A DNA stretch of 64,000 bases from Callorhinchus milii. Lineage: Eukaryota. Under the pieces are notes generated by a model. It saw only the letters and a program-made list of their open reading frames with translations. It made no database searches and was not told the DNA's origin. Positions 1 to 64,000 of this stretch are shown here, piece by piece. The stretch lies in NCBI RefSeq assembly GCF_018977255.1, contig NW_024704744.1, positions 42,780,001 through 42,844,000 of the forward strand, in the 5' to 3' direction. A program made the position numbers and the translations under genes. The first letter of the stretch is position 1, and every line of letters starts with the position of its first letter.

Positions 1-1419
1 ACACACCAGTGTCTATCCGCCAATAATGCAATAATCGATTGATGTTAAATATCTCGACCTTGTCGGAAAGGTCCCGCACAGGGAGTGTTCACAGGCTTTT
101 TTGGGGATCTCTTATCTTTCATGGGCTATGACCTAAACAAGCTCATCACACATGTATGGCAGTGTTGCTCAAGGTGTAGTGTTTATGGCATGTTAAATGG
201 TTTGAGTGGTATCACTGAAATCTACATTCCATTATGGATCTTCTGGTACAGCTTGTATTTTATAAAAGGATGTCCCCAACCATGTAGATAGTTAACCATG
301 ATCCCTTGATAGTATATTATAGTATTACTTGTTGGAAATAAGACACAATCTATCGAAGTGTGACGAAAACCTGAGTCCCGTTAAATGTGAGAGCTGGTAG
401 GACAGAGACAATAAAAAGGACCAGAGTCCTTTACCATATCTTTTTACTTGTCCTTTCAAACATCAAGCTCTGACACTCAGGTTTGAAGATCATCTTGAAG
501 CTTCCAAATTCCTCCAGTCTCACTCCAGCACTCTGTTCTGACTCATTTACATTCCTTAGTCTCATCTCAACAGGCCAAATAACTCGACAACAAGTGGCTC
601 AAACTGGCACCAAAATTTTTCTTAACATAAAGTTCTTAATATAATCTTTATCCATTCTTTTTGGAAAAGCAAGCATTTAAACTGATTCCCCACCATTTTG
701 GCAAAACCACAAGATGCCCATCACAAGGACTGCATTAATTTAAATAGAAAGCCCACCACTGCCACCTTCTGAGAAACCAAATGCCATTTCAAGATTACAT
801 GATCCCATTTATCATTCCAGCTAGAATCTAAGCTCTGCCTTTTGGCTTGTAGCATGCTTGAGTCAATTCTGTGCTGATCCAATTTTCAAGATCACATGGA
901 TACCAGTGCCCACCATCTTTAAATCCTCTCCCCAAAGCATGTTAGGTCCTCCAGTTGTACCCTTATTTGTTTTGTAAACATACTGGCTGTGGTGAAAGGG
1001 GCCAGAACTTGCCTAGGAAACTGCTTTATTAGTTTGTGCAGATCACAACTCAAATTACACATCTAATTCACCAGAGGCCATAGAGCCAGTACAGAAGAGA
1101 GCAACGAAGCTCATCCAGGAACTATTGGCTAAGTTCTGGTCTTGTAGAGGTCTCAGAGACCTCATAAGAGATATATAAACTTGCCTTGCACCTTTCACAT
1201 TAGGATAAGAAAAGCCCTTTAAAAAGATTGATGCTTTAATGGGAAAATGCAAGATGTCAAAGGATGAGATCAAATGGGCTGAAGGGCTTTCTTCCTTCAA
1301 ATATGTGATATTGTAATCAAGCATCACTCAAAAGAGAAATTGCTCAGATTACACAGACTATACAAAAAATACACTCAGTCATCAAGACCAGATCACCATA
1401 TTATTTAAATCACTTTTTA

Positions 1420-1452
1420 AAAAACTCAAAAAAAGGATGTAAACTTTTTATT
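1420..1452 (-). terminator. Candidate polyadenylation signal of AKIRIN2
   Basis: Minus strand reads AATAAAaagtttacatccTTTTTTTGAGTTTTT: hexamer followed by a U/GU-rich downstream element. An alternative AATAAA lies near 1597-1602. Confidence 0.55.
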
Positions 1453-2868
1453 GTCAACTAAACTCCATTACACTACAAAGGACAGTAAAATAATGGTACA
1501 TCAAATGCAGAAATAAACTTTGAAGGATTGCTAGAATAAATAAAAATGACTATTTTACTCCAAAATTTATGAAGCTTCAGTTCCCCTCTTCCTAAATTTA
1601 TTTTCCTTTCTCAGAACACAGATACTCCCTGCTGATCCCTTCATTTGACAGGTAATACCACATCAATGTGCAGGCAATCACTTCTATTTTAGGGTATGGA
1701 ATGTCCATCACCTAACATCCAAACTGAAGAGTTGATTTTTGCCTGCAGAACTGTTGTAGTGCACAATGAGCCTTTGCAAACCTTTGCTCTCCAGCCAACT
1801 TAAGGCATTCTAGACACCAAAAACATTGCTAAGTTGCTGCAATCTTCACAGCTACTTGTTGGAGACTGTGCACATCAGGTTTACTGAAAGTCCGCAGTTA
1901 GTTAACTGGGCCCAATTTCTGCAGGTCATTTTCAGAATTTGCCTACACCAGTAAAGCCAGGAGACAAGAATGCAGGTTACAAAAAGTCAAATTTGTGTAC
2001 AATTAAACACCCCGTATTCAAAATATTAGTACAGCACAATTCCAACTAGTATTGAAATAGGTAAATATGCAAACTACTCTACTGCTGCCAATTTACACGG
2101 GAGGACAATTGAAACAGTTCAATCTGCCTCACCCCAGTGAAGTAGTTTGCATACATTAGCATAATTAACATTGATACTAGATTGAATTGCATCTTACTAG
2201 CTAGTTTTAATCCAATACTAAATCACGTAGAAAAACAAAGAAACCACCTTGTTCTACCTGAACATCTACTGGCATCCAATATTAAACCCCACTGTTGTTA
2301 ATATGAATGGATTCTAAAAAATTGGACAAATAAAAATCTCCAAGTCTCAATTCAGGTAAGAACTTGGAAATATGAGAAAGTTTAAGAACACCTGTACACT
2401 ATGAATAAAAGATATCAATGGTTTACTCCCCTCTTCTGTTTTTAAGGCTGCTAGAAGTCAAAGGTTGCAAAAAAGGCTCATTATCAAACCATAATCGGAC
2501 TGATTTTTCTAAAATCTGGCATGTTAAGATACAATCCTGAAACTATATGTGAAGGGCAAATTCTGGAATACCAGTATTGCTCTTAAATTTGTTAAAGTAA
2601 AAAGCTTTGCAGATTTTAATACAGCAAATTTATAAACAGAGGGAGACACTGGTATATAAGTACAGGTAGCGAAGGTCCAATAGGTGATGACATCAGGGAG
2701 CAGTCCAATAAACATATGCCGCAGAAAAAAGTGGTGGTGGCCACTGACACAAGCTGAAAACACCCTGTGCTCACAGGTGGTTAATATGGCACTGCCGTAA
2801 GTCTCAGAGAAACAGCCAACTTGCAGTGATCAAAAGGAAAAGGGCACTCCGCAGAAACGTGAGACAAT
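1428..2868 (-). other. AKIRIN2: AKIRIN2 3' UTR (approximate)
   Basis: AT-rich stretch with no repeat I could recognise, running from the stop codon to an AATAAA at 1452-1447 (minus strand). The 3' end is inferred. Confidence 0.6.
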
Positions 2869-2879
2869 TCAAGACACAT
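2869..2879 (-). CDS. AKIRIN2: Akirin-2 terminal coding exon (11 nt, YVS-stop)
   Basis: Acceptor tttgtttttgtcaacag|AT GTG TCT TGA completes the conserved C-terminal SYVS motif. Total CDS is 178+144+153+72+11 = 558 nt, i.e. 185 aa plus stop. Confidence 0.93.
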
Positions 2880-3999
2880 CTGTTGACAAAAACAAAAGAG
2901 CTTAAGAAACAGGGTTATTTAAGCATAACTTTCAATTTTGTTAAGAGTACAGTATTAAAAACATCGCTACCATTAAAAATTAACCTGGATCAGTGGGTAA
3001 ATAGCTGGTGTGGGACTAAGTCATACAGGCCAGCAACAAGATCTCAACTTTGTAGTTATCAGTCGGGCTTTTGGGGAGGGAATCTAAAACCTTTATATCC
3101 CATTATAGATTTAGTAAATTAAGACATCTTAAGATTCAATATTCCAAGTAAAACGCTTTAGTTTCCAACATAATATACAAACCATCAATAACTTGAGAAA
3201 AATCATACCATTTACAATATTAAAACATCACCAATTTTTTAAAATACAACAATTTCCTCACTGAAGGCCAACTCTTGCTGGATCATTAAGCATTCCTACT
3301 CGGAAGGATAGAGCAAACATTCATACATACACCTATGTACTGTTCAGCAAGGAGACGCAAAAGTTATTGGAAATACAGACCCAGGTTTATCAGCAAACAG
3401 TGGACGTTTCTACAGTGGATGCCGCACTAATCCCAACCCCCACCCAACAAAACACCAATTCAAAAGGGCCATATAAATAAATACATGTCAAATAAATAGT
3501 ATAATATAAAAAAGACAGTATCAAAAATTTTTGGAGACTTGTTACCACATACAAATAGATGCATGGCAAAAAACCATCAGTGGTGCCCAACTAGCTTTTG
3601 CCAAAAAAAGCTTATAGGCACAATATAAAATAAATACATCCTCACATTAGATATTATGCCTTTTAATTTGGGAGGACATGTCAAATAAATAGTATAATAT
3701 AAAAAAGACATCAACACAATTCACAGGCTTTCCTGTAAAGTGTGGCGACTACATTTTTGTAATGACCATCCTTACATTTGGTACATAGGTGTAGGTGATA
3801 GAATGGAGGTCCATTGGTTTGGACCTACTAGTCTCGAACCTATGCAGTCAGAGCAAGGATTGGATGAGAAATACACCAAGACAGTCACAATCAATCAACT
3901 GCTTCAAAGTAACTCCTGGGAGAAGGCCTGCTTCCCTTCATGCGCATACAATAATCTAAAATGAAAATAAACTATCACAAGTCTTTTAAATAAATGTTA

Positions 4000-4119
<120 letters not shown>

Positions 4120-4744
4120 TCAGTGATTTGTGCCATGTAATACAATCTACATAGCACCTTTCACATCAAGGACACAGCATTTTACACAGCTGGACAGTCA
4201 ATAGAGCGGGTGTGGGGGACAGACAGACAGACAGGGAAGACCTGGAAGCAATGACTGAAAACAGTCAGAGGCGAGTGTTAATGTGGGCTTTAAAAGTGAG
4301 CAGTCAGGGAGACTCCCAGGTGGAGTTCCAGAGAGCAGACTAGAATGGCTCATTCCTACTCAGAAATCAAAGTAGGATTGAACGAAATGGAAAAAAGACT
4401 AAGTTACTTTGTTGAAGCCTCATAACTCACTCACACAGGATATAGTTGTTAAGCACTCCAAGGCGCTACCCCATGTGAAGAGCGCTATATAAATGCAACA
4501 ACAACAACAAGATTCCATTTATAGAGCGCCTTTCACATCAGGAGGACGTCCCAAGGTGCTGTACAGTTGGGTCAGGACCCAACTGCAAGTTGTTTTTAAA
4601 CCAGAAATAGTTATAACAGTGTGCATTCACCTAAAAAAACACATTGAAGGGCCAGAGAGATGGTAGAAAAAGCTGGCAGAATAGGCTTTGCCACTGCTAA
4701 TTTACATTTTTAAAAAATCACTAATAACTGATTTTGTATTATAC

Positions 4745-4897
4745 CTGCCAGCTTTGTATCCAGTATTTCTTCATACTGTTCACGAATTTTCTCTTCTCGC
4801 TCTTTAATCAGGCGTTCACAGATCATTCCAACTTGTCTCAATGTGAACAGAGGCTGGTCTTTCTTTGACTGTGGTGACAATGATCCAGATGAAGTAC
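4745..4897 (-). CDS. AKIRIN2: Akirin-2 coding exon 3 (153 nt)
   Basis: Acceptor ttttattttcag|; (G)[50 protein letters not shown]; donor G|gtataa. Confidence 0.96.
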
Positions 4898-5862
4898 CTG
4901 AAAATAAAAGCAATTATTTTAAATCTTACAGACCTTTCCTTGGAATCAACCAACTGTAGTTTGGCTCAGCTTCTGCGCTTTGTCTCAATCCTTTTCATTT
5001 TGAAATAGATACTGAAACAGAATTTAATCCACTACATGCATATATAATAAAACTCAGTCTTATCTTTATCTTATCTCATCATAATTGCCCAAGTTGTACA
5101 TTCACCCAAGTCAAATTCAGTTTCCTACTACTTAGATTTCTACTTGTTTATTTCTTTGAAATATTTGTATTAATCACCTCCTAACTCATAATGTCACCCC
5201 TCCCCCCTACTCCTGCATTTACCAGCGGCCTTGAACCGCAGGAAATGATGTCCAGACCACTGAGGCATGTGCACTTACCAGCTGACCATCAAATCTTGAG
5301 AAATGTAGCTTTGATCAGTCCCTGCATGATTCCAACACTTGTGGGTAATGCATTGAATCGTGGGAAATGTAGTCTTGTGCAGTAAATATTGATTAATCAG
5401 ATTTTCAACAACTTAATTTGCCTGCAGGTTGGATTCATGCAAGTCATTAAATGGGATGATCAGACGTGAGTTTTACTGAACTGATTAGCTATTCATTTAA
5501 CTGAAATGTGGGACTGTTGTCCTCCGTGTGGTGCAGAGATTTCCAAATGTCTCCTTTTCTGAATTCCTGTATCTACAAGGACACTCGCAATGTCAGACAT
5601 TAAAAATTAAGCAAACTTTTTTAAATCCAGGCTAAGCATTCTGGCTTCTCAAGCAGCTTCAATGAGCACCATATGATGGTTTTGATGCTTGACCTTATTG
5701 GAGAATAACCAGAAACTATTTTAAGATTAGCAAATTGTACTTTCTGTAGGAATACATTTCAAAGAAAAAGTTTTCAATGTCATTGCCAACTGTATTCACC
5801 ACACAGCAATTAAAGAAACATTAACTGCCCTCAGCAGAAACCATGCTGGAAGCCCCACATAC

Positions 5863-6006
5863 CTTGCAAGGCATGGTCATTTAAAACTGAAACATGGGAT
5901 TGTGCGTCACTTGAACAGCTGGCCTCCGTCTGGTGCAGAAAGCTTTCTAAATGTCTTCTTTTCTGAATGCGTTTGTACTCCTGTTTTATGTTATGCAGAA
6001 TTTGTT
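5863..6006 (-). CDS. AKIRIN2: Akirin-2 coding exon 2 (144 nt)
   Basis: Acceptor tttctttacag|; (E)[47 protein letters not shown]; donor G|gtatgt; phase 1-1. Confidence 0.96.
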
Positions 6007-6467
6007 CTGTAAAGAAAAAATTACACATCAGATCTTTTCCACTGAAGGAACAGTTTTGGAACCTGAAGTAGAAGTATTTTAAACACAACTGGTAAACAAG
6101 TCATTGTCTGGTCATGGGAAATAAACTTGTGATACTAACCACATTGCTCAAAAATAGGTTAGAATGAGAACATGTATTTGAATGAAATTAAGCCACTTTT
6201 AGAACCATAGAAATGTACAACACAGTAATGATTCATCATTCTTTTGCATCATTTCCATGTGTTCAATGGTGCAGTTTTAAATTATCCTACAGATACTTGA
6301 GAGCAAGGAATATTACAATTAATTTGTTGAAGTCATCAACAAATTGTGTATGGCACAAGATCAGTAGCCTTATGTCACCAAATTGGTTACACTTCAGTAA
6401 GGAGTACATGAGAAAATGGTGAACTGTGATCCAATTCCAACTCAGTATCTTTGTACACCTTGTAGGC

Positions 6468-6872
6468 ATCAGCCTGGCTCAGCTAATAGTACTCTCACCT
6501 CCGAGTCAGATCATTGGGAGTTGAACTCTGACTAGGCTGATACTCCAGGGCAGTACTGGGGGAGTGCTGCATTGTAAGAGATACCAGTCTTCGAATGAGA
6601 TGTTAAGCCAAGGTCACATTTGCCCATTAGGGTGCACTTCAAAAGGTCCATTGACATAATTCTAAAAAAGGGAGTTTCTCCTGGTGTCCTGGCCAACTAT
6701 TCCCAGATAAAGTTGGACACTTACTTCATGACTGTCTGTAGGACATGGTGTGTACAAAATTAGCTGCCACATTTGTGTGTCACAAATACATACCACACTG
6801 TACAATACAATCCTGTGAAGCATTGAGATATTTTAACCACACAAAGTGCTATATCGAATGCAAGATTTATTA
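6468..6872 (+). mobile_element. Deu-domain tRNA-derived SINE (SacSINE1/AmnSINE1-like)
   Basis: tRNA-like head cagcctggctcagc...gagtcaga; Deu core gcagtactgggggagtgctgcattg...gagatgttaa; LINE-like tail gtgctatatcgaatgcaag(att)n. Family assigned from recalled consensus. Confidence 0.75.
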
Positions 6873-7989
6873 TAACTTGATTCATTAACTGAAACATCAG
6901 CATTCTAATTTCCGAACAAGTTATTCTACCTGTTCCACCTATGCAGTTCCCAGCTGCCAATCATTAAAACCTTCACTATACATCTAACTATAAAATTTAT
7001 ATAGCGTCTTTCACATTGGGACGCCATCTCAAAACATTTGACACGGTCCTGAATTCTCACTTTTCAGATTTTGAAAAAAGGACACAGTTTACCAACATTG
7101 TACCAGAATAGCAAAATGTAAAAACAAGCAAAAGCAAACAAGAGCAGTTCAAAATACTGGACCTGACTAGAGCATGAACACCTGCATAAACAAACTAAAA
7201 GGAACAGAATGGCTAATATTGCAAATTAACAATTCCCTTCCCAAAGGCCAGCTAGCAAAGTGATGCATTTTAATAACTGTTTACAATACCAACATTGATG
7301 TACAAAGTATACAGAAGATAATTTAAAATGAAACTTGCTTTGAGGAGTCAAGGTTTAAAGATTCTAATGTTCTAGACTCAAATTGATAAGAATCCCTTTA
7401 ACCATAAAAGCTATACTGTATAGCTTACATCTCTAGCTAGATTTTAAATATGCAGCTAAAGTGCACATTCCACAAAGATGAGTGCATTATTACACTCAGA
7501 AAATGTATTGCCAGTGATTTAGCCAAAATTGCATACAACATAAAAAACAGAAGAATCAGTTTTCAAAGTCTCAAAGATGTCTATCAACAGTCAATTTCTC
7601 ATGATGCTGAAATATTAATTCAGATATGGTCAACAAGCCTTATATAGTACAACCACCAGCCTACACAATTCAAACACCTAGCAGCTGTCTAAAATGACTA
7701 GTTGAATTGCAATAATAGCAGTATTACTAAAATTAAACTCAGAATAATTATACAAATCCACCCACAGAGGAACACCTCCATGACACCACATATTTTTAGT
7801 TTTCAATTTATTGCTTCTAATTTAATTTTTAAGTATAATAAGTTTCAGCTGATCAAGTCTGAAAATCAGTTTCTCCAAATCCTTTAAAAATAATGAATGA
7901 CCTTACCCTTCAATTGCAATGTTCACACCAATTACCCATGATTGTGTGGTGCTGTGCATAGTGCTGTTCTTCTGTTGGTGGATTTGTAA

Positions 7990-9160
7990 CATAACATGTA
8001 GGAGCAGGAGTAGGCCATTCGGCCCTTCGAGTCTGCCCCGCCATTCAATCATGGCTGATCTTCTAATCTAACTCCAGCTAATAACCTAACCCTGCCTTAC
8101 CCCCATATCCCTTAATCCCTTTTGCAATAAGAAATTTATCTATCTCAGTCTCGAATATGTTCAAGGACCGACCGTCAACAGCCCTTTGGGGTAGTGAGTT
8201 CCATACATTCACCACCCTTTGAGTGAAGAAGTTCTTCCTCAACTCAGTGCGAAAGGGCTGACCTCTGATTTTAAGGTTGTGACCCCTGTTTTTAGTTTCT
8301 CCAACCAGGGGAAACAATCTCCCACTATCTACTCTATCATGCCCTTTGATGTTCTTATAGGTTTCTATAAGATCTCCTCTAATTCTTCTATATTCTAGAG
8401 AATATAGGCCCAAATTGGTCAGCCTATCCTCGTAACTCATCCCCTTCATCCCTGGTACTAACCTAGTAAATCTACGCTGCACCCCCTCCAAGGCAAGTAC
8501 GTCCTTCCTTAAATGAGGAGACCAAAACTGGACACAGTATTCCAGGTGTGGTCTCACCAGCGCCCTATACAGTTGCACAAGACTTCCCTACTCTTATACT
8601 CTAATCCTTTCATAATGAACGCTAACATACCGTTCGCCTTCCTAATTGCTGCTGCGCCTGCAGACTAACTTCCTGTGATTGGTGTACAAGGACACCCAAG
8701 TCCCTCTGGACGCTAACACGTTCCAATCTCTCCCCTTCTAAAAAATAACCCGCTCTGCTGTTTTTGCTACCTAGGTGGATGACTTTGCACTTCCCTACAT
8801 TATACTTCATCTGCCACCTACCTGCCCAATCACCTAACCTATCTATGTCTCGCTGCAATTTTTTAATGTCGTCCTCTGTTTTGACACTTCCTGCTAGTTT
8901 TGTGTCATCCGCGAATTTAGATATATTAAATTTGATGTCCTCATCTAGATCATTGATGTAAATGGTAAATAGCTGAGGCCCAAGGACTGATCCTTGTGGC
9001 ACTCCACTAGTCACATCCCGCCAATCTGAAAAGGACCCGTTTATTCCTACTCTTTGTTTCCTACCCGTTAACCATTCTCCAATCCACGTTAATATGCTCC
9101 CCCCAATTCCGTGGGCCCTTATCTTTTGGATCAACCTTGTATGCGGCACCTTATCGAAAA
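7990..9160 (-). mobile_element. 5'-truncated CR1-type LINE (RT C-terminus and 3' end) in AKIRIN2 intron 1
   Basis: ORFs with FDKVPH, GVPQGSVLGPQLFTIYINDL, KFADDTK, LYRALVRPHLEYCVQFWSP and RGHNLK...FFTQRVVNVWNSLP; one frameshift; CR1-type 3' UTR. Confidence 0.95.
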
Positions 9161-9689
9161 AGGGTGGTGAAGTTGCATGAATAAAAAGATAAACAAAACC
9201 GAAAGAGAAACTATTCAAATTGAAACGTTTTATTCTAAGAAACATTTAGGGCAAGAGAAACTCAAATGACTTCTATATTCATGCCAACCTGTCAAGGTTA
9301 TGATATGAACAGATGTACCAATGTCTGCTGTCATAGAAAATTAATTTAGCCCTCAATTTGATAGGTTTTATTAAACTTCAGAAACATTCTGGGAGCAAAT
9401 AGTTTACATATGATAAAGGACTTTACAAAAACACTCGAGGCATTCCACAAGCAACAACAAAGCCCTGTTCAATCTGCATTGTTATATTGCAATCATGTTG
9501 AAAACATCGGAATACAAGTTAACCTTACAGTGCAGAGCACTGGGGCACAGCCAAGGAGACACCATGTAATAAGAGTTAAATTTACAGTCAACTGGGAGAT
9601 TTTAATTCACCAAATAAAAACACGTACAACTGTATTACATTTCTAGGCCAATTAAACAGTAAGAAAACTTTAAACGACTGATCTGGAAA

Positions 9690-9900
9690 CAATAAAATTA
9701 CATTTGTACAGCGTCTTTCACGTTGAGGGGACGTCCCAAGGCACTGGACAAACAGTTTTGGACCCGAGCTGGGATCGGGGAGGGTGGGGGGACAGGGTGA
9801 TCAAAAGCATGGTCGAAGAGGAGGGTCATGAAGGAGGCATGGGAGAGGGCAAGGCGGAGGGACTGCAGGATGAGAGTTCCAGAGAGTGGGGGCAGAGTGG
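9690..9900 (-). mobile_element. Short L2-type 3' end (similar short tails at ~4140-4340, 4495-4585, 12020-12150, 17370-17720, 34740-34970, 43415-43595)
   Basis: Shares the gggacgtcccaaggc.ctg / ggtcagg.tgatcaaaagc tail with the longer L2 copies. Confidence 0.7.
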
Positions 9901-12900
9901 CACCTCAAGGTAGACAAGCTCTCACACAACATGTGTACATCAGCATCACAATTTGGATAAACTGCTCTTCTTTCTCTCACAACCCAAGATACTAATGTAT
10001 TTGTAGAATTTGAACCAGGCATCAAATATATAAAAACACTACAACATGAGCTGCCCTTGGATTTGCTTCTTCCTTAGGAAACACCTAATTTTCATCAAGG
10101 GTCTTCTCTCTGGGGAATTAAGATTAGAAACCCAGCAGGTAGATAAAGATCACGTACATATGAGTGGTTTCCATGGTGTATTGTTATTCAATTCAAACAG
10201 TAGCTGATAAAGACAAAGGTATTGGGCCTAATTCAATTCCAATTCAAAATTTACACATTGCATTTGTAGGCCCATTGTTCTGACTGCCTCTGGCTGTGAA
10301 ATTTCAAATTCAACTTCAGGGGCTGTAGGAATTTATTACTCAATAAAACCCAGAGCGCACAGGTGGCCGAGAGAGCCCCTGCACATTTCCCTTTGATGGA
10401 ATGTGTGACCTCAGATTGACCCATAGACAAAATTGCCTACATGAAGGACTGCCACATCAAAAATGAAATTTAAGTGCTACAAAATAAGCAATCTGCAAAA
10501 TCTCCACTCTACTTCATAATGAAGAAACCTCATTCTGAAAAAGCAAATAGTCTATGCTGCTGAGCTAAGTTTTTAAAAGAACTCCTGATGTTCTACATTG
10601 TTCCCAGTGAGACTATAACTCCTATTTTATTAAAGCGGGGAAGCTGAGTTCTGCAGATGCAATAGTAATCCACTTAATTATTTATCTGCAAAATTTTCAA
10701 ATGGAAATGTAGGTCAAAGCAAGTAGTTTTGGACACAGATTTATAAACTTTCAAATCAAACCATTCATAATTGAATGAGTTTCTGCCAGCAACACTCCCG
10801 ATTAATTGGTCATTCACCTCATGGCTGTTTGTGAGATTTTGCTGTGCACAATATGGCTGACACGTTTGCCTGCAAAAACACTCATGATACTTGACAGTAA
10901 TGACTCAAGTGTCTTGAGATACCTGCATTTAATATACTATAAAAATGAAAGTGCTATTGTTTTATCTTCACGGATTGAGAGCGAGTTTATACTAATTAGA
11001 TAAAGTACACTCCAGTGCTGACCGACAACAAAACTACTTTTAGTGATCAGTATAACTGCACTCTCAAAAATGAGTATGGGAAGTAATTTTTGCCATTTCC
11101 AAACTGAGATAATCTAACTAGCAAGAAATACATCAAGACTGCACAACAAAAGCAAATAGCTCACTTGTGATAAATACTGTATTGCACATCAGGACTGATA
11201 CACTGAAAGAACACTATTATTCCTCACCTCAATGAGTATAACATTCATTAAAGAAAAATAAAACCACAGTTCTGGGTCTTGTTTAGATTTAATAAACAAG
11301 GCAATTATTCTGAGCTTTTAAATAGTTTCTGCAACATGTTCAGTTTTACAAAATAAACTGAGTCAATGACCACAGGCTAAGTTTTAGTTAATACTCTTCC
11401 CCCTTTCTGATGCTCTGCACATAACAGTCTTGGCCTGGACAGCAGAATTGTTCAGCTCATACATTCAGTCATTAACATTCAGCTCAACCGTCACAAATGT
11501 CAGCCCAATGACCTCTCTTCACTCCCAAAAGCCTCAGTAGGATCAGCAGATGGGATACCTTGCTGTTGTATAGCATACTCAAATATCAGACATACATGGA
11601 TTAAACCATAGCACATAGCCTCTATTGCTAAATAGGATATCATAATGTAGCAGGAGCAATACTGGCCTAATGCTTTGAGGGAATATGACTTTTGAGGATC
11701 AGACACACTTGATTGTAAAACAAGAACCACAGCACCCAAGTGACAGAGTAGCCATTTTAGTTCACACAAACGTATATGCTAGCATGGTGGCAAACTAGCT
11801 CTGAAAGGAGATATTTGGATCCCAACTTCACACTAAGCCTCCATTTGAAGCTTGCAACCAGCTGCACAACATTGAGTAGTACTGTGGATTATCTGCAAAC
11901 ATCTGTATTATTCAGTGCCTCAAGTTTCATTTTGTTCTCTGCTAGTATGCTCCTGGTCTATCCATACCACAAACGGGTTCTCGGTCGCACTTAGCAACAG
12001 TGTAAGCACTATCAAAAATAACTTAAAACAGAATTTGCATTTATATAGCAGCCTCGAGTGCTCAACAGTGGTGGAGCTTGATGCTGGACTGGGGAGAGAG
12101 TATAAGCAGTCAAAGAGGAAGGTCTTCAGGTGCGATCTGAAGACAATGATGTAGCACAGTTCTAAAACAAATAATGCAGGGGCCAAACAGCACAAAACCT
12201 ATGCTGCTGTTCACCAATCATTAAGAAATATTCAGCTGCTAGGCAGCAGACTTCTGTTCCCATTCCCCGACTATTCTGAAGTAATCACTTCCGAGAACCA
12301 ACTCAATGAAGTTCAGCTGTCTTCATTCCATCATTTTATCTTGTAAAGCTTACCAATGCCAGCATGCAAATAATTAGAAGTAATCGACAAAACGTTTCCC
12401 ATCCATTATATGGAAGTTAAATCCTATTGCAAAGAATAAGATTGCTCCTAATAAACCAAAACAGAATACAAATAATCCAAGAAAAAAATAGTAGTTACTG
12501 CAATTAAATGTAACAGATTGGTTATCGAGTACTATTGTGTCTATTCATTAACATGAGTGACAATAGATAAACTGGTTTGCTAAAGAATAATTATTATAAT
12601 AATGATTTCACAGCACATTAAAATGTTTTGGGGAGACAGAGAGAGAGCACGAGACACAGAGGACGATGGTCAAGACAATGCTTCCAAATAGGTTTCTTGA
12701 AACCTTCGTAAACAATCTAACATTGAACTCAACCCATGGTTCCATCATTTGCCGAACAGTCACATTCTATACACCTGAATAGGTAAAATACTGAATACGT
12801 TATTGGAACAAACTTACCTGCACCACTCAGCCAGCTGCGAACCATGGCCGCCCAGTGATGAGAGGCCAAGTGCAGGAAAACATTGCCAGACACTTAGTAT

Positions 12901-13710
12901 ACTTTTGCGATGAGTGGTCTGGTCCCATGGGAAAAGTTTGCCCTCACCAGCCGTGTGGTTGGCTGTTTTGACTGTTGTGGCAAGATCTGTGTGTGTAAAT
13001 CTTAGACCTTGCCTTCTGTGAGGTTCTACCTGACTGATAAGTCTGATTCAAGGTGGTAAAATGAGCAAGATGTTTTTTTTAAAAATACAGCAAAACTCAC
13101 ATGCATCATAAATCATATAATTGCCTAAGTAATACATTCACCTGAATCCCATTCAGTTTCATATCAAAACCAGATTAAGAACCTCCTGATTTATAACATA
13201 GCTCTACTACCCTCCATTACCTCTGCACTTACTGGCTGCATCAAATCGGGGGAAACTTAGTCTTGATCAATTAACGGATGCGCAAAAGAACTTCATTTCC
13301 TGCAATTCAATTCCAATGCTTGCCAGTAACTGCGCATGTGGCAACAGGGCAAGACGCATAAAAACACAGGAAATGTAGTTTTGATCCGTCACTGCATGCA
13401 CTTACTAGCTGCATTGAACTACGCAAGCACAATGTATATTCATTAATTTGGATTTTATAGAACTTGTATAGTTTGCATACAACTCTGATTTCACCAAGTC
13501 ATATTCAAAGATTATGGTCCCAACTGATACAACTTATGAGTTTTATTGTATACATATGCCTATACTGTACATAAACTTACTGTAATTAACTTAAAACAAG
13601 TTTTAGCAAATAAACTGACAGTTGCGGTGGACCAGAGCCACTTTGTGTCACACTGACTGCTACTCACTCTGCACAGGCACAATACACGTTGGTGTAAGTC
13701 CATTTGACCA

Positions 13711-13729
13711 CAGCGCCTCCTAGTGGCCC
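13711..13729 (-). promoter_or_regulatory. Candidate CTCF site in AKIRIN2 intron 1
   Basis: Minus strand GGGCCACTAGGAGGCGCTG versus core consensus CCASYAGRKGGCRS: one mismatch. Confidence 0.5.
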
Positions 13730-16149
13730 CGGAGGACTCATGTCTATGGAGCCACCGCATATAGTCACTGAGCTTTTTCCCTTCAAGTGACGATATATCA
13801 GAAGTATACTGTATTAGAACAAGTCATATTGTAGAAAGTCTTTTCAAAAGACACTTTTTATCTCATTAATTTATTGATAAAATTGGACAGAATTTGATTT
13901 AGTAATCCTTCACAACTCTGCAATTTTTTTAAAATACAGTACATGTGAGCTAGCTAAATTGGCAGTAGAATTCTATAATTAAGGTAATGGTTAATAAATC
14001 CACGAATGTCATACTGAATGGAAACAAAAATGGCATATCCATCCAATAAATGACCCATTTCAGAGCTTTAACACAGTGAAGTGGCAGTGCTAGCAAATAC
14101 CTTGACAGAAAACGGGAGAGTACACTGCTAGACTTGAATGAGTCTTTATGGAGCTTTTGCCCTGACCCATCTTGGTTCTAAATCTTCTCAATGTGTAACC
14201 TTTCCACAATGTGTGCAGCCACAGCAATCTCTTCAGGTCAGGGTTTAATGGGGGTAATGTAAGCTCCTACAAGATTTACTATTCATTACGCTGTAAACAG
14301 AGGTTGAAAGATACAATTCCCCCTCTTTAAAAAAGACAATCCAAGTTTGCCTTTAAAAGAGCTATTTAAACGAGGTAGTCGATTTCTGTAATAATGAAGA
14401 AGGTGAGTGGAGGGTTAGATTAGTGAGTTGTGCAGCACCAAAGCAACAAAGCCTAGTTTGTCCTGGATTTGAATTCTTACAGGGTTTCAGTAGAATTTAT
14501 TTAAAAACATTTTAACAAGCTCACTAAAGGATCTAGCTCTTGTGCCCATTTCTGTTCTTTCTCACACAGCATCTTGAAGCAACTCTGGGAGGTTTGCTGC
14601 ACTACACCAGGATGACAGTATGGACTGCCTGGTCAGCTTTGGTGACAATAGGAAGTTTATTAGTTTCACCCACAAAATATAGTTAATCCACTTGACAGTA
14701 TATTCTTTGAAACATCGGCAACATAATAAGGCACTATATCAATTGCAAGGATTATTGAGATTCAAGCCTTCATTAGTCTGTGCTCAAAATGTGTGATAGA
14801 TGAGCTGACAAGCCAGCACTTGCCTCCATGCTAAGCCACGGGTTAATGTGGGGTGGCCATGTTCCAGGCAACCAGTCCCTGGAGCCTTAAGGAACAGCCA
14901 GAGATTGAAGTTAACAAGGTTTCGCCTGCCTCTTTGATTGGACAAACACCTATGGGATATCAAAGTCAGTAATACAGTTATACTTGAGCTGGAAACCTCT
15001 CGAGTGTGTTCCCTAAGGACAGCAAGTCCAAGATCAGACTATCAGGTAACCCCCAACTGTGCACACGCGAAAGTGCAGGTGCCAGTTGCGTGTGTAAAAA
15101 TCATCCAATCACAGTGAACTCCGCCGCCCACGACAGCCACTCCCCCAACTAAGGTATAAACTGCTCACATTAACCCTCAACGGTCATATTATGTAGATTT
15201 ATGCCAGTTCTTTAAATATATTACCATACACTTACACCGTGAGCACCGAATCAAAAATGAATGTCAAATGAAATGAAACATGCAAATCCATCCCGGGATT
15301 CAGAGAAAACCCAGTCCACTGACATGGAAAAAGCACAGAGCTCGCAACTCAGTTTCCACACACTATACAGAGGTTTGTGAGAATATGGCCCAAACACTAA
15401 ACATTCTGATCTGAACCGTGAATTAATACATCCAAACCCGATTGCCTTCGGACTATACAAATGACCAACTTGATGCACCATTAACCCGTTCCCGGTTTAC
15501 ACCTCTTGCTGAGTGAGGCATTGTATTCTTTTAAAAAAAAACGGATGAAAGGGCTGCAGAGTGCATCGCTCAGTATCCTTCAGATCAGTTGACGAGATGA
15601 TCCAATTCGGCCGGTTTCATTTTTAAAAACAGCTCAGCTCGGCTCCGAGAGGGCGCAGCTCCCGTCCGTATTTCATAACACAATTTGAACGGCTGCTTTA
15701 AATCGCTCGCCAGATCACTTGAAAGCCCTTCACCAACGGAAGTGACCATGTTTCCCACCCCCTCCAAAAACTATCCACCCGAAAAGCATTACAGCCCAGT
15801 CTCAAGAGCAGCCACATTCCCTCAAACACAAAGGTAATGAGAAGACAATTTTCCCCAAACCCAAGCGGATAAAGCGATGGTCCCTCGGGGAACAGTCTGA
15901 GCCTCCCACTGGGTGGGGAGCGGGGGGGGAGGGGGAGAGACAGAGAGAAATAATGCAGCAATTGCAGACTTCACGCCCTATCGATGCACAAGAAATGACT
16001 TGAGCTTCATGCACCAGTTCGCCTCACACCCAGACAGCTGCCACTCAGTCTCTGCACCCCCTTCCTTCACCTCCTCTCTGCCGCTCCCTCTCCCCCACCC
16101 AAAACCACGCCCCTCCCCCCCCTCACCCCTCTTTCTCTCCCCCCCCCCC

Positions 16150-16930
16150 CCGGGGGTATATGTGAAGACATTTACTGACCTGTGGTGAGTCTCGGGCCCA
16201 CCTCCCCGAAGGGTGAAGGCTCCATCTTGAGATATTTCTGCGGGGAGGCGGCGGCCTGGCTCAGGGGCGTGCACCGCCTCCTCTTGGGGGACTGGGAGGA
16301 CGGGCTCATCAGAGGGTCGAAATCGATAGTCCTTTTCAGGGTGGCTCCACAGGCCATGGCGACGGTGGGCGGGTGAGTGCGGGTCGAGGGGCTCTGGTGC
16401 GGTCAGGAAAGGAGCGAGTCCCGGGGTCGAGCTCGTCTCACACAGGCGTCGCCGGCTCCGACACGGGAGGCTCTCCGTAGGGTTTCAGTCGCCGGCTCCG
16501 CGTCTCTCGGCTTCTCTCTCCCGCTGGGACCGCTCTGTCCCTGTAATACCCCCCTCGGTCGATGCCCTAACTCGCCGCGGTGGTGCCTGCGCGGAGCTCG
16601 GAGCGGTCCTCTCCCGATTAACGAGCCGATGGAGTCGGATTGCTCTTCTCCCCCTCCGCCGCCTGAACCCTCGCACCGTTATGGCGGACCCGGCCACAAT
16701 AAACAACGCCAGCCTCGCTCCCGTCCCACGACACGCCCCCTCCGCCCGCACCGCGCATGCGCGGGACCGGCCGGGCCCGCGCGGCGCACTCTGGGGGCTG
16801 CAGTTCCCTCGTGCGCTTCAGCAGCGGGAGGCGGCGGGCGGGCAAACTACGCTTCCCAGGGCGCCCCGCGGCGACTTCCGATTGCTGAATTTGAACTCTT
16901 CCCACTCGCCCCCACTCATTGGTGAATTCA
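16150..16930 (-). promoter_or_regulatory. CpG-island promoter and 5' UTR of AKIRIN2
   Basis: The only strongly GC- and CpG-rich segment in the window. Contains an NRF1 palindrome GCGCATGCGC (16753-16762), a ZNF143/THAP11-type ACTACGCTTCCCA (16846-16858), an ETS ACTTCCG (16874-16880), several GC boxes, a YY1-like ATGGCGG (16681) and ATTGG near 16918. Confidence 0.85.
16180..16357 (-). CDS. AKIRIN2: Akirin-2 coding exon 1 (178 nt)
   Basis: Translates [59 protein letters not shown], the Akirin-2 N-terminus with the PKRRRC nuclear localisation motif. Kozak context gccATGG; phase-1 donor G|gtcagt. Confidence 0.97.
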
Positions 16931-18135
16931 AGTACTAACAAGGCTCCAGCAATGGGTGAGAATCAATGAGAGCAGCTCCAACAGGCACTGGTGCAGCCCT
17001 TTAAAGACATCATCCACTCCAAGGGGCTTTAAACAGATGAGGAAATGGTTGCGATTCCCCCCCCCCACCCCCACCCCACACACCCCGCAGCTCAGCGTTA
17101 TGACAAGAGGTTTCTTGGTGAAAAACCCACTCTTGTTTCTCGAAAAAAAAATGCGATTCTGTAACTTAAGAGTTTCAAGAACTTCCAGAAAAAAAATGTC
17201 ATTTGCACCAGAGAGTTTTTTAACAGCTGACTGGCCATCTTTGTTTGCAGGCTGATGGGGGAGTGAGATTTTCTGAGTACAAAAGGGGAAATGGTTACCA
17301 GCCTATTTATTTAAGTGTAATGAATATATAAATATATAAAAAAGATGCAGTACGTGACATTTTTCAGCAAAAAAAGGGTAGGAGGGTAGAAGCGTGAGGG
17401 TGGCCAAGGTGTGGTCGATGAGGAGGGTGAAAGGATGGAGGCAGAGGGATCGAAGGCCTGACCACCGCACCTACATTTGCAATGTCCTCTGCGATGCCAC
17501 TGCACCCTAACTGACCGCCACGGTTTCATGTGTCATGCCCTCCGCAGTATCTCCTTGACCGCTTTGTGTCCCTATCTAAGACCCTTCTAATTAACCCATC
17601 ACTTTGATGCCTTTGGTCATCTCCCTCCCACCCCCTATCTCCCACCTCGCTGACATTTCTCTATGAAGTGCTTTGAGACGTTATCCTACATGAAAGATGC
17701 AATCAAAGTGCAACTTGTTGTTGAATGTCCTTGGACTGCATTGTATACTAGTGCTTTTTATATCTATGTTACAATAGAAAAGGTCTTTCAGAATATCCAC
17801 TGTTATTGTGCTGTGAGAGCTTCAAATAAAAAGTAATTTGTCTTCTATGATCTGAAAATGCATTCCACTATAAAGTAGCATTGCTTGTAGGATCTGACAA
17901 CTGTTTTTAAAAGGTTTCTTTACCCCAATCTCTTGGAAAACGGAAGTATTACTAGCTTACACAGCTTTATTCCAGTTAGACCAGCAATCAAATAAATAAA
18001 GTCAGAAGCGGGTCAAAGAATTATGGAACTAGGAAATTAGTCTAAAGTTGAAGAGCTGATTCAAAAGGGAGAATTCTTGAATATAAAGATTGACTTAAAA
18101 ACGTGACACTTTATTGTCATACACTGTTTAATTGT

Positions 18136-19166
18136 AGTGTCAGCCCTTCACCTAGGATTCGCAATAACATTTAGTAAGAAAATTCAAAGCGCAGAATTTG
18201 TCCTTTGCGATGCCGCTGCACCCCAACCTTGACTTATCTTTCAGAAACTTATTTTTTTTTCAAAAAAGTTTCAACAAAGCAACTGAGCAGGGTAGATATA
18301 TATAAAAAAAAGTGTGTTGTATTTAAGAACGTTCTTGGCCACTTCCTGATCAGGGCTTGATTTAAAAATAAAGATCATACCTGACTCTTGGCTATGTGTT
18401 TGCATATGTGCAAAATGAATGGTGATCAATTGGACCATCACATGTATCTAGTCAAATTGACAATGGAATAGGGTCGCTTCATCATTTCTAGTCTTGTCAG
18501 TCAAAATCTTTCATATTGAGCAGTATTGAAAATTTAATGGCTATTTACGAATATACATTTTTTGGTGAATTTTGTTTGCATCAAAATGAGGGATTTCGTG
18601 CACAAAATAGAACACCTTTCCCTTATGGACAGGTCAGGTAAATCATGGTCATTAGATGACAAACTAAATTGTTCATCTCTACCTATTAAATCTCCCTGTG
18701 CTTTGTTATGAGAACAAATTGCCAAGGTACATTTTCTGATATAAGATGGTTATTACTGTATTTAGGTTCAAATGACATCTTATATTTTTAATACTGCTCA
18801 ATGTGAAAGATTTTGACTGACAACATTAGACTACTCATACTGTTTTAAATCAAATTCAATTTGAATAAACATCGAAGAGTTTGGTATAAGTATAATGAAT
18901 CACAATTTACCCTGATGTAAAGTACACCACAACTGCTTAGGATGGATACTTTTTATTTTTTGCTTTTCTAAAGCACTACTTCAGTGTATATGTTTCAATT
19001 AAATGCAAGGATTATCATTAATATTATTCACCTTAAACACTGGTTTATTAGGATATGATTATGGTAACGGTGAAGGTGAGAGGGGTGAGAGAGTGTTGTC
19101 TGAAATTCTGTGCTTTGAATTTTCTTACTAAATGTTATTGCGAAACCTAGGTGAAGGGCTGACACT
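18136..19166. repeat. Concentric inverted repeats (foldback or MITE-like)
   Basis: Outer arms 18136-18199 and 19103-19166 (62/64 complementary); inner arms about 18494-18532 and 18785-18823 (2 mismatches). Confidence 0.9.
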
Positions 19167-20429
19167 CCCAAAATTCAATGGGATAGGTGAGAGAAGGAGA
19201 GGATGAAACAACTAAAGAAACAGAGGTCAGGTGAATGTCCAAGTGTGAACTTTTAAAAAGCTCCACTGCAGATCAGGCAGACTGAGACAGGTTAGCTGTC
19301 CTCCAATTTTCAGACCTTGAGAAAGAATAAGCTAGAATGAAATACATCTTGATTTCATCAAAGTGAGGAATAATGATATAATGAAAAAAGACACCAATCT
19401 TCTATTTTGATGTTTATTGTAATATTTTCCCATTTATTGATCAAGTGTTGGACCACAAAGAAAAAATGCTGTTACACTATAATTACAAATAGTGTGAATG
19501 AATGATCCTCCTCCTCACCCCATGACATCACACCTCTGTACACTTGTGCTCTGACAGCAACGCTGAAATAAAATGTGCTTTTCACTCCGTGTTTCTCCCC
19601 TTTCTTTCCATTCCTCTCTCGAAGGCATTGACTCAAGCTTGGATATTGTTCCACGGGGACCAGAAAGCATCTGTGCCTTGCGCCCAAGTTTTCATTCTTC
19701 ACTTTGTGAGTGCAGACAGTGTATGTTAACAGGCTAATAGTAGGGGATTGGGAACATCACAAATGAGGCTAATTCCAGTCAAAATATACAGTCAATTTGC
19801 TTTACAGTATATTCTGTGAAGCGCTTTGAGGGATCTTGAAGACATGAGAAGGTGCTATATCAAATACAAGGATTATTATTGAATGGCAGTGAAAAGTGGG
19901 ATGACTTCTCACTTCCCTTAAGGCACTGGGGCCAATTACAGCTACTCCCAACATTGCCCTGAGATCAATTAACTCAGCACAGGCTAAGGATTAAATCTGG
20001 GGTCTCCAGTCTCCATGGCTCACTGGGACACCACATGGTGCATTTGCCAACTGAATAATGAAAGGCCCAATTTTTTAATGTAAGATCATATCTCAATGGA
20101 CTTCCCACTTGGCTGATCTAACCTTTAGATTGAAATGGAAAATTGCACCCATTCTTAAGGGTCATTTGGCTAGTAGATGGTCATGGCAGCAAATTAAAAT
20201 GTGAAACAAGCAGTCAGGTCCAGCATATCGCATTGCCTTTAAGACCGTGCAGAATTTTAGAAAATTCAAAAATGTAGTCCTAATTTAGAAGCAATTTTTC
20301 CGTACGTTTTTCAAGAACTCTGGAGAATGAGTTTTCCAACTGATGGTCTTTATTGGGGGAACTGGGGACTGAGCTATTGAGAGCAGTAACCCCATGTTTT
20401 AAGTAGTTCTTTGTCCCTTATTTCAGCAT

Positions 20430-20530
20430 AAACCTATTGGATCGCTCACTATGAACACGGTCTCCATGGTAACCCACATCATGACATCAGGTTATATTAT
20501 GATGTGTGATGGTCTCCATAGTAACTTAGC
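20430..20530 (+). promoter_or_regulatory. Putative SPACA1 proximal promoter with two RFX X-boxes and a CRE-like site
   Basis: GTCTCCATGGTAAC (20460-20473) and GTCTCCATAGTAAC (20512-20525) fit the X-box consensus GTNRCC(N0-3)RGYAAC with one mismatch each. TGACATCA at 20482-20489; ATTGG at 20436-20440. The X-boxes lie about 150-210 bp upstream of the ATG. Confidence 0.6.
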
Positions 20531-20671
20531 AATCTATTTCTTCTCCCTCCCCCCACTCCCCATTTCACATGGTGCCAAACTCTCACCGCATACTAAAGAA
20601 ATGGCAATTTATGGTGTCTGGCTTCCTCATTGACGAACTTCCAGCACGTTCATGGTTTGTCCTTGCGGGCA

Positions 20672-20774
20672 ATGTCACTGAATTATAAAATCATCTTAAG
20701 TGGTTTTCTGTTATTCTTCCTCTCCCCTGCTGGCGCAAACGACCCGGAGTCACCACAAAACAAGACAAATTCAA
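20672..20774 (+). CDS. SPACA1: SPACA1-like coding exon 1 (signal peptide, 103 nt)
   Basis: MSLNYKIILSGFLLFFLSPAGA-NDPESPQNKTNS has a basic n-region, hydrophobic core and A-G-A cleavage motif. Strong donor AA|gtaagt in phase 1, compatible with the next exon. Assigned by structure and phase, not by strong homology. Confidence 0.72.
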
Positions 20775-21904
20775 GTAAGTTCATTCACGCCGATTGCTAA
20801 TATGGTAATAAAGTTTCATTTAGTGGACATTACTACCAATTATTTAACATTAAAATATATAAAAGCAAAATAAATGCGAATGAGCTATAAGAACTGGGTT
20901 TCATATACTATTACAAGGCGTAGAATGTTCTTCTTTAGAGTGTAGAAAGTTTACAATGTTCAGAATAACCAAAGCAGCAAGGTGCTCAAACATATATGAT
21001 AAAAAAATTGTAATGCAAAATGAAGGCCATGTGATTTGAAACTATCCCAAAGGTGCAAGAAAATGCAGTTATATGCGTATTCCTCCTCCCTGTTCCAAAG
21101 CACTAATTTCATTTGCAAACAGATTTGGGAACTTCTAGAAAAATAAAATCATAGAATGTTTACAGCATGTCGGAAGCCATTCATTCCATTCTACCTGTGC
21201 TGGTACCAGCTCTCTGCTGGAGCCATCCTATCTCATTGAGGCATTCTGCAAGCTTCTCAATGTATGCATAGAATTACAGGTACATAGTATGATACAGCAC
21301 TTAAATAGGCCATGTGGCCCGATTATTCTATAAGTAACGTATAACACATTTGCCATGCTGTTGTTGAGGCAGAAACTATAAATTCTTCTAAAAGGGTAAT
21401 AGATGCTTAAAACAAGATAAATATTTAACAGTTTGTTTTGTGAGTAGGAGAGAATGATTAGATTAGATCCCTCATGTATAGAAAATCATACAGGCTTGAT
21501 GGGCCAAATGGCCTGTTTCTTTTACTGCAAAACTCTATATTTTATGAGAACAAGACCAAACATGAACATTTTGTCAAATGCAAATTAATTAAAAGTATAT
21601 TTATGGATTCAAACAATCCTTGTTCCTTCTCCGCCAAGATAGGAAAGCCAGATACTGTATAGCCAAATCCAGACCTTGCACAAAATACAAGTCAAGTTCT
21701 ACCAACAGTAAGGTCCATTAAAGATTTTGTATCCTATAGAACTGATCATAATTGGGTGCCCCTTGATGCATCATTCTGCTCTCGGTTACAGTTCTAATAA
21801 AGTGAGGCAAAACTAACAAGCAGTAATTTTAAGAAAAAGATTCTTCTCTCCCCAAAAACGGATTGCAGTGTAAAACACAATTCTCATTATTCGGTAATAA
21901 CTGG

Positions 21905-22608
21905 CCACAACTGGCACCGCCTTCCATCACCTCCGGAATGTCACCAGACTACGGCACTACCTCACCCCTCACGTTGCTGAAACTCTGGTCCACGCCTTCA
22001 TCACCTCAAGGCTGGACTATGGGAACTCTCTCCTCGCCGGCCTTCCCGGCACCTCCCTCCACAAGCTGCAGGTCATTCAGAACTCTGCAGCTCGTGTACT
22101 GTCCCGCACCAGGACCACATCACTCCCACCCTCGCTCGCCTCCACTGGCTCCCCATCCCCCAGAGGATTGATTTCAAGATCCTCATCCTCACCTACAAGG
22201 CCATTCACGGCCTTGGTCTCTCCTACCTCTCCGACCTACTATCCCCCTACCTACCCGCCCGTACCCTCCGTTCCTCTGACTCCGGTCTACTCCACGTCCC
22301 CCGCCCCAACCGCCCTACCATCGGTGGCCGGGCCTTCAGCCTCTCAGCCCCGAGGCTCTGGAACTCTATCGCCCAGTGCCTTCGCCGCCTCCTTCCTTTC
22401 CTCCTTCAAGGCCGGTCTCAAGACCTTTCTCTTCAACCGTGCCTTCAGCTCCCCTCTCAACTCTCTACCCCCTCCTCGCTCCCTCCCTTCCCTCCCCTCA
22501 CCCTGACCATTTCCCCCCTGCTCGGGTCCTGACCCAACTGTACAGCGCCTTGGGACATCCTCCCGACGTGAAAGGCGCTCAATAAATGGAATCTTGTTGT
22601 TGTTGTTG
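21905..22608 (+). mobile_element. L2-clade LINE 3' fragment (copy at ~54497-55184)
   Basis: Encodes LVHAFITSRLDYGNSLL...LQVIQNSAARV...LHWLP-type residues; C-rich 3' UTR and (TTG)n tail. Confidence 0.88.
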
Positions 22609-22677
22609 TATTCTTCGATCAGATAGTGAGTGTGATTTAGCCAGCTATTTTTGTTTTTAAAATTGTTTTTAAAGAAA

Positions 22678-22994
22678 GAGTGCAGTAATAATAATAATAA
22701 TCCTTGCATTCGATATAGTGCTTTTCACATCTTCTCGAAGTCTCAAAGCGCTTCACAAAATAGACTGTAAAGTGAATTGACCATATATTTGTGGGCGAAA
22801 CGCGGCAGCCAATTGCGCACAGCAATGTCCCACAAACAGTCGTGGATTGAAAATGACCAATTTATTATTGTTTTGTTTTGGAGGATTATTATTAGGTGTG
22901 TGGAGTAAGGAAACTTGCCCAAGGTTTCGCCCGGCCTGGAATTGAACCCAGGTGTCTCGCTTGCAAGGCGAGTGCTCTAACCACTGAACTACAG
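22678..22994 (-). mobile_element. tRNA-derived SINE with TGC anticodon-like loop (other copies ~27415-27800, 50165-50310, 53070-53279, 59975-60355 on +; 55255-55563 on -)
   Basis: Head gtagttcagtggttagagcactcgccttgcaagcgag...ggttcaattcc with A and B boxes, then aaaccttgggcaagtttccttactcc, and a 3' tail shared with the Deu-SINEs. Confidence 0.8.
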
Positions 22995-25900
22995 TATTCT
23001 TCTTCTCCCCCTTCTCCCAAATTCAATGAATCAAAGTTTTAAATCACTAACAAAATCAGTTTAAGAAAATCTTCCCAGCAACAATCACTGAAATGATTCG
23101 CTTTAATGTTTTCATCAGCCCAAGTTAGTCGATATGTGAATGTGGAATATACTACTGAGGGAGACAATGGGAGGTAGATGTGTCAGAAGAGGATTAAATA
23201 GCTGTTTGGTGAAGAAATAAAAAGAATGTTCCTGCATTTGAGATCTAATTTTTTCCGTCAGGAGGACGCCTTAAAGTACTTCACAGGATACACTGTGAAG
23301 TGTAGTGACTGTGTAATTTGTAGGCAAAATCAATTGAAGAGGAATGCTAGTTAGAAAAGTATAGGATTTTGTTGACTGGCTGCCTAGCCAGAGCACTCTG
23401 TGTCACATGGTGTATAGCTGTCTCATTGTAGGACAAGTTACAGTTACAATTTGGTCCCTCTCCCCCCCATCACTGTACTTCCTTCAGGGAAAAAAACCTT
23501 TTTTTCATAACAGATTGCCCTACCCACTGTCTTTGTTCTCTCCCTCAGACTCCAGGTCCTGTCCAGGGTTCATTTCTTTCCTGATTGCTATTGGGAGGAT
23601 GGGATGGCTCCTGTCACTATGCCTGCTTTTGTCTGACTACGTTGTGGATGAGTTAGCTAAGGTGACTGGGAGGACTGAAATCTCCCATCTGGTGTGCATT
23701 TAAGGACCCTAATGGCCCCTATGTTTTTTATATAATTCCACAATTATCCATTATCTATTCCCACAAGGTTAGATTGTGTTTTAAATGAGGAGCAGTCATT
23801 GCAGGATACAGCGAATCCTCTCTATATGAGGCTCTATATGTCAAGTTGAATTGTACTGCAGTTTGCTAGCAGATCGAGAGGAGGATATGATTGAGGTTTT
23901 TTTTAAATGCTAAGAAGCATGGATAATGCAGATGTGAGCAGACCAGTTGTTTTGAACTTTGATCACAGAACTGGAGTATAAGAGTATTAACGAGCAAGCC
24001 TCAAATGAGACCAGAAAGTAGATCTTTTCGCCCCACAGACAGGTGAACATATATAATAGATTCCCAGCAAAAGCAATTCATAGTGTTTCTTTGAAAAGAG
24101 CTGGATAAACATCTGTTTTAGCATAGGATTGAAGATTGCACAGATAAGGAAATGCTCCATGGAACACATACACTGCTGGGACCATGGATGAGTAAATCAA
24201 GGAATGCAGAATTGTGAGTGTAGATCTTAAAATTGGATTAATATTCTGAGTTTTGCTGTTTACACCGAAGGGGTTAGGAAAAAATTCTGCAGTACCGCAA
24301 TCTCTCTCTTGTCCTGTGCATTGCAGACTAATGATATAGGCCATATTTTAGCTTCCTAAATTTTACAGAGATGCTGCTGTAAAATGTAATATTTCTTACT
24401 GAAATTTGAAAAGGTGGGATATATGCTGAGTACCCACCTTCTATGGATCGGTTAAAAACGTTCCCTCCAAGCTATCCTATAAAACACGACAGAAGTCTAT
24501 TAATGTTTTTTTGCTGACACAGTAGTACTGAAAATACCGGTCTGTGACAATAACAAGAAGGAAAAAAAAAGCTGTAAATACAGGATATGGCCTCTTCCTC
24601 TTCAGTGTCATGTTATGTTGCTTCACTGAAGTCATTCTAAAATTCCCTTCTTTCCTCTGTGTATGCGTTGTGTGGGTGTGTATGTGCTGTGCAGCTGTGT
24701 ACACATTGGCGTGCATTATAGCATTTTCTCACACTTTAATTTGGTCACAAGACTAAGTGGATCCAAACGCCCACACAACTTGTTCTCATTCACTTACTAG
24801 TATATGGCAATTATATATCTGGATCAGCACTTCTCCCACATTACTAACATTGTGCATATAGTTTGGAAGTGTGGACAAGTGCACTGGGGCAAATGTCAAC
24901 CTTGAAAATGGCATTCGTAGGAATATGAATGTTTCTGGTAGATGTGTTGCTCCTAGTTAAGTACAGATTCTCCTTAACAGTCAGAAATTTGCATGGAAAA
25001 GAATAAAAGGAATTACTTAAAACATCCCCCCCAAAAAATATATATATTTAGGCACAAATAAGTGCTGCTAATAATTGAAAACAAACACAGTTAGTGCATT
25101 GGTAAGTACAACTAATGAAAATTGTAGGTGCTGAGCTTGATACAAAAATAATCTAACATAAACGAGAACGTTGAAAATACTAAATCCGTGCAAGGGTGTA
25201 TTTAAGAGGCAGAACAAGCACTCATGCTTGATCAATGCATAATACTGACTGAGCTCCCCCTGGATCCCTAATTTGTCATAAGTCAAACGTTCACATGTGT
25301 GTGCACTCACAGCTGTTGTTTGTTAAATTGTTTGTATCACAAGCGATGGGCATTGCAGCCAACTGCATTCCTCTATTATAAGGAAAAACGTCAAAATATC
25401 CACAAAAACATAATGGGAGCAATCGTAAAGTTACCAACCCCTGATAGGTAAATGTGACATTGAGCCTTTGAGCTCACAATCTTGGGCCGACACCCCATGT
25501 CAGCACTGCATGCTGCACTGCATATAGGTGCAGACCTTCAGATGGGACATTACACTGAGACTTGACAGTTCAAGAAATAATAAAGATCTCAAGGCACTAT
25601 TTCAAAGAGGAACAGGATGTCTTGACCAATATTTCTAATTCACTAAAAATAGTCCTTAAAGACACTGCTGTCTTTAAAATGTCGGGATAGCACATTAGCG
25701 TCTGCTTTTACAAAAAACAATAGTCACTACATTTCAAAGTAACTCAGTGTGAACTGTTTTCGGACATTTTCCTGTGTTAAGGTCCTGTATAATGGGATGG
25801 AGGTGCCCACATGAGGGAAATGAGGCAGAAGAGAAAATAAGTTGCAGCAATATTTATTTTACGGAAATTCCAGTGGTAATTCAATGGCCCGTGTAAGTGA

Positions 25901-26072
25901 ATGAGAATAAACCATTACTTTAAATGTTATGCAAGTTGTCATAAACCATTAAACTCACTTCAGCATTAGTATGTCATCTGAGATTCAAAGGTAAAAAAGT
26001 ATAATGGTAAGTTTGACACTTGGTTTACTTGTAGTCTAAAAAATAATTTCAAATTAAAATATTTTGTTTTAG

Positions 26073-26135
26073 ATGCCACAGCAGACTTTGATGCTGAAGA
26101 ATTTGAGGAGACAGGACCCTGTTCAGTAACATGTG
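26073..26135 (+). CDS. SPACA1: SPACA1-like coding exon 2 (63 nt)
   Basis: Acceptor attttgttttag|; (N)ATADFDAEEFEETGPCSVTC(G); donor G|gtaaat. Matches the mammalian SPACA1 ...EFGMCTVTCG segment as I recall it. Confidence 0.85.
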
Positions 26136-28739
26136 GTAAATATATTGAAGCATTTTTGACCATTCTCCTTCCCCCCACCCCCCTTGCTCCTCCATCCCCA
26201 CTTCAAGTGCTGTGTCAAATGCTGTGTGAAGTCCTTTTACATGAAAGGTGTTATATAAATGTGAATTGTTGTACTCGATTGAATTTAATACTCACTCACT
26301 GTATAACGCCACAATTGTTATCTACATATACTGTATTTGTATGTACAATACACCTTATAGGAGTCAATGTGGCGTCAAGCCAAATGCTGCATCGCCTGAA
26401 TCAAGGTCGGTTTTAACAGGCTGGTCAAAATTCAACCAATTATGTGGATTTAAATTTTCTCTGCCTGGTAAAACTAGAATTTATTTGGGGGAGGGACCTT
26501 TTAGTGGCTTGCAAATGCATTTTAAGAGTATAAAATTGATATTGAATAAATAGTTCATTTGTTTGTATTTGTGCTGGGGTGTGAGGGGTGGGGGGGGCAG
26601 TCTGTGCTGAATTAGTCTGTTACCAGCTGGGAAGATAGGCGTGGGGTGAGCGTAGAGAGACCACTGATGGACACAGATTGTGCGGCATTCTTCCAGTAAC
26701 CATCAGCCAAATCACCTCGAAGGAGCTCTGATTCAGTTGAGCTGATGTTCCTGTGAATTATTGAGTTAATTTCTTAATTAGGGAATCTCATTAAGAATTA
26801 CTGCAAAATTCACCCAATTACCAGTACCTTCATAAATTAAGGTTTAATATACAAGATAAAATAGCTGTTGGTTAAAACAGAATTGGTTTTGAGACTGACC
26901 ATAAAAATCTAGATACAAATTTCTAGCCTATGAGATTTCACTTTTCGCTGAAGAAATGTACGCAGGCTAAACACGTTCTCAGTGGAATTCTGTAATAGTC
27001 TGGGGCTGGAATTAATTCTCATCTTGTTGAGAGCAATTAGGCACATATTTGTTTCAAAATAATTACCAGACATTTGGCGAGAAGCCATTATTTCAATCCT
27101 CATGAAGGAACACAAAAAATAAATTAGTTGTGATTGTATTTATACGGACATTGTACTGTTTGGTACAGACCTAAGATCTTTAGACATGAAGATCTGTACA
27201 GACATGAGGTCCTTACCCTGATACTTATACAGGAATGTAGTCATATACATGTCTAGGAAAAACATTATGGTCCAACTAGCCAGTGCCAAAATTAACAAAA
27301 TAATCACTCAATATCTGTCAAACCCCCAAATTTGACATCATTGTCTAGGCTGATGCTCCAATGCAGTGCTGGAGTGTGCTGCATTTTTGAACATTCGAAA
27401 CACTCTTGTGCTTGTGCAGTCTTAGCATATTGGTTAGAACATTTGCCTCGCAAGCAAGAGGACTTGGGTTCGATTCCCGGGCAGTGCAAAACATTAGGCA
27501 AGTTTCTGTACTCCATACGCCTCTGTTTACCTAGCAGTAAGTAGGAACCCGGTAGTTAGTCAATTGACGGATCGCTTTTCTGGGAAGGATTGATACCCTC
27601 AAATTTTTTTTTAAAAAAATAATAATTTGGTCACGCAATTCATTACTGTTTGTGAGACAGTGCTGTGTGCGATTGGCTGCTGCATTTTGCCCACAAAATA
27701 TACAGTTAATTCACTTCACAGTTTATTCTGTGAAGCACTTTAAGATGTATCGAAGACGTGATAAGGCACTATATGAAATGCACAGATTATTATTATGATA
27801 TTATGATATAGTCACCCAGATATAGTCACTGAATTCTTTTCCCTTGGAGTCATGATATATCAGGAGTTTACTGTATTCTTATAATTTGATTTTTTCACCA
27901 AATAGCTATCTAACAGTTGTATGCATTTGTGAACACAGCCCGCCTGCCTCCTTTGTCTCTCTGGTTAATCTATCTTACAAATTCACAACTTTCTGTGCAA
28001 AATAATTAATTCTGCATTGTCTGTTCGCATTCCTTCTTTTGAGCTCAGCTCCAAGAAGATCCTGCTTACCTCCCCCCTCCCCCACCCCACCCTTCCCATA
28101 GGATAGTTACTAGTTGTTCAAGGTATACAAATGTGGCACTCTCAGTCTGGTTTGGATACTCTTATGCTGATGGGTTTCTGCATTCAGCAGACACCCGACT
28201 AACCAAACAAAATGCTACATAGTTTATGAAATCTCTAAGCCACAGATACAACTCCTTGGTATAAAAAGGGATTTATTAAAGTGAGGCAGGCTTCTGCATG
28301 CTGTGTTAGGAAAACTATGTTTTGAGAAAGACTTCTCAATGCATGTCAATCCTTACATGAAATCTCGTTGAAATAGACCAAACAGACTTTCTGTCCTTAC
28401 CCCTGGAAAACATTTGGTCTCTGCTCAAAGCCTCACTGTAATCACATAGCTCAGACTGGGAACTCATTAAATGGGCCTGATCCATCGCTTACTATTCTGT
28501 GGTATTGTGAAACACAGAGTTTACTCAGTAGCTTGGTTTGGCTGTGATTCTGTGAATCAGCAGTCAAATCCCATTGATTTGGGGATGGAGTTCTATAAAG
28601 CAGGGATACAGCAGCTGAAAGAATGTACAGTACTTTATATACTGTGTTATCTTTCCCATTGTTACGTTGTGGGTATTGTGTATCTGAATATTAATACTGT
28701 AACTTGCAAAGTTTAATAACGTACAGCAACAAATGAAGG

Positions 28740-28930
28740 AAAACGCTCAGTTGGTTAAGCCATTGCCTGGAGTTTAATTGAGCCAAAGAGACTATGTTCT
28801 GTCTTCAATTCCCAGGCTGCACTGAATTAAGTTGATGATCTCAGTGGGAATCACAATATACTGTCCTACAATTACCTCAGCGTTTCTGGCCTAGGGAAGG
28901 GGAAAATCAACCAAGGTTCTTGCTCCACAG
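28740..28930 (+). mobile_element. Old SINE-like family, unassigned (related pieces ~19900-20055 on -; ~26598-26650, 30688-30750, 35405-35535 on +)
   Basis: Recurrent gctcagttggt...tgagcca.acagac...gtctgtgctga.tta..tgatctcag...ctacaatt..cctcag. motif. Confidence 0.5.
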
Positions 28931-29685
28931 AATTTTGAACTAATTATCTCGGCTGACACTCCGATGCAGTGTTGGGGGAGTCCTGCATTGTCGGAGTCTC
29001 GGAAGTACTGTCCATCAAATGAGACATTAAAGCAAGGTCCCATCTGTCTCTTCAAGGTGACATTAAAAATCCCATGACACTATTTGAAAAGAGAAGGAAT
29101 CCCACAACTAAATTTGGTCATTCATATCAAAGCTGTTTGGGGGACATTGCTGTGTGCAAACTGGCTGCTCTAAAAATACACGGTCAATTTATTCACTTGA
29201 AAGAAAAACTCTATGAAGTGCTTTGAAACATTTCAATGTGATAAGAGAAATGCAAGGATTATTACTGAGTATAATTGACCTAGTTAATGCTAGCCAGGGA
29301 GCTGCACTGCCATCATAACCTGTCATACTGTATCTGAAAAAGGAGGCCAGCACATTGGCTCAGATCCTAGTAGTAATCACAATTTATCATCTTGCTGGAT
29401 CTTGTGAAAAATACAACAGTAGGATTTTACACCCTTTATTTACTAATACTGATGAACTTTTTGTCTGCACTTTTTATTGGAAATCCCATTATAATTTTGC
29501 ATTAATCCTGGGAAATCCTGATTTAGTTGCACTGAGGCTGTAGGACACAGGCTATGGTATGGCCCAGACATTCGTGAACCATAAACAGTGTGTATCAGCT
29601 CAGTGATTGGAAAACCGCCACTCAATATTACATTGTAGCAGCACAATCTATCTTAAAAAGTTAACCTTGGCTTGTTTGTGACCAG

Positions 29686-29787
29686 GTATTGGAGTGAAAG
29701 AGGTTTTGCTGACTAAAGGATGTCCAGGCAAAGAAAGCAAATGTGTTGTACGAGTTGAAGAATGCAGAGGGCCTGTTAAATGTGGCT
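29686..29787 (+). CDS. SPACA1: SPACA1-like coding exon 3 (102 nt)
   Basis: Acceptor ttgtttgtgaccag|; (G)[33 protein letters not shown]; donor T|gtgagt. Very close to human SPACA1 [35 protein letters not shown] as recalled, and syntenic with AKIRIN2. Confidence 0.93.
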
Positions 29788-31317
29788 GTGAGTACCTTTT
29801 ATGAACAAAAATAATTTTGTAGGCAAAGTAGATTTATCCAAGTTGTAAAATCAGTATTGTATTTGCTATTGCTCATTCACAGATGCTATTCAAAGATGTA
29901 CATTTTTATTGGAAATCCCATGTACAAAATATCCCTGAATAACCTAATTTATGTATTTCACAAAATGCCTTTGCATTAGAGAGATGGGTGAGTATAAAAA
30001 AAGAATAACATTTGGATTTGTGGCTGATACATGTACCGCAAGAAACATTGGTTTTACCATCCAAATCCATAAAATTAGCAAATATTACAAATAAGTTTGA
30101 TAAGAATAAATAAGAGGTGTTTAAAATAAAATAAAGTCGATCTATTGGCTACAAGAAACTGAAGACCATTGAGGCCATCCTTCATCACATTGATCAGATC
30201 CCGATTCATGGCATTGTCACCCTCCTCCTGTCTCAGTTCTAAATCCACACTCCTTTCTCCTGTTGAATCAGAAATCTTTCCCATTCATTTTAAATTCTTT
30301 AACTAATTCAGCATTCATTGTGTTATAGGCATTCATCTACAAATATGCAGTCACTACACAGTAAATCCTGTGAAGTACGTTGAAACATTTCAACAACATG
30401 ATAACACACTATATCAAATGCAAGGATTATTATTATTTTAATTGGCATATGTCCATGCCTATAAATTTGACATTTTATAACAGATTGATAATAATCACAG
30501 ATTCATAATTAAAACATGCAGTCTTTTATGAGATGGTACATTTTTTGCCTCATTATTTCTCAATTTAAATACACACAGTCGCATCATGTTATAATACTGT
30601 ATATCCAGTGAAGCACTTTGAGATGTCTGGACTATGTGATAAGGTACAACATTAAATGCAAGCAATATTATTAATTTGTATTTTACATGCTCAGTTGGCT
30701 AAACTACCACCTAGAATAAAAACTGAGACATACAGACCCAGAAGGATTAGTATGTGCATTTCTTATCTTTTATTCTGATTTGTTATGTCGATTCTTTAGC
30801 TTCTAATCATGACTCCTTGGCTGTACATAAAGAATCTCTCCACTCTAATTTTCCCTATAATATTAAAAGCTTCAACAAAGCTCCCTTCCCATCTTAGCCT
30901 TTTACTTCAAAAGAACACAATTGATATTCCAAGGCCTGTCATTCAAGCTGTGATTAAAGACACATCATCATTCTTGCTGCCCATGTTTAAATCCTTTGCA
31001 GTGCTTCTATGTATTTCATGGTATGGTGTCCAAAAATAATACTCCAAGTATGGTTTTACCAATTCTTTCCAGAGTGTCGTGTCTTTGAATTTATACTTTG
31101 TAAATAAGTCTACTTTTACACTTACATTAAAATGGCTATGCAACCACCATTTTACAGCATTAGAACAAACTTATTGCTTCGGTCAACTTGCACACCCAAA
31201 TTGTTTCCCTGTCATTTGAGTTACTGGTAAACCCATTATTATGGAATTATGTAATCATCAATTATTTAAAAATCCATAATGCCGACACACTGGGATTCTC
31301 CATTTTGAGTTGAGTGG

Positions 31318-31690
31318 TGTCAGCCTGGCACAGCTGGTAGCACTCACATCTGTGAGTCAGAAGGTTGTTGTTTCAATGCCCATTCTCATAATCTAGGTTG
31401 AGTCTCCAGCAAAGTGCTGGGGGAGTGTTGCATTGTGCGAAGTGTCGTGTTTCAGATCTAAACGTTAAATCAAGGTCTCATCTATCTGCTTAGGTGGATG
31501 TTAAAGATCCCAATGGTACTATTGAAAAAGAGAAGAGAGTTTCTCCCAGCATCCTAGCCAACTCTCCCCCGGAAAAAGTTAGTCATTCACTTCATGACTG
31601 TTTTTGGGACATTGCTGTACGCAAATGAAGTGTTTTGAGATGTTTGTCAATGTGATGAGCCGCTATTCCAAATGCAAGGATTACAATGAA
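31318..31690 (+). mobile_element. Deu-domain SINE (other copies ~25500-25790, 28950-29268, 33110-33365, 36498-36850, 51026-51450, 61508-61825, 63877-64000 on +; ~36925-37135, 45025-45270, 46670-46910 on -)
   Basis: Same head, core and tail as 6468-6872, visible by direct comparison between copies. Confidence 0.75.
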
Positions 31691-34061
31691 TATTATTCCA
31701 TCAGTGATGTATTTTCAATTACCAGAATGAGTGTCCAATCTTTAATTAACAAATCCCATGAAGAAATACCACAACATTGATTCCATACATATTTGCTATT
31801 CTTGGTGCCAACAAACATTTATCAACATCAAATGCTATTTATCACATTCCTTTCCCATAGCTAACTTTTTACAAAGGCCTGAAATTTCACCTAGTCTCAC
31901 AGCCTGTAAGACTATCTTGTCTTAATATTTGAGATCACACAGACTTGTGGAAAATTCTTTAGTTCAACTTTAATTTGGAAGCCGTTTTTCTGCAGTTCTA
32001 AAAAAAAGCTTCAAAATCAAAGTTGAATTTAGGAATTTTCCACAATTTTGCATGATTTTAAGACAAAATGACCTCATAAATTGAGACAAGGTGGAATTCC
32101 TGAAACTACAGGAGTTCATCTGCTCCATTTGCTCAATGGAGCAACTATGTAAATTGGCAGTAAGTGCTATTCCGCTCTGTTTGTTAAGTTTAATGAATTT
32201 GTCCATGTGGGTTTATAGGTAAATAAAGACTTTTTTTACATTCATAAATAACTAAAAATTGCATTAGTATAAACAGCACATGGACACATTTGCTAGAGAA
32301 CGGAACAGAGTAATGCTCTATTATGCTCTTCTGTTTACAATTCCACCTTTATTATTTGAGTTTCCAGCTTTATCTACAAGTCTCTTGAGCTATGTGCAAT
32401 ATAAATTATACTGTTTGTATTCTGAACTCTGTTGCATCCTCAAATAATATGGATAAATTTGGTAGGCACATTTAATAAACCCACATTGGCCTGAATTTAT
32501 TGGCTTAAATGGCACTAAAAGGGCTTAAATGCTTTTTCATAATTTAATTTCCACTGTAGCTGTGAAATTGGTTGATATAATAATAATCAGGATTATCCTT
32601 CAGAGCTATTTTTATCCTTCTAATATCCACCACAGTTTCCAATGAGCTTTATGGAAATTTCTGCGATTATACATTTCATATCTTCTGCCTTTTCTTCAGT
32701 ACACTCAGATGTATTGAGTACAAGATTAGTCCTGTTATGAGTTTCAGTGTCTTAATGATGGTCATTGTTGACCAAACTATTTTCTCCATTATCCTAGATG
32801 TATTGCCTGCACTTTAATTACTGGAATGGAAGTACTATCAATATCTTCTATAATTTCAAAAGAATTGGGACAATATAAGTCAAGTATTCTCTCACACAGG
32901 TTACCACCCCCAATATCTCATCTTTTGTATCCTTTTGTATAACTTTTCATTTTTGTATCTAGCCTGATGTAGACATGGCCACGTAATCTCTCTTTTTTTC
33001 CCCCTATGGCCTATCAGATTTGTCATTCCAATTCTCTCTTTTTACCCCACTAATCTTCTCTTGCCATTTCTTTCAAACATTTTCCAATTCTTCTTCCAGT
33101 TTGTTATTTGGCCTACACTCCAGCACAGAGCTGGAGGAGCACTGCATTGTCGGAGATGATGTTAATCTAAGGTCCTGTCTGCCTGTTCGTGTGCATGTTA
33201 AAAATCCCATTGACTATTTGAAAAAAGAAATGAGTTTCTCCCAGTATCTTGGCCAACAATCCCCCAAATAAAATGGATCATACACTTAATGGTCGTTTGT
33301 GAGACATTGCTGTGCACAAATTGGCTGCCTAGTTTGCCTACAAAATACACAGTCACTACACTGCCAGTACTGGACCCCAATATGTGCATAAAAATTAAAT
33401 AAGCCTTTTAAAAAAGTTACATCCAGTGAATGTACCTCTTGAATGATCCCTAGCTCGATTCTATTTTAATTCTGAGTAATTAAAATTGTCTGTAATTAGA
33501 ATCTTGCCTTTCCCTAGGGTACTTATTTGTTGAGATAATTCATGATCATTTTGTCCTTCTACCTCAGTGATCTAAAATAATCACCAATTAAATTCCTTCC
33601 CTTTTTGTTACATGTTGCACCTAAATTCATCGGACCTCCCAGCTACCTTTCAATAGTTGTCTGATGTTAGCTAGCAATGTTTAAAACACCTTTTCTGTCC
33701 TTTCAAAGTATCTTGAGAAATATATAGAGAACAGTTTCTCCCCATGTTCTGACCAACAATCCCCCAGATAAAATTTGTTATTCAGTTCATGGCTGTTTGT
33801 GAAACAAATTGGCTTCCATGTTTGCCTACAAAATAGAGAAAATAGAAAAGACGCATATATTACGGCAAAAACACAAAAATATGCACACATAGGAAGAAAC
33901 ATTTGTCTACAAAACACACGGTCACAAATTTTTACTTTAAATCCTGTGAAGCGCTTTGAGACGTCCTCATGACATCAAAGGTGCTGTATCAAATGCAAGG
34001 ATAACTATATAGATGCAAGTTGTATTATTACTACTACTATTATTATTGTTTATATTCAGCT

Positions 34062-34437
34062 ACAACAACAACAACAGTTGGGTCAGGACCCGAGCAGGGG
34101 GAAATGGTCAGGGTGAGGGGAGGGAAGGGAGGGAGCGAGGAGGGGGTAGAGAGTCGAGAGGGGAGCTGAAGGCACGGTCAAAGAGAAAGGTCTTGAGACC
34201 GGCCTTGAAGGAGGAAAGGGAGGAAGCAAGGCGAAGGCACTGGGGGATAGAGTACCAGAGCCTCGGGGCTGAGAGGCTGAAGGCCCGGCCACCGATGGTA
34301 GGACGGTTGGGGCGGGGGATGTGGAGCAGTCCGCAGCCAGAGGAACGCAGGGTACGAGCAGGTAAGTAGGGGGATAGTAGGTCAGAGAGGTAGGAGGGAG
34401 CAAGGCCATGAATGGGATGAGGATGAGGATCTTGAAT
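34062..34437 (-). mobile_element. L2-clade LINE 3' fragment, same family as 21905-22608
   Basis: Reverse complement aligns closely to about 22170-22545. Confidence 0.88.
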
Positions 34438-37400
34438 TCGAGCTAGTTCCTCTACTGGGCAATGCCCAGCATATCATGGTTTAACTGAGAGAATAGCGGA
34501 ATAAAAACATTTTCCTGATATGCATCCCACCAGTCTGGGTAAAAAAAATAACTATTGGTGTGAATTGCTAGAATTACAACCTTATTTCTGATTTTCCATT
34601 CTTTGGAAAATAACTTTGAAAAACTGAAACATAGAAGTATGTAGAACATTACAGCATAGAAACAGGCCATTTGACCCAATTAATCTGTGCCAGTGTTTTT
34701 TCTCCACATAAATCTCCACTCCATGCTAGTCCAAGTTGGATAGCAGAATGCACCATTGGCGGCAGTGCTTTCAGCCACTATGCCCCGGAACTTGAACTTG
34801 CTGCTTCAATCCCTCTGCCTTGCCTCCTTCCTTGCCCATCTACAAGATCGCAACTGAAGACCTTCCTTTTTGACCCTGCTGGTCACCTCCCCTCTATCTC
34901 TGACTCGGCATCAAGCAATGCCATTATTAAGCACTCCAAGACAATATCTTGCATGAAAGACACTGTTATAATACCCCTATAATTTCGTTGATGCTTTCTG
35001 CTTTAACCACAACTTCCAGCTTTGAGTTCCACATTCTTACCACTCTCTCCATAAAGAAGTTCCTCTTAAACTCATCCCGTTTAGATCTCCTACTGGCTAC
35101 CTTACAATTACATCCCTCCTTTTGGATTCACCAACAAGTGAAAACAGCCTATAAGTGTCCATGGCAATGTTCAGGACCAGAAAAGAGAATTAAGAACTTT
35201 TTGTCTGGTTTCATTTTCAAAATAACATTTCTTCCTATCTTCTATATGCCACGATGCACTTTGCCATTAAAACACTATCCAATTCCATCTTGAAACTACT
35301 CACACACTGTAGTGTATAGGCAAGATTATATTGTTAGACATGGACCACCTTGATTTGAAGACAACTGGGAATTCAGTCATGTGTTTACAATCCAATGGAA
35401 GTTTGCCTGGCTGGTAAAATCACTGGCTAATGTGAAACTGATCTGTACAGACTTGGTAAACCCCAGATTTGATCCACAGTTTATTTTGACTTATCTCAAC
35501 CAGGGCAATGGTAGGATTGCTACAGTTGACCTCAGTATCAAGGGTTAAAGGAGTGAGAAACAATTCAGGGTTTACTGTGCCTGACTGACTTCTGTTGGCA
35601 AGTGTGTGTTTGTGAAAATCTTGGTGATTGAGCCTGTATGTGATGCTCATCATAGAACACAATATTGCATCAACTGTTATTAGCATTTTGACAATTTGAC
35701 TACCTTTGATATTTCCAAGGCTGTTTGGATAAAAAGGTCAATAATTCTCAGACATATGGTTAGACACTCAGGCATATGGTTAGATCTATCACTGATCCCA
35801 CGTGGTACCAGTTGGTGGTAAACATAAAAGCATTTGATGAACTTTCTTCCTGCTGTCACCTCTTCTCCATATATTTAAGACTTCCACATCAATTTTATTT
35901 TTACTGAGAAAAGTGGGTGAAAGATAACAGAAACATGAGAGGTTGAGCAGCCTTTTACTGTACTGCAAACATCCTATGAGTAGGAGAGATGACAAGATAA
36001 ATGAAGAAACAGTGATTAAGTGAGATCAAGCGTATGTTTTCCTTAAAACTTGCAGGTTGCAGGAAACCTGAGGCGCTAAAAAAGATTGAGGTTGAAAAAC
36101 ACTCCCTTACATTTGACTTTGGGCTCCGAATCCTGCTGCCATCCCTGGACACCTTTCTTTGTCATTCGAGTTGTTATGTATACACATATGTTGTCTGTTT
36201 TTCAGTCTATTAATGTCCTTATGTCTTCGATATAATTCATGGCTATTTAATCCTGATGTTTAAGATTGTAGTCTTAGAATCGAGTCTCTATTCCTAGTTT
36301 CGGTGTTATTTTTACGTTGTATTTAGAAAACATTTTTTTAAAAATAATTCTCCTCAGGAAAGTGGTAATATTACTTGCCTCAGCAAAAGCACCTCAGGAT
36401 GTAAATTGAGTCCAATTGAAGGGAAACTCAAGTATGTCATGCTGACTTGTGACACCTCAGCTCTGAGCTGAGCTCTTGCAAGTCAGAGTACTTGTGAGTG
36501 TCAGCTTGGCTCAGTTGGAAGTGCTCTCACCTCGGAGATAGAAGGTTACAGGTTCAAGCCCCACATTGGGACTTTAAGTTCATAGTCTTGGCTGAGATCA
36601 GTATAGTGTTAGGGGAGTGCTGCTTCATCAGATGTCATCATTCAAATGAAACATTCCCGTCTGTCTGTTCAGACGACCATTAAAGGTCCTGTGACATTAT
36701 TCGAGAAGAGAAAGGAGTTTATCATGGTGTTCTGACTATCTCGATAAAATTGATTATTCACTTCGTGGCTGTTTGTGGGACATTGCTGGATGCAAATTGG
36801 TTGACTGTGTTTGTCTACAAAATATACAGTCACTGCACTTCACAGTAAATCAGGTTACAGTACTTTTGATTAAATCATGCCTGGAGACACTTTGATGACC
36901 CAGCAACTTCTCTCAAAATGGCCATGAAGTGAATGGTCAATTTTTTCTGGGGGATTGTTGACCAGTACACAAGGAGAAACTCCCTTTTCTTTTCAGATAA
37001 TACCATAGGATCTTTACCATCCACCTAAATGGGCTGACAGGAATTTGGCATGACATCCTCAGGACAGAACCTCTGGCAAGGCAGTGCTCTCCCAGTACAA
37101 ACCAGTTGCTCAAAGTCCTGATGTGGGGCTTGAATTATGTTCCGTGATTATCCTTCTTAATTCTAATAACTTTCAATCCACTTCTTGTATATTTATCCTT
37201 TTTTAAAGGAAGTTAATTGCATTTCATTGACCACTGTCTGGAGCTTTAACTGAGACATGTTTGCTAAAGCTCTGAGAGATGAAGTAAAAAGCACACAGCA
37301 GCTTTAGTTTTGCACTCCTCTCGTTTAGTTCTTGCAAACAGTATTGGATATAATACACAAGACGACATTGGTTTAGAGTTACAAAAACAATTTCAGGATA

Positions 37401-39204
37401 GACACCAGGAAGTATTTTTTCATCAGAGGGTAATTAACAGGAACAGGTTACCAGTAAGGTTGGTTGAAACCAGGCTGTTGGCCTCATTTAAAAAACAGTT
37501 TGAGGCTGTGATGGGAGGGTGGATATTCTATAATATTAGAATGACTCCCATGAAAACCTACACCACTAGGTACCAATTCAGAGACTTTGGTGTAATAATA
37601 ATCCTTGCATTTGATTTAGTATCTTATCACGTCTTTGAGAAGCCTCAAATCGCTTCACAGAATATACTGTATAAAGTGAATTGACTGTATATTTTGTGGG
37701 CGTATATTCTGGAAGAATGAGATCAAATGGGCCAAAGGACCTTCTTCATCTGACGTAATCTTGTGATATAATAAGTGGGGAGTGAGATGTGAAATAATCT
37801 GCAGGACGCTATTGCTTTTGTGTTGCTGGAGAGAGAGGAGAGAAAGAGGTCAATGTGGAATAGTTGAGATGTAGGGGGAGGGGTGGAATAATGTTCTAAC
37901 ATTTTTGTTTGATTGACTTTTGGAGTTTGAGGTATATGTAACTGAAGGTTTCCCCAGGAGATATAGTGAGGAACTAAATTGCATTTTTCTTGTCAGTGCA
38001 ATCTTAGGTTTTTTATTCCACATCTCCTGGGAATGCTCCTGAGTGGGACTAAACTAACAAATAGTGATGGGACAGCACAACCCAGTGGTTGTTTTCCTAT
38101 TAATCGCCTGAAGCTGTGAAGTGAAAAGCAATCAACACATATATGTATGTTGATCTTTCCTCTCCGTGTGCAATCGAATGAGAACAAATATTTCCCTGAA
38201 TGTGCTTTGTTGTGTCTGGATCAGCTCTTGGCTATCGCCTTCCCACAATGTGTTAAGTGTCTGTTTCTGCTCTGTGAAAAAGGTGGAATGTGGACAATCT
38301 CTGCATTTTGTTTTCTTTGCACTATTTATATTGTGCACTGTGCATCGTTCTGAGACGCTATCCTGTGCGAAAGACACTATTTTAATGCAAGTTGTCGTTC
38401 TTCTTATATTGTGGTATTGCAATATAAATTATGTGACTTACCTCCTGAGGCACGTATCAACTATGTCCTGAGTTGTGCCTTTATCACAGAAGCAATGATC
38501 AGGACTTCAGGCAACAGTGCAGGAGACTGCAGGGATATCCCTCTTACTGTTTAACCTGCCTTTTCTATTCTGACCCCTTCTACACTGTATAGTGCCTTGT
38601 TATAACTCTACAGTTTCGTTTTTACTCTGTAATTATACCTCCCACAGCTGTAGAGATGGCCTTAAATACTATTACAGCAAGTTCAGAACAACAATACCTA
38701 TCTGGAACATTCTGAGCTGCAAAATTGCTGAGAGGATTGTGGTTATGAACTCAGCCACTAGGTGTACACAAGATATTGCTGTTCACAACATTTAAATAAG
38801 ACCAGGTAGTGGAGGAAACAAAGGCAGCAAATATAACCTTAAAAGGAATTTGTCCTTTTTTTTGCAGAATTTTATCATTAAAATAATATTTGTTGAATGC
38901 ATTGTTTTTGGTCTGCTGGGTATCGGATACATGCGGAAACCCACCATCATGCTTAAGAGTATGCAAAGGTTCACAGGAGCTGAGTGGGAAGACTCCCTGC
39001 TCCCAATGAGTGGTCTGCTCCTCCAAGTCATGCCGATGATGGCTAGAATTCTGTGGAGCCATTTGACTAAGAAATTGGGCTAGGGCGACCCTGTTTATTT
39101 CTCGCCTCCCTAGAGGATATTCACTAATGGCCATTTGCTATCTAACAAAGGCAGGTTTCAGCCCTTGCTAGGTGACTAGCAGGGACTCCTTGCAAGCTTC
39201 ATAA

Positions 39205-42200
39205 AATCATAGAATAATACAGCACAGAAGGAGGCCATTCAGCCCATGGTGTCTGTGCCGGCTCTTTGAAAATAGCTATCCAATTCAATCCCACTCCCCC
39301 GCTCTCTCCTATAAACAACATCAACTGCATTACCTCCATCTCTCAGCTGCCTCTGCCCCTCCTTCTACTAACCCCTCCCAATCTACCCCTCTCACCCTGG
39401 CCCCTACCCATTCCTCCCTCCACACTTTGAACCTGTCTCCCACTCATCTCTCACCACCCCTATAACCCGCATGAAACCGACCACCTACTCCTTCGACCCT
39501 ATTCCTACCCCTCCCCATAACTCCTTACCTCTCTCCCCATAGCCCTGCAAACTTGTCCTCCCCAAATAATTATCTACTTCTCCCTTAAAAATTATTATCG
39601 AATCGGCTTCCACCACCCTTTCAGGCAATGCATTCCAGGTCTCAAGAACTCGCTGTATGAAAAAAAATCTCCTCACCTCCCCGCTGTTTCTTTTAACAAC
39701 TATTTTAAATCGGTGTTTCTCCTTGTTCACCCTATCGAATTCCCTCATAATTTTGAAAACTTCTAGTAAGTCTCCTCTTAACCTTCTCTGCTCCAAGGAG
39801 TATAATTCTAGCTTCTCTCGCCTCTCTTCATAACTGAAGTCCCTTATATGAACCCTCAGGTCTCTCTGTTCCTTCACTGCCTTTAAGATTGTACCATCAG
39901 CTTATATTGCCTCTCCTCATTCTTCCTCCCAAAATGCATCATTTTGTACTTCTCCACATTAAACTTCATCTGCCACGTGTCTGCCCATTTTACCAGTCTG
40001 TCTATATCTTCTTGCAGTCCGCTACTATCCTCCTCACTGTTTACTACTTTTCCTAGCTTAATATCATCTGCAAACTTGGAGATTGTTCTTGCTAAACACA
40101 AGTCCAAGTCATTTATATAGATTAGAAAGAGCACTGGTCCTAATACCAACCACTGAGGGAACGCCGCTGTATACTTCCCTCCAGTCAGAAAAGTAACCGT
40201 TCACCACAACTGTCTGCTTTCTGTCTCCCAACCAGTTCTGTATCCGTGCTGTCAATGTCCCTTTAATACCGTGGGCTTCTATTTTGCTTACAAGTCTCTA
40301 ATATGGCACTTTATCAAACGCCTTTTGAAAATCTATATAAACTACATCAACTGCATTACCTTCATCGCTCAGCTACCTCTGTCCCTCCTTCTACTACCCC
40401 CTCCCCATCTAACCCCCTCACCCTGGCCCCTACCCTTTCCTCCCTCCACACCTTTGAACCTGTCTCCCACTCATTTCTCACCACCACTATAACCCGCATG
40501 AAACTTACCACCTGCTCCCTCGACCCCATCCCTACCCCTCTCCTTACATCCCAGTTCCACCTCCTTGCCCCTCTACTCACAGACATCATAAACCTCTTCC
40601 TGTCCACTGGTACCATTCCCACCCCTTTAAAAACGGCTGTCATTGCTCCTAACCTTAAAAAACCCTCCCTGGACCCATCACTGCTCCCAAACTACTGCCC
40701 TATCTCCAATCTCCAACCTCTCTTTCCTCTCCAAGGTCCTGGAATGAGTTGTTGCTTCCCAGCTTCTCTCCTTCCTCTCCCGCCACTCCCTTCATGAACC
40801 CCTCCAATTGGGTTTCCCGTGCCGCCCACAGCACAGAAACAGTCATGGTCAAAGTGACAAATGACATTCTGTCTATCTGCGACCAGGGCTCCCTCTGCCT
40901 CCTCGTCCTCGTTAACCTCTCTGTTGCCTTCGACACAGTTGACCACTTTATCGTCATCCACCAACCTTCCTCTCACCTCAACCTTCACGGCTCTGTCCTT
41001 AAATGGTTCAGATCGTACCTCTGTCACCGCCACCACTTCATCTCCACAAACGGTTTCTCCTCTAGCACCCGCACCATCTTGTGCAGTGTTCCTCAGGGCC
41101 CTGTCCTTGGTCCCCTCCTCTTCAACATCTATATAATCCCTCTTGGTGACAACATCCGCAGACAGGGATCAACTTCCACATGTACACGGATGACACCCAA
41201 CTCTACCGCTCTGCCTCCACTCTTGACTCCAGGACCACTGCTGTGCTGACAGAATGTCTGTCAGACATGAAGTCCTGGTTGAGTGCTAACTTTCTTCAGT
41301 TATACGTCAAAAAGACCGAAGCTCTCCTGATTGGCTCCCGTCAGCACCTCCACACCTCAGGCCCTGACAGCATCACCATCCATGGTTGCACACTCCACCT
41401 TACTAAGCCAGTCCAGAACCTTGGCGTATTGTTTGACCCTCAACTATCCTTTCTAACCCATATCCATGCCATGACCCGTTCTGCCTTCCCCCACCTCCTC
41501 AACATCGCCCGGCTCCACCACTGTCTCACACCGCAGGCCACCGAAACCCTTATACACGCGTTCATTACATCAAGGTTTGACTATGCAAACTCCTTGCTCA
41601 TCGGCTTCCCCAACTCCTCCCTCCATAGGCTGCAGATCATCCAGAACTCTGCAGCCCGTGTGCTCTCCCACACCAGGCTCAGTGACCCTATCAACCCCAT
41701 TCTCGCCCGACTCCACTGGCTTCCATCACACAAAGCATAAAGTTCAAGATCCTGGGCCTCACCTTTAAAGCTTTCCACAGACTTTTGCCCCCCTACCTCT
41801 GTGACCTCCTAACCCCCTACCATCCTGCTTCACATCCCCCACCTCGCCCACCCCACCATTGGCAGGCGGGCCTTCTCCCACTCTGCCCCAATCCTCTGAT
41901 ACTCCACCCCACAGTCCCTCTGCCTCACCACTCCCTTGCCTCCTTGAAGACCCATCACAAGACCCTACTTTTCGACCGTGCTTTCGATCACCCTGTTTCC
42001 CCCCCGCCCTCCATCCTCCCCAATCCTGACCCCCAGCTCGGGTCTGAAATACTGACTGTCCAGCGCCTTGGGATGTCCTCTTGATATGTAAGGCGACATA
42101 CAAATGTAATTTTGTTGTTGTTATTCATCCACCCTCTCTGTTACTTTATCAAAAAACTCTATCCGGTTTGGTTGACACCATTTGCCTTCAACAAATTCAT

Positions 42201-42890
42201 GTTGACTGTCCTTTAATAACCCATATTTTTCTGAAGGAAAATTTATTTTGTCCTGGATTATAGTCTCTACTATTAACATCAGGCTGATTAGCCTGTAGTT
42301 CCTGGGTTTATCCTTCTGCCCCTTTTTGTACAGGGGAGTAACCTTTGCAACCCTCCAGTCCTCTGGCACCACACCAGTGTCCTAGGTAGATTGAAAGATT
42401 GTGGCCAGAGCCTCCACCACTTCCACCCTCACTTCCCTCAATAACCTAGGATGCATCCCGTCCAGACCGGATGACTTATTTACCTTGAGCATCGTCAACC
42501 TTTTTAGTGCCTCCTCTCTGTTTATTCTTATCCTATCCAATTTGTCTACGCTCTCCTCCAATACTGTTGCTTTGGCTGCATCCCATTCGTTTGGGAAGAC
42601 AGATGCGAATTACTCATTCAATATGTCAGCCATGCCCTCTGCTTCCACAAGAAGATTTCCTCTTCGATTCCTAATTGGCCCTACCCTATCTTTGACTAAC
42701 CTTTTATTCGTTATGTGCTTATAAAATACCTTAGGGTTTCCTTTTGTTACCCACTAATCTTTTCTCATACAGTCTCTTTGCCCCTCTTATTTCCTTTTTC
42801 AGTTCTCCTCTGTACTTTCTGTATTCTATTTGATTATCTTCCGTATTTGACCTGACATGTATAATAAGCTTCCTTTTTCTGTTTTATTTT
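39205..42890 (-). mobile_element. Degenerate CR1-type LINE, split by a nested L2-type insertion
   Basis: Fragments VPEDWRVAKVTPLYKKG...NYRLISL (42121-42372), VLGPVLFLIYINDLD...KFADDIKLG (39883-40149) and LELYSLEQRRLRGDL...FFIQRVLETWNALP (39485-39877). Confidence 0.92.
40367..42123 (+). mobile_element. L2-clade LINE fragment nested in the CR1, with TTCATC target-site duplication
   Basis: CSLDPIPT...KKPSLDP...NYCPISNL, HSTET, AFDTVDH, VPQGPVLGPLLFNIY, YTDDTQLY, HAFITSRFDYANSLL...LHWLP; (TTG)n tail. TTCATC occurs at 40361-40366 and 42124-42129. Confidence 0.92.
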
Positions 42891-44333
42891 AATCTATAGT
42901 GACAAAGCACTCTTAAAACATTCATTCTTTTGCCATTTTGCCAAAAGTGAACATCTTTTGTTCTCCCTCTGCCCTATTTAGAGTCACTGCCTTGAGGAGA
43001 AAAGAACATGAGGGGGGTGGGAGGAAGATTTCAGGCAGAGTGACTAATTTATGCCCTCTCGAGTCTCTGATCTCAGACAAAAAACAATCAGACAGCAATA
43101 AATAATGCACTCCATTGCTGCCAATTGAGTATTCTATCATAATACTCATGCATAATACATTTAAAAAGCATAAATCTTTATTTTTTGGTTTACTCTAATT
43201 TAAAAGTATGAATTTCACTTCAACATTCCTCAATATGACATGAAAGCTGTAGTTCATGTCTCTGGAACTGACTCCCTTGGTCAATTAGCTTCATGGCTGG
43301 TTATGGGATACTGCTGTTCACAAATTGACTGCCATGTTCGCTTACAAAATACATAATCACTCCACTTTACATTGTATCTTGTGAAACACTTTGAGATGTT
43401 TTGACATTGTGATACAATAACAACAACAACAACTTGCATTTATATGGCGCCCTTCACGTGGGGGCGTGGCAGAGTATGATGCTAAGCAAGGGGAGAAGGA
43501 AGTGGGGAGGTGACCGTAAGCATGATGAAAAAGCAAGGTCTTTAGGTGGGATTTGAATGTAGGGAGGGAGGGCAAGGCGGTGGGATTGAGGGAGAGAGCT
43601 TTTGTTTTAAGAAACACAGCATTTTGTAGCTGCATGTGTTAAGGACCTTAATTTCATACTGTGTCGTGGCTCAAAGCATAGACACTATTTTACATTTTCT
43701 GCTCTTCATACTGAGTCACAGAGCTAAAATCTCATCCATGACTCACTGCTGCAACATGTTCTGTTTTGGGGAGAAGCCCAGTGAAATAAACTGTTCAGAC
43801 CACGGGGAATGAAAATCGGCCTACTGTGTGAGCACTCGCATGGATTACATCTGTGTTTCTTAAAGCAAAAAAGACCTTTCCTATAATTATTTTATGCCAC
43901 TAAAGCCTCTTTGCTAATGTGACATGATATTAAAAGGTAGTTTTAGTTTTGCAATGCAATTATAGAGAAGGAATTTCAACTATTGCAGGAAGACAAGTAC
44001 ACTAAGTCAATAATAATTAATAATAATAATCTTTGTATGTGATATAATGCCTTACCACAAACTTGCCCTTCCTGGCCAAATTTTTGGTACAGGTCATTGC
44101 AAATCAGCTTTTTTGCTCACCTCTCCCTCCATTCACTACTTGAACCCCTCCAGTCCGTTTTTTGCCACAAAACATACACTTTATAGTATATCCTGCAAAG
44201 CGCTTTGAGATGTCTAGAAGACGTGATAAGGCGTTATATAAAATGCAACAATTATTATTATTATATGGCCTGAGATTGTGGCCATGACACAAGCAGGAGG
44301 GTAGGCAACATAACTGAAATATGCAGCTATCTT

Positions 44334-47300
44334 ATATGTGCTTACATTGCAATGGTGGACAATTGGGGGTGAATAATAAATAGCTTTTCATTTAAAGAAC
44401 ATTATAATATTATAGATAGTCATCATTATCAGGAAATACCTGATGTGGATCCTATTGTTTGTTCAACATGATCACAAGATTAGTCTGGATGAAGACTGCT
44501 TTGGCCCATCCAATTCTCATTTCTCCAGAATACCCACTTTACCATCTTCCCATCACTACCTCAAGCTGCTTTGCAAACGAGTCTAATGGACTGGCAACCT
44601 GTTCCAGTCTGTGTAAAGGAAAACTGGTATCTGTCCTGAAATTGACCTTTACAACTCTAATCCTGTGGCCTCTTGCTCTACTGTCTTGATACATCCTAAA
44701 ATATTGATCTGAGTTTTTAACCCCATTTATTACTATTTAAAATAAGCCCAGATCCTGAGCTCCTCTGTGAAGCGGTGCATAGCAATCAGTTTGTTCAGAA
44801 CAGATACACTGGCTTGATGTCAGCCTGCTTCTTACCTTTGGAGCATAATTGCTGCCTAAAGCTCATCCAATTGCAGGCTGCCTCAGCCCCTACCCCAATA
44901 TTCTCCACAAATGTGTTTATTTTAGCAAAAGTTAAAGGCAGATTGTGATTGGTTTCCAACACATATATCAATATTATGATAATAATCCCTGCAATTGTTA
45001 TAGTGCCTATATTGTATCTGAGAGATTATTAGCCAGGTCACGAGGAGGAACTCCCTTTTCCTTTTGAGTCGTGGCATGGGATCTTTAATGTGCACCTGAG
45101 TAGGGAGTTGGGATATTGGCTTAATATCTCATCTGAAGGGTGACATCTCCAACAGTGCAGCAATCCAGCATTGCACTTGAGTATCAAACTAGACAGTGTA
45201 GTTCAAAGCCCTGACACGGATCTTAAACCCACAACCTCCTGACTCAGAGGCTATCAACTGAGCCAGGCTTGTTATTACTTATTCTGCATAAGGGTGAGAG
45301 ATACCAATTTTTCAGCTTTTTCCCCAATTGGGGTTCTCCTCCCTTCATGCAACATCTCGAGTAGACCAGGCAGACTATTACCATCAACTTTATGGGGAAG
45401 CTGGTCACTACGTATCGTACAGCAATGGGCCAGAAGGAATTATTTCTCAATGGAGCAACTCTTTCTTCCATATGAAGAAAGTCTAAAGTATACTTGGATC
45501 CTAGAACTGAGCATGTGGGTGAGTTATGTGCATGAACCCAAACTGCCCTCACACATCTGACTGCAGATGCTGATACTCTGCAGTACCCATGAATATGAAT
45601 ATTATTAATAATAATTAATAGATAATATTATTTAGGAAGTGATCCACAGTTATAAATTATAAGCATATATAATAATACTTACCCAGTCCCGGAAAGCTAT
45701 CATCTCCAAGCAATCGATTTGAGTTCATGTTATAAAGCATGAAAGTGAGCTCAAGTTTGTCAAATAAACCCCGTGATTAAAGCCTTTCTACCATTGATAT
45801 AAATTATGGGTTCCATAAAGGGAGAACAATACTTGATTGGTGAAAGCCGAGTTGAGAGGAAATTGACTGTCAGAGTATTGTGTGTGGGGGGCGGGGGTGG
45901 GTGGGGGGGGATGTGGGTATGGCATTACAAAATTATACTGTGGATGACTAATGGTGGTTGAAGATAATAAGGAAATATGTGCTTACATTGCAATGGTGGA
46001 CAATTGGGGGTGAATAATAAATAGCTTTTCATTTAAAGAACATTATAATATTATAGATAGTCATCATTATCAGGAAATACCTGATGTGGATCCTATTGTT
46101 TGTTCAACATGATCACAAGATTAGTCTGGATGAAGACTGCTTTGGCCCATCCAATTCTCATTTCTCCAGAATACCCACTTTACCATCTTCCCATCACTAC
46201 CTCAAGCTGCTTTGCAAACGAGTCTAATGGACTGGCAACCTGTTCCAGTCTGTGTAAAGGAAAACTGGTATCTGTCCTGAAATTGACCTTTACAACTCTA
46301 ATCCTGTGGCCTCTTGCTCTACTGTCTTGATACATCCTAAAATATTGATCTGAGTTTTTAACCCCATTTTTACTATTTAAAATAAGCCCAGATCCTGAGC
46401 TCCTCTGTGAAGCGGTGCATAGCAATCAGTTTGTTCAGAACAGATACACTGGCTTGATGTCAGCCTGCTTCTTACCTTTGGAGCATAATTGCTGCCTAAA
46501 GCTCATCCAATTGCAGGCTGCCTCAGCCCCTACCCCAATATTCTCCACAAATGTGTTTATTTTAGCAAAAGTTAAAGGCAGATTGTGATTGGTTTCCAAA
46601 CACATATATCAATATTATGATAATAATCCCTGCAATTGTTATAGTGCCTATATTGTATCTGAGAGATTATTAGCCAGGTCACGAGGAGGAACTCCCTTTT
46701 CCTTTTGAGTCGTGGCATGGGATCTTTAATGTGCACCTGAGTAGGGAGTTGGGATATTGGCTTAATATCTCATCTGAAGGGTGACATCTCCAACAGTGCA
46801 GCAATCCAGCATTGCACTTGAGTATCAAACTAGACAGTGTAGTTCAAAGCCCTGACACGGATCTTAAACCCACAACCTCCTGACTCAGAGGCTATCAACT
46901 GAGCCAGGCTTGTTATTACTTATTCTGCATAAGGGTGAGAGATACCAATTTTTCAGCTTTTCCCCAATTGGGGTTCTCCTCCCTTCATGCAACATCTCAA
47001 GTAGACCAGGCAGACTATTACCATCAACTTCATGGGGAAGCTGGTCACTACGTATCGTACAGCAATGGGCCAGAAGGAATTATTTCTCAATGGAGCAACT
47101 CTTTCTTCCATATGAAGAAAGTCTAAAGTATACTTGGATCCTAGAACTGAGCATGTGGGTGAGTTATGTGCATGAACCCAAACTGCCCTCACACATCTGA
47201 CTGCAGATGCTGATACTCTGCAGTACCCATGAATATGAATATTATTAATAATAATTAATAGATAATATTATTTAGGAAGTGATCCACAGTTATAAATTAT

Positions 47301-47617
47301 AAGCATATATAATAATACTTACCCAGTCCCGGAAAGCTATCATCTCCAAGCAATCGATTTGAGTTCATGTTATAAAGCATGAAAGTGAGCTCAAGTTTGT
47401 CAAATAAACCCCGTGATTAAAGCCTTTCTTACCATTGATATAAATTATGGGTTCCATAAAGGGGAGAACAATACTTGATTGGTGAAAGCCGAGTTGAGAG
47501 GAAATTGACTGTCAGAGTATTGTGTGTGGGGGGCGGGGGTGGGTGGGGGGGATGTGGGTATGGCATTACAAAATTATACTGTGGATGACTAATGGTGGTT
47601 GAAGATAATAAGGAAAT
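44334..47617 (+). repeat. Head-to-tail tandem duplication, two units of about 1.64 kb (44334-45976 and 45975-47617)
   Basis: atatgtgcttacattgcaatgg recurs at 44334 and 45975, and both units end in gaagataataaggaaat. Only a few substitutions and 1-nt indels differ. Confidence 0.96.
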
Positions 47618-48279
47618 CATTTTGTCATGAGGCACAATTATGGAGCCATGTGGCAATAATGAATGTTCAGTATGTTAGAGATCTGATTGAAGTAAAAGGC
47701 ACTGTGAGTACTTTAAACAGCTCAAAGTTGTGACCGCAACATAAAACATGCTGGAATATTCATTAATTTCAGTTTAGTAGTTTTAGGATTGGCAGGTTAA
47801 GGCTCAGAGTATCACTCAATCAAATTACTCCTTCTGTTCAATCTATCTCCCAACTGAAATTGGAACTTGTTTTAGCTTGGTTCCGCAAGTTCACAATTAG
47901 TGCAATTTTGGTCTAATTTAGTAATAGTCAAGAGTTATGTCAAGTTATATTATGTCAAGGGGTGTTGATTCTGACAGCTGTTTGGAGGTTTAAAATATAG
48001 TTTTCAAAAATATTGTATCACTTTTGAATTCCATGTTGAAAGGGACGTGGAGTCAGAGGAGATGAGTACTTATACTTCTTACAAAGTATCTGCTTTATCA
48101 ACTGAGCTGAATGCATTTTACCAGTGCCGTCTGCCTTTGGGGAAATATTGGGGGTTGGAGAAGAGGAGAGAAGGCAATGAGAGAGACTACATTGAATTTT
48201 CAGTTTTCCTGAATTGGTCATGTTCTCCTGAATTAGATTTCCTCAGGTACTGGAAGCATCAGCATCCATGGGATGCACA

Positions 48280-48990
48280 CTCCATCTCACCAAGCCGGTC
48301 AGGAACCTAGGCGTCTTGTTCGGCCCTCAACTTTTCTCCTCCACATCCTTGCCATGACCTGCTCTGTCTTCCCCCACCTCTGCAACATTGCCCGACTCCA
48401 CTATTGCCTCACCCCTCAGGCTGCCGGAACCTCATATATGCCTTCTTTATAACTCGGCTCGACAATGCCAAAGCCTTGCTTGTCAGCCTTACTAACTCTT
48501 TCCTCCATAGGCCACAGATCATCCAGATCTCTGCAGCTCACATCATCACCCACACCAGGCTCCATTACCCCATCACACCCACCCTCCCTCGCCCGGATCC
48601 ACTGGCTCCCCATCCTTCAGAGGATCGAGTTCAAAATTCTCGTCCAAATCTTTCAAGGCCCTCCATGGCCTTGCCTCCTCCTACTTCTCCTGCCTGCTAA
48701 CCCCTTAACTGTCCGCTCCCTCCACTCAGCAGGCTCTGGCCTGCTCCATGTCCCACACCGGCCTGTCCCACCGTCGGTGGTCAGGCGCTCTGCCCCCACC
48801 CTCTGGAACTCCATCCCACAATCCTTTCACCCACGAATATGAATATTATTAATAATAATTAATAAATACATAATATTATTTAGGAAGTGATCCTTGCCTC
48901 CTTCAAGACCCTCCTCTTCAACCCATGCTTTGGCCACCCTCGTACTCTCTCTGCCCTCCACCCTCCTGATGCCAACCCTCCACCCTCCAA
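48280..48990 (+). mobile_element. Degenerate L2-clade LINE 3' fragment
   Basis: LIYAFFITRLDNAKALL and LARIHWLPILQRIEFKIL motifs. Confidence 0.85.
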
Positions 48991-50469
48991 ATTACAAATT
49001 TTGTTTGTATGACCCTTTATGGTTCCTAAAAAAGTGGAAATTGGGTTTCAGCTGTGCATACAAACCACAAGGTGTCAGTCAGGTTCGACTCTTACCAGGA
49101 GTCCAATGTTTCAGCCACTCAGAACTAAAGCAGTTAGAAATGAATTCAGAAAACCTTCCCTCACAAAGATAGTTGTGAAGTTTTTTAAAAGAGAGAGAAA
49201 TAAATGAAGGTATAAAGGAGTCTGGTGAAAGGACGGGTCATTGGGATGCAAACATCTGCCAAGATCTAATAAATATGTGGATCAAGCTCTTGGCTGAATG
49301 GCTCCCTCCGTTTCCTATGTTCCTAATGAATTTCCATTGGTCAATGTTTCACAAAACATTTGATGTTTAATAAAGAGTGAATTTAAACAGTAGTTTTGAT
49401 TATGTTGCATTTGGCCATAGTAAATACACGAGGGATAAATTACGATATTGTGAAGTGTTAATTAACACATATGTTGCTAAGTAACACATGTGTTGTAAAC
49501 TGTGACCTTATTATGATAATAATTTGTCTGGTCTCCTGGTGTTCTGGACGTAGATTTCTCCCTACTCTCAGTGATTGAGAGCTGACCTTGCTGCACAATG
49601 GACTTCAAGATCTTGATAGTAGATTGACAGTGAACAGTTATCAGCTTTACTCTATTTTTTTGTTCAGTAACAACTAGAAACCTTCTAACTTTTGTCCAGT
49701 ACCATATTTTTGAATGAGCTCAATGCAATATACTGCATTCCACTTTTTTTGAAAATGTTACTCTGTTGTTTCCCCCACTCTTTTAGAAACCTAGAAAAAC
49801 CCAGTACACCTTTTCAGCCATCAAGCCTACACTTCCTTTAAATCTATCGTAATTCTTTATTTCTATTACTCTGCTTTTTCTTTTATCTTTTCTTACCAAG
49901 GGTCTACTGTACCTAACTCACCAACAACAACTTGCATTCATATAGGATCCTTAATGCAGTGTAGCTATATATGTATCTCGCCCCCTCCCTTCTTCCCTCC
50001 CTCCCAGAGTCTCTCCCTCCCGGAATGTAAATAGCTTTGGCCTACTGCTTGTCCCTTGTCCCCTCTGTTCCACCATCTGCGGCCATGCTTTCAGCCACTA
50101 CTACCTGAAAGTCAGAAACATTCTCACTCATTCCCTCCTTGTCCTCTTGTTCCCTGTGTGGAGTCCTGTAGTGGTTCCGAGCGCTACTTTGAAAGCATGA
50201 GACCCGTATTCGATTTCCAGGTGGGGAAAAACCTTGGGGCAAGTTTCCTTATTCCACGCATGCACACACAACACATTAAACAGTAAGTTAGTCAATTGGC
50301 AGGTCGCAGATCTCTGTGCTGACTTTGGCTTGCGAATAGAGGATCCGGCTACACCTTAAATCTTCCTTGATTCACTGATTACCTTTTCCTAGATGAGTTT
50401 CTCAGAGGTAGTTCAGACATAGGATTACTTGCTTAACCCTCCCCCATCTTTACCCACCCCAGCCAATAT

Positions 50470-50810
50470 TTCAAATTGGAGAGCATTTTGTGTCCTCAAA
50501 GGCTTGGATGGGAATATCATGATCTATCATTCTTGACAGAATTATTGACTTGGTCTTTCTTGGCGCTGAGATATCACACCATTTTTCCGCCCACTGTTCA
50601 ATTCTGCTTACATCTGCCAGCAGTGATTCATTCGCGGCTTGTCTTTCAGTGAGGGAGTTAACCATATGTATCAGCAAAGAAAGTGCCATCAATTTTAAGT
50701 GACACACAACCAAGGCGCTGATGAAGATTTGGACATGGCTTATTGGTAGTTTTGAGTTTAATAAAGAGGACTGCCAATCAATTGGCCACACTCGGTCATC
50801 CATGGAAATG
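50470..50810 (-). mobile_element. Old non-LTR reverse-transcriptase remnant
   Basis: Translation ...ESLLADVSRIEQWAEKW...PRKTKSIILSR resembles the LQxDLxxIxxWAxxW thumb region of CR1-like RTs. Confidence 0.55.
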
Positions 50811-52414
50811 ACGCGGTTTGTGGAATCAGTGTCTTCAGGAAAGGAATGGAAGAATTGAGCAAATAAATGTTGCTATATATTTGGATTCAGGATGAGACAC
50901 ACTTTTGGTCTGTGCGGTAGGATAATTTCATGCAGAAGTGTCACCAAGAGGGAGGGAATATCTAAAGTGCAAGTCAACTTGCGTCATTCTCTCCATTAGC
51001 AGCTTGTTATGGAGTGTTAATGTGCGTCAGCCAAGCTCAGTTGGTAGCAATCTCGTCTCTGAGTCAGAAGTTTGCGGGTTCAAGCCCCATCTCAGGACTT
51101 TGAACTCATATAGGTTGGACTGATGCAGTGCTGGAGGTGTGCTGCATTATTGGAGGTGCCATTCTTCGGACGAGAGATTAAACTGAGATCATCTGCCTGT
51201 TCATGTGGAAGTTAAAAATCCTATTTGAAAAGTGATGGAAGTTTTTTCTGGTGTCTTGGCCAAAAATACTCCAAATAAAATTAGTCATTCATTTGGGATA
51301 TTGCTGTGTGCAAATTGGCTGCCATGTTTCCTCTACAAAATTCCAGTCACAATTCTTTTCATTATAATATAATTTATTTACTTTATTTTTCATTATATCC
51401 TGTGAAGGTGCTCTATAAATGAAATTGTGTTGTTGTTGTTGTTGTTGAAGTGCTTTGAGATATCCTCTTGATGTGATTGTTATTGGCAGAGGTCTATGAG
51501 CTGGTTATCTGGATACTGGAACATAAAAAAGGGAAACTATAATGCTGTATGTAAGTTGCAGAAATGAGGCAATGCTGGTATGAAATTATGCCAACACAGA
51601 ATTCCACCTTATGTGCTGTGTTTCCCCCAAAATACCATGTGATAGGGATATGACATAATTTCTTAACATTGTATTATTTGTTGCAGGTTAATATTTTCCA
51701 AGTGACAAAAGCAGAAAGTTAACGTGGGTTTTAAACTTTGTAATATAGTCGCTGCCCTAATTTCTCGACAGTGTGGGCAGGTTTATATTGATAGTTCCAA
51801 TTTCTCAAGGAAAACAAGTTTGTTATTGCCTACATCAACTGAAGACATTTGTGGGAATTTATGTTTGCCTCAAAGTAATCAATTCTATGTGTGAAATAAT
51901 AGAAACAAACTTTTTCCTTCTTACAATCCAATTTACTCTGCTTCATCGTATAGCAATCTCTAAGTATGACTCATTGAAACTGAAATAAACTACAAGAAAT
52001 AAGCTGGGTGTAGGTCAGAAGAAAAAAAGAAGTGGAGGTGTTGAAGGCCTCATGGAAATAGAAACGGATAGAGAGAAAAGAGGCATGTTCTTACTTTTTG
52101 GCAAAAACGTAAGAAATTGAAATCTTAACAAGATACTGTTATTAATGGTGTATGAGATATGTTATAAAATCAATATTTGTTAAACTGTTTTAATTGCAAA
52201 CCTCATTGGAATTTATTGCAAGCTTAAAAAATACGCAGTACATAGGATCCCTGGGTGGTTATACTGTCATTAGCCTCAGGCTTTACAGTTTGTTTGTTTG
52301 GAGACGTAGGGGGTAGGAGGAGTGTGAACTTGTGAACACACCAGCCAGTTGGCAGGTGCGTTGGTATTGGATGTGTGAACCTTGACAAGCTTCCTCACCG
52401 CTCATGAATAATGA

Positions 52415-53020
52415 CTACAACAACAACAACTTGCATTTATTTAGCGCCCTCCTCACTGGGCGGTATCTCAGAACGCTTAACAAATGGTGGAGCCCAAGGC
52501 CAAGCCAGGAAGGTTCAGGCGCGACCTGAAGATGGGTGAGGAGGGGGTGAGGTGAAGGGGTTGAGGGAGGGAGTTCCAAAGTTTGTGGGCGTAGCGGCTG
52601 AAGGCACAGCTGCCAATGATGGAGCGAAGAATTTGGGGGACGCAGAGAAGGCCGGACTCAGTAAGCAGAGGCAGCGGGTACTGCTGTGGGGAGAGGATGT
52701 TACAGAGATAGGAGGGTGTCAAGAAAGGAGGGATTTCAACACTAGAGTGAGGATCTTGAAGCTGATCCGCTCTGTGACAGGGAGCCAGTGGAGTTTGGTA
52801 AGGACTGGAGTAATCGGGGTATGAAGTTTGGTGCAGGTGAGAATGCGAGTGGCAGAGTTTTGAAAGAGCTGAATTTTGTGAATAGTGGAGGAGGGGAGAC
52901 CGGCAAGCAGGGCATTAGAGTAGTCCAGCCCAGAGGTGATAAAGACATGGAAAAGGGTTTCGGCAGCTTTTGGGGTTGAGGTATTGTCGGAGACGGGCAA
53001 TGTGGTGAAGGTGGAAGAAA
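52415..53020 (-). mobile_element. Degenerate L2-clade LINE 3' fragment
   Basis: [20 protein letters not shown]...[15 protein letters not shown]; (CAA)n tail on the plus strand at about 52418-52430. Confidence 0.87.
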
Positions 53021-53279
53021 GTGGTGCTGGTCAGGGACTGGATGTGGGAGAGGAAGGATAATTGTGGAGTCCTGTAGCTCAGTGGTTAGAGTACTCACTT
53101 TGCAAGCAAAAGACCTGAGTTCGATTCCCAGCAGGGTGAAACCTTGGGTAAGTTTCCTTACTTCACACGCCTGATACTAATCCCTCAAGAAAATAAAACA
53201 ATAATAAATTGGTCACTTCAAACCACGACTGTTTGTGGGACACTACTGTGCACAATTGGCTGCCGCATTTTGCCCTCAA

Positions 53280-53309
53280 NNNNNNNNNNNNNNNNNNNNN
53301 NNNNNNNNN
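53280..53309. other. Assembly gap (30 N)
   Basis: Run of N. The left contig ends inside a SINE. Confidence 0.99.
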
Positions 53310-56300
53310 GCGCCAGGACTCCCAAGGCAGTCTACACGGCGATCCCACGTCCGGGAGGAAGAGTACGGCGAAGAGTACCGTCATTCACGCCGATTGCTAA
53401 TATGGTAATAAAGTTTCATTTAGTGGACATTACTACCAATTATTTAACATTAAAATATATAAAAGCAAAATAAATGCGAATGAGCTATAAGAACTGGGTT
53501 TCATATACTATTAAGGCGTAGAATGTTCTTCTTTAGAGTGTAGAAAGTTTACAATGTTCAGAATAACCAAAGCAGCAAGGTGCTCAAACATATATGATAA
53601 AAAAATTGTAATGCAAAATGAAGGCCATGTGATTTGAAACTATCCCAAAGGTGCAAGAAAATGCAGTTATATGCGTATTCCTCCTCCCTGTTCCAAAGCA
53701 CTAATTTCATTTGCAAACAGATTTGGGAACTTCTAGAAAAATAAAATCATAGAATGTTTACAGCATGTCGGAAGCCATTCATTCCATTCTACCTGTGCTG
53801 GTACCAGCTCTCTGCTGGAGCCATCCTATCTCATTGAGGCATTCTGCAAGCTTCTCAATGTATGCATAGTTACAGGTACATAGTATGATACAGCACTTAA
53901 ATAGGCCATGTGGCCCGATTATTCTATAAGTAACGTATAACACATTTGCCATGCTGTTGTTGAGGCAGAAACTATAAATTCTTCTAAAAGGGTAATAGAT
54001 GCTTAAAACAAGATAAATATTTAACAGTTTGTTTTGTGAGTAGGAGAGAATGATTAGATTAGATCCCTCATGTATAGAAAATCATACAGGCTTGATGGGC
54101 CAAATGGCCTGTTTCTTTTCTGCAAACTCTATATTTTATGAGAACAAGACCAAACATGAACATTTTGTCAAATGCAAATTAATTAAAAGTATATTATGGA
54201 TTCAAACAATCCTTGTTCCTTCTCCGCCAAGATAGGAAAGCCAGATACTGTATAGCCAAATCCAGACCTTGCACAAATACAAGTCAATTTACCAACAGTA
54301 AGGTCCATTAAAGATTTGTATCCTATAGAACTGATCATAATTGGGTGCCCCTTGATGCATCATTCTGCTCTCGGTTACATTCTAATAAAGTGAGGCAAAA
54401 CTAACAAGCAGTAATTTTAAGAAAAAATTCTTCTCTCCCCAAAAACGGATTGCAGTGTAAAACACAATTCTCATTATTCGGTAATAACTGGCCACACTGC
54501 ACCGCCTTCCATCACCTCCGGAATGTCACCAGACTACGGCACTACTCACCCCTCACGTTGCTGAAACTCTGGTCCACGCCTTCATCACCTCAAGGCTGGA
54601 CTATGGAACTCTCTCCTCGCCGGCCTTCCCGGCACCTCCTCCACAAGCTGCAGGTCATTCAGAACTCTGCAGCTCGTGTACTGTCCCGCACCAGGACCAC
54701 ATCACTCCCACCCTCGCTCGCCTCCACTGGCTCCCCATCCCCAGAGGATTGATTTCAAGATCCTCATCCTCACCTACAGGCCATTCACGGCCTTGGTCTC
54801 TCCTACCTCTCCGACCTACTATCCCCCTACCTACCCCCCGTACCCTCCGTTCCTCTGACTCCGGTCTACTCCACGTCCCCCCGCCCCAACCGCCCTACCA
54901 TCGTGGCCGGGCCTTCAGCCTCTCAGCCCCAGGCTCTGGAACTCTATCGCCCATGCCTTCGCCGCCTCCTCCCTTTCCTCCTTCAAGGCCGGTCTCAAGA
55001 CCTTTCTCTTCAACCGTGCCTTCAGCTCCCCTCTCAACTCTCTACCCCCTCCTCGCTCCCTCCCTTCCCTCCCTCACCCTGACCATTTCCCCCCTGCTCG
55101 GGTCCTGACCCAACTGTACCAGCGCCTTGGACATCCTCCCGACGTGAAAGGCGCTCAATAAATGGAATCTTGTTGTTGTTGTTGTATTCTTCGATCAGAT
55201 AGTGAGTGTGATTTAGCCAGCTATTTTTGTTTTTAAAATGTTTTTAAAGAAAGAGTGCAGTAATAATAATAATAATCCTGCATTCGATATAGTGCTTTTC
55301 ACATCTTCTCGAAGTCTCAAACGCTTCACAAAATAGACTGTAAAGTGAATTGACCATATATTTGTGGGCGAAACGCGCAGCCAATTGCGCACAGCAATGT
55401 CCCACAAACAGTCGTGGATTGAAAATGACCAATTTATTATTGTTTTGTTTTGGAAGGATTATTATTAGTGTGTGGATAAGGAAACTTGCCCAAGGTTTCG
55501 CCCTGCCTGGAATTGAACCCAGGTGCTCGCTGCAAGGCGAGTGCTCTAACCACTGAACTACAGTATTCTTCTTCTCCCCCTTCTCCCAAATTCAATGAAT
55601 CAAAGTTTAAATCACTAACAAAATCAGTTAAGAAAATCTTCCCAGCAACAATCACTGAAATGATTCGCTTTAATGTTTTCATCAGCCCAAGTTAGTCGAT
55701 ATGTGAATGTGCAGTATACTACTGAGGGAGACAATGGGAGGTAGTTGTTTCAGAAGAGGATTAAATAGCTGTTTGGTGAAGAAATAAAAAGAATGTTCCT
55801 GCATTTGAGATCTAATTTTTTCCGTCAGGAGGACGCCTTAAAGTACTTCACAGGATACACTGTGAAGTGTAGTGACTGTGTAATTGTAGGCAAAATCAAT
55901 TGAAGAGGAATGCTAGTTAGAAAAGTATAGGATTTTGTTGACTGGCTGCCTAGCCAGAGCACTCTGTGTCACATGGTGTATAGCTGTCTCATTGTAGGAC
56001 AAGTTACAGTTACAATTTGGTCCCTCTCCCCCCCATCACTGTACTTCCTTCAGGGAAAAAACCTTTTTTCATAACAGATTGCCCTACCCACTGTCTTTGT
56101 TCTCTCCCTCAGACTCCAGGTCCTGTCCAGGGTTCATTTCTTTCCTGATTGCTATTGGGAGGATGGGATGGCTCCTGTCACTATGCCTGCTTTTGTCCTG
56201 ACTACGTTGTGGATGAGTTAGCTAAGGTGACTGGGAGGACTGAAATCTCCCATCTGGTGTGCATTTAAGGACCCTAATGGCCCCTATTTTTTTATATAAT

Positions 56301-58630
56301 TCCACAATTATCCATTATCTATTCCCACAAGGTTAGATTGTGTTTTAAATGAGGACAGTCATTGCAGGATACAGCGAATCCTCTCTATATGAGGCTCTAT
56401 ATGTCAAGTTGAATTGTACTGCAGTTTGCTAGCAGATCGAGAGGAGGATATGATTGAGGTTTTTTTTAAATGCTAAGAAGCATGGATAATGCAGATGTGA
56501 GCAGACCAGTTGTTTTGAACTTTGATCACAAACTGGAGTATAAGAGTATTAACGAGCAAGCCTCAAATGAGACCAGAAAGTAGATCTTTTCGCCCCACAG
56601 ACAGGTGAACATATATAATAGATTCCCAGCAAAAGCAATTCATAGTGTTTCTTTGAAAAGAGCTGGATAAACATCTGTTTTAGCATAGGATTGAAGATTG
56701 CACAGATAAGGAAATGCTCCATGGAACACATACACTGCTGGGACCATGGATGAGTAAATCAAGGAATGCAGAATTGTGAGTGTAGATCTTAAAATTGGAT
56801 TAATATTCTGAGTTTGCTGTTTACACCGAAGGGTTAGGAAAAAATTCTGCAGTACCGCAATCTCTCTCTTTCCTGTGCATTGCAGACTAATGATATAGGC
56901 CATATTTTAGCTTCCTAAATTTTACAGAGATGCTGCTGTAAAATGTAATATTTCTTACTGAAATTTGAAAAGGTGGGATATATGCTGAGTACCCACCTTC
57001 TATGGATCGGTTAAAAACGTTCCCTCCAAGCTATCCTATAAAACACGACAGAAGTCTATTAATGTTTTTTTGCTGACACAGTAGTACTGAAAATACCGGT
57101 CTGTGACAATAACAAGAAGGAAAAAAAAAAGCTGTAAATACAGGATATGCCTCTTCCTCTTCAGTGTCATGTTATGTTGCTTCACTGAAGTCATTCTAAA
57201 AATTCCCTTCTTTCCTCTGTGTATGCGTTGTGTGGGTGTGTATGTGCTGTGCAGCTGTGTACACATTGGCGTGCATTATAGCATTTTCTCACACTTTAAT
57301 TTGGTCACAAGACTAAGTGGATCCAAACGCCCACACAACTTGTTCTCATTCACTTACTAGTATATGGCAATTATATATCTGGATCAGCACTTCTCCCACA
57401 TTACTAACATTGTGCATATAGTTTGGAAGTGTGGACAAGTGCACTGGGGCAAATGTCAACCTTGAAAATGGCATTCGTAGGAATATGAATGTTTCTGGTA
57501 GATGTGTTGCTCCTAGTTAAGTACAGATTCTCCTTAACAGTCAGAAATTTGCATGGAAAAGAATAAAAGGAATTACTTAAAACATCCCCCCCAAAAAATA
57601 TATATATTTAGGCACAAATAAGTGCTGCTAATAATTGAAAACAAACACAGTTAGTGCATTGGTAAGTACAACTAATGAAAATTGTAGGTGCTGAGCTTGA
57701 TACAAAAATAATCTAACATAAACGAGAACGTTGAAAATACTAAATCCGTGCAAGGGTGTATTTAAGAGGCAGAACAAGCACTCATGCTTGATCAATGCAT
57801 AATACTGACTGAGCTCCCCCTGGATCCCTAATTTGTCATAAGTCAAACGTTCACATGTGTGTGCACTCACAGCTGTTGTTTGTTAAATTGTTTGTATCAC
57901 AAGCGATGGGCATTGCAGCCAACTGCATTCCTCTATTATAAGGAAAAACGTCAAAATATCCACAAAAACATAATGGGAGCAATCGTAAAGTTACCAACCC
58001 CTGATAGGTAAATGTGACATGAGCCTTTGAGCTCACAATCTTGGGCCGACACCCCATGTCAGCACTGCATGCTGCACTGCATATAGGTGCAGACCTTCAG
58101 ATGGGACATTACACTGAGACTTGACAGTTCAAGAAATAATAAAGATCTCAAGGCACTATTTCAAAGAGGAACAGGATGTCTTGACCAATATTTCTAATTC
58201 ACTAAAAATAGTCCTTAAAGACACTGCTGTCTTTAAAATGTCGGGATAGCACATTAGCGTCTGCTTTTACAAAAACAATAGTCACTACATTTCAAAGTAA
58301 CTCAGTGTGAACTGTTTTCGGACATTTTCCTGTGTTAAGGTCCTGTATAATGGGATGGAGGTGCCCACATGAGGGAAATGAGGCAGAAGAGAAAATAAGT
58401 TGCAGCAATATTTATTTTACGGAAATTCCAGTGGTAATTCAATGGCCCGTGTAAGTGAATGAGAATAAACCATTACTTTAAATGTTATGCAAGTTGTCAT
58501 AAACCATTAAACTCACTTCAGCATTAGTATGTCATCTGAGATTCAAAGGTAAAAAAGTATAATGGTAAGTTTGACACTTGGTTTACTTGTAGTCTAAAAA
58601 ATAATTTCAAATTAAAATATTTTGTTTTAG

Positions 58631-58693
58631 ATGCCACAGCAGACTTTGATGCTGAAGAATTTGAGGAGACAGGACCCTGTTCAGTAACATGTG
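58631..58693 (+). CDS. SPACA1: Second copy of SPACA1-like exon 2 (within the post-gap duplication)
   Basis: Identical to 26073-26135 including splice sites. May be an assembly duplicate. Confidence 0.55.
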
Positions 58694-61600
58694 GTAAATA
58701 TATTGAAGCATTTTTGACCATTCTCCTTCCCCCCACCCCCCTTGCTCCTCCATCCCCACTTCAAGTGCTGTGTCAAATGCTGTGTGAAGTCCTTTTACAT
58801 GAAAGGTGTTATATAAATGTGAATTGTTGTACTCGATTGAATTTAATACTCACTCACTGTATAACGCCACAATTGTTATCTACATATACTGTATTTGTAT
58901 GTACAATACACCTTATAGAAGTCAATGTGGCGTCAAGCCAAATGCTGCATCGCCTGAATCAAGGTCGGTTTTAACAGGCTGGTCAAAATTCAACCAATTA
59001 TGTGGATTTAAATTTTCTCTGCCTGGTAAAACTAGAATTTATTTGGGGGAGGGACCTTTTAGTGGCTTGCAAATGCATTTTAAGAGTATAAAATTGATAT
59101 TGAATAAATAGTTCATTTGTTTGTATTTGTGCTGGGGTGTGAGGGGTGGGGGGGGCAGTCTGTGCTGAATTAGTCTGTTACCAGCTGGGAAGATAGGGGT
59201 GGGGTGAGCGTAGAGAGACCACTGATGGACACAGATTGTGCGGCATTCTTCCAGTAACCATCAGCCAAATCACCTCGAAGGAGCTCTGATTCAGTTGAGC
59301 TGATGTTCCTGTGAATTATTGAGTTAATTTCTTAATTAGGGAATCTCATTAAGAATTACTGCAAAATTCACCCAATTACCAGTACCTTCATAAATTAAGG
59401 TTTAATATACAAGATAAAATAGCTGTTGGTTAAAACAGAATTGGTTTTGAGACTGACCATAAAAATCTAGATACAAATTTCTAGCCTATGAGATTTCACT
59501 TTTCGCTGAAGAAATGTACGCAGGCTAAACACGTTCTCAGTGGAATTCTGTAATAGTCTGGGGCTGGAATTAATTCTCATCTTGTTGAGAGCAATTAGGC
59601 ACATATTTGTTTCAAAATAATTACCAGACATTTGGCGAGAAGCCATTATTTCAATCCTCATGAAGGAACACAAAAAATAAATTAGTTGTGATTGTATTTA
59701 TACGGACATTGTACTGTTTGGTACAGACCTAAGATCTTTAGACATGAAGATCTGTACAGACATGAGGTCCTTACCCTGATACTTATACAGGAATGTAGTC
59801 ATATACATGTCTAGGAAAAACATTATGGTCCAACTAGCCAGTGCCAAAATTAACAAAATAATCACTCAATATCTGTCAAACCCCCAAATTTGACATCATT
59901 GTCTAGGCTGATGCTCCAATGCAGTGCTGGAGTGTGCTGCATTTTTGAACATTCGAAACACTCTTGTGCTTGTGCAGTCTTAGCATATTGGTTAGAACAT
60001 TTGCCTCGCAAGCAAGAGGACTTGGGTTCGATTCCCGGGCAGTGCAAAACATTAGGCAAGTTTCTGTACTCCATACGCCTCTGTTTACCTAGCAGTAAGT
60101 AGGAACCCGGTAGTTAGTCAATTGACGGATCGCTTTTCTGGGAAGGATTGATACCCTCAAATTTTTTTTAAAAAAAATAATAATTTGGTCACGCAATTCA
60201 TTACTGTTTGTGAGACAGTGCTGTGTGCGATTGGCTGCTGCATTTTGCCCACAAAATATACAGTTAATTCACTTCACAGTTTATTCTGTGAAGCACTTTA
60301 AGATGTATCGAAGACGTGATAAGGCACTATATGAAATGCACAGATTATTATTATGATATTATGATATAGTCACCCAGATATAGTCACTGAATTCTTTTCC
60401 CTTGGAGTCATGATATATCAGGAGTTTACTGTATTCTTATAATTTGATTTTTTCACCAAATAGCTATCTAACAGTTGTATGCATTTGTGAACACAGCCCG
60501 CCTGCCTCCTTTGTCTCTCTGGTTAATCTATCCCACAAATTCACAACTTTCTGTGCAAAATAATTAATTCTGCATTGTCTGTTCGCATTCCTTCTTTTGA
60601 GCTCAGCTCCAAGAAGATCCTGCTTACCTCCCCCCTCCCCCACCCCACCCTTCCCATAGGATAGTTACTAGTTGTTCAAGGTATACAAATGTGGCACTCT
60701 CAGTCTGGTTTGGATACTCTTATGCTGATGGGTTTCTGCATTCAGCAGACACCCGACTAACCAAACAAAATGCTACATAGTTTATGAAATCTCTAAGCCA
60801 CAGATACAACTCCTTGGTATAAAAAGGGATTTATTAAAGTGAGGCAGGCTTCTGCATGCTGTGTTAGGAAAACTATGTTTTGAGAAAGACTTCTCAATGC
60901 ATGTCAATCCTTACATGAAATCTCGTTGAAATAGACCAAACAGACTTTCTGTCCTTACCCCTGGAAAACATTTGGTCTCTGCTCAAAGCCTCACTGTAAT
61001 CACATAGCTCAGACTGGGAACTCATTAAATGGGCCTGATCCATCGCTTACTATTCTGTGGTATTGTGAAACACAGAGTTTACTCAGTAGCTTGGTTTGGC
61101 TGTGATTCTGTGAATCAGCAGTCAAATCCCATTGATTTGGGGATGGAGTTCTATAAAGCAGGGATACAGCAGCTGAAAGAATGTACAGTACTTTATATAC
61201 TGTGTTATCTTTCCCATTGTTACGTTGTGGGTATTGTGTATCTGAATATTAATACTGTAACTTGCAAAGTTTAATAACATACAGCAACAAATGAAGGAAA
61301 ACGCTCAGTTGGTTAAGCCATTGCCTGGAGTTTAATTGAGCCAAAGAGACTATGTTCCGTCTTCAATTCCCAGGCTGCACTGAATTAAGTTGATGATCTC
61401 AGTGGGAATCACAATATACTGTCCTACAATTACCTCAGCGTTTCTGGCCTAGGGAAGGGGAAAATCAACCAAGGTTCTTGCTCCACAGAATTTTGAACTA
61501 ATTATCTCGGCTGACACTCCGATGCAGTGTTGGGGGAGTCCTGCATTGTCGGAGTCTCGGAAGTACTGTCCATCAAATGAGACATTAAAGCAAGGTCCCA

Positions 61601-62244
61601 TCTGTCTCTTCAAGGTGACATTAAAAATCCCATGACACTATTTGAAAAGAGAAGGAATCCCACAACTAAATTTGGTCATTCATATCAAAGCTGTTTGGGG
61701 GACATTGCTGTGTGCAAACTGGCTGCTCTAAAAATACACGGTCAATTTATTCACTTGAAAGAAAAACTCTATGAAGTGCTTTGAAACATTTCAATGTGAT
61801 AAGAGAAATGCAAGGATTATTACTGAGTATAATTGACCTAGTTAATGCTAGCCAGGGAGCTGCACTGCCATCATAACCTGTCATACTGTATCTGAAAAAG
61901 GAGGCCAGCACATTGGCTCAGATCCTAGTAGTAATCACAATTTATCATCTTGCTGGATCTTGTGAAAAATACAACAGTAGGATTTTACACCCTTTATTTA
62001 CTAATACTGATGAACTTTTTGTCTGCACTTTTTATTGGAAATCCCATTATAATTTTGCATTAATCCTGGGAAATCCTGATTTAGTTGCACTTAGGCTGTA
62101 GGACACAGGCTATGGTATGGCCCAGACATTCGTGAACCATAAACAGTGTGTATCAGCTCAGTGATTGGAAAACCGCCACTCAATATTACATTGTAGCAGC
62201 ACAATCTTATCTTAAAAAGTTAACCTTGGCTTGTTTGTGACCAG

Positions 62245-62346
62245 GTATTGGAGTGAAAGAGGTTTTGCTGACTAAAGGATGTCCAGGCAAAGAAAGCAAA
62301 TGTGTTGTACGAGTTGAAGAATGCAGAGGGCCTGTTAAATGTGGCT
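62245..62346 (+). CDS. SPACA1: Second copy of SPACA1-like exon 3 (within the post-gap duplication)
   Basis: Identical to 29686-29787 including splice sites. May be an assembly duplicate. Confidence 0.55.
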
Positions 62347-64000
62347 GTGAGTACCTTTTATGAACAAAAATAATTTTGTAGGCAAAGTAGATTTATCCAA
62401 GTTGTAAAATCAGTATTGTATTTGCTATTGCTCATTCACAGATGCTATTCAAAGATGTACATTTTTATTGGAAATCCCATGTACTAAATATCCCTGAATA
62501 ACCTAATTTATGTATTTCACAAAATGCCTTTGCAATAGAGAGATGGGTGAGTATAAAAAAAGAATAACATTTGGATTTGTGGCTGATACATGTACCGCAA
62601 GAAACATTGGTTTTACCATCCAAATCCATAAAATTAGCAAATATTACAAATAAGTTTGATAAGAATAAATAAGAGGTGTTTAAAATAAAATAAAGTTGAT
62701 CTATTGGCTACAAGAAACTGAAGACCATTGAGGCCATCCTTCATCATATTGATCAGATCCCGATTCATGGCATTGTCACCCTCCTCCTGTCTCAGTTCTA
62801 AATCCACACTCCTTTCTCCTGTTGAATCAGAAATCTTTCCCATTCATTTTAAATTCTTTAACTAATTCAGCATTCATTGTGTTATAGGCATTCATCTACA
62901 AATATGCAGTCACTACACAGTAAATCCTGTGAAGTACGTTGAAACATTTCAACAACATGATAACACACTATATCAAATGCAAGGATTATTATTATTTTCA
63001 TTGGCATATGTCCATGCCTATAAATTTGACATTTTATAACAGATTGATAATAATCACAGATTCATAATTAAAACATGCAGTCTTTTATGAGATGGTACAT
63101 TTTTTGCCTCATTATTTCTCAATTTAAATACACACAGTCACATCATGTTATAATACTGTATATCCAGTGAAGCACTTTGAGATGTCTGGACTATGTGATA
63201 AGGTACAACATTAAATGCAAGCAATATTATTAATTTGTATTTTACATGCTCAGTTGGCTAAACTACCACCTAGAATAAAAACTGAGACATACAGACCCAG
63301 AAGGATTAGTATGTGCATTTCTTATCTTTTATTCTGATTTGTTATGTCGATTCTTTAGCTTCTAATCATGACTCCTTGGCTGTACATAAAGAATCTCTCC
63401 ACTCTAATTTTCCCTATAATATTAAAAGCTTCAACAAAGCTCCCTTCCCATCTTAGCCTTTTACTTCAAAAGAACACAATTGATATTCCAAGGCCTGTCA
63501 TTCAAGCTGTGATTAAAGACACATCATCATTCTTGCTGCCCATGTTTAAATCCTTTGCAGTGCTTCTATGTATTTCATGGTATGGTGTCCAAAAATAATA
63601 CTCCAAGTATGGTTTTACCAATTCTTTCCAGAGTGTCGTGTCTTTGAATTTATACTTTGTAAATAAGTCTACTTTTACACTTACATTAAAATGGCTATGC
63701 AACCACCATTTTACAGCATTAGAACAAACTTATTGCTTCGGTCAACTTGCACACCCAAATTGTTTCCCTGTCATTTGAGTTACTGGTAAACCCATTATTA
63801 TGGAATTATGTAATCATCAATTATTTAAAAATCCATAATGCCGACACACTGGGATTCTCCATTTTGAGTTGAGTGGTGTCAGCCTGGCACAGCTGGTAGC
63901 ACTCACATCTGTGAGTCAGAAGGTTGTTGTTTCAATGCCCATTCTCATAATCTAGGTTGAGTCTCCAGCAAAGTGCTGGGGGAGTGTTGCATTGTGCGAA

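Follow-up and report, generated by a model that had tools for sequence, protein, structure and literature searches.

A probable SPACA1 ortholog, next to AKIRIN2, in the cartilaginous fish Callorhinchus milii

In mammals, SPACA1 binds the sub-acrosomal proteins ACTL7A, CCIN, ACTRT1 and cylicin-1 (PMC10994659), and loss of its function in mouse and human results in malformation of the acrosome (PMC9126569). The Ig-like domain of SPACA1 has already been described as similar to that of SPACA6, and SPACA6 belongs to the IST superfamily (IZUMO1/SPACA6/TMEM95), which is defined by a bundle of four helices at the N-terminus with paired CXXC motifs (PMC9482655). Other acrosome genes differ among fishes: ACR is retained in chondrichthyans and lost in teleosts (PMC13762310, a text in which "SPACA" does not occur), and PMC1845163 gives the same pattern for ZPBP/Sp38 and ZP1.

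The window analysed here is a stretch of 64,000 nucleotides of C. milii DNA (contig NW_024704744.1, positions 42,780,001 to 42,844,000). Its forward strand contains three short SPACA1 exons. The coding part of exon 1 (20672-20774, 103 nt) encodes a predicted signal peptide, a short linker and one N-glycosylation sequon, and it aligns with the N-termini of the catshark and bamboo-shark proteins. Exon 2 (26073-26135, 63 nt) completes a second sequon and supplies the first two core cysteines, and exon 3 (29686-29787, 102 nt) carries four cysteines of the conserved core. All three have AG/GT at their flanks, and the intron after each is in phase 1, so that the GT-AG exons of compatible phase proposed in an earlier, sequence-only reading are reproduced at the same coordinates. 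Joined, they translate exactly to the 89-aa peptide of that reading, including its six cysteines and both of its sequons, which fall at residues 30 and 35. This peptide is only the first three exons' share of a seven-exon gene, exons 4-7 of which lie past the window end. On the same strand of the contig, predicted exons 4 (42864425-42864531) and 5 (42887094-42887229) together encode an Ig-like domain, predicted exon 6 (42891298-42891427) encodes a stalk and a transmembrane (TM) helix, and predicted exon 7 (42895654-42896521) encodes a proline-rich tail and the stop. The seven-exon model specifies 502 aa in 1,509 coding bases, with no internal stop and with GT-AG at six of six introns.

Transcript evidence comes from one probable-RNA contig (run X1, record 1), in which exon 1 is joined to exon 3 at the proper spacing; it was found in one of four runs, among the matches listed, and its RNA nature is the search tool's guess. 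Exon 1 (20580-20774) occupies record letters 274-468 and exon 3 letters 108-211; the interval between them accommodates the 63-nt exon 2, with whose position both the spacing and the bin depth are compatible. Of the spliced testis reads that the earlier reading called for, the joining of exons 1 and 3 is seen in one RNA-like molecule, from a run that carries no tissue label; testis expression is a prediction. None of the runs is recorded as RNA, and missing exon cover in runs X3 and X4 is given no weight. The reach of this contig sets the upstream limit of the 5' untranslated part of exon 1 (20580-20671, forward strand), which contains three out-of-frame ATGs, at 20601, 20611 and 20652. Upstream, on the reverse strand, lies the first coding exon of AKIRIN2 (16178-16357, ATG at 16357), which matches Akirin-2 in the PDB (E 4.7e-21). 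The two genes are head-to-head, with 4,315 bp from ATG to ATG. The local order and strands are ORC3(+), AKIRIN2(-), SPACA1(+) and CNR1(-), in agreement with the mammalian (human) order ORC3-AKIRIN2-SPACA1-CNR1; the synteny claimed previously is thus found at the C. milii locus.

Both matches returned by a search with the exon-3 frame, bat SPACA1 and a stingray protein, belong to family PF27947, an assignment precomputed on the homologues and not on the C. milii model itself. Since the match to bat SPACA1 has an E of 1e-10 and 82% identity, the exons are not chance. The complete model is 74-76% identical to catshark, bamboo-shark and skate proteins over 178-221 aa, and 50% identical to bat SPACA1 over 154 aa. 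Conversely, all seven matches of the catshark protein in the genome fall at this locus, the sole such locus found. SPACA1 homology in a cartilaginous fish is therefore upheld by the best matches, the nearly invariant eight ectodomain cysteines, the single locus and the synteny. [quoted passage not shown] As a gene call, it is an ordinary ortholog. Describing it as "hidden" was an overstatement because public shark and sawfish records (Scyliorhinus canicula XP_038656946.1, Chiloscyllium plagiosum and Pristis pectinata XP_051881060.1) are already named SPACA1-like; other elasmobranch relatives (Leucoraja erinacea XP_055492017.1, Hemitrygon, Narcine and Mobula) are listed as "uncharacterized". 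Among 10 matches there is no record identical to the C. milii locus, which is too weak a result to call the locus unannotated.

The protein is predicted from its sequence and from modelling to have type I topology, with a signal peptide, one TM helix and a cytoplasmic tail. Hydropathy peaks at residues 187-207, and the predicted structure of the catshark protein contains an N-terminal helix and a TM helix. Residues C51, C55, C68, C75, C82, C88, C105, C150, W90 and W118 are conserved in 99-100% of 108-126 aligned residues; all eight ectodomain cysteines, the six of the core plus the Ig-like pair, are present in 99-100% of the aligned homologues. Mean identity to 110 eutherian-group records is 77.5% in the cysteine core and 38.8% in the Ig-like part; unusual conservation of the core for a sperm protein, as the earlier reading proposed, is putative. 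Mammalian SPACA1 (PF27947) shares the eight cysteines, the topology and the gene neighbourhood, but its pre-core linker is much longer and contains an acidic run, and its tail is acidic and only ~50 aa. The N-terminal linker is indeed shorter than in human, as had been suggested: C. milii has 50 aa ahead of the first core cysteine, counting the signal peptide, compared with 58 in all four elasmobranchs; for 83 of 88 eutherian-group records the figure is 81-147. The C. milii tail, of ~290 aa, is 27% proline and strongly basic, and it cannot be aligned with mammalian tails. Elasmobranch SPACA1-like proteins resemble C. milii in the core and Ig-like part (80-85% identity), in the type of N-terminus and, where a record has one, in the proline-rich basic tail; however, that tail is 137-187 aa, and the C. 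milii linker is 8 aa shorter than theirs. A long proline-rich tail is also common to C. milii and coelacanth SPACA1. The constrained part of the protein is thus the lumenal cysteine core, and the unconstrained part is the cytoplasmic tail.

In the predicted layout, a signal peptide, a six-cysteine beta-rich module and an Ig-like domain with one cysteine pair would face the acrosome lumen, and a single TM helix would be followed by the long basic, proline-rich tail on the cytoplasmic side. By analogy with mouse and human, SPACA1 would be made in spermatids and would link the sub-acrosomal layer with the inner membrane of the acrosome. Acrosome anchoring by the C. milii protein is likely on these grounds, although it is an extrapolation, since the tail, which would be turned towards the anchoring layer, cannot be aligned with that of mammals. 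Given that the fish tail is wholly unlike the mammalian one, its cytoplasmic partners are likely to be different. Localisation or functional studies of any fish SPACA1 did not turn up in the literature listings. An unlikely alternative accepts the orthology and supposes that in cartilaginous fish SPACA1 acts mainly in sperm-surface adhesion or as an accessory of the fusion complex (like TMEM81, IZUMO1 and SPACA6), anchoring through a short acidic tail being a tetrapod or mammalian specialisation. The position of the conserved residues, in the outward-facing cysteine core, and the unrelatedness of the tails would fit such a role. In addition, when clusters are compared by language-model features, those of TMEM81 come closest outside SPACA1 itself (score 0.91-0.95), and IZUMO1 entries fill seven of the eight top rows of a second structural search (Z 5.9-6.7), yet these Z-scores are tied with those of unrelated Ig folds (NTB-A, 6.3). 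The mouse and human loss-of-function phenotype is one of the acrosome, and teleosts keep Izumo1, Spaca6 and Tmem81 while apparently being without SPACA1, so the acrosome role fits better.

The same resemblances bear on the origin of SPACA1. The ectodomains of TMEM81, IZUMO1 and SPACA6, like that predicted for SPACA1, have a cysteine-rich beta module and then an Ig-like domain, followed by one TM helix. No solved relative came up when the PDB was searched by sequence. Predicted folds, from 11 sequences (pLDDT 60.5) and from 92 sequences (confident in the Ig part only), gave no Foldseek match at E<=0.001. A structural search of 48,161 chains placed IZUMO1 first, but level with unrelated folds (Z 6.2, rmsd 3.4 over 83 residues), and the second search gave a weak match to it (Z 6.7, rmsd 2.7 over 76 residues). 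In one TMEM81 cluster of 58 members, 26% carry the PF27947 label, which comes from the same source of evidence as the 0.91-0.95 scores. Unlike the IST superfamily, C. milii SPACA1 has no such N-terminal bundle of helices with its paired CXXC motifs; it is excluded because the 50 residues before the core, signal peptide included, are too few, and neither predicted model has a helix between the signal peptide and the TM helix, a region of low confidence. Searches for TMEM81 itself recognised none among 72 family-profile matches. Two degenerate cysteine-motif patterns run on the C. milii genome (3 matches; 44, of which 43 were translated) returned only TSP1-type exons and chance matches, and a genome search with the Izumo-Ig family PF16706 gave two matches, both below the cut-off. 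The pattern and PF16706 searches are no evidence that TMEM81 is absent from the genome. Tentatively, and at somewhat less than even odds, SPACA1 may be an ancient TMEM81 paralog: an IZUMO1/SPACA6-type hairpin-plus-Ig protein lacking the helix bundle, with a long proline-rich tail already in the jawed-vertebrate ancestor. It would have specialised on the acrosome and disappeared together with it from gars and teleosts, which retained TMEM81 (compare the ACR/TMPRSS12 pair); tetrapods would have swapped in a short tail, and some frogs would have spawned Ig-less copies.

The assembly contains exons 2 and 3 twice. A 30-N gap (53280-53309, no strand) separates two copies of a ~32-kb repeat, the second of which (53381-64000, forward strand) is nearly identical to 20781-53279 and extends about 20 kb past the window end; identical duplicates of exon 2 (58631-58693) and exon 3 (62245-62346) lie within it on the forward strand. 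It is quite improbable that this is a real tandem duplication, in which case exons 2-3 could be present two times, in frame, in a transcript (165 nt, phase 1-1), giving a doubled cysteine module. The exons and splice sites are intact and identical in both copies, and between the copies there are 86 substitutions, while a 1.64-kb repeat is found in just one of them. However, the gap lies exactly between the copies, and the gap columns (150) exceed the substitutions and are concentrated at the contig ends, where copy B lacks 42 bases in its first bin and copy A shows 97.3% identity over its last 775 columns. Furthermore, the ~70 bases after the 30-N gap have no match elsewhere nearby, and none of the shark or ray homologues examined has a doubled module. 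The second copy of exons 2-3 is probably a false duplication, an assembly artefact, and, if so, is the likely cause of broken annotation at the locus.

Assigning the exons to a thrombospondin-type-1 protein, another paralog or a pseudogene is almost certainly wrong, being refuted by the SPACA1/PF27947 best matches, the intact spliced frame and the single genome locus: the exon-2 motif matches TSP_1 weakly (12.8 bits, where the cut-off is 21.6) over just 13 of 49 positions, five of 24 homologues give likewise weak matches with none above the cut-off across the domain, scanning the exon frames and the homologues against Pfam gave no family above cut-off, SPACA1 family profiles match the circumsporozoite TSR weakly (best E 0.0013), the SPACA1 matches are many orders stronger than those to TSP1, and the open coding frame with canonical splice sites at every intron makes a pseudogene unlikely.

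Sharks, rays, sturgeons, coelacanth and tetrapods are present among 72 family representatives, and in the gene tree sturgeons, coelacanth, amphibians and amniotes group apart from chondrichthyans with a support of 100. An origin by the jawed-vertebrate ancestor, as first suggested from the sequence, holds on this distribution. No gar or teleost SPACA1 is recognisable among the 72, and bichir and lungfish are also missing; a further homologue search, in which 120 of the 198 matches listed are mammalian, is uninformative on fish. Bichir and lungfish sperm have acrosomes, so the loss of SPACA1 in gar and teleosts is unproven. Retention of SPACA1 with the acrosome is likewise consistent with the data and unproven. 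The pattern matches that reported for ACR, with presence in chondrichthyans, sturgeons and the lobe-finned lineage, and with no SPACA1 recognised in gar or teleosts among the representatives. SPACA1 is an added candidate for the acrosome genes lost in teleosts, and it is modestly useful as a marker, placing a gene of mammalian globozoospermia as far back as the jawed-vertebrate ancestor. If the link to TMEM81 is true, one ancestral module would be common to a protein that builds the acrosome and to the complex for sperm-egg fusion, and SPACA1, for which no relative recognisable by sequence has been solved, would gain a testable structural handle.

The locus is a real, intact SPACA1 ortholog. 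Three coding exons lie on the forward strand at 20672-20774, 26073-26135 (63 nt) and 29686-29787, exactly where the sequence-only reading had drawn them. They are bounded by AG acceptors and GT donors, their introns are of phase 1, and joining and translating them reproduces the 89 residues of that reading. The window corresponds to G000:C3:42780001-42844000 (C3 being the contig) within the 0.99-Gb assembly. A tblastn search of the window plus 160 kb flanks with bat SPACA1 and a stingray protein recovered further exons past the window end, and exon boundaries were placed at canonical splice sites. Counting on from the window start, exons 4 (84425-84531), 5 (107094-107229) and 6 (111298-111427) rest on tblastn and splice sites and exon 7 (115654-116521) on its resemblance to the tails of rays and skates, all on the forward strand. 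The seven coding exons (1,509 bases, zero internal stops) encode 502 aa: a predicted signal peptide leads into a short linker bearing two sequons, and a six-Cys core (43 aa) is followed by an Ig-like domain, a transmembrane (TM) helix near 187-207 and a tail of ~290 aa.

The earlier proposal of a SPACA1 homolog next to AKIRIN2 is upheld by protein matches, a single genomic locus, neighbouring genes and a tree. When the exon-3 open frame was searched alone, the two candidates were bat SPACA1 (E 1e-10, 82% identity) and the stingray protein; both are tagged PF27947, the Pfam family named SPACA1 in the Atlas. Over 178-221 aa the full predicted protein shares 74-76% identity with its catshark, bamboo-shark and skate counterparts; with bat SPACA1 the figure is 50% over 154 aa. 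All seven genomic matches of the catshark protein fall on this locus. ORC3 (C3:42.756-42.761 Mb, +), AKIRIN2 (ATG at 16357, -) and CNR1 (C3:42909323-42910861, -, 12.8 kb downstream) flank SPACA1 in the human gene order. A tree built on 130 columns from 57 sequences (a 58th was dropped for gaps) places the protein among the chondrichthyans and unites the bony vertebrates in a single branch with support of 100 (sturgeons, then coelacanth, amphibians, amniotes); because the tree has no outgroup, it is silent on which chondrichthyan group the protein belongs to. A thrombospondin type-1 protein was rejected, having only a short motif match under the cut-off.

AKIRIN2 and SPACA1 stand head to head, with start codons 4.3 kb apart (16357-20672) and a stretch rich in GC at 16-18 kb; the human distance is far larger. 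Introns of both genes hold broken fragments of LINE-type, reverse-transcriptase-like sequence together with short repeats of high copy number (8078-9245, 21833-23215, 39485-42084, 54405-55161).

The segment 20781-53279, which includes exons 2 and 3, recurs in tandem from 53381 to about 20 kb beyond the window end (about G000:C3:42864278) at 97.3-99.4% identity, so that both exons are doubled. This ~32-kb repeat is probably a false duplication. Contig ends that overlap, or a tandem join of two haplotypes, would be expected to leave what is seen: 30 N between the copies, indels that outnumber substitutions and gather at contig ends, a second copy without exon 1, and a first copy that ends roughly 150 bases before exon 4. 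A real duplication is the less probable alternative. Within the first copy, a 1.64-kb segment stands as two head-to-tail units (44334-47617) that are 99.5% identical; the second copy has a single unit.

Four sequencing runs guessed to be RNA (none on record as RNA, none with a tissue label) were compared with 20300-30000, and RNA-like support comes from one contig in one of them. In this contig (run X1; 468 letters, depth 10.4), letters 274-468 match 20580-20774 and letters 108-211 match 29685-29788, and the gap between them is of the size that the 63-nt exon 2 calls for. No exon-2 piece is among the matches listed; the bin with most of exon 2 has a depth of 1.9, which by our own arithmetic is 10.4 x 59/324. 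The 107 letters past exon 3 agree in length with exon 4. The leader under the contig (20580-20688) contains three out-of-frame upstream ATGs, with two short frames overlapping the SPACA1 start, and translational control is possible.

Conservation is concentrated in the core. Against 110 eutherian-group records, a set that counts isoforms and three unnamed entries, mean identity is 77.5% for the core, 38.8% for the Ig part and about 19-23% for linker, stalk and TM helix; the tail gave no alignment with the 110 tails. Core and Ig part are 64% and 25% identical to Atlantic sturgeon, and 63% and 37% to coelacanth. Chondrichthyan tails, scored after leaving out truncated records such as catshark and bamboo-shark, span 137-293 aa with 20-28% Pro and are basic in 7/7; that of Callorhinchus milii has 28 PxxP motifs. 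The coelacanth tail (130 aa) is likewise Pro-rich (24%) but not basic, whereas canonical tetrapod tails are 20-101 aa with 0-12% Pro (11/11). Since both chondrichthyans and coelacanth have it, the Pro-rich tail is plausibly ancestral, sturgeon records being too partial to judge. On ~1.4-kb contigs, two unnamed Logan records from the skate cluster include the whole of such a tail, which suggests that it is transcribed there. In each of the frogs Rhinoderma, Anomaloglossus and Ranitomeya there are two or more "uncharacterized" proteins (P0178, P0180, P0184, P0186, P0192, P0195) with a SPACA1-type six-Cys module, a TM helix, no Ig domain, and tails of 89-531 aa, some repetitive; these may be a frog-specific derived family.

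The gene adds to a family whose relatives already bear the SPACA1 name publicly: "SPACA1-like" in Scyliorhinus canicula, Chiloscyllium plagiosum and Pristis pectinata, "SPACA1" in two Acipenser species and Latimeria. Orthologs of Leucoraja, Hemitrygon, Narcine, Mobula and S. torazame are "uncharacterized"; among these ray, skate and cloudy-catshark records (P0003, P0007, P0010, P0011, P0199), the label falls especially on those with the long proline-rich tail. Some public SPACA1 models (P0010, P0179, P0132, P0012, P0013) are incomplete: those of Narcine, Acipenser ruthenus and one unnamed mammal-like record are missing precisely exon 3, those of horse and zebra most of exon 2. The cause is either exon skipping that has recurred or faulty annotation.

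Of 1.84 billion representatives, 72 matched in a profile search. Twenty-one are named (4 chondrichthyans, 3 sturgeons, 1 coelacanth, 10 amphibians, platypus, 2 birds); 50 of the 51 unnamed best match an amniote (39-100% identity), and the last is a weak match inside an unrelated 1,242-aa protein. Among the 72, none was recognised from gar, bowfin or teleosts, nor from bichir, lungfish or lamprey; some sturgeon fragments already reach no more than E 2e-9 to 7e-9, and this search could therefore miss a gene that has diverged. The pattern is consistent with the hypothesis that retention tracks the acrosome: chondrichthyans, sturgeons, coelacanth and tetrapods have SPACA1 and gar and teleosts appear not to, but bichir and lungfish, which have acrosomes, are missing too. 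In their accessible text, PMC13762310 reports a matching distribution for acrosin, and PMC1845163 already holds the idea that chondrichthyans retained sperm-egg genes which teleosts have lost. No study of fish SPACA1 was apparent in a literature search of papers outside subscription.

By language-model features, the nearest non-SPACA1 clusters are TMEM81 (0.91-0.95) for catshark and gorilla queries alike, which count as a single line of evidence. With a bamboo-shark model as structure query (pLDDT 60 overall, 85-91 over residues 121-170), IZUMO1 ranks first of 48,161 chains, at a Z of 6.2 that is level with unrelated folds, and takes 7/8 top rows in a second structural comparison; Foldseek gives a weak match of SPACA6 to SPACA1 models. 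The accessible text of PMC9482655 already calls the SPACA1 Ig-like domain similar to that of SPACA6. It takes a four-helix bundle as the defining feature of the IST superfamily, and Callorhinchus milii SPACA1 lacks this bundle. "SPACA1" is absent from the main text, as accessible, of two TMEM81 papers (PMC11052572; bioRxiv 10.1101/2023.07.27.550750), and the one paper that names both proteins, PMC13319360, does not link them in its accessible text. Paralogy of SPACA1 and TMEM81 is a lead.

In mouse and human, according to the accessible text of PMC9126569, SPACA1 is an acrosomal membrane protein required for anchoring and flattening the acrosome on the nucleus, and its loss causes globozoospermia; partners named in that of PMC10994659 are ACTL7A, CCIN, ACTRT1 and cylicin-1. 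By analogy with mammals, we infer that Callorhinchus milii SPACA1 would sit in the same membrane and do a like job, its conserved lumenal module acting together with a different cytoplasmic tail. The modest interest of this ortholog lies in the switch of tail, the pattern of retention and the TMEM81 lead.
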